Assembly: GCA_963809925.1 (NCBI GenBank)
Contig: CAWELH010000002.1
Span: 22,077 to 86,076, forward strand
From: an uncultured Bacteroidales bacterium
Lineage (GTDB): Bacteria > Bacteroidota > Bacteroidia > Bacteroidales > GCA-2748055
DNA length: 64,000 bases
Reading direction: 5' to 3'
Position 1 is the stretch's first letter. Each line of letters begins with the position of its first letter. This document shows positions 1-64,000 of this stretch, piece after piece. A program made the translations under genes and the position numbers. The notes under the pieces are model-generated. The model was not told the DNA's origin. It saw only the letters and a list, made by a program, of their open reading frames with translations, and did no database searches.

Positions 1-432
1 GATTCCGCAAGATTTGGATTGACAAGCTGCACCTCAGGTGGAAAAATTTACGCTATTGGCGGGTCCTCCTTCTCAGCCCCGCCACATCCCGCTGCCAAAA
101 CTGTGGAAGAATACACTCCTACATTGGAAACTGGTATAAATGAGGTCAGTGTCAAAGACGAAAGCAAGAATGGAATTACACTCTACCAGAACTACCCGAA
201 TCCTTTTAGGCCCACTACGACTGTCTCCTTCTCGGTAAGGGAAAGTGTATATGCTACATTAAAGATCTATGACCAGATGGGAAGAGAAATACGAACTTTA
301 TTGGCTAAGCGGGTTAATGGCGGAAAACAAAATGTTGTTTTCGATGCAAGCGGAATGGCTGGCGGCGTGTATTATTATTCATTGAGTGCAGGTAATCAAC
401 TACTCACACGAAGTCTGATATTGCTGAAGTAA
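1..432 (+). CDS. C-terminal part of a secreted Kelch-like repeat protein with a T9SS C-terminal sorting domain (5' end lies outside the window)
   Basis: The frame of ORF 19..432 stays open back to base 1. It has a 'GKIYAIGG' Kelch-type motif. The C-terminal block 'LYQNYPNPF...GGVYYYSL' is typical of Por/T9SS type-A sorting domains. Confidence 0.7.
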   Translation, partial: DSARFGLTSCTSGGKIYAIGGSSFSAPPHPAAKTVEEYTPTLETGINEVSVKDESKNGITLYQNYPNPFRPTTTVSFSVRESVYATLKIYDQMGREIRTLLAKRVNGGKQNVVFDASGMAGGVYYYSLSAGNQLLTRSLILLK

Positions 433-446
433 ATTCAAACATCAAT

Positions 447-2411
447 CTAATTTAAGTCCATCTTCTTTAACAAGGTGATAAACCCAGGATCAGATCGCAG
501 GGGATCTAAAAACGGCTCGGTTTTTAAGAATACAAGAGAAGTTGCCCGCTCAGAATACGCTTTTTCCAGCCACCGAAGAGCAGTTTCATTCTCTCCAAGT
601 CCGGTATTTATAAGAGCGAGGTCGACCGGAAGATCGAAATGAAAAAAGACATCAGGTTCCTTAAGGTGTGATTTAACATCATCAAGGACCTTGAGGGCTT
701 CATTCTTCATTGAAGCCCTGGCGTAAGCATACCCAAGTATTGCCAACAAATCGGGATTATTTTTGGAATGAATTCTGAATTTCTCAAGTTCTTTTATAGC
801 ATGGTTAATTTCGCCTTTCTGTATATAAGCAAGGCCAAGATGCCAAAGTGGTACTGTAAGAAGTTCTTCCGGAACCATTGCGAGGGTCTTCTCCAATTGT
901 TCCACGGCCTCATCATAGCGACGAGCACGGTACAGCACATGTCCCAGATTCCCGTTCATGACAACCGAAAAAGGATCGAGTTTCAAGGCCTGTTTTGCCT
1001 CGCTGATTGCATCTTCAAAATTACCCGTGAACATCAAATATTCTGAATATTCTTTGTGGGCACTGGCAAGATTCGGATTTATGGATAGGGCACGTAAATA
1101 TTCCTGCCTCGCATCAGCCCAGTTCCAGTAATAACCCTCAAGAATCATTGCTAATGAAACATGGGCTTCAGCAATCTGATCATTCAGTGAGAGTGCCCGC
1201 ATAGCATACAATTTTGCCATTGGAAATGCCTCCGGTCCGGGGATAATATGATAAATGGCAAAATAGGAATAGGCATCGGCTAAGCCGGTATAGGCCGGAG
1301 CATATTCCGAATCGAGTTCAGTGGCACGCTTAAAATATTCAAATCCCTTTTTAATTCCGGCCTCGGTACGTTTATTCAACTCATGTCTGCCTTTCAGGTA
1401 CAGAATATATGCTTCCAGAATTTCAGTGGGTTGCTCACCAAGTCTAAGTTTATCATATTGCTGCAACCTTATTTTCATTGCTTTTGCCACACCCTGTGCA
1501 ATGTCAGTCTGTATTGCAAAGACATTTTTCAACGCTCTGTCGTATTCAGCGGACCATATTGTAACCTGATTTTTTGCATCAATAAGTTGAACGGAAATCC
1601 TCAGCATATTACCGTTTTTTCTCACGCTTCCATCAAGTACCTGTTCCACATTGAGTTCGTTCGCAATTTCAACGATACTCTCTTGGCTGTTTTTATATTT
1701 CATGACTGAAGTACGGGCAATGACTTCGAGACCGTGTATTTTTGAAAGTGTTGAAATCATTTCCTCCGTCATGCCATCGACAAAAAAATCCTGCTCGCCT
1801 GTGTCAGATAAATTTATAAACGGCAGTACTGCCAGGGAAACTGGCATGGCACCGGAATCCGTAACGGATGTGTTACCCCTCAGGACCAATACCAATATCA
1901 GGGCAATGGCCGGAACTAAAATCAGGATAAGAAATCGCAGGTTTTTTCGACCTGTTCTTTGCTTATGTTGTAAGTATTCCGTAGAATCTGAATCCCCTGA
2001 GGCCTGAATCTGCCTGGAGATATGTGCCGATGCTAAACCGGGTGGTGAAGTGGTGTGGACTATCTCCACATTCGAAATAAATTTATATCCTAACCGTGGG
2101 ACTGTTTCAATAAATGTCGGCGCCCGAGCATTGTCCCCCAACGCCCGACGAATTTCATCAATGCAATGATTCAATGCATTATCAGTAACAATTACATCAG
2201 GCCAGATATTAGTAAGGAGTTCATCCTTCTTTATTAAAATTTTCGAATGTTTAACCAGATATACCAGTGTATCAATTACTTTCGGGCGCAAATGGATATT
2301 CTTCCCATTTTTTTGCAGGCTATATTCGCTTGGGCACAATATGAAATCGTCAAACTTATATATAACAGTTTCCCGCATGGTTATGATTAATCCGTCTGAA
2401 TTGACATTCAT
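447..2411 (-). CDS. Membrane-anchored CadC-like transcriptional regulator: OmpR/PhoB-type winged helix, one TM helix, then a TolB-N-like and TPR sensor region
   Basis: The N-terminus 'FILCPSEYSLQKNGKNIHLRPKVIDTLVYLV...VPRLGYKFI' matches the Trans_reg_C pattern. A hydrophobic span 'LRFLILILVPAIALILVLVL' follows. 'LAVLPFINLSD' and multiple TPR-like repeats make up the C-terminal half. The true start may be an internal Met (MRETVIYKF). Confidence 0.75.
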   Translation of the reverse strand: MNVNSDGLIITMRETVIYKFDDFILCPSEYSLQKNGKNIHLRPKVIDTLVYLVKHSKILIKKDELLTNIWPDVIVTDNALNHCIDEIRRALGDNARAPTFIETVPRLGYKFISNVEIVHTTSPPGLASAHISRQIQASGDSDSTEYLQHKQRTGRKNLRFLILILVPAIALILVLVLRGNTSVTDSGAMPVSLAVLPFINLSDTGEQDFFVDGMTEEMISTLSKIHGLEVIARTSVMKYKNSQESIVEIANELNVEQVLDGSVRKNGNMLRISVQLIDAKNQVTIWSAEYDRALKNVFAIQTDIAQGVAKAMKIRLQQYDKLRLGEQPTEILEAYILYLKGRHELNKRTEAGIKKGFEYFKRATELDSEYAPAYTGLADAYSYFAIYHIIPGPEAFPMAKLYAMRALSLNDQIAEAHVSLAMILEGYYWNWADARQEYLRALSINPNLASAHKEYSEYLMFTGNFEDAISEAKQALKLDPFSVVMNGNLGHVLYRARRYDEAVEQLEKTLAMVPEELLTVPLWHLGLAYIQKGEINHAIKELEKFRIHSKNNPDLLAILGYAYARASMKNEALKVLDDVKSHLKEPDVFFHFDLPVDLALINTGLGENETALRWLEKAYSERATSLVFLKTEPFLDPLRSDPGFITLLKKMDLN

Positions 2412-2939
2412 TTTCCCGATCTTTGCTGGTTTCTCCTTATGTTAAACCGGCAGAAACATTAAGGTAACAAAAACGCCGCATAAACTGTTTACTTTTTCAA
2501 CCAACCAAACAAATTGAAATCCAGAAGCTTGACCGCTTCGATCAGGTACGGCACCAGGAAGATAGGCCGGTAGAGTCCGATAACAACTATAAATATTAGG
2601 TAAAAGTATCAATCCGAACACCTTTTCTCTACTATGCGATTCATCAATATCCGATATGGGTAGCAATCTCCAACCCATTCTGTATTTTTAATTCCTGTGA
2701 ACAAATTCAGAAAACAATTGCTATAATATTTATCTGCAGGAACTGATCCTGCATCCGGCCTGATTATAATTCTCCTGTTGGATTAGTGAACAGCTATCAT
2801 TCACTAGCCATAGCCATTCTTACTTTAATTCTTGCTCCATTGAAAGTGTGGCAACATTCCTTCACCGGAAAAAGGATATGCAATCTGCGGCACTTCTCAA
2901 CTCTCCGGCTTAGAATTATAACTAAGTTTCTCACATCTT

Positions 2940-4214
2940 ATGAAAGTTCTAATATGCACAATCACGGCAACCGGGCACGTCAATCCTGGTATTCCGATTT
3001 CAAGGTGCCTTATGGAGCGTGGCCACGAAGTCAGGTGGTACACAAGTCCTCGCTATCGTAATCTCATCGAATCTACCGGAGCACAGTACCTGCCACTTAC
3101 CGAAGGCCCTGACCTTGATGAAACCCGGGCCGATGAAATCAAGGAACGGAAAGACCTGCGTGGAATGGCTCAGATTAAATGGGATCTTAAAAATTTTGTA
3201 ATCAATTCATCCGCAGCGTATGTGCGCGATCTGAGAAAGATCCTCACAACTTTTAAGGCTGATGTGATACTTTGCGACATGGCCATGTTGGCAGGACTGT
3301 TCGTCTCAGAACTGGGAGGTCCGCAATGTGTTACCTACAATCCTACACCCCTCGGCATCATAAGCCGGGATACGGGCCCGTTTGGAATGGGCCTTTTGCC
3401 AAGCAGTTCAGTGCCCGGACGGTTAAGGAACAAGTTTTTTAACTGGCTAATCTGGCAGGTTCTTCTACGCGACGTAAATAGCGAAATGAACAAAGTCAGA
3501 TCACATCTCGGATTACCACCAGCACAGGAAACATTTTTCGACATTATGGCACGCCGTTCAAAACTTTACCTGCAGTCGGGTACTCCCTCGTTTGAATATC
3601 ACCGAAGCGATCTGCCTGACAATATTCGCTTTATCGGGCCTTTGCTTACTGATCCACCGCCACAATTTGACCTCCCTGTTTGGTGGAATGATCTGAAATC
3701 AGGGAAACCGGTGATCCTGGTTACACAGGGCACCTTGTCGACAGAGCCTGACAGACTCTTATTGCCAACCATTCAGGCTCTTAAGCATGAAAATATGCTG
3801 GTCATTGTAACAACAAGGGTTGAGTCTGCCGCACTCTCCACGGAGAGACTCCCCGGGAATGTAAGGCTGGAAAAATACATTCCATATGCACAGCTTATGC
3901 CTCATGTGGATGTGATGGTAACCAATGGTGGGTATGGAGGTACACTTATGGCGCTCTCGAATGGTGTACCTGTTGTGGGTTCGGGGAAAACCGAAGACAA
4001 AGCCGAAGTTTGCCAGAGGATCAGTTATTTTGGTGCGGGCATCAATCTGAAAAGTGACTCACCAAAACCGGAACGGATAAAAGATGCTGTCCTTAAGGTT
4101 CTTAAGGATAAAAAATATAAGAAACAGGCACAGTGGTTTCAGAAGGATTTTGCAAACTACAATGCGCCAACCATGACGGCAGAACTTCTTGAAGAACTTA
4201 CCGGAAAAACGTAA
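2940..4214 (+). CDS. GT1-family UDP-glycosyltransferase (MGT / macrolide-glycosyltransferase-like)
   Basis: The protein is 424 aa. The N-terminus 'MKVLICTITATGHVNPGIPISRCLMERGHEV' is the acceptor-domain signature of GT1 UDP-glucuronosyl/glucosyl transferases. The C-terminal 'VTNGGYGGTLMALSNGVPVV' is the nucleotide-sugar binding motif. Confidence 0.75.
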   Translation: MKVLICTITATGHVNPGIPISRCLMERGHEVRWYTSPRYRNLIESTGAQYLPLTEGPDLDETRADEIKERKDLRGMAQIKWDLKNFVINSSAAYVRDLRKILTTFKADVILCDMAMLAGLFVSELGGPQCVTYNPTPLGIISRDTGPFGMGLLPSSSVPGRLRNKFFNWLIWQVLLRDVNSEMNKVRSHLGLPPAQETFFDIMARRSKLYLQSGTPSFEYHRSDLPDNIRFIGPLLTDPPPQFDLPVWWNDLKSGKPVILVTQGTLSTEPDRLLLPTIQALKHENMLVIVTTRVESAALSTERLPGNVRLEKYIPYAQLMPHVDVMVTNGGYGGTLMALSNGVPVVGSGKTEDKAEVCQRISYFGAGINLKSDSPKPERIKDAVLKVLKDKKYKKQAQWFQKDFANYNAPTMTAELLEELTGKT

Positions 4215-4392
4215 TCAAGAAACAGGCAACGCACTGATAAGCAGAGTCGGGAACTTTGTTATACCTGATATAACCTTACTATTTACTGACCACAAGGCGA
4301 TGTAACCTGGTGTTACAATAATTATGCTCATATACGGAGAAGTTGTTTAAATTTGTATTATCAAAATTTTCTTCATTGCAAAATCCGGTTCA

Positions 4393-5215
4393 ATGAAAAC
4401 AAAAATACTCCTGCTGCTTACCTTCTTAGCAGCATGTATTGTAACGTATGGTCAGTCCACGGAGTACAGGACAAAGATGAACGTAGAATACTACGACGAT
4501 GCCGTAAGTCTGAAAGATGCGTACATCGCTCAGCAATGCGTACTTGACATTTACTATCCTGTCAATGTAAAAAATTTTGCCACTATTGTCTGGTTCCATG
4601 GCGGAGGACTCACAGGTGGAGAGAAAGAGCTCCCCGCTGCCCTGAAAGAAAAAGGCGTATGTGTGATCGGAGTAAGTTACCGCTTATACCCAAAAGTGAA
4701 AGCGCCGGTTTATATCGAGGATGCCGCAGCTGCTGTAAGCTGGGTGTTTAAAAATATTGAGCGCTTTGGTGGCGATCCATCGTCCATATTTGTTTCCGGT
4801 CACTCTGCCGGCGGCTACCTGACCCTGATGATCGGATTAGACAAATCGTGGCTGGGTAATTTTGGTATCGACGCTGACAAGAATTGCGGGGCTCATCCCT
4901 TTCAGTGGACACACCATCACTCATTTTACCGTGAGAAAAGAGCGTGGCATACCCGAAACCAGACCAATTGTCGACAGCCTGGCACCACTATACCATGTCC
5001 GGCCTGATGCTCCTCCCCTATTACTAATTACCGGTGACAGGGAACTGGAGATGCTCGGAAGATATGAGGAAAATGCCTACCTGATGCGGATGATGAAAGT
5101 TTGTGGCCATACCCATACAAAATTATACGAATTAGATGGCTACGGGCATGGCATGACAGAACCCGCGTTCCCGTTGCTTTTGCTTGAAGTTCAAAGAATT
5201 ATGAATGATAAATAA
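4393..5215 (+). pseudogene. Alpha/beta-hydrolase (carboxylesterase-like) interrupted by a +1 frameshift near 4880
   Basis: ORF 4393..5007 carries a signal peptide, the 'HGGGLTGG' oxyanion motif and the 'GHSAGG' nucleophile elbow. Its sense sequence ends at '...NFGIDADK'. Homology continues in the next frame (ORF 4862..5215) as 'IAGLIPFSGHTITHFTV...DGYGHGM'. One extra base in 'gacaagaattgcg' joins the two frames. Confidence 0.7.
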
Positions 5216-5222
5216 ACCCTGA

Positions 5223-5735
5223 ATGGCGTTGCAATACCAGTTCCACATGAGAAAGACAAACCAGGAAATTACCGAAAAGAAAGTTCTTGATGAAATACTT
5301 ACTCAATCAAGGATTTGCAGAATTGCCATGATAGATCATGGCCTGCCCTATTTGCTTCCATTTAATTATGGATATCAATCCAATTGCATCTACATTCACA
5401 CCGCTACTGTGGGCAAAAAATTGGATATTCTTCGGAATAACCCGATTGTATGTTTTGAAATCGAATTGACGGCTGAAGTAATTAGCGATGAAACTGCTTG
5501 CAAATGGGCAACCCGTTACCGATCAGTCATCGGCAATGGTCATATTGACATCATTAGCGACTTCGATCAAAAAATTTTAGGCCTCGAGATCATCATGAAG
5601 CATAACGGCGCTCCCCCACCCTATGTTTTTGAATCCGGGCATATTGATTCGTTGGTCATCCTGAAACTGAATATCGATACAATCACTGGCAAACAATCCA
5701 GTAATTGGGATAAAATTACAGAACGACAAAATTGA
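5223..5735 (+). CDS. Pyridoxamine 5'-phosphate oxidase-family flavoprotein (NimA-like)
   Basis: The protein is 170 aa. The pattern 'ICRIAMIDHGLPYLLPFNYGY...IYIHTATVGKKLDILRNNPIVCFEI' is typical of split-barrel FMN-binding PNPOx-like proteins. Confidence 0.6.
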   Translation: MALQYQFHMRKTNQEITEKKVLDEILTQSRICRIAMIDHGLPYLLPFNYGYQSNCIYIHTATVGKKLDILRNNPIVCFEIELTAEVISDETACKWATRYRSVIGNGHIDIISDFDQKILGLEIIMKHNGAPPPYVFESGHIDSLVILKLNIDTITGKQSSNWDKITERQN

Positions 5736-5803
5736 AACCGTATTTTTAATACCGGAATTTTTAATATCTGAACCTGACACAAAAACCCCTGAATTCTAAT
5801 AAA

Positions 5804-6772
5804 ATGAAGGCTGTTGTCTACGAAAATTATGGCCCCCCTGAAGTCCTGCATCTTATGGATGTAGAAACACCTGTCCCAAATGAGCATGAAATACTGATCA
5901 AAATTTATTCTTCCACCGTTAACCGGACAGACTGCGGATTTTTAAGGGCTAAGCCATTCATCGTCCGATTTTTCAGCGGCTTCCTCAAGCCGAAAAACAG
6001 GATACTTGGAAATGAGTTTTCAGGGATCGTTGAATCTACTGGGCGCAATGTAACCCTGTTTAAAAAGGGAGACCGTGTATTTGGCTATAACGGGACGACC
6101 TTCGGTGCACATGCCGGGTATATAGTTATGAATGAAGCCGGTACCATTTCACATATACCGCCCGGTTTTAGTTTCGATGAAGCTGCACCGTTAACAGAAG
6201 GTGCACATTACGCGCTGAGTAACATCAAGGCAGCAGGCATCCGCAAGGGGCAGGATGTTTTAATCAACGGCACAACGGGGGCAATCGGTTCAGCTGCCGT
6301 TCAACTTGTAAAATATCTTGGAGCTGGCGTGACGGCTGTTTGCAATACAAAGAATATTGATCTAGTCAGATCACTGGGAGCTGATCATGTCATCGATTAT
6401 TCAAAGTCGGACTTTACCAGAATCAATAAGCGTTTCGACGTAGTAATCGATGCTGTAGGGAAGAGCTCATTTGGAAAATGTAAACCACTGCTTAAGGAAG
6501 GCGGAATTTACTCATCCACTGATCTCGGATTTATGTCCCAGAATATTTTCCTATCAATGATCACACCTTTACTGGGGGGTAGGAAGGTGATCTTCCCTGT
6601 TCCCAGAATAAAAAAGGAAGATCTGATTTTTCTTGGTGGGCTGGCGGCATCTGGGGCATTCAAACCCGTAATCGATAGTTTCTTTCCAATGGAGGAGGTA
6701 GTTGAAGCGTTCCGTTATGTTGAATCGGGACAAAAAACAGGAAATGTCATCCTCAGGATTTCAGATGAATAA
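5804..6772 (+). CDS. NAD(P)-dependent medium-chain dehydrogenase/reductase (quinone-oxidoreductase-like)
   Basis: The protein is 322 aa. It begins 'MKAVVYENYGPPEVL', has the Rossmann motif 'INGTTGAIGSAAVQL', and ends 'ESGQKTGNVIL'. Confidence 0.75.
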   Translation: MKAVVYENYGPPEVLHLMDVETPVPNEHEILIKIYSSTVNRTDCGFLRAKPFIVRFFSGFLKPKNRILGNEFSGIVESTGRNVTLFKKGDRVFGYNGTTFGAHAGYIVMNEAGTISHIPPGFSFDEAAPLTEGAHYALSNIKAAGIRKGQDVLINGTTGAIGSAAVQLVKYLGAGVTAVCNTKNIDLVRSLGADHVIDYSKSDFTRINKRFDVVIDAVGKSSFGKCKPLLKEGGIYSSTDLGFMSQNIFLSMITPLLGGRKVIFPVPRIKKEDLIFLGGLAASGAFKPVIDSFFPMEEVVEAFRYVESGQKTGNVILRISDE

Positions 6773-6788
6773 TCTGGCAGGACCATAC

Positions 6789-7336
6789 CTACTGCCGGCC
6801 ATACCTTAAGACCACGACACCGGATCTAAAGCTATCTTTCTCCATAAGTTTCAGGTTGTTACTTTTATCAGCGTATTCAAACAGCCTTCTCTCCTCCCCC
6901 CATGTCAATGGCTGAACAAGTATCAGGAATTCGTCGATCAATCCGTGCTGCATCAGTGCCTTACATATGCTGATCCCGCCAACGGAAATGTTCTTCCCCG
7001 CTTTCTGCTTTAGATTCTTCACCGTCTCAATAACATCGTCTCTACTTATCACGGTATTCTGCCATCCGTTTTTTCTAACCTACGAGAAAATACAATCTTC
7101 CGCAACGGATTGAATTTATCTGCGAATTTTATCATGCTTTGCGTGGCATGCGGGTCTTTGCGAACATTCGGCCAGTAACTTTCCATAAGCTGGTAGGTAA
7201 GCCTTCAAAATAACTCAAGATCCGTCTTGTCATACTGAGCAGTTGCGAAATCGTGCAATTCATCATCTGCAATTGCCACTCTGTGATCTGTACATCCGTC
7301 GAGGGACATGTTCATCAGCATAATGAGTTTTTGCAT
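6789..7336 (-). pseudogene. RibD_C / dihydrofolate-reductase-like gene with two independent lesions
   Basis: Reverse-strand reading from ATG 7336 gives 'MQKLIMLMNMSLDGCTDHRVAIADDELHDFATAQYDKTDLELF', then an in-frame TGA (7205-7207) where family members have Gly. It continues 'RLTYQLMESYWPNV...KIVFSRRLEKT'. The frame is then lost at a T6/A6 run (7069-7074). It resumes as 'WQNTVISRDDVIETVKNLKQKAGKNISVGG...LIDEF', which is ORF 6789..7052. Confidence 0.7.
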
Positions 7337-7726
7337 GGAAAGTTTTTTTTTCGGAGACGTCCCTTATCCTGAAAAGTTCAAGGACAGACCGTCACTAATC
7401 TGTCTCACCGGCTGAAAATACGTCCATTACCACAATCTATCCGGTATTTCCCTTTTCCACAATTAAAGACACAAGAGATCGAATACGAATACCGTGCGTC
7501 CTTTATGAACCAGTCTGAAAATTAATTGCAATTCATGGTTTGATGAATTACAGGAAATTAAGGTCTGAAATGACTATTTTTTACTTTCAAAATAGCAGAT
7601 TCAGCTATAAAGACGTAATTATCAACTAGAAAAAAGAATTTTTTCGCTGGCTGAATGGCAAAATTTACCGATATTTATACACTGAACCTCCCTGAGGGAA
7701 ATTTTTTATCTTAAAACTGCATCACA

Positions 7727-8317
7727 ATGGAAGCATCAACAATGACCATCAGAGACCAGTCTGCGAACCCTGGTCCTCTTGGACTCCTTGCCTTTGGTAT
7801 GACCACCGTTTTGTTGAACCTGCATAATGCCGGTTTTTATGAAATGAATTCGATGATCCTGGCCATGGGACTTTTCTATGGCGGGATGGCACAGATTGTG
7901 GCCGGCATACTGGAAGCCAAAAAAGGAAACACCTTTGGTCTGACAGCCTTTGTTTCATACGGTTTTTTCTGGCTTACACTGGTAACCCTGATATTGTTAC
8001 CAAAAAGGGATCTCGTCGCTGCAACATCAGCGGGGGGTATGATTGCCTATCTGATCATGTGGGGTGTTTTTACGGGATTGTTGTTCTTTGGTACGCTGAA
8101 GATCAACAGGGCGTTGCAGGTGGTTTTCGTTACATTGACAGTTCTGTTTTTCCTGCTGGCCCTTGGTGATGCCACAGAAAATGCGGGCATCAGGACATTT
8201 ACCGGTTATGAAGGTATTGTCTGCGGAGGTTCTGCCATATATGCCGGTGTGGGTACACTTCTGAATGAGATGTTCGGACGAGTGGTGCTGCCATTAGGAC
8301 CTGTAGCGAAAAAATAA
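7727..8317 (+). CDS. satP: Acetate/succinate uptake channel, GPR1/FUN34/YaaH family
   Basis: '[23 protein letters not shown]' and '[20 protein letters not shown]' closely follow the E. coli SatP (YaaH) sequence pattern. Six hydrophobic spans are visible. Confidence 0.9.
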
Positions 8318-8597
8318 TAAATGGAAACATAGTCTCAATCCAGCAGTGGATCAGGGAAAATCAGCCGTTTTTTTCCTTTCGGAGCACGAACTGTTGCCGG
8401 TTGTGGTTGGAAAGGTATGCGTCCCTCCTAAGCTCATCGCAAAATCTTTCATTCCGGAGTGTATAGTACTAGTACATCTCATCTTTTACATTTTATTCCC
8501 TGCTTCTCATATAAAAGCTTACCTTTGTTCATTTTTTACACATCGCCTATTGCAGGCAATCCTGATCGAAAGATTAAGAGAATAACAACACAAAATT

Positions 8598-9854
8598 ATG
8601 CGATTTGAAGAACTGAATATTATTGAACCCATCCTGAAGGCCCTGAGAGATGAAAATTATACCGAACCCACACCCATACAGGAACGGGCCATTCCACTCC
8701 TGCTTGACAAAAATGATGTACTGGGCAGCGCCCAAACCGGAACAGGGAAAACGGCGGCCTTTGCTATTCCTATCCTTCAGCACTTGTTCAATGAACAACG
8801 GAACGGCCACAGTCACCAACAGATAAAGGCCCTTGTAATTACCCCCACACGTGAACTTGCCATTCAGATCAGTGAAAGCTTTACGACCTATGGTAAATAT
8901 ACCGGAATAAGAAATACCGTAATTTTCGGTGGTGTTAACCAGCGTCCGCAAACGGATGCCCTAAGACGGGGCGTTGATGTTCTTGTGGCTACGCCCGGCC
9001 GGTTGCTCGACCTGATGGACCAGGGTTTTGTCAAGCTGAAAGACATTGAATATTTCGTACTGGATGAAGCCGACAGGATGCTTGACATGGGTTTCATCAA
9101 TGATATCCGAAAGATTATCGCCAAATTACCCTCCAGGCGCCAATCCCTGTTTTTTTCTGCTACGATGCCTGACAATATTGTAGAGCTTTCAAGGAAAATT
9201 CTCCAAAATCCCAGGAAGGTTGATGTCAGCCCTGTGTCCTCCGCCGCTGAAACCATTCAACAGTACCTTTACTATACGAATAAATCAACCAAAAAAGATC
9301 TCTTACTACATATTCTTGAGGATCCTGGCATTGATCAGGTATTGCTCTTCTCCAGGACCAAACATGGCGCTGACAAAATTGCCAGGGAACTGAAAAAGCG
9401 GAAGATAAGGACAGAAGCCATCCATGGAGATAAGGCCCAGAATCAGCGGCAAAAATCGTTATCACAGTTTAAAGCCGGCGAAATCAGGGTACTTGTGGCC
9501 ACCGACATTGCTGCGAGGGGCATTGATATCGATAAATTAAAATATGTGATCAATTATGATATCCCGAATATTGCAGAAACCTATGTCCACCGGATTGGCA
9601 GGTCGGGCAGAGCCGGAGAGGAAGGCATCGCCATTTCGATCTGCGAGCCGGACGAGAATGTGTATTTAAGGGAAATTGAAAAGCTCATCAACCGGAAGAT
9701 TGAACTCATCCGGGACAATCCTTTCCCCCAGACGGATAAACCCATGACAAGTCAAGAAAAGAAGGTGTTTGAAAAAGAGAAACAAAAAAGGAAACAAGAA
9801 TTCTTTGCTTCACGGAACAAACTAGAAAAGAGATCTCATTCACTAAGGCACTGA
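8598..9854 (+). CDS. rhlE: DEAD-box ATP-dependent RNA helicase with a basic C-terminal tail
   Basis: It has a Q-motif region, 'AQTGTGKT' (motif I), 'PTRELA', 'VLDEADRMLD' (DEAD), 'SAT' and 'HRIGRSGRAG' (motif VI). Confidence 0.9.
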   Translation: MRFEELNIIEPILKALRDENYTEPTPIQERAIPLLLDKNDVLGSAQTGTGKTAAFAIPILQHLFNEQRNGHSHQQIKALVITPTRELAIQISESFTTYGKYTGIRNTVIFGGVNQRPQTDALRRGVDVLVATPGRLLDLMDQGFVKLKDIEYFVLDEADRMLDMGFINDIRKIIAKLPSRRQSLFFSATMPDNIVELSRKILQNPRKVDVSPVSSAAETIQQYLYYTNKSTKKDLLLHILEDPGIDQVLLFSRTKHGADKIARELKKRKIRTEAIHGDKAQNQRQKSLSQFKAGEIRVLVATDIAARGIDIDKLKYVINYDIPNIAETYVHRIGRSGRAGEEGIAISICEPDENVYLREIEKLINRKIELIRDNPFPQTDKPMTSQEKKVFEKEKQKRKQEFFASRNKLEKRSHSLRH

Positions 9855-10307
9855 TGCAGAAGGACTGAAGACGACCGGTTCATTTAGACAGTTTTGCAGG
9901 TACACCTTCCGGCAGCACATTTATCGGGAATTCCAGTATTCTGTTATTTCGCGGAATGTTGATTTCTATTTGCACCAAATATAAAATCTTCACTGCAATC
10001 CGTTTTGCTTTTTATCCAAAACCGGCATTACCACTTAGATCATCAGAACTAAAGTAAGCAGTCTGACTTCATTCAGTTATACTGGCTGAATAATGCACGT
10101 TTAAATGTCAGATTTAGCGGGTCAAAAATTCAGAAAATTTTCATCAAATGTCACTTTATGAAACATAAACCAGCCAAAAAGCCGGACGAACAGGTTTATG
10201 AGCGATCTTTAAATACTATTAATAATCAATTAATTACATGAAGAGTTGTGAACAATCGCCTTAAGGGCTTGGTTAAGATTGAACATCATTTACCAAGGCC
10301 TTACGTT

Positions 10308-13300
10308 ATGAAAAAAATTATCATTGCTCTCACAATTACCACTCTGTTTCTTTCTTCGTCTATTGCACAACAATCCGGAGATCCGTTTAACTGGACCGAA
10401 CCCATTGTAATTCCCAACAGCATTTATGTATTATGGAGCGGAGGAGCGTACTCTGATTCGCTTAAATCCATGCTGGACGTTTATTTTAGTGCCACTGGCG
10501 GCCATACGATACATACTCTCAGGGAAGATTCCCTTGATCTTCCTGTCGGAGGAAATCATAAGCTGGACCTTGCTGTTGCCGATCTCGATAATAACGGTAC
10601 CGATGAACTGATCGCTACATGGGAAGGCAAAGATTCCTCCCTCATGGCTTATATTATCGCACCAAATTTAAAAATGAAAATTCCGGTTGAAGGAAAACTG
10701 ATCCAGGGTTTTGGAGAACAACACCAGAATTTTGTTGTGCCTGGTGATTACGATGGGGACCATCAGGATGAATTTGTTATCGCCTTCATTGATGAGAATA
10801 AAAAAATTAATCTTATGCTTTATGATACGGATGGCACGGTAAATCCAGAATTGAAATCCGCTGTCCATGACGAAGATTTGTCAGGCAACCCATTGTCATC
10901 CACCAGGTTTCAAATTATCTCCGGAGATTTCAATAATGACGGAGATGATGAAATTGCTGTTTTGAGTTACGATGAAGACAATGACCCGACCTTTGAGCGG
11001 GGATTGTATGTAAAAATATATGATGTTGTGGGAGGCGTTATCACACCAAAAGTGAAAAATGTTGTCATACCGGAGACCGTCCTTACGAATTCTTCAGAGG
11101 TACAATTAAATGAAATCGCTATTGCGGCTTCTGCAGTTCCGGGTTACGGGAATCAGCAGGATTTAATAGCCATAGCGGTGACCAGCCTTCATAGTGATAA
11201 CCCGAATGTTAAGGATACATATCTGCAGCTCGTAAAAACCGGATCTGGATTGAACAGCCTGATTTTCGATGAAAACAAACAGCAATCAAAACATTATAAT
11301 TCCAACTACATCCCTTCTGTATCGCTGGTTGCCGGAGATATCGATGGTGACGGAGCTTCCGAACTCATCTTTGCAAGGTCAGGCGTCTTCGACATTTACC
11401 TTACCGACACAGACTTAAATCTGACCAAAGAGAACGGCGGAAATGTCCAGACCAGCAATAATGGTGAAGATCTCCATGAAAGTTATGACTTCATCCAAAT
11501 GTGCAACATGGATGATATGCCAGGCGAAGAACTGGTTGTCCTTAAAAATCTATACAATAAAGATATTGAAAATCCCTATCCACAAGGCTTTTCGATAAGT
11601 GTATTTGGCGACACCACCGAAACCCTCAATAGTTTCGGTTTAAAATCGTCAGCAAAAGAGTTGAATGAGATTTCCAATAAATGGCCAATACGAACCTATG
11701 CCCTTGCAGTTGGAGATTTTGGAAATTCGAAAGTGACGATACAGGCACCTCGTTATTCCCACCGGACCGCAATCAGTCAGCCCATCGTAGTGCTGAACGC
11801 CCCGCCGGTACATTTTGACGTTTTCGGCAATGATATCTACGACATCAACACCTGTTATACGAATGCCTCATGTGATTTCATCTCAACCTATAGCAAGACA
11901 GTTTCCAGCACTTCGGAACTGACCACTGAGATCAAGGGTTCCTGGGATGCCTCGGGTGGCGTTGCAAGGGAGGGGTCCATCGGTGTGGGTGCTGAGGTAT
12001 CCGCAGAGCCTTTTGGTGTTGGGGCTTCTGTTTCAACCACTTACTCGGAAAATTTTGAGTATCATCTTCTTTTAAATTACGGAGAGTTTTTTGAAAACAC
12101 GAATACAAACATCGACAAGCAGACAATAACGCTTCAAGTATCGGCAATCGAAGATGATCAGATATTTTCCTCGATCACCGATTATGATATCTGGGAATAC
12201 CCTTACTTTATCGGGAACAGTAATGAGGAGTCAGGGGTCATCGTAACGGCTAAGCCTACAAAATCAGAAGCAAGGTGGTTTCCGAGCAAGAGTGTGAGCG
12301 GATATTCCTACCAGCCAATTCATGAACCGGGAAATATTCTCTCCTATTTTAAATATGACAGTATAAACAAAAATCCAACCATTTTTCAGGAGATTCAGCC
12401 TCTGAGCGCTATTTCAACTCCTTCCGTTACGCTGAGTGCCAATTCATCATTACACTGGGAACTGACAAAAAACAACTTCAGTTCGAATAATGCCTATGAG
12501 GGAATAAGGTTTGGCCTTGATGCGGGAGCCATGGGATTTGGCTTTAAAGCGGCATACAATCAAAGTGACTCACATATCCATAACTATACCACCTCCATCT
12601 CAGATGAGTTAAAATTAACGGTGGATATAGGAGGCATTGACCGGTCGATTGGTCCGACTGAATACAGAATTACACCCTACGCATATTGGTCAAAGCAGGG
12701 TGCATTGGTTATCGACTACAGTGTAGAGCCGGAAGTTGATCTTCAGGGAGGATCCACCTGGTGGCAGGAAATGTACGGCAATCATTCCGATCCGACCATG
12801 ATCCTCCCCTGGCGGTTGGATCCTGAAAAGGGTTTTGCCATCACCAGTGAATCCAAACGACAGCAAACGAGAGATATTGTATTGAGTCCGACCTACCTTT
12901 CGCCAGGAGATACGGCAGTCATTACTGCCAACATCAGAAATTTCAGCCTTCTCAATACCCCTACCCCGGTCAAAGCGAAGTTTTATTATGGAGATCCGTC
13001 AACGGATGGTGTGCTGATTTCTGATGTAAACGGGAACTCTGAATTTATGACCAATGGTATCGTGCCCTCCAGAGGTGTAAAGTCTATCAGTTTAGTATGG
13101 GTCATGCCGTTAGACCTGACCCATTCCCGTCTGTATATGGTCCTTGATCCGGATAACAGCATCGAAGAAGTACATGAAAACAACAATGTCGGCTGGATCT
13201 CACTCCAGGGCGGTGATGAAACCGACATCATTGATTATCCTGCCGAAGCATCCGGAGGCCTTAAACTTTACCAGAACTATCCCAATCCCCTGAACGGAAC

Positions 13301-13520
13301 CGGAAACATAGATTACTTTCTGAACCACCGGGATGTCATCACTCTTCGCGTATACGACATGACAGGCAAATTGCTGAATAGCTATGAGCAGGGAACCGTT
13401 GAACCCGGTGTACACAGCATCGAGATAGACGGCAGGAATTTCAAAGCCGGAGTATATTATTATATCCTTCAGGGTCGTGTTTCAGGAAGCAAATCACAAA
13501 AAATGATGGTGATTCACTGA
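10308..13520 (+). CDS. Large secreted FG-GAP/VCBS-repeat protein with a CARDB-like domain and a T9SS C-terminal sorting domain
   Basis: I take ATG 10308 as the start ('MKKIIIALTITTLFLSSSIAQ' is a signal peptide; the track start at 10248 is GTG). Repeated 'DLDNNGTDELIA', 'GDYDGDHQDEFV', 'GDFNNDGDDEIAV' and 'GDIDGDGASELIF' are FG-GAP-like calcium-binding motifs. 'LDPDNSIEEVHENNN' is CARDB-like. The protein ends with 'LYQNYPNPL...GVYYYIL'. Confidence 0.75.
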   Translation: MKKIIIALTITTLFLSSSIAQQSGDPFNWTEPIVIPNSIYVLWSGGAYSDSLKSMLDVYFSATGGHTIHTLREDSLDLPVGGNHKLDLAVADLDNNGTDELIATWEGKDSSLMAYIIAPNLKMKIPVEGKLIQGFGEQHQNFVVPGDYDGDHQDEFVIAFIDENKKINLMLYDTDGTVNPELKSAVHDEDLSGNPLSSTRFQIISGDFNNDGDDEIAVLSYDEDNDPTFERGLYVKIYDVVGGVITPKVKNVVIPETVLTNSSEVQLNEIAIAASAVPGYGNQQDLIAIAVTSLHSDNPNVKDTYLQLVKTGSGLNSLIFDENKQQSKHYNSNYIPSVSLVAGDIDGDGASELIFARSGVFDIYLTDTDLNLTKENGGNVQTSNNGEDLHESYDFIQMCNMDDMPGEELVVLKNLYNKDIENPYPQGFSISVFGDTTETLNSFGLKSSAKELNEISNKWPIRTYALAVGDFGNSKVTIQAPRYSHRTAISQPIVVLNAPPVHFDVFGNDIYDINTCYTNASCDFISTYSKTVSSTSELTTEIKGSWDASGGVAREGSIGVGAEVSAEPFGVGASVSTTYSENFEYHLLLNYGEFFENTNTNIDKQTITLQVSAIEDDQIFSSITDYDIWEYPYFIGNSNEESGVIVTAKPTKSEARWFPSKSVSGYSYQPIHEPGNILSYFKYDSINKNPTIFQEIQPLSAISTPSVTLSANSSLHWELTKNNFSSNNAYEGIRFGLDAGAMGFGFKAAYNQSDSHIHNYTTSISDELKLTVDIGGIDRSIGPTEYRITPYAYWSKQGALVIDYSVEPEVDLQGGSTWWQEMYGNHSDPTMILPWRLDPEKGFAITSESKRQQTRDIVLSPTYLSPGDTAVITANIRNFSLLNTPTPVKAKFYYGDPSTDGVLISDVNGNSEFMTNGIVPSRGVKSISLVWVMPLDLTHSRLYMVLDPDNSIEEVHENNNVGWISLQGGDETDIIDYPAEASGGLKLYQNYPNPLNGTGNIDYFLNHRDVITLRVYDMTGKLLNSYEQGTVEPGVHSIEIDGRNFKAGVYYYILQGRVSGSKSQKMMVIH

Positions 13521-13615
13521 TCGTATAGGTCAGTTTAAATCTTCCTGGTTTTTGTCCATCGTTAAAGGAAACCATAACCTTGATCCTTTATGCACATGGC
13601 CGAAGAAGTATGTTC

Positions 13616-13639
13616 CATGCACCTGTTACCTGGTGCATG
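13616..13639 (+). terminator. Possible intrinsic terminator downstream of the FG-GAP gene
   Basis: An 8-bp stem CATGCACC / GGTGCATG with an 8-nt loop is followed by the T-rich 'TATACAATTCTTCTTT'. There is no clean U-tract. Confidence 0.3.
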
Positions 13640-13921
13640 TATACAATTCTTCTTTAGTCCTGAAAGCCTTAATCCATGACCATATCATTACCTGGTCCCT
13701 TTGCTTTACCGTATCTCCGAATTTACTACTGCCCGGAACAGGGGCTATTCACCTCTTTACCCAGCCTTAAAATACGTGACAAATGAAGATTTATAATCCG
13801 GATTCGTTAAATTTAAACCGCGATTTCACCTTCCTCCACAAAATTTGATAATTTCTGGTTGTGAGGGTCTGGATTGAAGGCACGGGATCATTGCGCATAT
13901 TTAATAATACACAAAGCAACG

Positions 13922-14743
13922 ATGAGAAAACTCCTCAGAATTCTTAAAAGGATTTGGTTTCTGAATTTTATGCGGCGACTATTTATTGCCTCACGATATT
14001 TCAATAATAAATACATCCAGATAATTAAATGGGGGTTCTATTCGAGGGAAGACACCAATTTCACTTACGATCTTACTCAGGTTAACATCGAATACCTGGC
14101 GCAAACAATCTCACTGGTGACTGGAGAATCCTATGCCGGGATCATGAAATATTTCGATGAGATCAGCTCGGATGACAATCTGAAAGAAACGGTACTCAGC
14201 GCCATTGAATCCTCAGAACAGAAAAAATTTGCGGATAAGGCGGTTCGACTAGGCAGGCGGCTGGGTTGGTATGCAGTAGCCAGGGCCATAAAACCCCGCG
14301 TTATTATTGAAACCGGTGTGGACAAGGGCTTGGGTTCAGTGGTGCTGTGCGCTGCACTTCTGAAAAACAAAGCTGAAGGTTTTGAAGGCAGGTATTACGG
14401 AACCGATATAAATCCTGACGCAGGGTACTTCCTGACCGGGAAGTACAGAGAAACCGGAGAGATTTTGTATGGTGATTCCATTAAAAGCCTGTCAGCGTTT
14501 AAAGAAACCATCGACTTGTTTATCAACGACAGTGATCATTCTGCTGAATACGAGTACCAGGAATACCAGACAATAAAACCGCTTATATCAAACAAGACCA
14601 TTATCCTGGGTGACAACTCCCATTGCACAGATAAATTATCGGTATTCTCACGTGAAACCGGAAGGGACTTCCTGTTCTTTCAGGAAAAGCCTCTAAACCA
14701 CTGGTATCCGGGAGCAGGTATTGGCATTTCATTCAAACCATGA
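13922..14743 (+). CDS. Class I SAM-dependent methyltransferase (Methyltransf_24-like)
   Basis: 'VIIETGVDKGLGSVVL' resembles SAM-binding motif I, followed by 'YGTDINPDA' and 'LFINDSDHS'. I prefer ATG 13922 over the TTG at 13874. Confidence 0.5.
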   Translation: MRKLLRILKRIWFLNFMRRLFIASRYFNNKYIQIIKWGFYSREDTNFTYDLTQVNIEYLAQTISLVTGESYAGIMKYFDEISSDDNLKETVLSAIESSEQKKFADKAVRLGRRLGWYAVARAIKPRVIIETGVDKGLGSVVLCAALLKNKAEGFEGRYYGTDINPDAGYFLTGKYRETGEILYGDSIKSLSAFKETIDLFINDSDHSAEYEYQEYQTIKPLISNKTIILGDNSHCTDKLSVFSRETGRDFLFFQEKPLNHWYPGAGIGISFKP

Positions 14744-14860
14744 CCGGCTTGCCTCCCTCTTTTTTCGCCAATTTCCAATAAATAAAAATTATCTTGAACC
14801 ATCAGTGATCTGAATTGTTGCGTTAGTAGACTATAGTACAATATCTTAACTCTGATTGAA

Positions 14861-15532
14861 ATGTTTATTGGTCATTTTGGTGTTGGTTTTGGAGCGAAAA
14901 AAGCGGAACCTGCCATTTCGCTTGGAATGCTATTTTTAGCCGCTCAATTTCTTGATTTACTCTGGCCTACTTTTCTTCTGCTTGGATGGGAACATGTTAA
15001 AATCCAACCGGGGATTACGGCGATGGCACCTTTAAATTTTACGGATTATCCCCTCTCACACAGTCTGCTGATGGCGTGTATATGGGCTTTGCTTTTCGGA
15101 GGCGTTTATTACCTGTTAAAACGAAATGGAAGAGGAGCCCTGATACTGGGATTACTCGTACTGAGTCACTGGGTACTTGATCTGCTGGTCCATATAAAAG
15201 ATCTACCTCTTTTCATGGGAAATTCACCACTTCTTGGATTCGGGCTATGGAATTACAAAGCCATCGCCATCATTGTTGAAGGTTTATTTTTTATCGTAGG
15301 ACTGGGCTTTTATTTGCAGTGTACCAAAGCCAAAAATAAAGTTGGCAGCTATGCATTTTGGATCATGACAACGTTGCTGGTTCTCATCCATGTCACCAAT
15401 ATTATTGGCCCGCCTCCACCAAGTGTAAAAGCCATCGCCTGGGCAGGAGAGCTACAGTGGCTCTTCGTGATTTGGGCTTTCTGGGTGGATAAGAACCGGG
15501 CTGTAAGGTCTGCACATTTGAAAGATTCTTAA
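14861..15532 (+). CDS. Polytopic membrane protein (YdjM/DUF457-like, putative membrane-bound metal-dependent hydrolase)
   Basis: It starts 'MFIGHFGVGFG', has about six hydrophobic helices, and conserved His residues lie at helix ends ('SHSLL', 'LSHWVLDLLVH'). Confidence 0.45.
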   Translation: MFIGHFGVGFGAKKAEPAISLGMLFLAAQFLDLLWPTFLLLGWEHVKIQPGITAMAPLNFTDYPLSHSLLMACIWALLFGGVYYLLKRNGRGALILGLLVLSHWVLDLLVHIKDLPLFMGNSPLLGFGLWNYKAIAIIVEGLFFIVGLGFYLQCTKAKNKVGSYAFWIMTTLLVLIHVTNIIGPPPPSVKAIAWAGELQWLFVIWAFWVDKNRAVRSAHLKDS

Positions 15533-15621
15533 ATTGCCATTCGGTCATCAGGCAAGGTGCCGACGCGCCTCAAATTTTCGAACCTGTGAAAGTAACAGAG
15601 TACAGGAATAAGCAGAGAGAT

Positions 15622-15984
15622 ATGACGAAGTTGCAATGGATAAATCTTGGATTGAGAGGCATTATGGAGACTGGCATTATCCTGGCGTTCGCTTACTGGG
15701 GTTATCATGCCGGGGAGAGCACTACACTCAGAATCATATTTGCCATATTGGTACCTGCCGCAGGTTTTGGGTTTTGGGGAGCCGTTGATTTTCATAAGAC
15801 AGGCAGGATGGCAGAGATCCTGAGACTTGTCCAGGAACTGTTCATAAGCGGACTTGCCGCTGTCATGCTCTTTTTTGCGGGTCAACATACGGCAGCATGG
15901 ATACTGGGGACTGTTTCTGTGGTACACCACACCTTATTGTATCTGAACGGAGACAGGCTTCAAAAAAAGACCAGGAATGAATAA
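15622..15984 (+). CDS. Small four-helix membrane protein (DUF2568/YrdB-like)
   Basis: 'INLGLRGIMETGIILAFAYWGYH' and a second 'GFGFWGAVDF' helix pair match the family pattern. ATG 15622 is preferred over GTG 15586. Confidence 0.45.
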   Translation: MTKLQWINLGLRGIMETGIILAFAYWGYHAGESTTLRIIFAILVPAAGFGFWGAVDFHKTGRMAEILRLVQELFISGLAAVMLFFAGQHTAAWILGTVSVVHHTLLYLNGDRLQKKTRNE

Positions 15985-16533
15985 GGATGTCTGATACAAG
16001 CTATTGTAAACGAATTTTTTTCAGACAGAACACAGTAATCTGAGGGTTTTTTCCAGAAATTCCATAAATTTACTAAATGTGTCAGGTGCTTTGACCAGAA
16101 CCGAAAATTGAGTACATCTTCCACCTAAACATTATGAAGCGAATCAAAATAGGCTGAAATTTTTAGTATTAGGGCGCATCTGCGGTTTCCTTATATTCTG
16201 AAAGCCAGCAGTGTCATCAATGGCTTAAATGGGTAGTTTCAGCCAGATCAACCTTTTTCCGCCATTGTCGACAAGGCTGAATTCAGTGCATTGCCCAAAG
16301 AACAAGAAGCTGCATACGGCTGTTTTGTATTTAGACAGGTACATATCAAAAACGGGGAAAGTACCTTCGCGTGGTATCTGAAAATAATTAGCAGTAGTTA
16401 CAAATCTCCAATTAAACTCATTTTTAGATTCCCAGGGTTGAATAAAACATTTAGTTACTGACACAGGTGTACTCCTGACAATTTTTAACCGGGAATCTTA
16501 CCGGTTTGCAAAGAGAATAAAATACATGAAATC

Positions 16534-17127
16534 ATGGGACTAACGATTCATTACAGCGGCAGTTTCTGGGAAAAAGCATCACTTGAGGAGATGATCCTCG
16601 AAGTAAAAGATATTGCCGATGCAAACCACTGGAAATATCACATATTCAACCGGCATTTTCCAGAGAAAAACGTAGCGGAGCCAAAAGATGGTTCTGAATT
16701 ATACGGCATAGTACTATATCCTGAAAACAGTGAACCGTTATTCCTCACTTTCCTGTCCAACAGAAGAATGGCCAGTCCTGATGTTCTCCAGGCATTTAAG
16801 AAGCCCGCGAAACATCCTGAGGGAGAATATGCCTATATGCTCTTTGTGAAAACCCAATATGCCGGTATCGAAACGCATAGACTGATCATCAATCTCCTGC
16901 GGCACCTTGATAAAAAATATTTTGCCGATTTCAGGGTCAAGGACGAGGGTAAATTTTGGGAGACCAATGATCCTGAAATCCTTGAAAAAGAATTCAGACT
17001 ATATATCAATCTGACCGACGATCTGGGCATTTCTATGGATAGCATACCGCGTAAGGAAGGGGAATCTCATGAAGACTACTTTCTGAGGCTGGCAAGGATC
17101 ATCAAACCGGAAAAGAATGATGACTGA
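16534..17127 (+). CDS. Hypothetical cytoplasmic protein
   Basis: It is a clean 197-codon ORF with ordinary composition and an ATG start. I recognise no motif. Confidence 0.5.
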   Translation: MGLTIHYSGSFWEKASLEEMILEVKDIADANHWKYHIFNRHFPEKNVAEPKDGSELYGIVLYPENSEPLFLTFLSNRRMASPDVLQAFKKPAKHPEGEYAYMLFVKTQYAGIETHRLIINLLRHLDKKYFADFRVKDEGKFWETNDPEILEKEFRLYINLTDDLGISMDSIPRKEGESHEDYFLRLARIIKPEKNDD

Positions 17128-17599
17128 AACCGCAGGGGCATATCATCACATAGCGACGACCTAGATTTTACAAGCATCATCATCCACACGAACAGGATTA
17201 AAAAAAGCGCATGTCCGGGCTGATATTCAGGCATATCTCACATTAAGGGACAATCGGGGGGGAAGGGGTTTGTTTTGCAAATTAATTTCTGATCTCTGCT
17301 TTATAACATGGCAGAGGGAGGCTGAGATTTGTTTTTCTTGCGCATTAAGGGTGGTGGGTGGGATCCCCTACAAATAGGTATATAAGAACAGTATGGTACA
17401 AGCGCAACTTATGAACTATACTATCACCTCGGTAACCAGCCTCCACCGGACAATCATGACAGTTAAGACTTCATATTACTGCATTTCCGTGGGAACAGCC
17501 ATCCTGTTGCTCACTCCAGTCTTATGTGATGATCTGCTCTTTCACGTCTCAGGTTTTCCGTTCCTCCTTTTTCGTTTTTGGATCCTCGCACCTCCTCCA

Positions 17600-19975
17600 T
17601 CACTCATATTTCAATACCGTCGCGGGGTTTCTTTTTGCAGCCATCCAGATATTATAACTGATGGTCAGCAACGCCACGCAGAAAATGATGGCAGTTCCAA
17701 GAAGAAATTCACCGATACTCAGATCGTATTTATTGGCACCCGGCAATTCACGATAAACGTACCAGGCGGCAATCCAGGAAAAGACCATACCCCAAATGAT
17801 CAATCGCATAAACTCCCAGGCAAGCTTAATATATAATCCGAACACCGAAAATCCGACGACCCTGCGGATGCCTATTTCCTTCATCTTGCGTCGGGAATAA
17901 AATACCACAAGTCCGAACAGCCCGATTGAAGATATGATGACAGAAAGCACCGCAAAAAACAGGCAAATATTCCTGAACATATTCCAGGCTTGTGTGGTAC
18001 TATCATGCAGAATCAGGTTCTCAAATTCCTCAAATTCAAACGCATCGGACGGGAAGTATTCCCCTAAAGTCACATTAACGATGTTTCTGGCAGTCTTGTA
18101 CTCGCCCTTACGGTAACGAACACTGTACATTCCTGTAAGGGAAACGGAATCGCTGAGCAGCCTGTAGGTATGCGGTTCAATGGGATTGTGTACCGATTGG
18201 GCTATATAATCGCCAACCACACCAATCACTTCCCGGTCTTTATTCCACTCTTTGACCTTCATACCTACCGGGTTCTCCCACGCAAAAACCCTGACTGCTG
18301 CTTCATTTACAAGGCAATTATTTATATCTGCCGGATATTCTCTTGAGAAACCTCTACCACCGACCACGTTTATCCGGTATGTATCGAAAAAATCATACGT
18401 GACATAGCTGATCCTTATAAATACCTTATCTTCAGGATTGCCGCCCTCCCAGTTCAACTCGTCGCCTCCAGGCAGAATAAAAGGGATGTAATCGGAGAAA
18501 CATGCATTTTCAATTTCAGGATGACTGAGCAACGCCTGACGAATGGGCTCAAAAGACCCCTGCTTATAAGTTTTAATATTGGCCACAAGAAGGTTATCCT
18601 TATCAAAGCCCATGTTCTTTGTGATCATGTAATCAGCCTGTCTGAATACGATGAAACTGACGATGACGAGAAAAAGCGAAATACTGAACTGGGTCGTAAT
18701 AAGGCCTTTCTTAAAGCTGAAGCCATTGTTTTCAATCTGCATAAATCGTTGCTTAAGTGCCCGGGTAGGATTAAACCTCGAGATGACAAATGCGGGGTAA
18801 AGGGCTGAGAAGAATCCGGTGAGTAAAGCAGTCCCGAAAATTATAACGATCAACTGCCGGTTGTTGAAAACCTCTAAACCGAGGTCGTGCCCGAGAATCC
18901 TGGCAAATAACGGAAGCGAATAGTGGGCCAGTGCAAGTCCGGCAAAAGCTGAAAATAGAGTGATAACCAGTGATTCCCCGACATACTGCAGCCAAAGTTC
19001 ACGGACCGTATATCCGACCGTCTTCTTGATACCGATCTCCCTACCCCGTGAGGTGGCGTCTGCTGTCTGAAGGTTAATAAAATTAACCGATGACAAAATG
19101 AGAATTAACAACGCTATGAAAGAAAACAATGACATGCCGATAATCATGTCTGGCTGGTAAAAAGCGTTAAGATGAAGCTTTGACAACGGTCTAAGATAGG
19201 GATAATGATCATGCCTGTAATTTTTCAGCGCATCGTGAATTTTCGAATTCACGTTCTCAAAACTGGCAAAGGGTTTCAGTAATACATAAGTGCTGAAGGA
19301 ATACATCCAGTAGTTATCTTCATACCCCTGCCAGCCTGTGATGAAGGAATAGCTGTTCATTGGTAGCAGGAATTCGGGTCGCCAGTCTGAATTAACCGGA
19401 AGATCATGGTATACGCCAGTCACTTTTACCGGAATTTTATTTTCAAGGAAAAGTACTTTGCCCAGGACTTTGCCCTCCGGAAAGAATTTGTGTGCATCGG
19501 TTTCAGACAAGACAATGGTATTTGGCTCAGTGAGGGCTGTAGAAGGATTTCCTTCCGCAAAGTCAAATGAGAAGATTAAAAAAACTGAAGGGTCACTGAA
19601 ATAACCTCTTTTTAGCAGGATGGCATTTTTCCGGTCGAGAGAAAAATAATATCCGTCGATGTTTTCATCGCCTGCGGTATGGATCACGGCAGTTTGTTCC
19701 ACTTCAGGGAGAGCCGGCAGATCGTGGCGACCCAATGCTGCGGTGACACTACTCGTGTGCTGGATTTTACTTTGGGGAATGTCCATGAAGAGCTGCAGCC
19801 TGTATATTCTGCCGAAGTTTTTATTGTACCTGTCATAGGTAAGATTATGCTGGATATACAAACTGAGAAGAATGAAAGCGGCAAATCCAACGATCAGGTT
19901 GAGCAAGTTAACAGCCGAGAATAACTTGTCGTTCCATTGCCGGCGCAGGAGTATGATGAAAAAGTGGGTTTTCAT
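17600..19975 (-). CDS. ABC transporter permease, MacB/FtsX type (two FtsX modules with large periplasmic domains)
   Basis: The protein is 791 aa. An N-terminal TM is followed by a MacB_PCD-like region. Two four-helix FtsX blocks are present ('REIGIKKTVGYTVRELW' and 'KEIGIRRVVGFSVFGLY'). Confidence 0.85.
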   Translation of the reverse strand: MKTHFFIILLRRQWNDKLFSAVNLLNLIVGFAAFILLSLYIQHNLTYDRYNKNFGRIYRLQLFMDIPQSKIQHTSSVTAALGRHDLPALPEVEQTAVIHTAGDENIDGYYFSLDRKNAILLKRGYFSDPSVFLIFSFDFAEGNPSTALTEPNTIVLSETDAHKFFPEGKVLGKVLFLENKIPVKVTGVYHDLPVNSDWRPEFLLPMNSYSFITGWQGYEDNYWMYSFSTYVLLKPFASFENVNSKIHDALKNYRHDHYPYLRPLSKLHLNAFYQPDMIIGMSLFSFIALLILILSSVNFINLQTADATSRGREIGIKKTVGYTVRELWLQYVGESLVITLFSAFAGLALAHYSLPLFARILGHDLGLEVFNNRQLIVIIFGTALLTGFFSALYPAFVISRFNPTRALKQRFMQIENNGFSFKKGLITTQFSISLFLVIVSFIVFRQADYMITKNMGFDKDNLLVANIKTYKQGSFEPIRQALLSHPEIENACFSDYIPFILPGGDELNWEGGNPEDKVFIRISYVTYDFFDTYRINVVGGRGFSREYPADINNCLVNEAAVRVFAWENPVGMKVKEWNKDREVIGVVGDYIAQSVHNPIEPHTYRLLSDSVSLTGMYSVRYRKGEYKTARNIVNVTLGEYFPSDAFEFEEFENLILHDSTTQAWNMFRNICLFFAVLSVIISSIGLFGLVVFYSRRKMKEIGIRRVVGFSVFGLYIKLAWEFMRLIIWGMVFSWIAAWYVYRELPGANKYDLSIGEFLLGTAIIFCVALLTISYNIWMAAKRNPATVLKYE

Positions 19976-19986
19976 GGCTGTACATT

Positions 19987-20679
19987 TTAAGCTATGGATA
20001 CTGATTGATCCTTTCGTTCCGCGACAACATGACCATCAAAGAGATCTATGATCCGGTGAGCACGTTCTGCATGAGGTTCGGAATGGGTGACCATTACGAT
20101 AGTGGTTCCGGTAGCATTAAGCTGCTCGAGCAACTGCATCACCTGTTCGCCATTCGTGGAGTCGAGATTCCCTGTAGGTTCGTCGGCGAGGATCAATGAG
20201 GGCCTTGAGATCACAGCACGTGCAATGGCGACACGTTGTTGCTGTCCGCCTGAGAGCTGCTGGGGGAAATGATCTCGCCGGTGAAGTATCTGCATCTGCT
20301 CCAGGACCTGCATGACACGCTGTTTTCTTTCTGTCCGACCTACGTGCATCGCCAGAAGCGGAAGTTCAATATTTTCAAATACCGTGAGTTCATCGATCAG
20401 GTTGAAATTTTGAAAAACAAATCCGATCGCGCCTTTCCTGAGCCTTGTCTTTTCCACCTGTCGCAGGGAGGCGGTTGGAATACCGTTAAAAAAGTATTCG
20501 CCGGTATCCGGACTGTCGAGTAACCCTAAAATATTAAGGAGTGTTGATTTACCACAGCCTGACGGGCCCATCACAGCAACAAATTCGCCCGCCCTGATGC
20601 AGATTGAGATATCCCTGACTGCAGTGGTTTCCACAATGTCGGTTTTGAATACCTTTGAAAGTGCACTTGTCTGTATCAT
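19987..20679 (-). CDS. ABC transporter ATP-binding protein (MacB/LolD-like)
   Basis: It has Walker A 'GPSGCGKST', a Q-loop, the signature '[14 protein letters not shown]' and Walker B '[12 protein letters not shown]'. I take ATG 20679 ([11 protein letters not shown]) as the start rather than 20730. Confidence 0.9.
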
Positions 20680-20952
20680 TTTTTTCGTTTTTAGGTCAAG
20701 TGCCAAAAATATACCGATAATGCTAATCAATTGAATACATGCGTTTTAATATATAAGCGCAAAAAGAAATTGTAAAATATCCTTACAACCGATCGTAAAT
20801 TATTCTTACATTTGAATCAGTCTCAGGCAGTCCGGCTTACAGTCTTTATTTTTATTTGAATCCTGAGCATTCTTAAACAACCGCCGGAGATTTTGAAATG
20901 GTACAGGTTGTGAGAAAGCGTAAAAAAGTTTGTCAAATTTTATTTGTCATTC

Positions 20953-22311
20953 ATGAATACGGGAAATATCCTGGTTGCCGACGACAATCGCAACGTGCTA
21001 AATGCCCTTTCTCTGTTTCTTCCTGCTGAATTCAGCCATGTCAAGATCATTCAGCATCCCAACCGTTTGCTGGAAGAATTAAGAGTGTACGACTATGATG
21101 TTGTTCTCCTCGATATGAATTTTACAGCCGGGCAGAATACAGGCAATGAAGGCATTTACTGGCTCCGCGAGATCAAATCACATTTTCCCATTGTCGAAGT
21201 AGTCATGTTCACAGCTTACGGAGATGTTGACCTGGCTGTGAAAGCCCTTAAGGAAGGGGCATCCGATTTTATCCTGAAACCCTGGGAGAATGAGAAACTG
21301 GTTGCAACTCTTGTTTCAGCATGCCGTCTGAGTAGATCGTCGCGTGAAGTCCGTTCACTCAGGAATAAGGAAAAACAGCTGAAGCAGGAAATGAACCCGG
21401 AGGTTCAGGTAGTCTGGCGTTCTACTGCGATGCAGAAGATCATGGAACTTATAAAAAAAGTAGCGCCGACAGATGCCAATATTCTCATAACCGGCGAAAA
21501 CGGAACTGGTAAAGAGCTTATTGCAAGAGAAATACACCATTACTCAAACCGGAGTCAGGGATTCTTTGTACTGGCTGATATATCCTCGCTCACCGATAGT
21601 CTTTTCGAATCGGAGCTCTTCGGACACATCAAAGGCGCATTTACCGATGCACGTGAAGATCGCAATGGCAAATTCCTCCTGGCCCACCTTGGCACATTGT
21701 TCCTGGATGAGATCGGCAATATCCCTCTTCATCTTCAGTCAAAACTGCTAACAGTACTGCAAACCCGAACCATCACACCAGTTGGATCAAATCGTTCCAT
21801 CCCTCTGGATATCCGGCTTATCACCGCCACAAACAAGAATCCCGGACAAATGGTTGGCAGCGGGCAATTCCGTGAGGATCTCTTATACCGCATCAATACG
21901 ATTCACATCCATCTTCCGGCTTTGCGTGAACGACCTGAGGATATTTCGTTGCTGGCTCACCATTTTCTTGACATCTATGCAAAGAAGTATCATAAGGCCC
22001 GCATCGAAACAGGCACTTCACTTCTGAAAAAGTTGGAAATGCTACCTTGGCCGGGAAATATACGAGAATTGCAGCATGCGATGGAAAAAATGGTAATACT
22101 TTCTGAAGATGGCCGGCCCGACCCAGACAGCATTCCTGGTGGTTCCTTATACGACAGTGCTGAAAAGGAAGCTGAAACACTCGAAGAAATGGAGAAAAAA
22201 ATGATTTCGGCTGCCCTCTCAAAATGTAGTAATAACCTGAGCGCTGCAGCTGCAAAACTTGGGATCAGCCGACCTACGTTGTACAGTAAGATGAAAAAAT
22301 ATGAGCTCTGA
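20953..22311 (+). CDS. Sigma-54-dependent response regulator (NtrC/AtoC family)
   Basis: It has a receiver domain ('ILVADDNRN...VLLDMNF...KP'). The AAA+ domain carries 'GENGTGKE', the 'ESELFGH' (GAFTGA-region) sigma-54 contact and 'LFLDEIG'. A C-terminal Fis-type HTH reads 'NLSAAAAKLGISRPTLYSKMKKY'. Confidence 0.9.
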   Translation: MNTGNILVADDNRNVLNALSLFLPAEFSHVKIIQHPNRLLEELRVYDYDVVLLDMNFTAGQNTGNEGIYWLREIKSHFPIVEVVMFTAYGDVDLAVKALKEGASDFILKPWENEKLVATLVSACRLSRSSREVRSLRNKEKQLKQEMNPEVQVVWRSTAMQKIMELIKKVAPTDANILITGENGTGKELIAREIHHYSNRSQGFFVLADISSLTDSLFESELFGHIKGAFTDAREDRNGKFLLAHLGTLFLDEIGNIPLHLQSKLLTVLQTRTITPVGSNRSIPLDIRLITATNKNPGQMVGSGQFREDLLYRINTIHIHLPALRERPEDISLLAHHFLDIYAKKYHKARIETGTSLLKKLEMLPWPGNIRELQHAMEKMVILSEDGRPDPDSIPGGSLYDSAEKEAETLEEMEKKMISAALSKCSNNLSAAAAKLGISRPTLYSKMKKYEL

Positions 22312-23659
22312 AAATCTTCCCGGGAAGCGCATCCTACTGCTTGTGATCACAATAGCAGCCGCCGTCCTTACAGGCTTTGCTGCTGCCGGCAGACGACCTG
22401 ATTATGCTGTAATTCCGGCAATCATTTCACTGCTTTCCGCTGTCGGTTTACTTAGGCATATTGCTCAGACGGAAAAAAACCTGAATTTGTTTTTTGATTC
22501 AGTCAACAGCAATGATTCTTCCGTCACCTTTTCCGGGCATCGCGCCAGCCCGGGGACAAGAAAACTCTATCAGCAACTGAACCGGGTCAATCAGACCATT
22601 GCCGCCCTCAGGGTAAAGGCCGAAGCCAGGGAACACTATTACAGGTCAGTGATCAGGCAATCGGCAACCGGCCTGATTGTGATCGGTCAAAACGGGGAAA
22701 TTGAACTGATCAATGATGCAGCTGCCCAATTTGCCGGTATATCGCCGGCATCCACCGATACACGGCTGTTCAGAATCAGAAACAGATCCTTTTATGATAA
22801 GATCTGTAACCTTCAGCCGGGAAAAACGCTATCCCTCAGTCCTGCAGAATCCGAACCGGGGAAGTCCCTGCTCCTCCAGGCCAAAGAAATCGTGACTGAC
22901 GACAGGAACCTTAAACTGGTAACCATAGAGAACATCAGGCAGGCTCTTGATAACAAAGAACTTGAGTCATACCAGAGTCTTATCCGCATTCTTACACACG
23001 AAATTATGAACGCCGTGGCTCCCCTGACTTCAGTATCCCATACGCTCCACAAACTGTTTTTACCTGACGGCAGACCACTCTCTCCAGGGCAAGTCAGTAC
23101 CGGTGTCATCGAGGCAACCGTTAAAGGTCTGATGACCATCGAAGAGCAGGGAAAAGGCATGCTTAATTTTGTAAACAGCTACAGGCAACTTACCAGGCTC
23201 CCAAGACCTGTTATAGAATCCTTCAATACCAGTGACTGGATCACCCAGCTTCACATCTTGTTGAATGAACAGCTATCAGAGGAAAACATCTCGCTTGCCA
23301 TCTTACGCCGTGGACCTGTTGAGAGTATAACGGCTGATAAAAACCTTATAAACCAGGTCATCCTTAATCTGGTCAACAATGCCAGGGATGCCCTGAAGGA
23401 GATTTCCGACAACAGGAAGTTGATCATTAGTCTGATAAGAAGAGAACCTTCACTTCTGCACATCACCGTTGCAAACAACGGCCCTCAGATCGCTCCTGAA
23501 AACATTGGGAAGATTTTCGTCCCCTTTTTCACTACAAAACCGAACGGATCAGGGATCGGACTTCCACTATGCAGGCAGATCATATATCTTCACAATGGTT
23601 TACTCAGTGTGACCAGCGGACCAGAAAAAACCACATTCATCCTGGAGCTTCCTTCGTAA
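22301..23659 (+). CDS. Sensor histidine kinase (NtrB-like: two TM helices, a PAS-like region, HisKA and HATPase_c)
   Basis: The H-box is 'LTHEIMNAVAPL', the N-box 'NLVNNARDAL' and the G-boxes 'TKPNGSGIGL'. It overlaps the regulator gene by 11 nt. Confidence 0.85.
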   Translation: MSSENLPGKRILLLVITIAAAVLTGFAAAGRRPDYAVIPAIISLLSAVGLLRHIAQTEKNLNLFFDSVNSNDSSVTFSGHRASPGTRKLYQQLNRVNQTIAALRVKAEAREHYYRSVIRQSATGLIVIGQNGEIELINDAAAQFAGISPASTDTRLFRIRNRSFYDKICNLQPGKTLSLSPAESEPGKSLLLQAKEIVTDDRNLKLVTIENIRQALDNKELESYQSLIRILTHEIMNAVAPLTSVSHTLHKLFLPDGRPLSPGQVSTGVIEATVKGLMTIEEQGKGMLNFVNSYRQLTRLPRPVIESFNTSDWITQLHILLNEQLSEENISLAILRRGPVESITADKNLINQVILNLVNNARDALKEISDNRKLIISLIRREPSLLHITVANNGPQIAPENIGKIFVPFFTTKPNGSGIGLPLCRQIIYLHNGLLSVTSGPEKTTFILELPS

Positions 23660-23683
23660 AAAAAGTAAAAAACTTATACAATG

Positions 23684-23702
23684 ATGTGTAATTATTACAC
23701 AT
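23684..23702. terminator. AT-rich palindrome between convergent genes, a weak terminator candidate
   Basis: ATGTGTAAT-T-ATTACACAT is followed by TTTCAATTT. It lies 25 nt after the kinase stop codon. Confidence 0.3.
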
Positions 23703-23860
23703 TTTCAATTTGTAGAATCAGGATTTAATTCAGGATCAGACTCTTTTGATTCTTCCAAAAAGAAAATCTGACGAAGGGGTATGACGGGAAGCTCGCAACA
23801 TTGGCAGACGCTGAATTTTGTGGGTGCTTTCAGGAAAAAGTCCGGAAGATTGGGAAATTA

Positions 23861-24925
23861 TCAGATTATAAGGTTCAGATCCCCAAACTCATGCCAGAGG
23901 TATTTCATTTCCACGGCTTGGGTATAGGCTTTAAAAAGGTGTTCGGTTGGAAGGAAAGCGTTCAACATATCAAGATGACTGGCTCCAGGTTCATGAAAAC
24001 CGGTAAGGAGGGCATCGGCAACCCTGAGCTGATGTCCGGCGGTTATTCTGAGATGGGTATAGTTATGACCGGATGCGATTTTTCCGTCTTCCTGTACAGC
24101 TGATTCCAGAGCCCTGACGACGGTTGTTCCAATTGCTATTACACGGTGACCGGCTTCCAGGGTAGCATTGATTTTTTCGGCCGCTGATTCGTTGATAAAA
24201 TATTCTTCTTCAGGAACAAGGTGCAGGCTGTCGAGGTGGTCATCCATATACGAACTAAGTCCGGCATGCAGAGTGATGTAGGCTGTTTCTATGCCAATGC
24301 GGCGAAGGTTGAACAAAGATTTCCAGGTAAAAGCCCTGCCGGCGCTTGGCATTTCCGCCGAGCCCGGTTCACGTGCATAGACGGTCTGGTAATATTCCAG
24401 GTTCCAGGGAGCCGTCACATATTCATATCGGATAGGCTGTCCCAGTTTGTAGATCAGGTTTATCAGTTCCGAACCGTCCCTGGAAAAACGGATCTTCCAC
24501 AGCCTTGGTATCCGCTTGTTCCGTTCCAGAACTGTAGCTGTGAGATCTTTGTCGAAATCGATGAGCATGCCCTCGCGCAGGCCACATACAAATGGGTCGC
24601 CACGACGGCACAAAAGCAGAACGAGCCAGGTACCGTCGGGCAGATGTTCTGCCAGTCGGACTTCTATGCACTTGCCTTTGATGTCACCGCAGCCCATCAT
24701 AGATGCCGGTAAAGTACGGCTGGCGTTGAAGACCATGAGATCACCAGGTGTTACAAACTGCATGATTTGATTAAACCGGGAATGTGTGACGCTTCCGGTA
24801 GCCCGGTCAATGACCATCAATCTTACTTCGTCCCTGGCTATCCCCCGTCGCTCGGGTGGCTCCTTGGCGTTAAGTTCTGTCGGCAACGCAAATGTAAATG
24901 GTGCATTCATGCTGTTCATTTTCAA
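23861..24925 (-). CDS. Divergent QueA-family protein (S-adenosylmethionine:tRNA ribosyltransferase-isomerase-like)
   Basis: It is collinear with QueA: 'FALPTELNAKEPPE...RDEVRLMV', 'GDLMVFNASRTLPA', 'YQTVYAREPGSAEMPSAGRAF', 'ITLHAGLSS', 'VIAIGTTVVRALESA' and 'LLTGFHEPGASHLDML'. Several otherwise conserved blocks are altered (see findings). Confidence 0.7.
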   Translation of the reverse strand: MKMNSMNAPFTFALPTELNAKEPPERRGIARDEVRLMVIDRATGSVTHSRFNQIMQFVTPGDLMVFNASRTLPASMMGCGDIKGKCIEVRLAEHLPDGTWLVLLLCRRGDPFVCGLREGMLIDFDKDLTATVLERNKRIPRLWKIRFSRDGSELINLIYKLGQPIRYEYVTAPWNLEYYQTVYAREPGSAEMPSAGRAFTWKSLFNLRRIGIETAYITLHAGLSSYMDDHLDSLHLVPEEEYFINESAAEKINATLEAGHRVIAIGTTVVRALESAVQEDGKIASGHNYTHLRITAGHQLRVADALLTGFHEPGASHLDMLNAFLPTEHLFKAYTQAVEMKYLWHEFGDLNLII

Positions 24926-25687
24926 TCAGAGTGCTTTGGAATATTTTAATGCTTCTTTCCAGTTCTCCTGAGCTTGAAGACGCATTCCAGTGACCCCGTC
25001 AGACCGGTCAGAGGCGAGGTAGACGAAAACATCGGTGACTTCCGAGGGGTCCGCCCATTGTTTAGGATCTTCATCAGGTTCAGCGGCGCGGTGCATGGCG
25101 GTATTCATATCTCCCGGATCGACAAGATTGACACGCACTCTGCTGTCTTCCAGTTCAGCGGCCCATGTTCTCGACATCCCTTCCAGACCGAATTTAGAAA
25201 TGCCGTAGGCACCCCATCCCGGGTAACCCACAACGCCTGCATCGCTGGTTACATTAATGATAGAGCCTCCATGTTCAATCATTGAAGGCAGGGAATAACG
25301 GATCATTAGGAACGGGCCGGTAAGATTGGTATTGAGCACAGCCTGAAAGTCTTCCAGAGGATAATCGAGGAGATAAGGCATCGGTGAGGGGCCAATTATG
25401 GAGGCATTGTTGACCAGGACATCCAGGCGCCCTCCAAAAAACTGTTGCATGGTGGCCACGATTCTTTCAACATCGGAAGGCTTGCCGACATCCCCTTCAA
25501 TACAGGTCACTCTGGTATCCGGTGCCAATTCCTCTATCTCACGGCTCACAATGTTCAGCCGTTCACGGTGCCTGGCCACAAGGACAAGGGATGAGGCTCC
25601 TTCACGGGCAAATAGTAATGCCAATTCCCGGCCCAGTCCTTCAGAAGCGCCAGTTATCAAAATCTGTTTTCCCCTTAATTGATTCAT
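24926..25687 (-). CDS. Classical short-chain dehydrogenase/reductase
   Basis: It has 'ITGASEGLGRE' (TGxxxGxG), 'NNAS' and the catalytic 'YGISK'. Its stop codon directly abuts the QueA-like start codon. Confidence 0.85.
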   Translation of the reverse strand: MNQLRGKQILITGASEGLGRELALLFAREGASSLVLVARHRERLNIVSREIEELAPDTRVTCIEGDVGKPSDVERIVATMQQFFGGRLDVLVNNASIIGPSPMPYLLDYPLEDFQAVLNTNLTGPFLMIRYSLPSMIEHGGSIINVTSDAGVVGYPGWGAYGISKFGLEGMSRTWAAELEDSRVRVNLVDPGDMNTAMHRAAEPDEDPKQWADPSEVTDVFVYLASDRSDGVTGMRLQAQENWKEALKYSKAL

Positions 25688-25936
25688 TATCTATGGCATT
25701 AATACATGCATATTTCTACTAACAAGGGAAACATGCTTTTGGTTTCTCAGCATGGATTGTTTTATTTTACGTTACAATGAGGCCCTATTTGTCCTAAACT
25801 CATATGCACTACCGACATAATTTCAACAGCTATGTTTTCTTCAAAAAAAAGTTCCTAAATTGTGCCTTCGACAAGCCTTGATTGAAGAGAACAAACTATA
25901 ACTTAATTCGACCCGCATCGCAAAACCAAAACAATT

Positions 25937-28177
25937 ATGAAAAAATACCTTCGCCCACTTTTCGTAAGGACAGCTTTACTGCTTAGCATGCTACTATTTT
26001 CCCTCCCTGTTCTTACTGCACAGATAAAAACGCTGAAGAACGGTGACAAGATCGCCTTCGATGGTGAATACTATGATTTCAGGGATTCTGCCGGAATACA
26101 AATGATAAAAATGTGGATCCCTCCTGGTGTTTCTCCCATCAAAGGTGTCTTCATTTCAGGACATGGTGGTGGAGGTGGCGACAGCCGGAATTTTGCCCGG
26201 GACGAAAATATGAGAGCCTTCGCCATGCGACTAGGCTTTGCCGTGGCCGGCCTTCACAACTTCCCGGGTCGGAGGGCTTATGAGCAAGGTGCTCCGCTGT
26301 TTTTTTCCGTATTGAAAGAATTTGCTCAAATTGGCGGCCATCCTGAAATCGCCAATCTGCCTTTTGTTATGTATGGCAGTTCCAACGGCGGATCAACCAC
26401 GTACGGCTTTGTGAACTATGCGCCGGAACGGGCTATTTGCTTTGTTACCAATGTTTCCGCAGGAGGTCAACCGGAAATCCCGGTCGAAGATGCGCTGAAA
26501 GTCCCCGGTATCTTCATTGTCGGAAAGTTCGATGCCCTGATGCGACAGCGCGGTATCGACAGAGCCAGGGAAATCGTGACAGAGGCCAGAAAGAAACATG
26601 CCCGTTGGGCCTGGGCTATGGAGCTCAAGGGTCACCAGGACGGTACTTCATTCGATGTATATATGAAACTCGTTGAGCAGGCTGTAAAAATGAGGTACCC
26701 GGCAAACGGAAATCCGTCAGTCGGGATGGTAAAGCTCACGGATATTCCTGAAGAATCAGGCTGGCTGGTAGACCAGGACAGCTGGGACAGTGGACTTACC
26801 AAGGTTGCCGACTTCAAATCATATCAGGGCGACAAGGAAGCTGCAGGATGGGTACTGAACAAGGATATGGCTTTCGTGTATAGAAGTATGGCGACCCATC
26901 ATAACCCAATTGCCGTCTCAGTCAGGGAATTCGACCGTACGTTTAACCCGCATACCGATCCCGGTACCATGTTCAGTCTCGGCGGTCCCGTGGCCACACC
27001 GGGAGAAAAGATTACAATCCTCTGCGATACAAAAGACCTTCCCGGGTGGAAAAGCATAGAATTTTACAATGGGGCAGAAAAACTTGGTACTGCCACCGAA
27101 GGTGTAAAACCCCAGATCACGATCACTCTCGACAGCGATAAACCGGTGTATTGTCTCACCGCTCTTGCTACCGGTAAGAACGGTGAGCAAAGGACATGCG
27201 AACCCATGCATTTCTTTGTAAAAGACCCACGGCTGAGTTGGAAATCACAGGTGAAAAAGCCTGTCTTCAAAGGTGTAAAAACCAATGCAGGGTCCGCCAA
27301 TGCCGGGAAAAAGATCAGTTGCACCGCTCCTAATCCGAATGATAGTGTACTGGTAGCCTACGGACTTACCGCTGAACAGGAGAAACAGTTTTCTGCAAAC
27401 GATCATAAACTGTCGGATTTCTGGAAATTAACGGATGACCGCAAGGATTTCATCATGATGACAGCACGCCAGAATGGGACTGACGGCGCACAGTTTAATC
27501 CGGTGCTTACAAACGACTGTGCATTGAAGGTACGGGCAGCCTATGGTTCGGATGGCGTATACCTACTTTTTGAAATTACAGACGATAGTGATGAAGCATG
27601 GCCAAATGCATTTACCGGAACGGAAAATGAACAGTTTTACCTGGATTTTGATGCCGTCGATGCAATGATGGACAGCAGGTCAATCGCCGATATCAGTGAT
27701 CAAAAAAATGCCGGAATGTTCGTCGACCGCTCATTTGGAATGACATTTACCACGAAACAATACCAGGTGGCATGCGGAACAGAAAAGGAACGACCAATGG
27801 GATTCCGGCGCTCGCTGTCTGAGCCCTGGGATTTCAACTCAACTTTTGTATCATTCCAGGATGCCAAATCAGAATTCGGTGTGCAGCTTGAAAATGTACG
27901 TGTTGACTATTATGAAAAAGCTCAGGAATGGTTTATACCATGGAGCGAATATGGCGGAGGCCTGCCATCAGAACCGAAAGCCGGAACAAGGATTGCCTTC
28001 TCTGCCGGATTCAATGACCGTGATGCAGGGGAACACTTTCCTCCGGGAATGACCTCCAGCGGCGGGAGTGTGAAAGCTTCAGATGCCATGCGTTGGATCG
28101 GTAAGACAGACCCTTGGGGTATGTCGAAACCTCCTTACGGCTGGGGAGAAATTGAACTGGGTGAGATGCTGAAATAA
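25937..28177 (+). CDS. Secreted multidomain protein: alpha/beta-hydrolase-like N-terminal region plus a CBM9/DOMON-like C-terminal region
   Basis: It has a signal peptide 'LLLSMLLFSLPVLTAQ' and a possible nucleophile elbow 'GSSNGG' after 'GHGGGGGD'. The C-terminal 'VRAAYGSDGVYLLFEITDD...FYLDFDA' resembles family-9 carbohydrate-binding modules. Confidence 0.4.
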   Translation: MKKYLRPLFVRTALLLSMLLFSLPVLTAQIKTLKNGDKIAFDGEYYDFRDSAGIQMIKMWIPPGVSPIKGVFISGHGGGGGDSRNFARDENMRAFAMRLGFAVAGLHNFPGRRAYEQGAPLFFSVLKEFAQIGGHPEIANLPFVMYGSSNGGSTTYGFVNYAPERAICFVTNVSAGGQPEIPVEDALKVPGIFIVGKFDALMRQRGIDRAREIVTEARKKHARWAWAMELKGHQDGTSFDVYMKLVEQAVKMRYPANGNPSVGMVKLTDIPEESGWLVDQDSWDSGLTKVADFKSYQGDKEAAGWVLNKDMAFVYRSMATHHNPIAVSVREFDRTFNPHTDPGTMFSLGGPVATPGEKITILCDTKDLPGWKSIEFYNGAEKLGTATEGVKPQITITLDSDKPVYCLTALATGKNGEQRTCEPMHFFVKDPRLSWKSQVKKPVFKGVKTNAGSANAGKKISCTAPNPNDSVLVAYGLTAEQEKQFSANDHKLSDFWKLTDDRKDFIMMTARQNGTDGAQFNPVLTNDCALKVRAAYGSDGVYLLFEITDDSDEAWPNAFTGTENEQFYLDFDAVDAMMDSRSIADISDQKNAGMFVDRSFGMTFTTKQYQVACGTEKERPMGFRRSLSEPWDFNSTFVSFQDAKSEFGVQLENVRVDYYEKAQEWFIPWSEYGGGLPSEPKAGTRIAFSAGFNDRDAGEHFPPGMTSSGGSVKASDAMRWIGKTDPWGMSKPPYGWGEIELGEMLK

Positions 28178-28317
28178 AATTGGTATTGTGCCAGGCTTTT
28201 ATTTGGAACATTTCTGACGATATGTGTTTACTGATACTGCGAGTGGATTTTCAATCCCTGGCATGAGAGATGCCGGAAGGAATGTAAACCAGGATAAATC
28301 GTCTAAAAAAGAATGTC

Positions 28318-28635
28318 ATGATGCATGCTGGATTTTCAAAAATGGCACTCTCATTTCCAGGTACGGAAGATGCGCCACATTTTGACCGGACCGCATTCAG
28401 GGTGATAAAGAAGCGTATTTTCGCAACCTTCCATAAGGATAGCAATACGGCAAATATCAAACTCTCTCCGGAGGATCAGCGTGTATTTTGTCAGTATAAT
28501 GAAAAGGCTATATTTCAAATCCCTAATAAATGGGGCCTGAAAGGATGGACGACCTTCAGGCTGCAGGAAGTCCCGGATGAATTAATTTTCGAAGCACTCA
28601 ATGCCGCTTATAAGGATATTCTGAAACCGTCGTGA
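28318..28635 (+). CDS. MmcQ/YjbR-family protein
   Basis: The protein is 105 aa. 'LSFPGTEDAPHFDRTAFRVIKKRIFATF' matches the YjbR pattern. Confidence 0.6.
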   Translation: MMHAGFSKMALSFPGTEDAPHFDRTAFRVIKKRIFATFHKDSNTANIKLSPEDQRVFCQYNEKAIFQIPNKWGLKGWTTFRLQEVPDELIFEALNAAYKDILKPS

Positions 28636-28726
28636 ATATTGCAGGCGGAATCAGGGTTATTACATTCTTATTAATGAAAAAGAGGGAGTCTGACAACACA
28701 GAATCCGTAATTTATCGGTGGAAATT

Positions 28727-29650
28727 ATGATGCGTACCACGCTCGACCTAATAAGACATACTCCATTAGTGCGCCTTGACAGAATTTCAATGGGTGCCTG
28801 CAATATTTTTGCAAAGCTCGAATATATGCAGCCCGGGGGGAGTATCAAAGACAGGGCAGCACTTCAGATTATTATCGATGCCTACGCAGATGGCAAACTG
28901 AAGAAGGGTCAACAGGTCATCGAAATGACGAGCGGCAATATGGGAGCCGGATTGGCTGTGGTTTGCACGCAGTTCGGGAATCCTTTCACGGCAGTTATGC
29001 CCGCGGGAAACAGTCCGGAAAGGATAAGGCTGCTGAAAGCCCTTGGTGCAGAAGTGATCGTAACTGACCAGGTGGACGGGAAGACAGGAATGGTAACCGG
29101 AAAGGATATTGAGTATGCAGCTGGTGTTGCCCGGGATATCGCAATAGAAAAAAAAGGTTTTTATGTAGATCAGTTTAACAATACTTCTGGCGTGAAGGCA
29201 CATTTTGAAACAACCGGACCTGAGATATTAAAGGATATGCCGGATATCGACGCCTTCGTTTCTGTGGTCGGGAGTTCAGGTACTTTTACAGGGACAGCCC
29301 GATATCTTAAAAGCCGACAGCCAAATGTTAAATGTGTAGCTGTCGAACCTATGACCGCAGCGATTTTAAAAACAGGACAGATAGAGGATCCCAGACATAT
29401 TATTCAGGGTACCGGTTATGGGCTGGTACCACCCCACTGGGACAAAGATCTTGCCGATGAAATCGTCTTGGTAGGCGACGAAGAGGTGATCGCGATGACA
29501 AAACGCCTTGGCTATGATCAGGGCTTCTTCGTTGGGTATTCATCCGGGGCAAACGTGGCTGCTGCGATGAAATTCGCAAAATCAAACAGCAGGCTACGGA
29601 ATATTGTAACGATTCTTTGTGATACAGGCTTTAAATACAGTGAACTCTAA
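28727..29650 (+). CDS. PLP-dependent cysteine synthase / cystathionine beta-synthase family protein
   Basis: 'LEYMQPGGSIKDRAAL' contains the PLP-lysine motif, with 'MTSGNMGAGLA' downstream. The glycine loop is atypical ('VGSSGTFTG'), so I give no cysK/cysM assignment. I prefer ATG 28727 over GTG 28718. Confidence 0.75.
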   Translation: MMRTTLDLIRHTPLVRLDRISMGACNIFAKLEYMQPGGSIKDRAALQIIIDAYADGKLKKGQQVIEMTSGNMGAGLAVVCTQFGNPFTAVMPAGNSPERIRLLKALGAEVIVTDQVDGKTGMVTGKDIEYAAGVARDIAIEKKGFYVDQFNNTSGVKAHFETTGPEILKDMPDIDAFVSVVGSSGTFTGTARYLKSRQPNVKCVAVEPMTAAILKTGQIEDPRHIIQGTGYGLVPPHWDKDLADEIVLVGDEEVIAMTKRLGYDQGFFVGYSSGANVAAAMKFAKSNSRLRNIVTILCDTGFKYSEL

Positions 29651-29688
29651 TCATTAACAGTGTGTCTCCTGATATACACATCGAGACG

Positions 29689-30174
29689 ATGACGGTTAAG
29701 TCCTGGAAGGAGGTGAGGAGGATTTATGCTTCGGGAATTTTAACGGGCAACGCAACATTTGAAGTTAGCGTGCCGGACTGGATTACCTGGAACAGGGAGC
29801 ACAGGAAGGATTGCAGGCTCATAGCTCAGGTTAATCGCAGGACCGTAGGATGGGTTGCATTGTCGAAAGTATCAGGAAGAATTGTTTATGAAGGAGTTGC
29901 AGAAGTCAGCATTTATCTTGACCCGACATTCCAGGGACAAGGTATTGGCGACAGGTTGATGAAAGCACTCATCCTTGAGTCAGAACGAAATAAAATATGG
30001 ACGCTTCAGGCTGGAATTTTTCCCGAGAACAAGGTAAGCCTTAGCTTACACCTAAAAAATGGTTTCAGAATCGTTGGAACCAGGGAAAAACTTGGCAGGA
30101 TGGGCGGCGTCTGGAGAGATGTGATTCTGGTTGAAAGAAGAAGTAACATTACAGGTAAACAAACCCAAACATGA
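29689..30174 (+). CDS. GNAT N-acetyltransferase (phosphinothricin / methionine-sulfoximine acetyltransferase-like)
   Basis: 'GWVALSKVSGRIVYEGVAEVSIYLDPTFQGQGIGDRLM' and 'LQAGIFPENKVSLSLHLKNGFRIVG' follow the PAT-family pattern. Its stop overlaps the next start (ATGA). Confidence 0.7.
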   Translation: MTVKSWKEVRRIYASGILTGNATFEVSVPDWITWNREHRKDCRLIAQVNRRTVGWVALSKVSGRIVYEGVAEVSIYLDPTFQGQGIGDRLMKALILESERNKIWTLQAGIFPENKVSLSLHLKNGFRIVGTREKLGRMGGVWRDVILVERRSNITGKQTQT

Positions 30175-30725
30175 GCACAATAGATATTCATTATTACAAA
30201 TCACCTGCCGGAGAACTTATCATGGGCTCGTTTAATCATGAGCTGTGCCTTTGCGACTGGCGCTACCGTAGGATGAGAGCTACAATAGATCAAAGGATAC
30301 AACTGGGACTGAATGCTTCTTATACCGAAGGTGACTCACCTGTAATACAATCCGCCATTCATCAGTTGAAGACATATTTTGAGGGTGTACTGGAAGTATT
30401 TGACATCCCACTGAGATTGATCGGTTCAGCATTTCAGCAGAAGGTGTGGAACGCATTACTAAACATCCCTTACGGAAAGACTGAAACTTACCTTGGGCTT
30501 TCCAGGACACTTGGTGATGATAAGGCCATCAGAGCCGTGGCAGCAGCTAATGGTGCCAATGCCCTTTCGATTATCGTGCCATGTCACCGGATCGTAGGAA
30601 GCCAGGGCGAATTAACCGGATATGCAGGTGGGCTGAACGCAAAGAGAAAGCTACTTCTTTTAGAGAAAAAAGGGAGAAGTTCCGACGGCCCGCAAAGTGA
30701 AATCTCATTCAGTTTTGAAGACTGA
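30171..30725 (+). CDS. ogt: Methylated-DNA--protein-cysteine methyltransferase
   Basis: It has the active-site 'IIVPCHRIVG' motif, with 'PYGKTETYLGLS' and 'RAVAAANGANALSI' upstream. Confidence 0.9.
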   Translation: MSTIDIHYYKSPAGELIMGSFNHELCLCDWRYRRMRATIDQRIQLGLNASYTEGDSPVIQSAIHQLKTYFEGVLEVFDIPLRLIGSAFQQKVWNALLNIPYGKTETYLGLSRTLGDDKAIRAVAAANGANALSIIVPCHRIVGSQGELTGYAGGLNAKRKLLLLEKKGRSSDGPQSEISFSFED

Positions 30726-30788
30726 ACAAAGAGAAAAAGTCTGCCCTTAAAGAATTTTACTGGGATATGGACTGATCCTGCCTGCGAT

Positions 30789-31460
30789 TTACATGGCCGA
30801 TAGTTTAATGATATCCTTTCCTTCAATAATATTTTTATCATAGCCGTTCCTGGCGACACTGATCATAGCCTGTCCCAATTCTTTCAGCGTGCAGAAACTC
30901 CCGGGAAATACCGCTCTGGCCAGTGGGAAAAGCCAGTTTACATATCGGTAAAATTTCTTCGCCCTGATTAATCCCTTCGTTGGCTTTATAAATCCGGGTC
31001 TGAACGCATATACCGACCTGAAAGGAAGCTTCATCAGATCGTTTTCCGTTTGTCCCTTTACCCTGGCCCAATGCATACGGCCAGATTCTGAGCTGTCGGT
31101 TCCGGCTCCGGAAACATAGCAGAATACCATATCGTCGGTGATGCTGCTCAGCGCTCCGGCAACGTGCATGGTCAGTGTATATGTCAGATCATAGTATTTT
31201 CCCGCATTCATCCCCACTGATGAAACGCCAAGACAAAAGAAACAAGCATTAAAACCGGCAAGTCTGTTTTGGATGGGTGAGATATCAAAGAAATCCTTAT
31301 GAATGATTTCCGTCAGTTTTGCATGTGCCACACCGCATGGTTTCCGGTTGATGACCAGTACTTGTTCAACATCAGCCGAGGCCAGACATTCATGTAAGAC
31401 ACCTTCACCGACCATCCCGGTGGAGCCGGTAATAATTGCCCTGATTTTATTTGTTTTCAT
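30789..31460 (-). CDS. NAD(P)H-binding atypical SDR / epimerase-like oxidoreductase
   Basis: The N-terminal Rossmann motif is 'AIITGSTGMVGEGVL'. The protein is 223 aa. Confidence 0.6.
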   Translation of the reverse strand: MKTNKIRAIITGSTGMVGEGVLHECLASADVEQVLVINRKPCGVAHAKLTEIIHKDFFDISPIQNRLAGFNACFFCLGVSSVGMNAGKYYDLTYTLTMHVAGALSSITDDMVFCYVSGAGTDSSESGRMHWARVKGQTENDLMKLPFRSVYAFRPGFIKPTKGLIRAKKFYRYVNWLFPLARAVFPGSFCTLKELGQAMISVARNGYDKNIIEGKDIIKLSAM

Positions 31461-31619
31461 TTCTTCTGTTTGCTCTATTTTGAGTCAGTAAGTTACATTA
31501 ATATATTTTGGATTTTTTATCATTTAGTTAAAAAATGCAGGCGCTGCTATCCATCAACTTTTTATTGGATTTCTTGTTTCTATCTCATCTCTACTTCACT
31601 ATAAATTTGTTTACCGACT

Positions 31620-32897
31620 ATGAAAAGCAATCTGACTTTGTTAGCGCTATTTCTCTGGGTGGTTATGATTATTACCCCCGCCTGCTCAAAGAAAGACAGC
31701 GAAACCAGTATTACCTGTCATATCACGGTCCCAAAAACCGGTGACTCCATCACAATCGGCAACCTTGTCACAATTTCGGCTGATATTAATAAGAGCGGAG
31801 CCAATATTGATGAAGTCCGCTTTTTCATTGACAATGTCGGTATCAGCTCTGCGACTGTTTTCCCGTATAGCAGCCAGTGGAATACCACCGGAGAAAGTGC
31901 GGGGATCCATTCCATCCGCGTGACGGTTTTTGATTTCTCACAAAAAACAGCCAGTGATGAGATTACGGTTTATCTCACGGAGGCCATTATGTCGCTGGAC
32001 ACAACCAATGTGAGTACAGGACCGGTGCTCGTTGTTACCGATTCATCCGCCGCCATTAAAGGTTTTGCAGACGATAAGGAAGGCGTACCTGTAACCGACC
32101 GGGGGATTTGTGCTGCATTTACCCATAATCCCGATACTGCCTCATCGATTAAAGTCTCCGATGGAAGTGGTGCCGGAACATTTTATGTAAGCCTGGTAAA
32201 CCTGGATCCCGATACGCTTTACTATGCCCGAACCTGGGCGGTATACGGAAGCGATATCGTTTACGGAAATGAGATCAGTTTTCACACAGCTGTAAGAACA
32301 ATTACCGACTTTGACGGAAATGTATACAAGGTCGTTAAGATCGGTTCCCAGGAATGGATGGCTGAAAACCTGAAAGTTACGCATTTCCGTACCGGTGAGG
32401 AAATCCCTCACATTGATGAAAATCTGTCATGGAATTCAATGTCGGCGGCTTACTGCTACTATGAAAACCAACCCATCAATTTGGATGTTTACGGGGCGAT
32501 TTATAATTATTATGCCGTATCCGACCAACGGAATATTTGTCCGGAGGGATGGCATATCCCCACTACCGATGATTGGAAGCTACTGGTCGAATTCCTTGAC
32601 GGAAAAGATAATGCCGGTGGTAAGATGAAGGTAGCCGGTACGGACTACTGGCTGTCAGAAAATACAGGTGGTGACAATTCCTCCGGGTTCACCGCACTAC
32701 CGGGAGGATACCGTTCACCGAGTGGTGCATTTAACAATCTTGGCACACTCGGTGCCTGGTGGTCATCAGACACCGGCCTGTCAAATCCTTCTGAAAATGC
32801 CTCTTACCTCTTTATATACAATAACAGCCCCTTTGCTGTCATTGAGGAATTGCCAAAGCTTTACGGTTTATCGGTACGATGCATAAAAGACAGGTAG
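31620..32897 (+). CDS. Lipoprotein with Ig-like domains and a C-terminal FISUMP (Fibrobacter succinogenes major paralogous) domain
   Basis: It has a lipobox 'IITPACS'. The C-terminal part reads 'DGNVYKVVKIGSQEWMAENL...YGAIYNYYA...CPEGWHIPTTDDWKLL...GGKMK...NSSGFTALPGGYR...GAWWSS', as in TIGR02145. Confidence 0.75.
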   Translation: MKSNLTLLALFLWVVMIITPACSKKDSETSITCHITVPKTGDSITIGNLVTISADINKSGANIDEVRFFIDNVGISSATVFPYSSQWNTTGESAGIHSIRVTVFDFSQKTASDEITVYLTEAIMSLDTTNVSTGPVLVVTDSSAAIKGFADDKEGVPVTDRGICAAFTHNPDTASSIKVSDGSGAGTFYVSLVNLDPDTLYYARTWAVYGSDIVYGNEISFHTAVRTITDFDGNVYKVVKIGSQEWMAENLKVTHFRTGEEIPHIDENLSWNSMSAAYCYYENQPINLDVYGAIYNYYAVSDQRNICPEGWHIPTTDDWKLLVEFLDGKDNAGGKMKVAGTDYWLSENTGGDNSSGFTALPGGYRSPSGAFNNLGTLGAWWSSDTGLSNPSENASYLFIYNNSPFAVIEELPKLYGLSVRCIKDR

Positions 32898-33149
32898 AAA
32901 AAAACATCAGGGAGCTTATCCCGTTATTGTAAAACTAGGGACAGATGCCGGAATTTCCGCCAAGTATTAATTATGAAACTTTCGTTTGCTTCTAATCCTT
33001 CACCCCGTTAATGCTGGTTCAGTGAAAAAAATTGAACATTTCATTTTTTTACCAAAATATGAACCTATTCCGTTCTACCCGGTTTCTTCATCAGATTTAC
33101 GGAACCAAAGCGGTCAAAACAGTTTGTCCGTTAATTTAAACTATAGTAA

Positions 33150-33692
33150 ATGAACCGTTTAGTACCTATCACTTCTGCTGATGACATTTTTCCGGTGTAC
33201 CGTAACACCCCGATTGGATTACTGCTGGAATACCACAATCTTGGAAAGCCTCCTCTGATTTACGAAAATGCCGAGTTACTCATTGGCATGTGTATGGATA
33301 ACCGGAAACATATTAATATCCCGGATAATTTTGCATATATCATCCGCGCAGGCGGCGCTAACCTCAGATACAGTGAATTTAAGGTATCGTACGCAATTTC
33401 AGTGGGCCAGGTACGAAATATAGCTCTGATCGCACATAATAACTGTGGCATGGTAAACCTCTACGCACGCAAAGACCTATTCATTCAGGGTTTGGTCGAC
33501 AATGCAGGCTGGGAGCGGGAATGGGCTGAGGAACATTTCCTTCATTTTGCCCCCATGTTTGAAATCGGCAACGAAGTGGACTTTATACTTAGCGAAACAA
33601 AACGTCTTAGACTCAGGTACCCTAAAATTAAGATCGCACCTCTTATGTACCTGGTTGAAAATAACCAGTTGTATCTAATAAGAGAGTCATAA
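33150..33692 (+). CDS. Beta-class carbonic-anhydrase-like protein
   Basis: A zinc-ligand pattern is present: 'CMDNR' (CxDxR), then 'IIRAGGAN', then 'IAHNNCGM' (HxxC), with beta-CA-like spacing. Confidence 0.45.
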   Translation: MNRLVPITSADDIFPVYRNTPIGLLLEYHNLGKPPLIYENAELLIGMCMDNRKHINIPDNFAYIIRAGGANLRYSEFKVSYAISVGQVRNIALIAHNNCGMVNLYARKDLFIQGLVDNAGWEREWAEEHFLHFAPMFEIGNEVDFILSETKRLRLRYPKIKIAPLMYLVENNQLYLIRES

Positions 33693-34027
33693 TGAAACAA
33701 GTACCAAATGATGGTTCTGATTACTGATCAGGTAACTGTACTATGTTTAATGGTCCGGATCAGAATGCTTGTCTTAAACCCAGAACATTTTTCAGTTTGC
33801 CCGCTTTACTAATTTTTAAACAGTTTTTTAACCTGATAAAATATGCGGGTAAAAACAGGCATTGTGCATGGAGGAACGCCAATTGTGTCGTTGAAAGATC
33901 CGTTTTGAAGATTTTCCATAATTTAGCGGATTGCAACATTACACAATAGTAGAATTCCGGGAAAATCATCCGAATGCTATCTAAGACCTTGGGATTTCAG
34001 GCAGTATATTTCTAAACTTTTTCAGAA

Positions 34028-34345
34028 ATGATCAAGAACATTGATGTTTACGAGCTTCCTGATAGTTCCCGGCATTTGGAATTTAAACTCTATGCGGTAA
34101 AAGGAAAAACAATTTCCGGTAAAGGGTACCCGCACATTACCGATACGAACGCAAGTGATTTGATTCATGATCGTATAATACTGGAAATTAAACGATTGCT
34201 CATCCACACAGATTTAACCAACAAGGAGATTGCTTACCGTCTAAATTTCGAGGATACCTCCTATTTCAACCGGTTTTTTCGAAAGAGAGAGGGCATGACA
34301 CCATCGACATTCAGGACAGTGGTGTTAAAAAAATATCAGAAATGA
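34028..34345 (+). pseudogene. Remnant of an AraC-family regulator (only the distal HTH part is left)
   Basis: The 105 codons end in 'RIILEIKRLLIHTDLTNKEIAYRLNFEDTSYFNRFFRKREGMTPSTFR', the second AraC HTH. There is no ligand-binding domain. The 335-bp upstream gap is too short to hold one. Confidence 0.55.
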
Positions 34346-34430
34346 TTTGAAAAATCCATTTTACTCCGTCGGATAATGGTGTAAATTTGTTTCTTGTTAA
34401 GAATCCGTCATGTACTAAAAATCGGTCCAC

Positions 34431-35822
34431 ATGATCTTCATCGATGAAAAGCTTAAGCCTGCAGGTCTGAAATCTCAACTCACACGCTTTTGGGAACTGT
34501 CCGGAAAAAAAATACGGCACATTGAAAGGAATTACGATGAAAAGTCCGGTGCACCGGTTTTTACCATAAAAGGCAGCTATACATCAAGAGGATGGACGGA
34601 ATGGACCCAGGGATTCCAGTACGGATCGTCATTACTGCAGTATGATGCTACCGGTGAAGTGGAATTCCTTGAAACCGGGCGTCGTAAGACCATTGAAATG
34701 ATGGCTCCCCACATCAGTCATACCGGTGTTCATGATCATGGTTTCAATAATATCAGTACATATGGCAATCTGCTGAGGCTGATGAGGGAAGGGAAAATCA
34801 GTATAGATGCGGGGGACATGCATTTTTATGAACTTGCTCTGAAGATCAGCGGAGCCGTTCAGGCGGGACGCTGGACCAAAACCACAGAGGGCGGTTACAT
34901 CTATTCCTTCAACGGACCCCACTCTCTTTTTGTGGATACCATTCGTTCCTGCAGAAGTCTTATGCTATCGCATGCCCTGGGCCACATTTTACAGGGCGAA
35001 AATGACGCAAAGATCAACTTGCTTGAACGGGCCATCCGGCACATGCTGACAACAGCAGAATATAACATTTACTACGGCGAAGGCCGCGATATTTGGGATG
35101 TTAGGGGCAGAACCGCTCATGAAAGCCTTTTTAACGTGAATGACGGCAGGTACAGATGTCCCAATTCACAGCAGGGATATTCAGGACGGACTACCTGGAC
35201 CAGAGGACTGGCGTGGGCAATCTGCGGTTTTGCAGAGGAACTTGAATTTCTGCCTCTGCTTGATGACAAAGAATTGATAGCATTCGGAGGTCGTCAAATT
35301 CTCGAAAAGCGATTTTTGGATGCAGCATGTGCGACCAGTGATTTTTATATCGACAATACACCGGTCGACGGCGTTCCCTATTGGGACACCGGAGCACCCG
35401 GACTTTCCACTCTGGGCGATTACCTCTCCAAACCTGCGGACCCATTTAATGATTATGAGCCCGTCGACAGTTCGGCAGCAGCCATTGCAGCGCAGGGGCT
35501 GCTCAGGCTGGGCAGATACCTCCAGACCCATGCCGGAACAGAGGATGGAAAACGGTATTGGCAGGCCGGTTTGACCGTAATGAACACCTTACTACAAGAG
35601 CCTTATCTGAGCACCAATGACTCACATCAGGGTCTGCTCCTTCACTCCGTATATCACCATCCCAACGGTTGGGACTATATCCCGGAGAACAGAAGGGTAC
35701 CCTGTGGTGAATCTTCAATGTGGGGTGATTATCATATCAGGGAAGCCGCACTGTATCTCTTAAGAGTTATTAATGATGAGCAGTACTATACGTTTTTCAA
35801 CTGCCTTCCAACAACACGGTAA
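34431..35822 (+). CDS. GH88/GH105-like (alpha/alpha)6-barrel hydrolase (unsaturated glycuronyl-hydrolase fold)
   Basis: 'GWTEWTQGFQYGS', 'HDHGFNNISTYGNLLRL' and 'TWTRGLAWAICGFAEE' parallel the conserved W-T-x-GF, HD-x-GF and W-x-RGQAW blocks of the family. No signal peptide is present. Confidence 0.5.
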   Translation: MIFIDEKLKPAGLKSQLTRFWELSGKKIRHIERNYDEKSGAPVFTIKGSYTSRGWTEWTQGFQYGSSLLQYDATGEVEFLETGRRKTIEMMAPHISHTGVHDHGFNNISTYGNLLRLMREGKISIDAGDMHFYELALKISGAVQAGRWTKTTEGGYIYSFNGPHSLFVDTIRSCRSLMLSHALGHILQGENDAKINLLERAIRHMLTTAEYNIYYGEGRDIWDVRGRTAHESLFNVNDGRYRCPNSQQGYSGRTTWTRGLAWAICGFAEELEFLPLLDDKELIAFGGRQILEKRFLDAACATSDFYIDNTPVDGVPYWDTGAPGLSTLGDYLSKPADPFNDYEPVDSSAAAIAAQGLLRLGRYLQTHAGTEDGKRYWQAGLTVMNTLLQEPYLSTNDSHQGLLLHSVYHHPNGWDYIPENRRVPCGESSMWGDYHIREAALYLLRVINDEQYYTFFNCLPTTR

Positions 35823-35824
35823 TC

Positions 35825-36643
35825 ATGGCTGATATTTCAAAACTTTGCATACACACGATAACAACCAAATCTTGGCCGGTTGAGGTTGCTGCAGAGCGAT
35901 ATGCAGCTGCAGGAGTTAAGGGAATATCTGTATGGCGGCAATATCTGCAGGACAGGAGCATCACCGGCACGGGTGAAATGATCAGGTCCTACGGCCTTAG
36001 TATTGTTTCCCTTGTACGAGGTGGGTTTTTTGCTTCTGCCGATAAAAAAAAGCGGCAGGATGCCATTTCAGAAAACTTTAAGGCACTTGATGAGGCAGCC
36101 GGGCTGGGCGCTCCACTCATTGTTCTCGTGTGCGGAGCCGACCCCGGGCAATCACTGGATGAATCCAGAAAACAGATCGTTGCCGGGATTGAAGCATTGC
36201 TGCCTCTGGCCGGGCAACTGGGTGTTAAACTTGCCATAGAGCCTCTTCATCCCATGTATGCCGATACCAGATCGGCCATTAATACAATAAAGCAGGCTAA
36301 CGATATTGCAGAGCAGGTTTCCTCCCCTCTTTTGGGTGTGGCCGTGGATGTATACCACCTCTGGTGGGATCCTGACCTTGAACAGCAGATTAAACGGTGT
36401 GGGATGAACGGCCACTTATTTGCCTATCATATCTGCGACTGGAACAGTCCGACGACAGACATGCTTAACGACCGCGGACTTATGGGCGAAGGCTGTATCC
36501 CGGTTAAGCAGATCAGCCGTTGGGTTGAGGACGCCGGATTTTCAGGATACCATGAAGTCGAAATCTTTTCTGATAAATTCTGGGAACGGAATCAGGATGA
36601 CTTCCTGAAAAGTATTACCGAAGCATATCTTAATCATTCATAA
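35825..36643 (+). CDS. Xylose-isomerase-like TIM-barrel protein (sugar phosphate isomerase/epimerase family)
   Basis: The protein is 272 aa. The pattern 'LAIEPLHP...', 'VAVDVYHLWWD' and 'HEVEIFS' marks the metal-ligand strands typical of AP_endonuc_2 / TIM-barrel family members. It starts 2 nt after the upstream stop. Confidence 0.7.
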   Translation: MADISKLCIHTITTKSWPVEVAAERYAAAGVKGISVWRQYLQDRSITGTGEMIRSYGLSIVSLVRGGFFASADKKKRQDAISENFKALDEAAGLGAPLIVLVCGADPGQSLDESRKQIVAGIEALLPLAGQLGVKLAIEPLHPMYADTRSAINTIKQANDIAEQVSSPLLGVAVDVYHLWWDPDLEQQIKRCGMNGHLFAYHICDWNSPTTDMLNDRGLMGEGCIPVKQISRWVEDAGFSGYHEVEIFSDKFWERNQDDFLKSITEAYLNHS

Positions 36644-36659
36644 ACGATATTTAAGACCA

Positions 36660-37808
36660 ATGACAAAAGTACACAAAGCAGGGATCATCATGAATGGCGT
36701 CACCGGCAGGATGGGGACCAATCAGCATCTGATGCGCTCCATTGTCGAGATCATAAGGCAGGGAGGTGTTGCGCTTTCCAACGATGAAGTTATCATGCCC
36801 GACCCCGTTCTTGTGGGCAGAGACCAGGGAAAACTCGATAAGCTGAAAGCCATGTCTGGAATAAAAAAGACCAGCACCGACCTTGACAAGGTCCTTTCCG
36901 ATCCCGAAAATATTATCTACTTCGATGCCCAGACTACCGGCAGGCGGGCGGATGCTGTACGAAAAGCCGTGGCGGCCGGGAAACATATATATTGTGAGAA
37001 ACCGATTGCAACAGATCTTGAAACTGCCCTTGAACTTTACAACATATGCAAGGATGGTGGTATCCGTCATGGCGTAGTACAGGATAAACTGTGGCTCCCC
37101 GGTCTCCTGAAATTAAAGCGACTAATCCAGAATGATTTTTTCGGAAGGATTCTCTCTGTTAGGGGCGAATTCGGTTACTGGGTGTTTGAGGGCCATACTG
37201 TGCCGTCACAGCGCCCGTCATGGAATTACAGAAAAGAGGATGACGGCGGCATAATTGTAGATATGCTGTGCCACTGGAGGTATGTCCTGGACAATATTTT
37301 CGGTAAAGTAAAAGCCGTATCATGCCATGGTGCCACGCACATCACCGAACGAGTGGATGAGCAGGGTAGAAAGTACCAATGTACTGCCGACGATTCTGCC
37401 TATTCAACATTTGAACTGGAAAATGGCATCATCGCGCATTTTAATTCGTCATGGTGTGTCCGTGTAAAGCGGGACGACCTTTTGACCATCCAGGTCGACG
37501 GAACCAAAGGTTCTGCTGTCGCGGGACTCAGGGAATGCTATACACAACACTACGGCAATACACCGAAACCTGTCTGGAATCCGGACGTTCCACAATCCAT
37601 CGATTTTTACAACGGTTGGTCAAAAATGCCTGACCAGGAATTTTACGATAATGCATTCAAAGTACAATGGGAACTCTTTCTGAAACACGTATTCAGAGGC
37701 GACTCCTTTCCATGGGATATGAAAGAGGGAGCAAAAGGTGTTCAGCTTGCCACGGCTGGACTTGAAAGCTGGGCGAAACGTAAGTGGGTGGATATCCCGG
37801 AATTATAA
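36660..37808 (+). CDS. Gfo/Idh/MocA-family NAD(P)-dependent oxidoreductase
   Basis: An N-terminal Rossmann region 'AGIIMNGVTGRMG' and the 'HIYCEKPIA' (EKP) motif are followed by a C-terminal alpha/beta domain. Confidence 0.8.
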   Translation: MTKVHKAGIIMNGVTGRMGTNQHLMRSIVEIIRQGGVALSNDEVIMPDPVLVGRDQGKLDKLKAMSGIKKTSTDLDKVLSDPENIIYFDAQTTGRRADAVRKAVAAGKHIYCEKPIATDLETALELYNICKDGGIRHGVVQDKLWLPGLLKLKRLIQNDFFGRILSVRGEFGYWVFEGHTVPSQRPSWNYRKEDDGGIIVDMLCHWRYVLDNIFGKVKAVSCHGATHITERVDEQGRKYQCTADDSAYSTFELENGIIAHFNSSWCVRVKRDDLLTIQVDGTKGSAVAGLRECYTQHYGNTPKPVWNPDVPQSIDFYNGWSKMPDQEFYDNAFKVQWELFLKHVFRGDSFPWDMKEGAKGVQLATAGLESWAKRKWVDIPEL

Positions 37809-37929
37809 ACCCGGCTTCGTGATAGATCTAGGTAGATAGGTAGGGAAATACAGCAAATAATTCCGTTATATTTACAGGGAGTTCCTATCAGCCCGGCATC
37901 CGCCTTCATGGAAAATAATTGGAAGGAAT

Positions 37930-38700
37930 ATGAAAAAAACAGCATTAATCACAGGCAGTACAAGAGGAATCGGTTTTGGGATTGCCAAAGCACTTTCACA
38001 GGAAGGGTACGATCTTGCCATCAACGGTAGGCGTCCCGAATCAGAAGTTGGACCGGTGATTGATGAATTAGCTTCCTCCGGATCCAACGTCCTTTATTGT
38101 CAGGGAGATATAAGTTCACGCGAAGCACGACTGGCTATGATCGGCAAGGTGAAATCTCATTTTGGAAAATTAAATGTTCTTATCAACAATGCAGGCGTTG
38201 CACCCAGGGAACGTCGAGATATTCTGGAAGCCGGCGAGGAGAGCTTTGAGTACATTATCAGGACAGACCTGCAGGGTGCCTACTTCCTGATGCAGGCCGC
38301 TGCGCACTGGATGATCAGCCAGAAAGAAGAAAACAAGGAATTTCAAGGCTGCATGATCAATATATCCTCTGTTTCAGCGACACAGGCTTCGGTAAATCGG
38401 GGCGACTATTGTATTGCCAAAGCAGGGTTGAGTATGGCCACACAACTTTTTGCAGTCAGATTGGGAGAATACAATATCCCGGTTTATGAGATCAGACCTG
38501 GCATTATTATGACCGATATGACCTCAGGCGTGAAGGAAAAGTATGACCGAATGCTTTCAGAGGGACTTTGCTTACAAAACCGCTGGGGCATGCCTGAAGA
38601 TGTGGGAAAAGCTGCGGCAGCCCTTGCCAGAGGCGATTTTCCTTATTCAACAGGACAAGTTGTAATGGTCGACGGTGGCATGACGGTTGGAAGGTTATAA
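37930..38700 (+). CDS. SDR-family oxidoreductase (3-oxoacyl-ACP-reductase-like)
   Basis: It has 'ALITGSTRGIGFGIA', 'NNAG' and the catalytic 'YCIAK'. Confidence 0.85.
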   Translation: MKKTALITGSTRGIGFGIAKALSQEGYDLAINGRRPESEVGPVIDELASSGSNVLYCQGDISSREARLAMIGKVKSHFGKLNVLINNAGVAPRERRDILEAGEESFEYIIRTDLQGAYFLMQAAAHWMISQKEENKEFQGCMINISSVSATQASVNRGDYCIAKAGLSMATQLFAVRLGEYNIPVYEIRPGIIMTDMTSGVKEKYDRMLSEGLCLQNRWGMPEDVGKAAAALARGDFPYSTGQVVMVDGGMTVGRL

Positions 38701-38730
38701 TCATAATAATAAAAACTAACAGATATCAAA

Positions 38731-38964
38731 ATGGATACAGCCCGGAAGAAGAAATACTGGAAATGGTGTTGTCTGGCGGCAATACTATTAAGTATCGTTG
38801 CTTTCACTCCACTGGTTATTCCTGCAGGTGTATATAAACCGATGCTATTCGGTATCCCCTATACACTATGGACGGGTTTTCTGGTGACTGTTGCGCTTGT
38901 AACGATTACTTTTATCGGAACAAGAGTTCATCCCGGCTTACACGATGGGGAGGAAAAGAAATGA
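38731..38964 (+). CDS. Small DUF3311-type membrane subunit paired with the following symporter
   Basis: The protein is 77 aa with two TM helices and 'PAGVYKPMLFGIPYTLW'. Its TGA overlaps the next ATG (ATGA at 38961-38964). Confidence 0.65.
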   Translation: MDTARKKKYWKWCCLAAILLSIVAFTPLVIPAGVYKPMLFGIPYTLWTGFLVTVALVTITFIGTRVHPGLHDGEEKK

Positions 38965-40361
38965 CAGCATGGATTTGGATTCTCGGGGCTGTTTATGCCG
39001 CCATGCTGGTCATGGCCTCACTTCGTTCGTATAAAAAGGATCGCACCGCGGAAGATTTTATGCTTGCCGGCTCCAATGTCGGTATATTACTGGGTGTATT
39101 AACCTTTGCGGCTGCACTGTTCAGTACATTCACATTCCTTGGTATGCCCGATTTTTTCCGCATCAACGGAATCGGTGCATGGATCTTCCTGGCCCTATCG
39201 GATGGTGCCATGGTCTTTTTCATCCTGTGGTTTGGATTCCATATCCGCACAAAGGTGAAGGAAAAGGGCTTCCGCGGTGTTGCAGGATTGCTGTCAAACT
39301 GTTATGAAAACCGATGGGCCGGTTATGTCATTTTCCTCAGTGCGTTTTTGTTCCTGATCCCATATGTGGGTATACAGATCCAGGGTATTGCCATATTCAT
39401 GAATGCAGCCTTTCCGGGCTCACTACCTGCCTGGGCCTGGTCCGCGGCTATCGTCGTTGTGATGCTTATATACAGTGAAATAGGAGGATTCAAAGCCATT
39501 ATTTACAGTGATGCCATCCAGGGACTTTTATTATTGGTGGTGATATGGATTATCGGAGCTGCCTGTCTGCATCACTTTGGCGGCTTGAAGGAAATGTTCG
39601 AGACGATTGGCCGGTCGGATGAAAAATTACTGTCGACACCGGGTCCGCAAGGGCTTTTCACACCCCAGTTTCTGATCGCTTCCCTATTGGTTATTATCCT
39701 TATACCGGCTACGCAGCCACAATTCACTACAAGGCTCGTCGTAATGAAAAGCATGAAAACCATGCATCTTATGGCGGTTGCCGTTGGTGTTTTCGCTATT
39801 CTGGTCATTATACCTACCATTTTCATCGGATTGTACGGTGCGGAGAAATACAGCGGAATCGGCCGTGACAGCTTTTTTGCCCATGCTTTTCTGAACGACC
39901 GGCCGGCTTTCGTTGCCGCACTGGCAGTCATCGGACTCATTGCAGCCGGCCTGTCCACCACCAATGCCCAGATCTTTGCCCTCGGTTCGGAACTGCGGGG
40001 ACTAATGCATGGGGACGAACGAAAAGTCATGGTCAGAACAAAAATCGGTATATTTTTCTTCTCCCTCGTTGCACTGGCTTTCTCACTGGTAGTCAGCGAC
40101 CAGATCGCACTTCTCGCCAGGGTGAGCTTCACAGGAACAGGGATGATGGGGCCCCTCATTATCCTGGGGATCCTCAGTGACAGAAAAATATCTTCCTATA
40201 TGATATGGACGTCACTGGCTGGATTGCTTGTATTTGTTCTATCACTTGCAGGTTACCTACCCAGCACAGTGGCAGGCCTCAGACTAGACCTGTTACTAAT
40301 CATATCATTGAGTTTGCTGGCTGTTATATTTTATTTGACGGGGAAAAAGCCGGCGAGATAG
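38961..40361 (+). CDS. Sodium:solute symporter (SSS family)
   Basis: I take ATG 38961 as the start ('MTAWIWILGAVYAAML'). There are about 12-13 hydrophobic helices, and 'EDFMLAGSNVG' is the typical SSS N-terminal motif. Confidence 0.8.
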   Translation: MTAWIWILGAVYAAMLVMASLRSYKKDRTAEDFMLAGSNVGILLGVLTFAAALFSTFTFLGMPDFFRINGIGAWIFLALSDGAMVFFILWFGFHIRTKVKEKGFRGVAGLLSNCYENRWAGYVIFLSAFLFLIPYVGIQIQGIAIFMNAAFPGSLPAWAWSAAIVVVMLIYSEIGGFKAIIYSDAIQGLLLLVVIWIIGAACLHHFGGLKEMFETIGRSDEKLLSTPGPQGLFTPQFLIASLLVIILIPATQPQFTTRLVVMKSMKTMHLMAVAVGVFAILVIIPTIFIGLYGAEKYSGIGRDSFFAHAFLNDRPAFVAALAVIGLIAAGLSTTNAQIFALGSELRGLMHGDERKVMVRTKIGIFFFSLVALAFSLVVSDQIALLARVSFTGTGMMGPLIILGILSDRKISSYMIWTSLAGLLVFVLSLAGYLPSTVAGLRLDLLLIISLSLLAVIFYLTGKKPAR

Positions 40362-40442
40362 TAATGTTATACAAAAAAAATTGATTGATTTATACATTGA
40401 TAATCAATTAATTATCCTTTATTTTCAAAACGAATATTCCAA

Positions 40443-40471
40443 TTCAGGGATGAATGTCATTCATCCCTGAA
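40443..40471. promoter_or_regulatory. Perfect 29-bp palindrome between the symporter and desaturase genes
   Basis: TTCAGGGATGAATG-T-CATTCATCCCTGAA has 14-bp arms. It lies 82 nt after the symporter stop and 197 nt before the desaturase ATG. Neither strand has a flanking U-tract. Confidence 0.5.
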
Positions 40472-40667
40472 AACCGTTATTGAACTGCTAAGAGTTAGAT
40501 TGACCACATTTTTTTACCGGTTAAGCCCTCAAATTTCATAAAAGTCCAATTGCCTCCTAACTTTGTTGAAATTCTAACAAGTAGCATACTAAATCACATG
40601 TTCGAGTTTTGGTATTCTGCCAGGTTTATTGACCACAGATAGGCAACTAAATGAAAACTCAAAAAGG

Positions 40668-41774
40668 ATGAAACCAACAGATATAAAATTTCCTAACAAT
40701 ATTCAAAGTGATTTTGTGAATGAACTCCGCAGGCAGGTTCGAAACTATTTCGAAGAGAATCACATATCGAAATACGGTAATCCACGTATGTTTGTAAAGA
40801 CAGTGTTTATGTTTTTACTTTTCTTTGTACCCTATTTTCTTATGTTGACACATGTTATTATCAATCCATCCCTGATGCTGGTAATGTGGATAATAATGGG
40901 ATTTGGAGTGTCGGGCATCGGACTTTCGGTTATGCACGATGCAAATCACAGGTCATATTCAAAGAATCAGAATGTAAACAGGGGACTTTCGCTGTCACTG
41001 AATTTCGTAGGAGGATTCTCCCCGACCTGGCAGTATCAGCACAACACTTTGCACCATGGATACACTAATATTGATGGTTTTGATGAAGACATTGACCCGG
41101 GTAAAATTCTGAGGTTATCTCCGGATAAACCATATTATAAAATTTACCGTTTTCAGCAGTTTTATGCCTGGTTTTTCTATGGACTAATGACGCTGACCTG
41201 GACCATTGACAAAGATTTCAGGCAATTATTCCGTTATAAAAGAGAGGGAGTGGAACTCAGCCAGAAAAGGTCATTTGGAAGGCTACTAACGGAGCTGATC
41301 GTGTCTAAGGTCCTTTACTATACATATATGTTGGTTATCCCAATCATTTTCCTCCCGATACCATGGTGGATGGTAGTTATCTTCTACTTCATCATGCATC
41401 TTGTGAGCGGTTTCATGCTTACAATAATTTTTCAGACCGCGCACGTCATGCCATCATCCGAATACCCTAATCCGGACAAAGGTGGATCGATGGAAAACAA
41501 TTGGGCAATTCATCAATTACTAACAACCACAGATTACGCCAGAGGTAACAGGTTATTTTCATGGTACGTAGGTGGCTTGAACTTTCAGATAGAGCATCAT
41601 TTATTTCCGAATATATGTCATGTGCACTATCACAAAATTTCTAAAATCGTGGAGGCAACTGCCAAAAAGTACAATATCCCCTATCATGTACAACCCGGTT
41701 TTTTAAGTGCGCTGAGGGAGCATTTCAAGATGTTGAGGATCCTTGGGAGACCTGTTCAGTTGCAGCAGGCATAG
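40668..41774 (+). CDS. Membrane fatty-acid desaturase
   Basis: It has three histidine boxes, 'HDANH', 'HNTLHH' and 'QIEHHLFP', with four TM helices between them. ATG 40668 is preferred over TTG 40629. Confidence 0.85.
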   Translation: MKPTDIKFPNNIQSDFVNELRRQVRNYFEENHISKYGNPRMFVKTVFMFLLFFVPYFLMLTHVIINPSLMLVMWIIMGFGVSGIGLSVMHDANHRSYSKNQNVNRGLSLSLNFVGGFSPTWQYQHNTLHHGYTNIDGFDEDIDPGKILRLSPDKPYYKIYRFQQFYAWFFYGLMTLTWTIDKDFRQLFRYKREGVELSQKRSFGRLLTELIVSKVLYYTYMLVIPIIFLPIPWWMVVIFYFIMHLVSGFMLTIIFQTAHVMPSSEYPNPDKGGSMENNWAIHQLLTTTDYARGNRLFSWYVGGLNFQIEHHLFPNICHVHYHKISKIVEATAKKYNIPYHVQPGFLSALREHFKMLRILGRPVQLQQA

Positions 41775-42230
41775 CACTCAACACATTCCGATAGTTAGTA
41801 TTCAGTAATCATTATTCCTCATTAGTGATCAGCGATCGTTTAGGATGTGAAAAACTGCTCACATAAGGATACTGTTGATTCATTATTGCAAATTCAATGT
41901 CATATTGAAACTATAGCTATCCAAAATTATAAAGGAGCGATAGGTCTTTTTGCCGCACTAATTCATCCGTTTATTTGTCAAAAATCAGGATCAACTATTT
42001 CAGTAGTTGATAACTTTTCATCAAAAAGCTGAAAATAGGACGCTGATATTTGGGGGGTGAAAACTATTAAGGGGCGGCGTGTTGGAAGGCGGGGGTGGGG
42101 CCCCTCTTAACACCAGACAATCTCGAAGGAACAAAGCCCCTTACTATGTTATTTGGTGATCCACCTACGCTGAAGCTACGGTGGACGCAGTTTGGTAAAT
42201 TGAAGAGTGAGCTATAGAACCTTATCCTAT

Positions 42231-43410
42231 CCATGGGCAAAACCATGGCTATTGTTGGTGAATGCCGCCGGCATGGAAGAAGCGTTTCTACAAACACCTC
42301 TCATCCTCTCCCCTTCACTATCCATGGGCAAAACCATGGCTATTGTTGGAGAATGCCTCCGGCATGGAAGAAGCGTTTCTACAAACACCTCTCATCCTCT
42401 CCCCTTCACTATCCATGGGCAAAACCATGGCTATTGTTGGAGAATGCCTCCGGCATGGAAGAGTCGTTTCTACAAACACCTCTCATCCTCTCCCCTTCAC
42501 TATCCATGGGCAAAACCATGGCTATTGTTGGTGAATGCCTCCGGCATGGAAGAAGCGTTTCTACAAACACCTCTCATCCTCTCCCCTTCACTATCCATGG
42601 GCAAAACCATGGCTATTGTTGGAGAATGCCTCCGGCATGGAAGAAGCGTTTCTACAAACACCTCTCATCCTCTCCCCTTCACTATCCATGGGCAAAACCA
42701 TGGCTATTGTTGGAGAATGCCTCCGGCATGGAAGAAGCGTTTCTACAAACACCTCTCATCCTCTCCCCTTCACTATCCATGGGCAAAACCATGGCTATTG
42801 TTGGAGAATGCCTCCGGCATGGAAGAAGCGTTTCTACAAACACCTCTCATCCTCTCCCCTTCACTATCCATGGGCAAAACCATGGCTATTGTTGGAGAAT
42901 GCCTCCGGCATGGAAGAAGCGTTTCTACAAACACCTCTCATCCTCTCCCCTTCACTATCCATGGGCAAAACCATGGCTATTGTTGGAGAATGCCTCCGGC
43001 ATGGAAGAAGCGTTTCTACAAACACCTCTCATCCTCTCCCCTTCACTATCCATGGGCAAAACCATGGCTATTGTTGGTGAATGCCTCCGGCATGGAAGAA
43101 GCGTTTCTACAAACACCTCTCATCCTCTCCCCTTCACTATCCATGGGCAAAACCATGGCTATTGTTGGAGAATGCCTCCGGCATGGAAGAAGCGTTTCTA
43201 CAAACACCTCTCACCCTCTCCCCTTCACTATCCATGGGCAAAACCATGGCTATTGTTGGTGAATGCCGCCGGCATGGAAGAGTCGTTTCTACAAACACCT
43301 CTCATCCTCTCCCCTTCACTATCCATGGGCAAAACCATGGCTATTGTTGGAGAATGCCTCCGGCATGGAAGAAGCGTTTCTACAAACACCTCTCATCCTC
43401 TCCCCTTCAC
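42231..43410 (+). repeat. Tandem array of thirteen 91-bp units (12 full units plus one 88-bp unit)
   Basis: CCATGG recurs at exact 91-bp spacing: 42231, 42322, 42413 ... 43323. The consensus is CCATGGGCAAAACCATGGCTATTGTTGGAGAATGCCTCCGGCATGGAAGAAGCGTTTCTACAAACACCTCTCATCCTCTCCCCTTCACTAT. Only four variable sites are seen (unit positions 29, 37, 51-52 and 74). Confidence 0.97.
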
Positions 43411-43482
43411 TTCCTAACCTCCTAACTTCCTAACTTCCTAACTTCATCACCTCATAACTCCATCACCTCATAACTCCAAAAC
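43411..43482 (+). repeat. Degenerate 8-bp microsatellite ([T/C]TC[C/A]T[A/C]AC, 9 units) directly abutting the 91-bp array
   Basis: The nine consecutive units read ttcctaac ctcctaac ttcctaac ttcctaac ttcatcac ctcataac tccatcac ctcataac tccaaaac. Confidence 0.9.
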
Positions 43483-43561
43483 TCCGCCCAGAAATTTCAA
43501 AAATTTTCATACCTTTATTTATCCAAACAACCATACTTCAAACATAATCAATTCAAACTAC

Positions 43562-44434
43562 ATGATGAGAACAATTCTGCTTACATCCCTTACACTTTTT
43601 CTTTTCAACGTGCTGCTGCCTGCACAGGAATATCGTCATCATGATGAAATTTTGCTTTGGCCCGGCGGTGCCCCGGGAAGCGTACAGGCTAACTGGCCGT
43701 GGGAAGGATACAAGGAGGAGTGGCAAATTGATTCTGCCAGTAACAAGGAGATGGTGATCTTTGTGACCGATCCGACCATTCAGGTCTTCCTTCCGCCAAT
43801 GGAAAAAAATACGGGCACAGCGGTCGTCGTTTGTCCCGGCGGTGGGTATAATATTGAAGTTATAGGAAAGGAAGGGTATGACATTGCAAAAATACTGAAT
43901 GAAATGGGTATCGCCGCTATCATTCTGAAATACAGACACTATGATATTTTTGCTGCGCGGGATGATGCCCAACGGGCCATCCGGTATACACGTTATCATG
44001 CAAAGGAATGGAATATCGACCCGGAAAAAATCGGCCTTGGCGGATTTTCAGCCGGAGGGCACTTGTCGCTTCATACAGCTGCCAGTCTGGAAGTTCCCTT
44101 GCCGAAAGGCTGGAAAGCAGATGACATCGATGCGGTCAGCAACCGTCCCGACTTCCTGATGCTGGGCTATCCCGGGACAAAGATGCCTAAAGGTGTAAAT
44201 TTTACAGAAAATATGCCGCCGGCTTTTATTGTTGTTTCGGGAGACGACGGAATGATGCCCTTGTCTTTCGACCTGTATCATTCGCTGAAGAATATGGGTG
44301 TACCTGCCGAATTGCACATCTTCCAGAAAGGTGGTCATGGTTTTGGTGCCGGAACACCGGAATGTAACTGCAGCAATTGGCTTGAAATATTCAGAAACTG
44401 GCTGCTAACCAATTCATTTATCAGCAATCCCTGA
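43562..44434 (+). CDS. Secreted alpha/beta-hydrolase esterase (acetyl-esterase-like)
   Basis: It has a signal peptide 'LLTSLTLFLFNVLLPAQ', 'VVCPGGGY', the nucleophile elbow 'GGFSAGGHL' and 'GGHGF' near the C-terminus. Confidence 0.75.
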   Translation: MMRTILLTSLTLFLFNVLLPAQEYRHHDEILLWPGGAPGSVQANWPWEGYKEEWQIDSASNKEMVIFVTDPTIQVFLPPMEKNTGTAVVVCPGGGYNIEVIGKEGYDIAKILNEMGIAAIILKYRHYDIFAARDDAQRAIRYTRYHAKEWNIDPEKIGLGGFSAGGHLSLHTAASLEVPLPKGWKADDIDAVSNRPDFLMLGYPGTKMPKGVNFTENMPPAFIVVSGDDGMMPLSFDLYHSLKNMGVPAELHIFQKGGHGFGAGTPECNCSNWLEIFRNWLLTNSFISNP

Positions 44435-44736
44435 AACAGATTCTAATCCTCCGATTACGATTCCAGGAAACCGGTTCTTAAACTTGAATAACAAATAGAT
44501 GGACTTCTCCTGTGAATTATCGTACCTTTTGGCTAACAAAACCATGTACAATTTTCATGGTGAAACTAACATTCTCAATACGGTAGACATCTTGTGAAAA
44601 ACAGGTAAATTCATACTCCTCGAAGTATACTATCCCTGGTTTATTTTAGCACCGACATATATTTTATTATCAGACATTTTAATGACCTGTCCATTAAGTT
44701 CAGGGGAAATCAAGCTTTCACTAAATGTAACTTATC

Positions 44737-47511
44737 ATGATTTCATGGCGCACATTTTTAGTTTTGGTTATACCAGGCTTCATCTGTCAAACACAGCTGA
44801 CAGCGCAAAGCACCGTCAGTCTGAGTGACTTCCACTTATTGTCATCCACGTTGACGCACGACGACGGGAACACCATCTCGCAGCCGGAATATGGTTCGGA
44901 CGTATACTGGTTTCCTGTAAAAATCCCTTCTACAGTTCTGTCAGCGCTGGTGAGTAACGGCATTTATCCGGATCCATATTCTGGTATGAATAATATGCTG
45001 ATCCCGGATGCATCAGACAGTTTCAATGTGCGTTACAATCTGGCGAAATACAGTTATCTCCCGGGTGAAGCCAATCCGTGGAAACAGCCTTATTGGTACC
45101 GGACAAATTTCAGGGTCCCGGCCGCAGATGAAGGAAAACATTTTGAGTTGATCTTCAAAGGTATAAACTACCGTGCTGCCGTTTGGCTTAACGGAGAACA
45201 GATTGCCGATTCATCGGAAATAGCCGGAATGTTTGGCGAGTTCTATCTTGATGTCAGCACTCAGATCAGGGCAGGCAAAGAAAACGGGCTGGCTGTAAAA
45301 ATATACCCTCTGGACTATCCAGGGTTACCCGCACAAGAACAACTTGAGGCTCTTGGCGATTTTTATGCCAACGGAGGTCCGACGGGCGATATCGGGAAAA
45401 ATGTGACCATGCTCTGTTCGGTTGGCTGGGACTGGATACCACCTGTCAGAGACCGCAACATGGGGATTTGGCAGCCCGTGTTATTACGTTCTACCGGACC
45501 TGTCACCATTGATCATCCGCATATAATTACTGCACTGCCCCAACTCCCTGATACCAGCCTTGCTGAGATCACCGTAGATGTACCTCTTACTAACCACAGT
45601 TTAAAAGTTATGGAGGGAACGCTGACAATACGGATAGAACCTGAAAATTTTAAGGGTGAGGGAATTTCCATTGCCAAAAGAGTGCGGATAAAGCCTGGTA
45701 TTACGCTGGTTTCAGGTTTCAACATCGATAATACCAAAGAACTGAAGATCAGGAATCCGCACCTTTGGTGGCCCGTTGGTTACGGCAATCAAGATCTGTA
45801 CACAATGCAGATCACATTCAGTGATGAGAAAGGAATCTCTGACAGGAACCAGACTGACTTTGGCATTAGAACTGTAAATACCCGTACTGTTGAAATAAGG
45901 GAATCACTTCGGAGAGATTTCTATGTAAATGGCAGAAGAATATTTCTGCTTGGGGGAGCCTGGGTGCCCGATATGATGTTGAACAGGGATTCAGCCAGAT
46001 ATGATCACGAACTTCAGCTTTGCCGGAATGCAAATCTTAACCTCCTAAGGATTTGGGGCGGAGGTATCACTCCTCCCGATGTCTTCTTCGACCTTGCAGA
46101 TAAATACGGTATGCTTGTCTGGTCGGATTTCTGGGTAACTGGTGATACTCAGGGTGAATTCAGGGGCGATCCCGGCTGGCCGTTGGAGGGAACTGTATTT
46201 ACCTCCAATGTTGTCAGCACGATCCTCCGACTTCGAAATCATCCCTCACTGTTGGTATGGACAGGTGGGAACGAAGGTCATGCCCGTAAAGAACTTTATG
46301 ATGCCATGAGAGACAACCTTGCCAGCCTGGATGGCACCAGACCATTCATCTCCTGCTCATCAGGGTATGCCCATCTCCCTGAAGGATGGAAGCGTTCATG
46401 GCCCGATGACCAAGCACCAGGTGTATATAGCAGCGGACCTTACTCATGGCAGGATCCATTAAAATATTATGAACTTTCAAACCATGCCAAAGACTGGGTT
46501 TTTAAGGATGAGACTGGCATTCCCTCTCAACCGCCTTACCGTATCATGCCCAAAATCATTCCCGATCTGGTATGGGATAAGAGTCTCCCCTTCCCTCTTA
46601 ACAATTCGTGGGGCTATCATGACGCGGCAACGGGAAACGGAAAATACGACCTGTATTATAAGGAGATGGTCAGACGATTCGGTGAGCAGACAAGTATGAA
46701 AAGTTTTTGTGATGCCATGCAAGTCATGAATGCCATGGGATACCAGGGAATTTTCGAGGCGGCTGAACATAAGTTGAATGAGGCTGGCGGTATTATGCTC
46801 TGGAAACTGAATGCCGCTTTTCCAAGTGTTGTATGGCAGATCTACGATTGGTTCCTGATGCCGAACGCAGGTTACTACTTTATACAGAACGCCTGCAAGC
46901 CGGTACACGTCCAGTTTAACCGCGATGATTCCACCGTTGTTGTCATAAATAGACCATACAATCAATTAAGATCGTTCGAAGTAACAGCTGATATTTACTC
47001 GGAAAAATCAAAACTTATTGGGCATAAGGAGGTGTCAGTAGATCTGAATGCATCGGAGATAAAAGAATGTTTTTCCCTTGCAGGAGTACTCAAGGATTCA
47101 GAAGAATTGACATTTATCTTATTGCGATTGAAAGACGCATCAGGGGCGCTTGTTTCAGCCAATACCTACTGGATTTCACGAGATGGTAATTTTAAGGGAA
47201 TGAAAGATATGCCTGTATCTGAACTGAAGGTTGGTGTGCTTGAGTATACCAGGGATGGGGCTGAGGCAACCTGCCGGTTACAATTCACAAATCCTGGGTT
47301 GTACCTTGCCTCTTTTATCAATCCGCAGGTACGTATTGCCGGTGAGGAAATACTGCCGTCCTACTGGTCCGACAATTATTTTACACTTAAACCCAAAGAA
47401 TCGGTAGTTGTCACAGTAAGGTTTCCGCTTGAATACTCTGCCATTGGAAAACCTGAACTCAGGATTGAGGGATGGAATGTCAAAATGGAAGATACCCTTC
47501 TTGAACCATAA
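44737..47511 (+). CDS. Glycoside hydrolase family 2 (beta-mannosidase / exo-beta-D-glucosaminidase-like)
   Basis: The protein is 924 aa with a signal peptide. 'FKGINYRAAVWLNGEQI', 'GWDWIPPVRDRNMGIW', 'NLNLLRIWGGG' and 'WTGGNEG' follow the GH2 sugar-binding, Ig and TIM-barrel order. Confidence 0.7.
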   Translation: MISWRTFLVLVIPGFICQTQLTAQSTVSLSDFHLLSSTLTHDDGNTISQPEYGSDVYWFPVKIPSTVLSALVSNGIYPDPYSGMNNMLIPDASDSFNVRYNLAKYSYLPGEANPWKQPYWYRTNFRVPAADEGKHFELIFKGINYRAAVWLNGEQIADSSEIAGMFGEFYLDVSTQIRAGKENGLAVKIYPLDYPGLPAQEQLEALGDFYANGGPTGDIGKNVTMLCSVGWDWIPPVRDRNMGIWQPVLLRSTGPVTIDHPHIITALPQLPDTSLAEITVDVPLTNHSLKVMEGTLTIRIEPENFKGEGISIAKRVRIKPGITLVSGFNIDNTKELKIRNPHLWWPVGYGNQDLYTMQITFSDEKGISDRNQTDFGIRTVNTRTVEIRESLRRDFYVNGRRIFLLGGAWVPDMMLNRDSARYDHELQLCRNANLNLLRIWGGGITPPDVFFDLADKYGMLVWSDFWVTGDTQGEFRGDPGWPLEGTVFTSNVVSTILRLRNHPSLLVWTGGNEGHARKELYDAMRDNLASLDGTRPFISCSSGYAHLPEGWKRSWPDDQAPGVYSSGPYSWQDPLKYYELSNHAKDWVFKDETGIPSQPPYRIMPKIIPDLVWDKSLPFPLNNSWGYHDAATGNGKYDLYYKEMVRRFGEQTSMKSFCDAMQVMNAMGYQGIFEAAEHKLNEAGGIMLWKLNAAFPSVVWQIYDWFLMPNAGYYFIQNACKPVHVQFNRDDSTVVVINRPYNQLRSFEVTADIYSEKSKLIGHKEVSVDLNASEIKECFSLAGVLKDSEELTFILLRLKDASGALVSANTYWISRDGNFKGMKDMPVSELKVGVLEYTRDGAEATCRLQFTNPGLYLASFINPQVRIAGEEILPSYWSDNYFTLKPKESVVVTVRFPLEYSAIGKPELRIEGWNVKMEDTLLEP

Positions 47512-47628
47512 CGAATTCGCCTATGCCGGAGTTTGACGCAGTGATCATTTGGAACTCAGCAGCTCCTGACCGAATACGTCACATCAATTTTCATGTTGAG
47601 TCCCTACATGGCATATGAAACGGGCCAT

Positions 47629-47656
47629 AAAAAAACTGCCCGGGTTCCCCGGGCAG
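47629..47656 (-). terminator. Rho-independent terminator of tRNA-Lys
   Basis: On the minus strand a CTGCCCGG(G)/(C)CCGGGCAG stem (8-9 bp) is followed immediately by T7. It lies 11 nt downstream of the tRNA 3' end. Confidence 0.8.
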
Positions 47657-47667
47657 CTAACTGACGG

Positions 47668-47740
47668 TCGGTCCAGAGGGATTCGAACCCTCGACCCCGA
47701 GATTAAGAGTCACGTGCTCTGCCAGCTGAGCTATGGACCG
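47668..47740 (-). tRNA. tRNA-Lys (anticodon CUU)
   Basis: I folded the 73-nt cloverleaf by hand: acceptor CGGTCCA/TGGACCG, D arm GCTC-AGCTGGCA-GAGC, anticodon arm CGTGA-CTCTTAA-TCTCG (one U-U mismatch), T arm GAGGG-TTCGAAT-CCCTC, discriminator A. CCA is not encoded. Confidence 0.9.
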
Positions 47741-47964
47741 AATTGCGAATGCAAAATAAATGAAAATTGCTGAACTCTGAAAGAATTCCCTTTTTAAAAT
47801 ATAAAGGAAGCGTATGCCCTTTTTGGCATGATCTGGTTTAAAGTACGTTGCGCGATTTTCTCTGCACCAAAATACCTCTGGGAAGGATTGTCTAACTGGT
47901 GATTTTTAAGAGAACGCAACGTGAAAGCGAATTTTTTCATCTCATACACAAGAAAAAACTGCCA

Positions 47965-48876
47965 ATGAAACCAATGCACGCTCTCATCTTAGGATTAATA
48001 TTCTTGATTCCGGCATGTGAAGAAGACAATTTTACATGGCCGAGATCCTCCGACGGGATATCTATCCGAATCGGTGAGAACACGACGTTCAATTCGTGGG
48101 ATATCGATTACTACGACTATTCAACTCATCTTGTATATCTAAAGGAGGGCCGTTCCTTTCCCGATAGTTTTAAGGGTAGTGATCGCTTTACGGTTTATGC
48201 AGGAGAGGAGGAGATATACAGTGGTACGCTTCTCCCCGGATATGCTTCATATCTTCCGGAAGGACCAGTTATCAGAGTACAACCTGCATTCTACCAGGAC
48301 TATATCATCTCGATCGGATTCATTGACAGAATCGATTCTTCCGGTAATTCACTCCCTGATCCACGGAGTGACGAAAGGATTGAGAGTGCATTGAAGAATC
48401 ATCATCAATATCTTGGCGGTTTGGAATGTGAAATTATTTCGATCAGGCAGGCGTCATCGGGTAAGCTGTCCCTTGATCTGAGACTCAGTAATCATGATGC
48501 CTTCGATTATTTATTCCTCGATCCTGAGAAGATGGGAAGTGATCTTTTTCATTATTTTACTAACGGCTTGTCTGTACGCAATATAAAGCAGCCATTGATT
48601 TACAGTCATCATATTCAGATAGCAGAGCCTGAACCCTGGAACTCCTGGAATGTCAAATGGCTCTCGCTGATACGAGGACATTCAACGGCCGATATTTCAC
48701 TTATCTATGACAGTTTTGATAAAATACCCCCAGGGAATTACATCGCCGATTATACATTCCCGGGTTTAAGCTACCAGGTCGGGCGGGAAGATCTTGTGCT
48801 GTCATCAAGAAGGAAAGAAGAAAGAATATGGTTGGGGATGATAAGCGCATCCAAAAATTTCATTATCAGACAATAA
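47965..48876 (+). CDS. Hypothetical lipoprotein
   Basis: I take ATG 47965 as the start ('MKPMHALILGLIFLIPACEE' is a lipobox signal). I recognise no other motif. Confidence 0.55.
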   Translation: MKPMHALILGLIFLIPACEEDNFTWPRSSDGISIRIGENTTFNSWDIDYYDYSTHLVYLKEGRSFPDSFKGSDRFTVYAGEEEIYSGTLLPGYASYLPEGPVIRVQPAFYQDYIISIGFIDRIDSSGNSLPDPRSDERIESALKNHHQYLGGLECEIISIRQASSGKLSLDLRLSNHDAFDYLFLDPEKMGSDLFHYFTNGLSVRNIKQPLIYSHHIQIAEPEPWNSWNVKWLSLIRGHSTADISLIYDSFDKIPPGNYIADYTFPGLSYQVGREDLVLSSRRKEERIWLGMISASKNFIIRQ

Positions 48877-48917
48877 ACGGGGACCAGGAAACAATTAAGT
48901 TGTCAAGGCATTCCTAC

Positions 48918-50066
48918 TTATACATCTTCCTGATCAATAGACGAATGAAGAAGTCGTCCGTCCATATCGTCACGGTCTGTCTCCGGTTCCAAAGGAAAAC
49001 TTACCGGTTTATGATCACGGTTTGAACGGTAAATGGCTGTGAAAAGCTCAACGGTCTTCCGCCCTGCCGTCCCGTTAATCAAAGGGTCCCGGTTTTCTTC
49101 CAACGCTTCGAGAAAATCCTGCAACTGGCATTGCATGTACCATGTATTCGGATCAATCGCACCAAAGGCTTTACTATCCGCATCGTTCCAAATCTTCATT
49201 TTATCCTCCTCGCCAGGGACTGTCCACAAATCGAGGATGGGGGGTTCTGAGATATTTGTCATGCCGGCGATAAACATGGCACCTCCGTCTGTCTGCACTC
49301 CGACTGACGCCCCATTCTCCCCATGAACGTGTACCTTACCATAAATTCCGGGTTTCTGCGAATTGCTTACGAGAAGGTTTCCAATGGCTCCATTCCTGAA
49401 CCTGATGATGGCAGCGGCTGTATCTTCCACTTCAATATACGGATGGTTGAGGTTTTTCCAGATACCATAGACTTCTTCGATTTCGCCCATGTACCAAAGG
49501 AGGATATCAATTTGATGAGGAGCCTGGTTGACCAGTATGCCTCCCCCCTCCCGTTTCCAGGAACCGCGCCAGGCATCAGAATCATAGTAGGCCTTATCTC
49601 TCCACCCAAGGATCGCGACTTCACCGAGAACGGGTTTACCCATCTTCGCCTGGTCAATGGCTTCCTTCACCCGCTGAACCGGTGGGCACCACCTCCGTTG
49701 TCCCACCACGCCAAGACGTACACCTGCCTGTTTACATCCATTTATAATATCATCGGCGTCTTCGAGTGTTGAAGCAAGGGGTTTTTCCACCAGGACCGAA
49801 GCGCCGGCACTGGCGGCTTCTAAGGCAGGTTGCTTATGAAAGGGATGAGGCGTGCAAATGATCACCAGGTCGATGTGATACCTCTGAACCATGGATGTGA
49901 TATCCTGACAAGGCTTGGCATTATACTTTTTAGCAAACTTTTCTGCCGTTTCGAGCGTCCTGCTTGATACGGCAGCAAGTTTGGCATTCGCCAGGTTTTG
50001 GATTGCTCCGGCATGCAAATGCGCTACTTTGCCGCAACCAACAATGGCAATATTATATGTCTTCAT
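48918..50066 (-). CDS. Gfo/Idh/MocA-family oxidoreductase
   Basis: 'IAIVGCGKVAHLH' is a Rossmann motif, 'VLVEKPLA' is the EKP motif, and the C-terminal domain fits the family. Confidence 0.8.
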   Translation of the reverse strand: MKTYNIAIVGCGKVAHLHAGAIQNLANAKLAAVSSRTLETAEKFAKKYNAKPCQDITSMVQRYHIDLVIICTPHPFHKQPALEAASAGASVLVEKPLASTLEDADDIINGCKQAGVRLGVVGQRRWCPPVQRVKEAIDQAKMGKPVLGEVAILGWRDKAYYDSDAWRGSWKREGGGILVNQAPHQIDILLWYMGEIEEVYGIWKNLNHPYIEVEDTAAAIIRFRNGAIGNLLVSNSQKPGIYGKVHVHGENGASVGVQTDGGAMFIAGMTNISEPPILDLWTVPGEEDKMKIWNDADSKAFGAIDPNTWYMQCQLQDFLEALEENRDPLINGTAGRKTVELFTAIYRSNRDHKPVSFPLEPETDRDDMDGRLLHSSIDQEDV

Positions 50067-50078
50067 GGAATGTAAATA

Positions 50079-51110
50079 TTAGGGGACGAGTATCACTTTA
50101 CCCAGTGATCCGTCATTTCTCCTTAACTTTGAAAACCATTCTGCACCTTCCGACAATGGCGCGACGGCAGAAATTTGTTTTTCAACATTGATCATCCCTT
50201 TCTGCATAAAACCGAGAACTGTTTCATATTCACCCCGGATGGCGCAACTTCCGAGTATGCTGATCTCACGGGTCACCACATCCTGCACCGGGATGGTCGC
50301 TGTTGGACTGGTATTCCCGATCAGAACCACCTTACCTCCTTTCCGTACCAGCCTTATGGCAAGATTAAGGCTTTCCTCCCTGCCTGCAACTTCGAAAGAG
50401 ACATCCGCGCCACGATTTCTGGTTAGTGCCAAAATCTTAGCATTCAAGTCCTGGGTTCCTGCATTGAAGACATCTGTTGCACCTGATTCTTCCGCTTTTC
50501 TGAGACTCTGATCATTGATGTCAACAGCAATTACCGACGGAATGCCAGTGAGCCTAAGCAACTGAATCAAAAATGTTCCAATCATTCCTGCTCCGACCAC
50601 AACACATACACTGCCGGTTTTCACCAATGCCACATTCAGTGCATGCAAAGCAACAGCTATGGGTTCCACCAGCGCAGCCTGTTCAAATGTTACATTTTCA
50701 GGGATACGGTATAGTACATGCGAGGGAACTGCAACGAATTCGGCAAACGCACCATTTCTTTTGTACGTTCCCGGTGAGACACCGATGACTTCACGGTGTT
50801 CGCTAAGATTATACCTTCCTTCCAGGGTAAACCAGTCATTCAGCGGAAAGATTGTGGAATCAAAGGTAACCCGGTCGCCGACTTGCCAGTTTGTAACGTC
50901 TCTGCCAACACGAACAATAACACCGGATGCTTCATGACCCATGATCAGTGGTGGTATTCTGCGACCTGTACTGCCATCCATACCATGAATATCAGAACCA
51001 CAAATACCGCAGGCCATCACGTTGACAAGAACGTCATTGCTACCCGTTTCCGGTTCAGGTACGTCTTTGTAAACCACGTGATTATATGCTTCAAGTACCA
51101 GTGCCTTCAT
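50079..51110 (-). CDS. Zinc-dependent alcohol / polyol dehydrogenase (sorbitol / threonine-dehydrogenase-like MDR)
   Basis: 'CGICGSDIH' and 'GHEASG' are catalytic zinc ligands. 'VVVGAGMIGTFLIQL' is the Rossmann motif. Confidence 0.85.
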   Translation of the reverse strand: MKALVLEAYNHVVYKDVPEPETGSNDVLVNVMACGICGSDIHGMDGSTGRRIPPLIMGHEASGVIVRVGRDVTNWQVGDRVTFDSTIFPLNDWFTLEGRYNLSEHREVIGVSPGTYKRNGAFAEFVAVPSHVLYRIPENVTFEQAALVEPIAVALHALNVALVKTGSVCVVVGAGMIGTFLIQLLRLTGIPSVIAVDINDQSLRKAEESGATDVFNAGTQDLNAKILALTRNRGADVSFEVAGREESLNLAIRLVRKGGKVVLIGNTSPTATIPVQDVVTREISILGSCAIRGEYETVLGFMQKGMINVEKQISAVAPLSEGAEWFSKLRRNDGSLGKVILVP

Positions 51111-51273
51111 AGATGAAAATATTCAATTACATCAAAGGTACGATTATTCAATATGAATTCCGTAAGCACGGTTCGTTGACTTTCCTCCTTTTTTAATTAA
51201 TAAACCTATTTTTCAGGCTAAATTCGTCTTCAGGATTTGCTATTATCGTCAAAAAATAGTCCGGATATACGAT

Positions 51274-51325
51274 GGGGTGAAAATCTGCCTGGAGGGGTGA
51301 AAATCGCTCCATAGGGGTGAATTTT
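51274..51325 (+). promoter_or_regulatory. Three direct GGGGTGAA(A/T)(A/T)T(C/T) boxes phased at exactly 20 bp in a divergent promoter region
   Basis: GGGGTGAAAATC occurs at 51274 and 51294, and GGGGTGAATTTT at 51314. The boxes lie between the ADH start (51110, minus strand) and the lipoprotein start (51420, plus strand). Confidence 0.5.
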
Positions 51326-51419
51326 ACAGTTTTGTTTTTTCATTTTTACCAAAATCCATTGGTTACGCAACCACAGCTATGCTACTTGCATCCATCATAA
51401 ACACCTTTCAGAGCTTTGC

Positions 51420-51887
51420 ATGAACCTTTTGCTACGAAGTACCTTAATTTTAGCCATCACCCTTCATTCCTGTGAAAAGCAGGGTCAGGAGAACTCAAAG
51501 ATCCCTGATGGTATAAGCTTTACGATTGGAACCACCTGTGGCTGGTGTGCAGGTACTGACTCGCTTGTCATTACTAAAGAAGAGATGAGCTTTGTCCGGA
51601 ACCAACCCTGTGAGAATAATTCTGTGAAAGAAACAGACCCTACCCGAAAGGAAGACTGGATCACATTAACAGATCTTTTTGATAAGGATGAGTTTAGTAA
51701 AATCACGATCAATACCTGCAATGTGTGCGTCGACGGCTGCGACACCTGGATAAGGGTGAAAGATGACGATTATTCACACCAGATCAGATTTGGATCTGTG
51801 GATTCTGAGATACCTGCGACAATACTCCCCTTTGTGAATAGATTGGATTCTTTTCGTCTTCATTATAGAAGTCAGGCAGTTCAGTGA
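51420..51887 (+). CDS. Hypothetical Cys-rich lipoprotein
   Basis: It has a signal/lipobox 'LILAITLHSCEK', with cysteine pairs 'TTCGWCAG' and 'CNVCVDGCDTW'. Confidence 0.5.
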   Translation: MNLLLRSTLILAITLHSCEKQGQENSKIPDGISFTIGTTCGWCAGTDSLVITKEEMSFVRNQPCENNSVKETDPTRKEDWITLTDLFDKDEFSKITINTCNVCVDGCDTWIRVKDDDYSHQIRFGSVDSEIPATILPFVNRLDSFRLHYRSQAVQ

Positions 51888-52103
51888 CAAATTCATGGTC
51901 TTTTTCGGATGATAAAACTATGCTTCTATTATATTTTCAGATGAATGGATCAGTATATAAGGAAAAAAGGAACTTCACGCTCAAATATTCCATTTTAATG
52001 TAATAATTTTGATCATAACATTCAGTGTATCTATTTCTATACTTTGTCCATCCAGCCTATATACACCAGAATTAACTGCAAAACCTCTTTATACCAACTA
52101 TAA

Positions 52104-52616
52104 ATGAAAAATCAACTGATACTAATCCTCGCCGGCATTTTCATGATCAATCATACTGTGATTTCACAGATCTCACCCTCAACTGACAATAGATTTAACC
52201 ACGCTTTAGGTGTCACTGCAGGATTTACAACAGGATATGGGCTTTCATACCGCCTGCAGCCCGGAAAACTCGGCGCAATGATAACCTTTGCTCCAAATAC
52301 GGATACCTATCAGAACAAATTCAATGCAGGTTTTACCTTGTTATACAAAGTGGTTGAAACTGAGAAAGCAAACCTGTTCATATACCAGGGAAATGCATTG
52401 TTCTACAGCAAGCTCCGGGTTGAAGAGAACAACTCACCATGGATAAGCTCAGAGGAAAAAAAGGCGACGAAAAAGTTTAACAACGGGATTGGTCTCGGCA
52501 TAGAATGCATCATTGTGAAACGGATAAGCTTTAACCTGATGGGCGGATATGCTAAGTTTGGTGATTTCGACAATATCCATATCACAGGTGAAACCGGTTT
52601 GTATTTTCGCTTTTAA
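52104..52616 (+). CDS. Small outer-membrane beta-barrel protein
   Basis: It has a signal peptide, alternating hydrophobic strands, and a C-terminal 'GLYFRF' ending in Phe. Confidence 0.5.
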   Translation: MKNQLILILAGIFMINHTVISQISPSTDNRFNHALGVTAGFTTGYGLSYRLQPGKLGAMITFAPNTDTYQNKFNAGFTLLYKVVETEKANLFIYQGNALFYSKLRVEENNSPWISSEEKKATKKFNNGIGLGIECIIVKRISFNLMGGYAKFGDFDNIHITGETGLYFRF

Positions 52617-52725
52617 CCGGTAAAAATTCTGTATCTAATGAATGCTAACTGTTAATGTTATGAGAAAAGGGATGATAATTCCGGGCCTTTCGTTCCGGAA
52701 TTTTCAATAAATTCAACGAATCGTG

Positions 52726-55152
52726 ATGATAAAATATTCTCTTCTTTTTTCAGCCACACTTTGGTTCATCTGTATATCCTGCACTTCTCTCCGGACGGAA
52801 GCTCCGGGCCAGTGGCACAACGCTCATTGGATAGGCTATGAAATTCTTCCGGACAGTATGAAGGTAGTGCCTGGCGTGCACGGATTTGGCAACGGACTTG
52901 ATAACAAATGCCTGAAAGCTGCTGTAATTCCATTATTCCGTAGAGAATTCAATATAAACGGGAAAGTAGAGGAAGCCATCATTAAAATATGCGGATTAGG
53001 GCAGTATGAATTGTATCTCAACGGCAATAAAGTCGGTGACCGTTTCCTTTCACCTGGGTGGAGTTACTACCAAAAACGCTGTCTTTACAATACCTATGAT
53101 ATTACCGAAAGGCTGAAGGAAGGAAAAAATGCACTTGGTGTCATAACAGGTACGGGATTTTTCTACATCAGCCGCGAGCGCTACCGGAAACTTGTACAGG
53201 CTTATGGTTATCCCCGGCTAATCTTCGATCTGACGATCAGATATTCCGACGGATCGGTTGATCATGTCGTATCTGGCAAAAAATGTCAGATGAGTCCTTC
53301 AGCTATAACTTTCAGTAGTATATACGGTGGCGAAGATTATGACGCCAGGCTCGAACAACCCGGCTGGGACATTCCCGGATTTGATGATTATGGATGGAGG
53401 GAGGCTGTCGAACTGACTGATACCATGGGGGAGCTCGTTGCTGAAGATGACCATCCAGTTAGAATCATGCAAGAATTTGACACACAGAAAATCACGGTCT
53501 CAAAAACAGGTCAGAAAATTTATGATTTCGGTCAGAATGCATCAGGGATAATCGCTCTGAAAGTTAAGGGTAACACCGGAAGCCGTGTCCGGATTATCCC
53601 TGGCGAACTGCTTGATGATGCCGGGAATATAAGCCAGGTAAGTAGTGGCGGGCCGTATGAATTCAATTACACACTCAAAGGCGAAGGTGAGGAAGAATGG
53701 CAACCCCGCTTCAGCTACTACGGATTCAGATACGCTGCAGTCGAAGTGATTGAAGATGAAAATGAAGTAGTGCAGGATACAAAAGTGCTGGACCTGAGAA
53801 TGCTGCATACGAGGAATTCCGCACCCGCAACCGGCTCTTTCCGGTGTTCAGACACCTTGTTCAACCAGATCTTCGAACTCATCAACTGGGGCATTAAGAG
53901 TAATATGGCCAGTGTTGCCACTGACTGTCCCCACCGTGAGAAACTCGGCTGGCTCGAACAAACCTATCTGATCGGTCCGTCGATGCACTACAACTTCGAT
54001 ATTCACTCATTCTATACGAAGATCATCCATGACATGGCGGACTCACAGCTCGAAAACGGACTGGTTCCAGACATTGCGCCGGAGTACGTGCCTTTTAATG
54101 ACGGCTTCAGAGATTCACCCGAATGGGGAAGTGCTTCTGTGATCATTCCATGGCAGGTTTATACATGGTATGGTGATCGGAAGACGCTTGAGGAGGCTTA
54201 CCCCATGATGAAGAAATATTTGACGTACTTGCAGGGTAAAGCAAATCATTATATCCTCGACTATGGTCTCGGCGACTGGTATGATCTCGGACCCAAACCA
54301 CCCGGTGAGGCACAGCTGACACCAAAAGGACTTACCGCCACATCTGTTTTCTTCTATGATATGAAAATTATGGAAAAAACTGCCAGGCTGCTCGGCTTTG
54401 ACGAAGATTTCGAAAAATATAGCCGGCTTGCAGAAGATATTCGTACCGCATTCCTTGATAAATACTTTAATCCAGAAAACGGACGTTGTGCTACCGGAAG
54501 TCAGACCTCGTACGCAATGCCCCTGTATGTTGGTTTAATACCCAATGATATACGCGAACTGGTTTTTACAAACCTTGTGGATTCAATCAGGGTACATAAC
54601 TATGCCCTCACCTCTGGTGATATCGGTTATCATTTTCTCGTAAGGGTGTTGAGCGAAGGTGGACGCTCTGATGTCCTTTTCAGGATGAATAACCGGACTG
54701 ATCGTCCCGGTTACGGTTACCAGCTTAAAAAGGGAGCTACAGCTTTAACCGAAAGCTGGGAAGCTCTTCCCACTTCTTCAAACAATCATATGATGCTGGG
54801 TCACCTGATGGAATGGTTCTATAACGGTCTTGGAGGTATTTACCAGGAAAAAAATTCCATCGCATATGAGAACATAATCATAGCCCCTAAACCTGTTGGA
54901 ACGGTCACGTGGGTGAAATGCTCGTTCAACTCACCGAAAGGACTTATCTCCACAGACTGGAAAATTGAGGATGAAAATTTTATCATGGAGTTTACCGTTC
55001 CGGAAGGTTCCAATGCCACAATAGTATTGCCGGAGGATTATGGAAAATCGGTTCGGCTAACCGACCTGGAGACGAATGAGACAAGAGCTGTTCAGACAAA
55101 AGATGGGAAATTTATGGTACTAAGCGGGAATTACAGGGTTTCTGGTATCTGA
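52726..55152 (+). CDS. Alpha-L-rhamnosidase (GH78)
   Basis: 'ICGLGQYELYLNGNKVGDRFLSPGWSYYQKRCLYNTYDIT' is the GH78 N-terminal domain pattern. 'DCPHREKLGWLEQ' marks the catalytic (alpha/alpha)6 domain. A signal/lipobox 'FICISC' is present. Confidence 0.75.
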   Translation: MIKYSLLFSATLWFICISCTSLRTEAPGQWHNAHWIGYEILPDSMKVVPGVHGFGNGLDNKCLKAAVIPLFRREFNINGKVEEAIIKICGLGQYELYLNGNKVGDRFLSPGWSYYQKRCLYNTYDITERLKEGKNALGVITGTGFFYISRERYRKLVQAYGYPRLIFDLTIRYSDGSVDHVVSGKKCQMSPSAITFSSIYGGEDYDARLEQPGWDIPGFDDYGWREAVELTDTMGELVAEDDHPVRIMQEFDTQKITVSKTGQKIYDFGQNASGIIALKVKGNTGSRVRIIPGELLDDAGNISQVSSGGPYEFNYTLKGEGEEEWQPRFSYYGFRYAAVEVIEDENEVVQDTKVLDLRMLHTRNSAPATGSFRCSDTLFNQIFELINWGIKSNMASVATDCPHREKLGWLEQTYLIGPSMHYNFDIHSFYTKIIHDMADSQLENGLVPDIAPEYVPFNDGFRDSPEWGSASVIIPWQVYTWYGDRKTLEEAYPMMKKYLTYLQGKANHYILDYGLGDWYDLGPKPPGEAQLTPKGLTATSVFFYDMKIMEKTARLLGFDEDFEKYSRLAEDIRTAFLDKYFNPENGRCATGSQTSYAMPLYVGLIPNDIRELVFTNLVDSIRVHNYALTSGDIGYHFLVRVLSEGGRSDVLFRMNNRTDRPGYGYQLKKGATALTESWEALPTSSNNHMMLGHLMEWFYNGLGGIYQEKNSIAYENIIIAPKPVGTVTWVKCSFNSPKGLISTDWKIEDENFIMEFTVPEGSNATIVLPEDYGKSVRLTDLETNETRAVQTKDGKFMVLSGNYRVSGI

Positions 55153-55177
55153 TTAATGTTTTTTCTGATGCATGGAC

Positions 55178-55261
55178 GTGTCATTATTCATATATTCCTG
55201 TATCGTAGGGACGTGCCTTGAGGCGCGTCCCTACGATACAGGAATACATGAATAATGACAC
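55178..55261. repeat. 84-nt near-perfect inverted repeat (about 40-bp stem) between convergent genes
   Basis: The left arm is GTGTCATTATTCATATATTCCTGTATCGTAGGGACG (55178-55213). The right arm, at 55226-55261, is its reverse complement with one mismatch. Pairing extends inward (TGCC/GGCG, one G-U) to a TTGA loop. Confidence 0.9.
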
Positions 55262-55288
55262 ACTACCTTCTCAGAAGAAACCCATCAA

Positions 55289-56917
55289 TCACCGGGCTTC
55301 AGATTTTGATCGTTTTTGCACCTGTTCCACGATGGCTTTCATTTCTGTCACCTTATCCGGATTTTCAGAATACAGGTTCTGTGATTCCGACTCATCTTTA
55401 CTTATATTATAGAGCTGCGGATCAGTGATAAAAGGTCCGTTGGGGTACCATGTTTCATTCCAGTGCGGAGTGGCCGCTTCAATGTATTTCCAATCGCCCA
55501 TCCTTTCCACCAGGGCGCCGCTGCCACCGGAACTGACTGTAAGTGATTTTCTGGCTTGCGGCGAATCATTATCAAGCAGATTTGGCAGGAAGCTGTAACT
55601 GTCCTCTCCCTCGCCTACAGACAGAGAATCTCCGACCACGGCGGCAAAAGTTGCTAAAAGATCGGTGGTACTAATGACATTGTGGTTCACATTTCCAGAT
55701 TTGACCTTGCCCGGCCAGCGGACAATCAAGGGTACCCGCAGACCTCCTTCCCATGCGTCGGATTTAAAACCGAGAAAGTTCCCTGAAGCCCGGTGATCGA
55801 AGGTGAGCCAACCTGCCTGCCAGGTTGGATTGCCATTCGGATCCTGGTACTCAGGTTTATAATCGTTGAAGTAGTCGTAGTAAAATGCTTCAGACAGTTG
55901 TTTGTCTTCCTTATATTTGTCGAGGGAGATCACCGGATCACCTGGTCTGGGCCCGTTATCAGAGGTAACAATGAGAAGAGTGTTGTCGAGTGCATGATGT
56001 CTTTCGAGAGCGTCAACGATCTGCTTGACCGACCAGTCAAATTCTTCAACCATATCTCCTCTCAGACCCGCCTGACTTTGTCCCCGCGTAATGGTTGGCA
56101 AACAGGGCCTGTGGGGTGCGCTGGCCGGAAAATACAGGAAGAGGGGTTTATCCGGAGCATCACTAAAATGCTTATCGACAACTGCAGCGGCTTTTTCGGT
56201 CAATACCTGGTTTACGGTTCTGGAGTCCCAGTTGGGGGCTTTTTCACAGTTTTCGTCGAAATCATAAACCACGCCCTTGGGAACTGAAGGAGCTTCATCG
56301 ATACTGTCATTTTCAATGAATGCAAAAGGGATCATATTAATTGAACCTGTCATACCGTAGAAATAATCAAAACCCCTGTCATTTGGTCCTCCTTTGATTC
56401 TCTTTGAGAAATCAATATAGTCCTGAGAAGTCAGTTTCCAGGAGTTGAAAACATTTTTTACCGGATCGTCCGGTGAATTATCCTTAAGTTGCCAGCCAAG
56501 GCCAAGGTGCCATTTTCCCACGCATGCCGTGTAATACCCATGTTTCTTGAGAAGAGATGCCAGTGTAGTCCGGTTTTCATCGATAAGCGGTTGAGCATAA
56601 TAGGTCAGTACTCCGAATTTCAGAGGTGTTCGCCAGGAATAACGCCCGGTCAGGATGCTATATCGGGAAGGTGAACACAAAGAAGAGGCCACATAGGCAT
56701 CGGTGAATTTCACGCCTTCTGACGCAATCTGATCTATTACTGGTGTACTGATCTTCGAAGCACCATAGCAACTCAGGTCACCGTAACCAAGGTCATCGGC
56801 AACGATAAGCACGATATTAGGCGGCGTTTCCTTCGGTTTTTCCTGCGTGCAGGAAAATGGCAGAATGGCAAGGAGCAATCCTGCACTTTTAAGCAACGTA
56901 TTTGTTAGTGATTTCAT
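55289..56917 (-). CDS. Formylglycine-dependent sulfatase (arylsulfatase A family)
   Basis: It has a signal peptide, 'IVLIVADDLGYGD' and the 'SLCSPSRYSILTGRY' (C-x-P-x-R) motif. Confidence 0.9.
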   Translation of the reverse strand: MKSLTNTLLKSAGLLLAILPFSCTQEKPKETPPNIVLIVADDLGYGDLSCYGASKISTPVIDQIASEGVKFTDAYVASSLCSPSRYSILTGRYSWRTPLKFGVLTYYAQPLIDENRTTLASLLKKHGYYTACVGKWHLGLGWQLKDNSPDDPVKNVFNSWKLTSQDYIDFSKRIKGGPNDRGFDYFYGMTGSINMIPFAFIENDSIDEAPSVPKGVVYDFDENCEKAPNWDSRTVNQVLTEKAAAVVDKHFSDAPDKPLFLYFPASAPHRPCLPTITRGQSQAGLRGDMVEEFDWSVKQIVDALERHHALDNTLLIVTSDNGPRPGDPVISLDKYKEDKQLSEAFYYDYFNDYKPEYQDPNGNPTWQAGWLTFDHRASGNFLGFKSDAWEGGLRVPLIVRWPGKVKSGNVNHNVISTTDLLATFAAVVGDSLSVGEGEDSYSFLPNLLDNDSPQARKSLTVSSGGSGALVERMGDWKYIEAATPHWNETWYPNGPFITDPQLYNISKDESESQNLYSENPDKVTEMKAIVEQVQKRSKSEAR

Positions 56918-56928
56918 GGTTTAAAGGT

Positions 56929-58371
56929 TTACGGTGAATAAGGACAGAGCGCTGAGAGCGGGGCATGGGGTAAATTAACGGGGGTGAATTCAAAAGCACC
57001 GATGTCCGGAGCGGAACCTTGCGGGATCGGAGTACCAGTGTAATCAGTCCTGTATCCCAGGCCTTCTCCTTGGTCTATCGCCGGGCTAGTGACCGCAAGG
57101 ACAAAGTCGCCTTCGACTGATGAATGTTTGTAATTAATAAATTCGGGATTGCCATACACCGGTGAATTACCGGGTCCCTCCAGTCCCATGCATAACCTGC
57201 CGGAGGCGGCAAAATACAAATTATGACTAATGATGCTTTCCGGTGTATGAGGTTGCTGCAAGCCGGTATTGAAAATTACAATGTCTTTTTCTACAACGAT
57301 GATGTTGTTCCTGATCATGTTATCTGAATAATTCTGGGTAATGTTAAAGACGCCCCAGTCGTTTGCATTTACTTTTCGTCTGATAATGGTGTTATTCTCA
57401 ATCCTGCAGTGGCTGCCATTCCATAGTGCCATAAACTGCTGATAATCATCACTGATATTATGATGGATCTCAAAATTCTCATAATCGGGATGAGTTTTCA
57501 CATCTGACCATGTTACCTCGAGAAAACCCTGGCAGTCTCTTGTGTAATTGTGATGAATCCGGATATGCAGTTTATCGAACCTGGCATCATCAATCTCTAT
57601 AGCACCGCCGTCGGCCCCACCGCCGATGCCCTGGGGCCATTTTATCCGGGAATCTTCTGCCCTGTAATTAAAAATTCGGTTGAAGCATACCTCCTGATGA
57701 TCATTCCCTAGCCAAATACCGATAGGACCCCAGTTCCATTCTTTCAACACCCGGTTACAATCATGTATATAATTATGGGAGATCAGTGTATGTTTTCCGT
57801 AGCTTTTAATACCGACCACACAATCAAAAAATTCATTATTTCTAACAATACAGTGATTTCCATTTTTATCAATGTATACTGCTCCCATCTCCCATGTTTC
57901 AAAACCATCAGAATGGTAATTCCCCGGTTTAAAGGCTGTCGTATGTTGAAACCTGAGGTTTTCGATAATGATATAATCACCCGACACCCTGATGCAGTTC
58001 CCAAAGTTATCCTGCACAAATACAGGATTTGTGAAGGCAGGCGCAGGAAGGCTGAGATCGCCGTAAGCCGTCAGCGTTATATATCTGCTGGCCGAGCCCG
58101 ATTTTGTTATCCGAAGCGGACCAATGAATTCTGCTCCCCGCTTGAACAATAATGTGTCGCCTGGTATGAGAACGATGCGTTGCAATTGCCGAAGTGTCTT
58201 AATTGCTTTCTCCGGTGAGAGGCCGGAATTTGAATCATTGCCCTTCTCCGGATCGATAAAATATTTTTTCGCAAGCATCGGATCAGCATTACCCTTCAAC
58301 TCTGAAACCGATGGTTTACTGGCCATTGACATGATAACGAGAATCAACATAAGGTAAGCTGAATATCTCAT
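56929..58371 (-). CDS. Secreted right-handed parallel beta-helix (PbH1) repeat protein, a possible polysaccharide lyase or hydrolase
   Basis: It has a signal peptide and repeated 'IRNNEFFDC', 'ISHNYIHDC' and 'HHNYTRDC' coils. Confidence 0.6.
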   Translation of the reverse strand: MRYSAYLMLILVIMSMASKPSVSELKGNADPMLAKKYFIDPEKGNDSNSGLSPEKAIKTLRQLQRIVLIPGDTLLFKRGAEFIGPLRITKSGSASRYITLTAYGDLSLPAPAFTNPVFVQDNFGNCIRVSGDYIIIENLRFQHTTAFKPGNYHSDGFETWEMGAVYIDKNGNHCIVRNNEFFDCVVGIKSYGKHTLISHNYIHDCNRVLKEWNWGPIGIWLGNDHQEVCFNRIFNYRAEDSRIKWPQGIGGGADGGAIEIDDARFDKLHIRIHHNYTRDCQGFLEVTWSDVKTHPDYENFEIHHNISDDYQQFMALWNGSHCRIENNTIIRRKVNANDWGVFNITQNYSDNMIRNNIIVVEKDIVIFNTGLQQPHTPESIISHNLYFAASGRLCMGLEGPGNSPVYGNPEFINYKHSSVEGDFVLAVTSPAIDQGEGLGYRTDYTGTPIPQGSAPDIGAFEFTPVNLPHAPLSALCPYSP

Positions 58372-58527
58372 ATTTCACAAAAATTAAGGAAATCAAGAAT
58401 AGTCGGCAATGTTGTGTCATGTTTAAAAGAATTAACCGCAAAACCATGGAGAACTATCTGTCTTACCTTCAAATTCCTGAGGTTTTGCGGCTAACAATAT
58501 AATTAATCAACTAACCAACGTCATCGC

Positions 58528-59598
58528 TTAACGTTTAAGAAATTTAAGCGTATGATTTTCTACTTTTACAAAGTATACGCCGGAATGAAGGTTGTTTAGT
58601 TCTATCCTCGTGCGTGTTCCCGCTGATAGCATTGATTTCACAACCCTTCCGGTAACGTCCATAATGTCGATCCTGGAGGTTTTGGTTGCATCCAATCCTT
58701 CAAGAATTATCTGATCGCTTGCCGGATTTGGGTAGAGACTTACCGAATGCAGGCTAGCATTGTTAATGCCAGTCACAACAGTAAAAGTAATGGTGTATGA
58801 CTCTGTTGTAGTTCCGTCTTCCGCAGTCACAAGTACCGTTGCGGTCCGTGCAGCCTCATCCCCCGCGAGATCTGTCGCCTGGGTAATGTCCAGCGAGGCT
58901 GAGGTATCTGCCAGCATGGCATCAACAACTGGTATATCTGTAGTCCCCTCGGGCAAAAATACATCATAATGCATTACATCGGGACTGAAATCCGCGACGG
59001 TACCGCCCTCTATTGTAAGATCTGCCAGCATAGCATCGGTACCGGGAACATCAACCATCACTATGGCATCATCGATATAGGCCACTTCCTCACCATCAAA
59101 GTTTTCCTGATTATAGAACCTGTAAAAAACATCAACAGTATCTGTGACTTGACTGGTCCATTGCCAGGTGAATTCCTGCCATTCATTAGTGATTAGATTG
59201 TCGGTATGTATTGCATTGCTACTTGAAAAGAAATAGTTTCCGGGTCCATAACCTATTACCCAGGCAAAGAACAGGTTGCCTTCAGTATGATAGGCCCAGA
59301 CGGAAAAGTCATAGGTAACACCGGAATCAGCGATGAATACCTGTTGTTGACCAAAGTCGGTATTAGCCTTGTTTCCGGTAACTGAAACTGCTGCAGAGTT
59401 TGATCCTCCATGTACAATAGTATTTTCAACGCTTACAGAAATCCCGTCTTTTTTAATATTCCATCCTGCAAGAGTATCGGATTCCAGTGTTTCCATATCT
59501 CCGTTAACAAGGAGATTCTGTGCATAGGTATTTCCGGAGAATCCACATACCAGAACTACCAATGCAAGAAGAAGCATTCTAGAGTAACTTTTTTTCAT
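58528..59598 (-). CDS. Secreted CBM4/9-like plus cadherin-like beta-sandwich protein with a T9SS C-terminal domain
   Basis: 'NLLVNGDMETLE...GWN' is a CBM_4_9-like start. 'LADLTIEGGTVADFSPDVMHYDVFLP' is a cadherin-like domain. The tail is 'VSLYPNPASDQIIL...GVYFVKV'. Confidence 0.65.
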   Translation of the reverse strand: MKKSYSRMLLLALVVLVCGFSGNTYAQNLLVNGDMETLESDTLAGWNIKKDGISVSVENTIVHGGSNSAAVSVTGNKANTDFGQQQVFIADSGVTYDFSVWAYHTEGNLFFAWVIGYGPGNYFFSSSNAIHTDNLITNEWQEFTWQWTSQVTDTVDVFYRFYNQENFDGEEVAYIDDAIVMVDVPGTDAMLADLTIEGGTVADFSPDVMHYDVFLPEGTTDIPVVDAMLADTSASLDITQATDLAGDEAARTATVLVTAEDGTTTESYTITFTVVTGINNASLHSVSLYPNPASDQIILEGLDATKTSRIDIMDVTGRVVKSMLSAGTRTRIELNNLHSGVYFVKVENHTLKFLKR

Positions 59599-59663
59599 AA
59601 AGCATGAATTTTAGTTGAATATTAACGATTTAAGCCAAAATTATAAATTTATAAATATTAAAA

Positions 59664-59679
59664 CAAACGTTTGCGCAAA
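59664..59679. promoter_or_regulatory. Overlapping palindromes CAAACGTTTG / TTTGCGCAAA (LacI/PurR-box-like)
   Basis: ACAAACGTTTGCGCAAAT lies 66-81 nt upstream of the 59598 start codon. The right half equals the PurR-box half-site AACGTTTGCG. Confidence 0.3.
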
Positions 59680-59743
59680 TAAGTTTTAAAAAAAAATAGC
59701 ATTTTTATATCTCAAATTCCGAAATCTCTCAGTATCCATATTT

Positions 59744-60949
59744 TTATTGATTCACAAAGTATTTTGTTTCCTGCTTTCCTCCGGCATAAATAATCCGGAG
59801 CAACTTCAGCCCACGACCACCAGGTTTTAAATCGATCGTCTTTTGAATATTACCGACATAGATAATCTGTTCGCAGGATCCGGAGGAAGAATATACGATG
59901 ATCCTATCGATGGGATGTTCCGCACGGACGGTAAGCTTATCTGATGACGGATTGGGATAGATGACCGTATTTTCCTCAACACCTTTTCCCTGCAGCCAGG
60001 AGTCTGTCAGATCAGGCACAAGACCCTGACCGGATAGAAATTCCATCATGAAATAGAGGGAGTAAATAAAGTCGTGGTGACCTTCGCCACTCTTACTCTC
60101 ACTATAGTTACCAAAACCATGCCCACGTCCCTTGAAAATATATAACTGATCGTCACAGCCCAGGTCCTGGTAAGCTAAATCCCATTTTTTCATGCTTCCA
60201 ATCGGGGCGAGATTGTCGGATGAACCATTAAGCAGCAGGGACGGTACGGATCTGCAAACGGTATCAATATTCTGTAACGGTGAAAAGGTAATCCAGTTGT
60301 CGCCAAAGTATTCGTGTCCATCCTGCCAGCCTTCCTCAGACAAGTCAATGACGGCATTCTGCAATATCAGGGCATCAGGACAGGAGGATATTTCCAGGTT
60401 CTCATGCTGAGCTTCGAATCCACTGATGTATGCAGTTGACGCCGCAAGTTGACCTCCGGCACTCATTCCAGTTGCAATGATCATGTGTTCATCCGTATTC
60501 AGTGAAGTTGAATACTGACGAATATACCGGATTGCAGATTTTGCATCCTCCAGCTCGTCATAAGGTGTAACATCCGGTGAATCATCAAACACCCGGTACT
60601 TTACGATGACCGTATTAAATCCCAAACCGGCAAAATACCATGCGTACTGTCTGTATTGATTCAGGGCTCTCGTCTGCCATCCCCCACCGTGAAAAAAGAG
60701 TATAGCCGGAAACGGACCACCTTCCATCCGGCTCCGGTAAATACTTAAGGTTAGATTTATCCAGGTCAAATCTTTATAGGTAATGACCTCATCCCAGTCG
60801 GGTAAGTTATCAAGAGACCCCACTTCAAAATTTTCATAAAACGCTATGGCTGAATCATCTGAAGAAAATATGGAATCAGCATCAGAGCCCTGGGAAAATC
60901 CCCTGACGATGAAAAAGAGAGCCAATAAGATGATCCCGGATTTCTTCAT
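59744..60949 (-). CDS. Secreted alpha/beta-hydrolase esterase with a T9SS C-terminal domain
   Basis: It has 'LFFHGGGW', the nucleophile elbow 'GMSAGGQLA' and 'GRGHGF'. The tail is 'VIYPNPSSDKLTV'. Confidence 0.75.
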   Translation of the reverse strand: MKKSGIILLALFFIVRGFSQGSDADSIFSSDDSAIAFYENFEVGSLDNLPDWDEVITYKDLTWINLTLSIYRSRMEGGPFPAILFFHGGGWQTRALNQYRQYAWYFAGLGFNTVIVKYRVFDDSPDVTPYDELEDAKSAIRYIRQYSTSLNTDEHMIIATGMSAGGQLAASTAYISGFEAQHENLEISSCPDALILQNAVIDLSEEGWQDGHEYFGDNWITFSPLQNIDTVCRSVPSLLLNGSSDNLAPIGSMKKWDLAYQDLGCDDQLYIFKGRGHGFGNYSESKSGEGHHDFIYSLYFMMEFLSGQGLVPDLTDSWLQGKGVEENTVIYPNPSSDKLTVRAEHPIDRIIVYSSSGSCEQIIYVGNIQKTIDLKPGGRGLKLLRIIYAGGKQETKYFVNQ

Positions 60950-61048
60950 TGCAATATAATATTTCTAGCTCTTACCGATCGCGAAAAACTTCCAACTATC
61001 GTTTGTTCTTCCTTGCATTTTGCACTTGACTGTGGTTAGCAATTATAT

Positions 61049-62608
61049 TTAAAACTTTATATTATTGGGTTTTTCATCATAAATAACGGCATACTCAAGT
61101 TTGATATCAGCATAATCTACAGGGTTAAGGATTTTGATGACGACCTTATGTTTTCCTCTGGGAAGTTGGTATTTCCAAAAAGGAGTAAACCGTCTCTGGT
61201 TTGTAGCAGTCGGAAGTCTGGCCTTTTCAACGAGTTTTCCGTCAATATACATTTCCGTGTTAAAAACGTAGTTCCGGTCACCATAATCCTTGATATTCGG
61301 CGGCCCAGCCAGTGCAAAACCAATACCTTCAAACTCAAAGCTGATCTGGTCCTTCGATTGTACCGGTACAATCCTGGTAACCGGGTAATGACCTTCGAAT
61401 GCCACTTCAAGTGGAACCGTTTGTGGTTTTTGAAGTGAAATCACAACCTTATCCTTATCCACTTTTCCGCCATTCCGCAGGATCATCTTTTCGGCATGTC
61501 TGAAGGACATAGCATATGCATCGACAAGAGAAATCTTAGTACCCATAAAGGGAATATCTTCGACCTTACTCAGACCCTGGGTCCAGAAGGCGGGGATATT
61601 TTTGAAACCAACGATGGCTGCAAGCACGCCACCGGCAGTTCCCGGATTGCAGTCGGCATCGTCGCCGCAGCGTGTAGCAATTTCGAAGGTACGGGTAAAG
61701 TCGCCGTCTCCGTATAACAGGCCGGTGACCACATGTGCCGCGTTTATTTTTGCATCAATATTAAATGGTTCGAATACGCCCAGTGGTGATCCGATGTCAG
61801 AAGCCCATTTAAGATTTGTTTTCACCCATGTGGCTTTCCAGTCATCCGGATTTTCGTCATGCCACTTCAGCACATCGCTAATGCATTGCGCAAATTTACT
61901 TTCGGCAGGGATGACTGAGAGTGCCTCCCTGATAATCGGTTCGATGTCGCTGATATCATCTGAAACCAGTGCCAGGGAGTACAGTCCTGCCACGAATACA
62001 CCTCCGTAGTATCCATCGCCGTAATTCATGATATGTCCTACTTTGTTGCACATCTTTACCGCGGAGTTGATCATCCCGGGCGACATGATGCCTGCAAAAT
62101 CGGCCTCGATCTGGAAGTCGATGTCATCCGCACAGGGATTGTTCAGCCAGAATCCCGATTCAGGAGGCTTCAGTCCGTTCTGGATATTATACCTGGCTGT
62201 CTGGTTGGCAAACCAAAGCTTATAATCGGCGTGTGCAAAGGATTCCGCGAAATCCATTGCCGGAGCGTCAATCCCTTTGTCTTCAATAACCTGCATAAAG
62301 CTGAGATCCATATATACATCATCGTAAGTTCCGGGACGTTCACGGTATTCCACTGCCATGGAAGAATCATTCCAGACCAGTTTATGATAATCTCTGATCA
62401 TGGTTGAATTATAGCGGAATTCCGAAGGCACACCAAATGTGACCCCGATGGTTTGTGCTGCCCACGCTCCCTTGATCTTATCTTTCAGAACATCGGCGGA
62501 TATGGTAAGACTGTTATCAGACCGGCTCATGCCCTTCTGTTGCGGAAAAGCATGAACGCCCAGTAAAACCGGAACAATAATAAAAATCAGTGTTTTCATA
62601 AATTTCAA
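61049..62608 (-). CDS. Secreted ADP-ribosylglycohydrolase-fold protein with an extra C-terminal beta-sandwich-like region
   Basis: It has a signal peptide 'LIFIIVPVLLGVHAFPQQ'. 'IKGAWAAQTIGVTFG' and 'RCGDDADCNPGTAGGVLAAIVG' correspond to the first and last metal-binding motifs of the ARH family. About 150 further residues follow. Confidence 0.7.
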   Translation of the reverse strand: MKFMKTLIFIIVPVLLGVHAFPQQKGMSRSDNSLTISADVLKDKIKGAWAAQTIGVTFGVPSEFRYNSTMIRDYHKLVWNDSSMAVEYRERPGTYDDVYMDLSFMQVIEDKGIDAPAMDFAESFAHADYKLWFANQTARYNIQNGLKPPESGFWLNNPCADDIDFQIEADFAGIMSPGMINSAVKMCNKVGHIMNYGDGYYGGVFVAGLYSLALVSDDISDIEPIIREALSVIPAESKFAQCISDVLKWHDENPDDWKATWVKTNLKWASDIGSPLGVFEPFNIDAKINAAHVVTGLLYGDGDFTRTFEIATRCGDDADCNPGTAGGVLAAIVGFKNIPAFWTQGLSKVEDIPFMGTKISLVDAYAMSFRHAEKMILRNGGKVDKDKVVISLQKPQTVPLEVAFEGHYPVTRIVPVQSKDQISFEFEGIGFALAGPPNIKDYGDRNYVFNTEMYIDGKLVEKARLPTATNQRRFTPFWKYQLPRGKHKVVIKILNPVDYADIKLEYAVIYDEKPNNIKF

Positions 62609-62666
62609 ATTTTAAATCACATGCCAGAGCAAAGGTTAAATCGTGTTTCGAACTGCTCCAGACCGA

Positions 62667-64000
62667 TCAATTTTTAATAAACTTCAACCGGTTACCTTCA
62701 CCGGTGACAAGAATATAGAAGCCTGCACGAAGGGAAGACACATTAATACTGTTTCCCTTTCCTGCCAGGAGCAACCGACCCGATGAGCTAAAAACCATAT
62801 ATTCAGTCGATGATACTGCCCCTTTAAGGTATATAACATCCATGGCGGGGTTAGGAAAAAGCGTTACATTGCCCTTAGCTTTGTCGACAGGAATGAAGAT
62901 TCCGGTTGTTTGTGCTTCCGGAAGAAACAACGGCGTTTCCAGGTATCGGGTCTGAGTACCGGTTACGGAAATCCAGTCAGGAGGTCCGATCTGGACATCA
63001 TCCATGTAAATTACCGCATTTACTTCAAAACCCCGGAACATAAGCTGATATTTCCCATCGGGCGTCGCATCCAGTGTTATTGTGCGACTGTATACTGCCC
63101 AGTCCCTTGTCAGTTTAATTTCTCCCAGTTCGGTCACTTCGTAAGTCTCATCATCCTGAATGAAAGGAACCAGGCTGACATCATTGATATTGGATTTGGC
63201 CCTGAAACGGATCGTGAATGTTTTACCCAGAGATATTAGAAATTTCTCATCACATTTAATAACATAGGAAGCATCACCCCCGAGATCCGTGACCAGTGAT
63301 TTCAATCCGCCAGTTCCCTCCACACCAACATCAGGGTAAAGCTTCACTGAAAGGTTCGTGTTGCCTGCAATGGCGCTCCATCCCCCATCTTCCATATCAC
63401 CCTTTGTGATGTAATTTGTGTTGGTAAGGAGCTGATTGTTAAAAATAACGCTGTCAAATACAAATCCTCTGAAGAAATCGTCGGGATCCTCTCCTTTTAT
63501 TTCATTTACAAAACTGGTATTCATCGGCATCGTGACATTCCAGTTTTTCAGAACCAGACCATGAATATGATTATGGGTATAAGGATCCGGAGTGATCTTA
63601 AATACCTTGGGAACAGGATTTTCAGTGACTACATCTTCGATCAGCCAGTTTTCCATCAGATCGGATTTGCCAGCATCCTGGTAATGATTCCCGACATTAC
63701 ACAAAAGAGCTGAATTGAACCCTGGTTTATCCCATTCAGCATGGAGTACATCAATCCTGCTCAATTTTACGCCTTTGGATGTTGAGCCACCCACAGCTCC
63801 ACCCCAGCTCATCTGGATAATACCTCCGTTGTCGAGCTGCCAAATCACGATGTCTGACCAGGTAATGGAATCGCGGTATACTTTCATCGCATCATCATTC
63901 GCCCAAACAAAACACTTGGACACGTTTGAACCGGCGTAAGCCGCAATACCGTCGCAATTCCATACCCAGCCTCCTATTGTCTTGGTATAGCTGACGGTAT
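62667..64000 (-). CDS. Beta-helix glycoside hydrolase (GH49/dextranase-like) with a CBM-like region and a T9SS C-terminal domain (5' end lies outside the window)
   Basis: The reading frame stays open from 63923 to base 64000 ('...WNCDGIAAYAGSNVSKCFVWANDDAMKVY...'). 'NDDAMKVY' and 'DNGGIIQMSWG' resemble GH49 blocks. The tail is 'VTLFPNPAMDVIYL...GFYILV'. The family call is tentative. Confidence 0.5.
   Translation of the reverse strand, partial: TVSYTKTIGGWVWNCDGIAAYAGSNVSKCFVWANDDAMKVYRDSITWSDIVIWQLDNGGIIQMSWGGAVGGSTSKGVKLSRIDVLHAEWDKPGFNSALLCNVGNHYQDAGKSDLMENWLIEDVVTENPVPKVFKITPDPYTHNHIHGLVLKNWNVTMPMNTSFVNEIKGEDPDDFFRGFVFDSVIFNNQLLTNTNYITKGDMEDGGWSAIAGNTNLSVKLYPDVGVEGTGGLKSLVTDLGGDASYVIKCDEKFLISLGKTFTIRFRAKSNINDVSLVPFIQDDETYEVTELGEIKLTRDWAVYSRTITLDATPDGKYQLMFRGFEVNAVIYMDDVQIGPPDWISVTGTQTRYLETPLFLPEAQTTGIFIPVDKAKGNVTLFPNPAMDVIYLKGAVSSTEYMVFSSSGRLLLAGKGNSINVSSLRAGFYILVTGEGNRLKFIKN

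Follow-up and report, generated by a model that had tools for sequence, protein, structure and literature searches.

Between a fatty-acid desaturase gene and the gene of a secreted alpha/beta-hydrolase, in an intergenic spacer on the chromosome of a member of the Bacteroidota, a tandem array was found that is probably a non-coding, hypervariable minisatellite (VNTR). The array occupies positions 42227..43411 on the forward strand of the window, i.e., of the whole 64-kb stretch of DNA that was analysed, and consists of 13.0 units of 91 bp, as supported by Tandem Repeats Finder (TRF), a unit table and pattern matches. An earlier note on this DNA had offered a protein-coding frame-rotating repeat, an RNA or DNA element and a neutral minisatellite as candidate explanations; the minisatellite fits best, the coding repeat did not hold up, and a role of a hairpin at the RNA or DNA level retains a small probability. 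The repeated module would be composed of a structured intergenic element of ~70 nt and ~21 nt of adjoining pyrimidine-rich simple sequence, and this module would have been amplified head to tail. Replication slippage, together with gene conversion or unequal recombination among the units, may then have produced both the homogeneity and the changes in copy number. The stop-free frames and an open reading frame (ORF) of 394 codons would be by-products of the unit sequence and not of selection for translation, and any function would most likely be that of the conserved hairpin, in DNA or in RNA form, as a putative protein-binding site or as a transcript-structuring or terminating element.

The array, its surroundings and its relatives

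TRF reports a period of 91, 13.0 copies, 98% matches and 0% indels for 42227-43411, and the consensus of the unit is CTATCCATGGGCAAAACCATGGCTATTGTTGGAGAATGCCTCCGGCATGGAAGAAGCGTTTCTACAAACACCTCTCATCCTCTCCCCTTCA. The units abut directly, all in direct orientation and with no unique sequence between them, which confirms the thirteen near-identical head-to-tail units described in the earlier note and corresponds to the near-identical direct repeats with units of ~10-100+ bp that characterize bacterial minisatellites. A pattern scan of the 64-kb window yielded 13 exact or near-exact unit matches, all inside the array, and no further copy elsewhere in the window. Unit-by-unit comparison revealed five variable nucleotide positions, or four sites, the number given before, if the adjacent change at 55-56 is taken as one: A33T in units 1, 4, 10 and 12, T41G in units 1 and 12, AG55-56GT in units 3 and 12, and T78C in unit 11 only. 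The pattern of variants across the units is non-random. Each unit contains a conserved core of ~70 nt (42318..42387 in the representative unit 2, forward strand), which is also found in other genomes, there joined to different tails and spaced at different periods, and a pyrimidine-rich tail (42376..42408 in unit 2, forward strand), seen directly in the sequence as the last 33 nt of the unit, which are devoid of G. Within the family the tail is conserved least: it differs in the genome L013 and is short or different in the related ORFs P0124, P0125 and P0126.

Both flanking genes are encoded on the forward strand like the array. The desaturase (40629..41774; Pfam FA_desaturase, E = 5e-36) ends 452 nt upstream of it, and the acetyl esterase-like hydrolase (43562..44434; Pfam Abhydrolase_3, BD-FAE) starts 150 nt downstream. 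A REP-like leader hairpin, TCCACCTACGC-TGAA-GCTACGGTGGA (42160..42185, forward strand), precedes the array by about 40 nt. The motif of this hairpin, translated as DPPTLKLRRTQ, also adjoins the core in P0124 and P0126 of another genome; as a dispersed REP it has no other instance among the sequences compared. Downstream, TRF identified a trailer of imperfect 8-bp repeats, CTTCCTAA / CTCATAAC / CTTCATCA (43412..43485, forward strand), that is part of a G-free run of 109 nt (43377-43485) continuing the unit tail; octamers of this family are also found beside repeats in the sister clade. The window, part of a 506-kb contig, otherwise carries chromosomal genes of sugar and lipid metabolism and three T9SS-tailed proteins. 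Genes for a reverse transcriptase (RT), for defence or for mobile elements did not turn up among the window's ORFs of at least 250 aa and the smaller ones within 36000-50000, and for RT and defence genes this agrees, within that scope, with what had been noted from the sequence.

A second assembly, L001, contains the array at the same locus, with flanks that, across 9,715 nt, contain a single indel and are 99.887% identical to those of the window. Its array comprises about 18 units (about 14.7 + 3) compared to 13 here, so that copy number is polymorphic between close genomes of one species, as is characteristic of a VNTR. It is interrupted by ~70 bp of non-unit sequence, five of its units measure 90-94 bp and divergence is about 2-5%; L001 is a long-read-style metagenome assembly, and some of these in-repeat indels may be consensus errors. 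Common to both assemblies are a first unit with T33/G41 and similar last three units, and in L001 the loop of the leader hairpin carries an insertion of 19 nt.

In the sister clade, the array is absent from the syntenic desaturase-esterase spacer (esterase 72% identical) of all four genomes compared (L091, L096, L097 and L098). This spacer is 213 bp long in L096 and holds an OMP beta-barrel gene in L098, the same gene being frameshifted in L091 and L097. L096 carries an array of 2.3 copies of a 111-bp unit, which has only the hairpin and CTAT in common with the 91-bp unit, and together with a 49/73-bp minisatellite of the sister clade it indicates a lineage rich in intergenic tandem repeats. 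The core itself occurs outside of the locus. A search of 185,579 GTDB species representatives with an 18-mer query gave 89 matches, of which 88 are single and extend over at most 28 nt; the only real one is L013, with a single core copy (94% over 70 nt) that carries a TGA and a TAA. P0126 contains two cores 75 nt apart and P0125 two cores ~147 nt apart, and the ORFs P0124, P0125 and P0126 hold the core only, the DNA being deduced from the translations in each case. P0124 and P0126, whose sequences are unlike, share a 1.16-Mb contig that belongs to another genome, and P0125 is carried by a contig of 771 kb. Two patterns gave no match in JGI metagenome contigs, viral contigs gave none either, and the plasmid and phage collections contain nothing similar to the array.

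Conserved hairpins and a possible role at the RNA or DNA level

Each of the 13 units contains hairpin 1, the inverted repeat CCATGG-GCAAAA-CCATGG (42322..42339 in unit 2, forward strand). It is followed by CTATTGTTGG and was flagged as weakly terminator-like by the scan, with 13 such sites in the array vs 1.9 expected. Hairpin 1 is invariant in 17 of 17 distinct aligned units, and in the 111-bp repeat of L096 it occurs as CCACGG-GCAAAA-CCGTGG, which amounts to one compensatory pair (U-A to C-G). To judge from these sequences, the conservation of hairpin 1 hints at constraint, and to call the array purely neutral may be too strong. A second, GC-rich hairpin, UGUUGGAG-AAUGC-CUCCGGCA, is predicted by the minimum free energy (MFE) fold (42344..42364 in unit 2, forward strand) and includes the variable positions 33 and 41.

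An alternative to the minisatellite reading is that the array has a function as RNA or DNA, acting as weak-terminator or transcript-structuring hairpins that insulate the esterase gene against read-through from the desaturase gene, as tandem small RNAs or as a cluster of CCATGG-N6-CCATGG protein-binding sites, with an effect tuned by copy number. We regard this as possible but rather unlikely. It would be in line with the excess of terminator-like sites, with the invariance of hairpin 1 and its compensated form in L096, with the array being co-oriented with both neighbouring genes and with a two-unit fold that is more stable than shuffled sequences (z = -3.8 on the forward and -4.2 on the reverse strand). 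Read-through into the esterase gene is conceivable, because no exact TAnnTTTG, the Bacteroidota-type -7 box, lies on the forward strand between the array and the esterase start, and tandem small RNAs have a precedent in NsiR1, with 12 tandem copies that each have their own promoter (PMC4030482). Against it stand a stem of just 6 bp, the lack of a T-run after the L096 hairpin, and the absence of the array from the sister clade together with its difference between near-identical strains. Furthermore, Rfam returned no match for the array at the gathering threshold or at E <= 1, and base pairs within the array covary no more than those of shuffled sequences, with little variation among the units; for the pair 33/41, seven A-U, three U-G and seven unpaired cells were counted, which is not above shuffles. 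TAnnTTTG is also absent from both strands within 42227-43411 and is present upstream of several window genes. No sigma-70-like site and no tRNA or tmRNA was detected within the array.

Two further ideas at the DNA level were rejected. CCATGG occurs 18 times in the window outside the array, comparable to other palindromes, and hence is not avoided as a restriction site would be. A replication origin with a DnaA-box cluster does not fit either, as CTATCCATG agrees with TTATCCACA at only 6/9 positions (read by eye), and there is neither a skew switch nor a dnaA gene nearby.

Open frames, coding potential and assembly

The consensus unit has no stop triplet in the three forward frames, compared to five (2 TGA, 3 TAG) on the reverse strand. 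Forward stops in the array are limited to the TGAs that A33T creates, three in one frame (42259, 42532 and 43078) and one in a second (43260). All three frames are closed upstream of the array (42201, 42208 and 42215) and downstream of it (43415, 43423 and 43431). An ORF of 394 codons, present in the ORF list as 394 aa, starts with ATG and runs through the array (42233..43417, forward strand); we judge it to be spurious. The stop-free frames follow from the consensus sequence, in which TA always precedes a pyrimidine and TG never precedes an A; CATGG and CTAT are each present three times. All of this bears out the earlier observations from the sequence, i.e., the stop asymmetry between the strands, the 3/1/0 distribution of forward stops over the frames in units 1, 4, 10 and 12, the bracketing stops (within 42201-42217 and 43415-43433), the ATG-started ORF and the four ATGs in each unit, of which three have a CATGG context. 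The note's rough guess that a stop-free unit arises by chance in ~1% of cases was near the mark, as 0.8% of mononucleotide and 1.6% of dinucleotide-preserving shuffles are stop-free; for the ~70-nt core alone it is 0.6%. Given that the feature was chosen post hoc, the stop-free unit is unusual and not extreme; it is a real oddity, and composition explains only part of it. Other repeats of the lineage share the property on their CT-rich strand, namely the unrelated 49/73-bp minisatellite at one sister-clade locus (shuffle probability 18-62%) and the 111-bp hairpin-sharing unit of L096 (2-29%).

There is no selection against stops within the array. The commonest variant, A33T, creates a TGA and is present in 4/13 units here and in 6/18 units in L001. 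Since 13.6% of all possible single substitutions in the unit create a stop, one stop-creating site out of five variable ones corresponds to the neutral expectation. If the four TGA-bearing units are placed randomly among the 13, at least one frame is wholly open 44% of the time.

The earlier note had stressed a coding repeat. On such a reading, the array would be translated as a protein with a period of 91 aa, and the open frames would let the ORF survive the gain and loss of units and 1-nt indels. The low chance probability of the stop-free consensus (0.8-1.6%), the long ATG-started ORF bracketed by stops in all frames and an ORF of 364 codons in L001 that crosses three indel-bearing units would agree with such a frameshift-proof protein, which we nevertheless consider very improbable. 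No protein family beyond the repeat ORFs was found, and neither codon usage nor amino-acid composition is gene-like. The codon score of the ORF is -0.06 per codon, below every one of 25 real genes (0.086-0.257), and its translation lacks Asp and has H, W, C, P and M in excess. A periodic translation product would include peptides such as TMAIVGECLR and FYKHLSSSPLHYPWAKPWLLLENASGMEEAFLQTPLILSPSLSMGK. Homologues beyond the same repeat element were found neither in 5.8 billion clusters by a word-indexed search nor in 1.84 billion exhaustively scored cluster representatives, and a third protein search with a chimeric six-frame query returned P0123 only. No PDB entry matches the ORF, Pfam gave only the sub-threshold GAF_2 (22 bits vs a cut-off of 28.6), and a precomputed PF19811 tag could not be reproduced. 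The best AF2 model has a pLDDT of 58 and a pTM of 0.37, with the other four of the five models at 24-40 (overall range 24-58); such low confidence of predicted models would not by itself be decisive against a protein. A PADLOC match to PDC-S02 (E = 1.5e-6) vanished with one period and weakened to E = 0.003 with two, and it was rejected as repeat-inflated because its score is additive over repeats.

Related copies keep neither the period nor the frame. The segment KKRFYKH / RKEFYQS / SKKFYCN appears in differing relative frames between copies, unit lengths in relatives vary (75, ~147 and 90-94 nt) and the L013 copy bears two stops, which is largely the pattern that the earlier note had named as speaking against its coding idea. 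On the forward strand, no TAnnTTTG box lies directly upstream of the ORF's ATG, the nearest one, at 41922, being on the reverse strand. The marks of a coding gene, i.e., homologues, a codon usage resembling that of genes, and conservation of period and frame, are thus missing, and the 394-codon ORF is most likely a by-product of the stop-free unit sequence that yields no protein. A minus-strand micro-ORF of 25 aa per unit (MRGVCRNASSMPEAFSNNSHGFAHG), with a purine-rich tract upstream, has a codon score of -0.13 and was taken as chance. It also seems far-fetched that the unit was shaped to hold three frames open, whether as a translated or ribosome-engaged array or as a ribosome-loading track in the long spacer of a desaturase-esterase transcript. 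Equally far-fetched is a version at the RNA level, in which the 13-18 CU-rich tails and hairpins would form a copy-number-tunable RNA sponge or insulator.

It is hardly credible that collapse or expansion of a repeat during assembly gave rise to the array or to its copy number: both assemblies look metagenomic, the L001 indels are concentrated in the repeat and frameshifts affect genes in related contigs as well as, once, the GH2 gene of L001, but the window copy has zero indels and non-random variants, unit variants are shared between two independent assemblies, and the 1.2 kb involved are readily spanned by long reads. A wholesale artefact is unlikely since the independent assembly L001 has the array at the same locus.

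In its present state, the finding chiefly serves as a warning. Gene callers made 'proteins' of 394, 364 and 93 aa from the repeat, which now stand in public databases, and the repeat-inflated match to a candidate defence family shows the risk of misannotation for such ORFs. The family combines a conserved 6-6-6 inverted repeat with neighbouring 8-bp microsatellites in spacers that differ between near-identical strains; it may help to type strains and to study how minisatellites originate from single-copy repeat elements. To count as a notable new mechanism, the array would have to be translated or to act as a regulatory RNA.

Comparison with known repeat systems

Several systems can be set aside on their defining features. 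A CRISPR array does not fit directly abutting units that have no unique spacers, and integron attC sites fail on their defining features. For a ToxI-like type III toxin-antitoxin system the downstream gene would have to encode an endoribonuclease toxin; it encodes an alpha/beta-hydrolase and has no PADLOC match. REP/BIME clusters are formed by alternating palindromes of ~35 nt, whereas the units here are all direct, 91 bp long and have internal inverted repeats of only 6-8 bp. The earlier note had also drawn an analogy to neo (never-ending ORF), the extrachromosomal cDNA that the reverse transcriptase of the DRT2 system synthesizes from a neighbouring ncRNA, and whose repeat keeps one frame, has one of three frames open and forms a promoter at the junction (PMC11100668). 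Concatenated repeats without stop codons are indeed shared, and the analogy breaks down at the defining features: the array is chromosomal, its unit is not divisible by three (91 = 3n+1), all three frames are open, and neither an RT (ORFs of at least 250 aa, smaller ones within 36000-50000) nor a structured ncRNA template (Rfam) was found next to it.

NsiR1 is encoded by 12 direct tandem repeats that have one promoter apiece, and heterocystous cyanobacterial genomes without exception keep the array close to hetF (PMC4030482). The array resembles it in having about a dozen direct intergenic repeats of similar size; unlike NsiR1, its units contain no TAnnTTTG or sigma-70-like box, as judged from canonical boxes only, and it is not kept in the sister clade, being absent at four syntenic sites. 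Neisserial intergenic mosaic elements (NIME or RS repeats) form arrays of intergenic units of 70-200 bp that are flanked by short repeats and represent sites of genome plasticity (PMC3184786). Arrayed intergenic units with short repeats at their flanks, at a site of genome plasticity, are likewise present here. NIME units vary among themselves and have 20-bp dRS3 inverted repeats at their borders, in contrast to the near-identical and directly abutting units of the array.

The pneumococcal BOX element (boxA-boxB(n)-boxC) is modular, with a variable internal tandem module, predicted RNA structure and, in some cases, ORFs (PMC3184786). The array is similar as a modular intergenic repeat with an internal module of variable number, predicted RNA structure and an ORF; boxA- or boxC-like end modules, terminal inverted repeats and an associated transposase were not found. 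BOX elements carry few boxB copies, and the copy number of 13-18 is far higher.

MIRUs (mycobacterial interspersed repetitive units) are intergenic units of 40-100 bp between co-oriented genes, often in tandem and with strain-polymorphic copy number, that hold ORFs and inverted repeats and are missing from the homologous site in related species (PMC3184786). MIRU ORFs overlap the flanking stop and start codons, by which they presumably couple translation (PMC3184786, PMC12548453). The present array is parted by stops in all three frames from both genes (the desaturase gene ends at 41774, the esterase gene starts at 43562), which lie 452 and 150 nt away. MIRUs are furthermore dispersed over ~40-50 loci per genome, while dispersal of the present element is weakly shown, by two or more ORFs that lie together on another contig, and the two elements have no sequence similarity and belong to different phyla. 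In unit size, location in a co-oriented spacer, polymorphic copy number, possession of an ORF and inverted repeats and absence from the site of a relative, the array nevertheless matches MIRU-VNTRs. It is a MIRU/BOX-like repeat and as such of a known kind, of a family that is itself undescribed and that belongs to a poorly sampled lineage of Bacteroidota.

The array and its open frames

The best-supported reading of the array is that of a lineage-specific, hypervariable, non-coding minisatellite. It occupies 42227-43411 in perfect register (period 91, 13.0 copies, 98% matches, no indels) between a fatty-acid desaturase gene (40629-41774, + strand) and the gene of a secreted alpha/beta-hydrolase, an esterase (43562-44434, + strand), which is followed by an intact GH2 glycosidase gene (44737-47511, 924 aa). 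No further copy of the unit was found within the 64-kb window. Comparison of the 13 units revealed five variable nucleotide positions, i.e., A33T in units 1, 4, 10 and 12, T41G in units 1 and 12, AG55-56GT in units 3 and 12, and T78C in unit 11. The 91-bp consensus contains no TAA, TAG or TGA in the forward frames and five stops on the reverse strand, and three of the four ATGs per unit lie in CATGG context. Within the array, forward stops arise solely as TGAs from A33T; one frame has three of them, a second has one, and the third stays open as the ORF 42233..43417 (394 aa). Stops close every frame on either side, at 42201, 42208 and 42215 before the array and at 43415, 43423 and 43431 after it. 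The description of units, variants, stops, ORF, bracketing and ATGs in the earlier note was right in every item, and its guess of about 1 percent for a stop-free unit is borne out by shuffling (0.8% of mononucleotide and 1.6% of dinucleotide-preserving shuffles).

The conserved core of ~70 nt by itself is stop-free in 0.6% of shuffles, so the oddity of the open frames extends beyond the pyrimidine tail. The unit is stop-free because a pyrimidine follows each of its four TA dinucleotides, G, T or C follows each of its six TG dinucleotides, and its final 33 nt contain no G; several of these TA and TG sit in repeated motifs (CATGG x3, CTAT x3). Given a stop-free consensus, four TGA-bearing units among 13 leave at least one frame open 44% of the time, making the long ORF unremarkable.

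The remaining window genes encode sugar-active enzymes, dehydrogenases and a two-component system, and three proteins carry a T9SS C-terminal sorting domain, a gene content that places the window in Bacteroidota. Reverse transcriptase, defence, transposase and phage domains were not seen among window ORFs of at least 250 aa, and no GC-skew switch occurs at the array locus. Three ORFs have no Pfam or PADLOC match (25937-28177, 746 aa; 47899-48876, 325 aa; 56929-58371, 480 aa). One copy of the motif GGGGTGAAAA lies in the GC-rich leader segment (42054-42115), and the spacer after the ADH gene (51274-51330) holds three direct repeats ~20 bp apart, two of them exact GGGGTGAAAA and the third GGGGTGAATT; across the window the count of GGGGTGAAAA is at chance level.

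The locus in the same species and in the sister clade

Among 5.8 billion protein clusters, the sole non-self match to the ORF translation was P0002, whose contig (L001, a second assembly of the same species) is syntenic with the window. Over 9,715 nt its downstream flanks differ from the window by 10 mismatches and one indel (99.887% identity). The array of L001 comprises 18 units (about 14.7 + 3) in two blocks split by a ~70-bp non-unit segment; five units range from 90 to 94 bp in length, and the density of substitutions is many times that of the flanks. As L001 is a long-read assembly, some of the repeat indels may be consensus errors; unit number and interruption differ regardless. Near-identical flanks around a differing array indicate the behaviour of a hypervariable VNTR, unlike that of a constrained gene. 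The sole flank indel breaks the GH2 gene of L001 (3855-6628) into 653 + 264 aa; the break may be a sequencing error or mark a true pseudogene.

The nearest other esterase shows 72% identity, and the gene order desaturase - X - esterase - GH2 is kept at four sister-clade loci. At none of the four (L091, L096, L097, L098) is X the array, which is therefore a lineage-specific gain. The desaturase-esterase spacer itself is plastic in this clade: it measures 213 bp in L096 (4788-5000), contains an intact 318-aa OMP_b-brl_2 beta-barrel gene in L098 (3978-4934), and holds frameshifted remnants of the same gene in L091 (6977-7934) and L097 (about 3882-4934). In L097 the desaturase, too, is in two pieces (200 + 151 aa), possibly through an assembly error.

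The lineage is prone to repeats. Directly 3' of the array, within a G-free run (43377-43485), the trailer 43412-43485 is an imperfect 8-bp microsatellite of CTTCCTAA, CTCATAAC and CTTCATCA. CTTCCTAA is the reverse complement of TAGGAAGT, which together with AGTTAGAA and TAGGGAGT represents the same octamer family in the sister clade, downstream of a Big_7 gene in 8 to 15 copies (L096 2240-2303, 8; L091 4310-4417, 13.5; L097 1283-1397, 14.1; L098 1297-1417, 15.1); its place is conserved and its number variable. Beside a tRNA gene, the sister clade also has an unrelated minisatellite of 49/50/73 bp, in which CATTCGTG CATTCGTG and a CT-rich tail occur; its copy number ranges from 3.7 to 7.1 by strain (L091 13687-14024; L097 10690-10870; L098 10687-10870; L096 9009-9362). 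L096 also has a 34-bp x4.6 tandem repeat (AACTTAGCGAAGCGATCTCACGACCAACGGGAGT) upstream of a CN_hydrolase gene (9684-9839).

The core element elsewhere

The 18-mer CCATGGGCAAAACCATGG gave 89 matches in 185,579 species representatives, of which 88 are single and extend at most 28 nt. The only match extended to 70 nt (94% identity) is a single core with two stops (TGA, TAA), another pyrimidine tail and flanking GT-rich 8-bp repeats. It lies in a ~290-nt low-GC segment (1-290) at the extreme end of a high-GC 406-kb contig (L013, MFD05684.bin.2.41), and this low-GC segment is probably a chimeric contig end in the species-representative genome. A Clostridia MAG (Pygmaiobacter; L083 6350-6371) matches CCATGGGCAAAACCATGGCTAT exactly over 22 nt, presumably by chance or as coding sequence.

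When 1.84 billion representatives were searched exhaustively with phmmer, two further short ORFs with the core alone emerged, and cluster look-up added a third. P0124 and P0126 share a 1.16-Mb contig of another genome, P0126 having two cores 75 nt apart; P0125, on a 771-kb contig, has two cores ~147 nt apart. The conserved segment after the hairpins reads KKRFYKH in the window and RKEFYQS or SKKFYCN in other copies, and its frame with respect to the first part changes between copies, which thus differ by indels that are not multiples of three. Conservation of the core is, as the compared copies suggest, at the nucleotide level, with no reading frame conserved. P0124 and P0126 run on into DPPTLKLRRTQ, which is what the REP-like hairpin TCCACCTACGC-TGAA-GCTACGGTGGA situated 40 nt upstream of the window array (42160-42185) encodes when translated, so core and REP-like hairpin seem to travel together. 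In L001 the loop of this hairpin carries a 19-nt insertion (about 757-801).

At another locus of L096 (2360-2615) a 111-bp x2.3 array, CT-rich on the - strand, has only CCRYGG-GCAAAA-CCRYGG-CTAT in common with the window unit and is followed, as in the window, by CT-rich sequence and 8-bp repeats; L091, L097 and L098 lack it at the corresponding site. One copy has a compensatory change (CCACGG...CCGTGG), the other a mismatched arm (CCACGG...CCATGA). Across the family, unit length thus takes values of 75, 91, 111 and ~147 nt.

Structural and coding readings, and known systems

A role as structured RNA or DNA was considered. A two-unit stretch folds more stably than its shuffles (z about -4 for each strand), and one unit is predicted to form hairpin 1 (6 bp, the inverted repeat CCATGG-GCAAAA-CCATGG) and hairpin 2 (8 bp), with GGAGA pairing to the CU-rich tail. 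Hairpin 1 with CTATTGTTGG was flagged as terminator-like 13 times versus 1.9 expected; its stem is short, and L096 has no T-run. Rfam gave no match even at E <= 1, covariation over 17 distinct units gave pair counts no better than shuffles (pair 33/41: 3 U-G cells versus 7 unpaired), and the promoter box TAnnTTTG, found upstream of several window genes (40558, 8520, 34382 among others), is missing from both strands of the array. The invariance of hairpin 1 together with the single compensatory change leaves room for a possible structural role of this hairpin. Restriction-site avoidance was rejected, as the rest of the window shows no avoidance of CCATGG.

The coding reading, stressed in the earlier note, fares worse, and the 394-aa ORF is a by-product. 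No homologues beyond the repeat element were found in protein cluster and exhaustive phmmer searches, the sole Pfam match is sub-threshold, and PDB sequences show no similarity. The codon log-likelihood is -0.06 per codon, compared with 0.086 to 0.257 for 25 Pfam-supported window genes and -0.2 to -0.6 for off-frames. The 91-aa period lacks Asp (6% expected) and is two- to three-fold enriched in His, Trp, Cys and Pro. The AlphaFold2 prediction without alignment (pLDDT 58, pTM 0.37; other four models 24-40) is weak evidence and lends the coding reading no support. The stop-creating A33T is the most frequent variant in both the window and L001 arrays; one of the five variable sites creates a stop where 13.6% of random substitutions do so, which makes stop creation neutral-like. 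A PADLOC match of the ORF to PDC-S02 was discarded as an artefact, a weak match summed across repeats.

That the opening of all frames is itself functional is very improbable. Freedom from stops on the CT-rich strand extends to the 111-bp unit and to the unrelated units of 49 and 73 bp (shuffle probability 18-62% for the 49-mer, 2-29% for the 111-mer); open CT-rich strands thus recur in these genomes as a by-product of composition.

The minisatellite would have originated by tandem amplification of a structured intergenic repeat element of ~70 nt together with adjoining CT-rich sequence, a mechanism we infer, and slippage or recombination may keep it homogeneous. The resemblance to DRT2 neo, which the earlier note had offered only as an analogy, is superficial, as neo is cDNA made by a reverse transcriptase, in frame and with one open frame (PMC11100668). 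Among known kinds, the array comes closest to MIRU-VNTR loci, whose hallmark of ORFs coupled to flanking genes it does not share, to pneumococcal BOX elements and to the NIME arrays of Neisseria (PMC3184786, PMC12548453).
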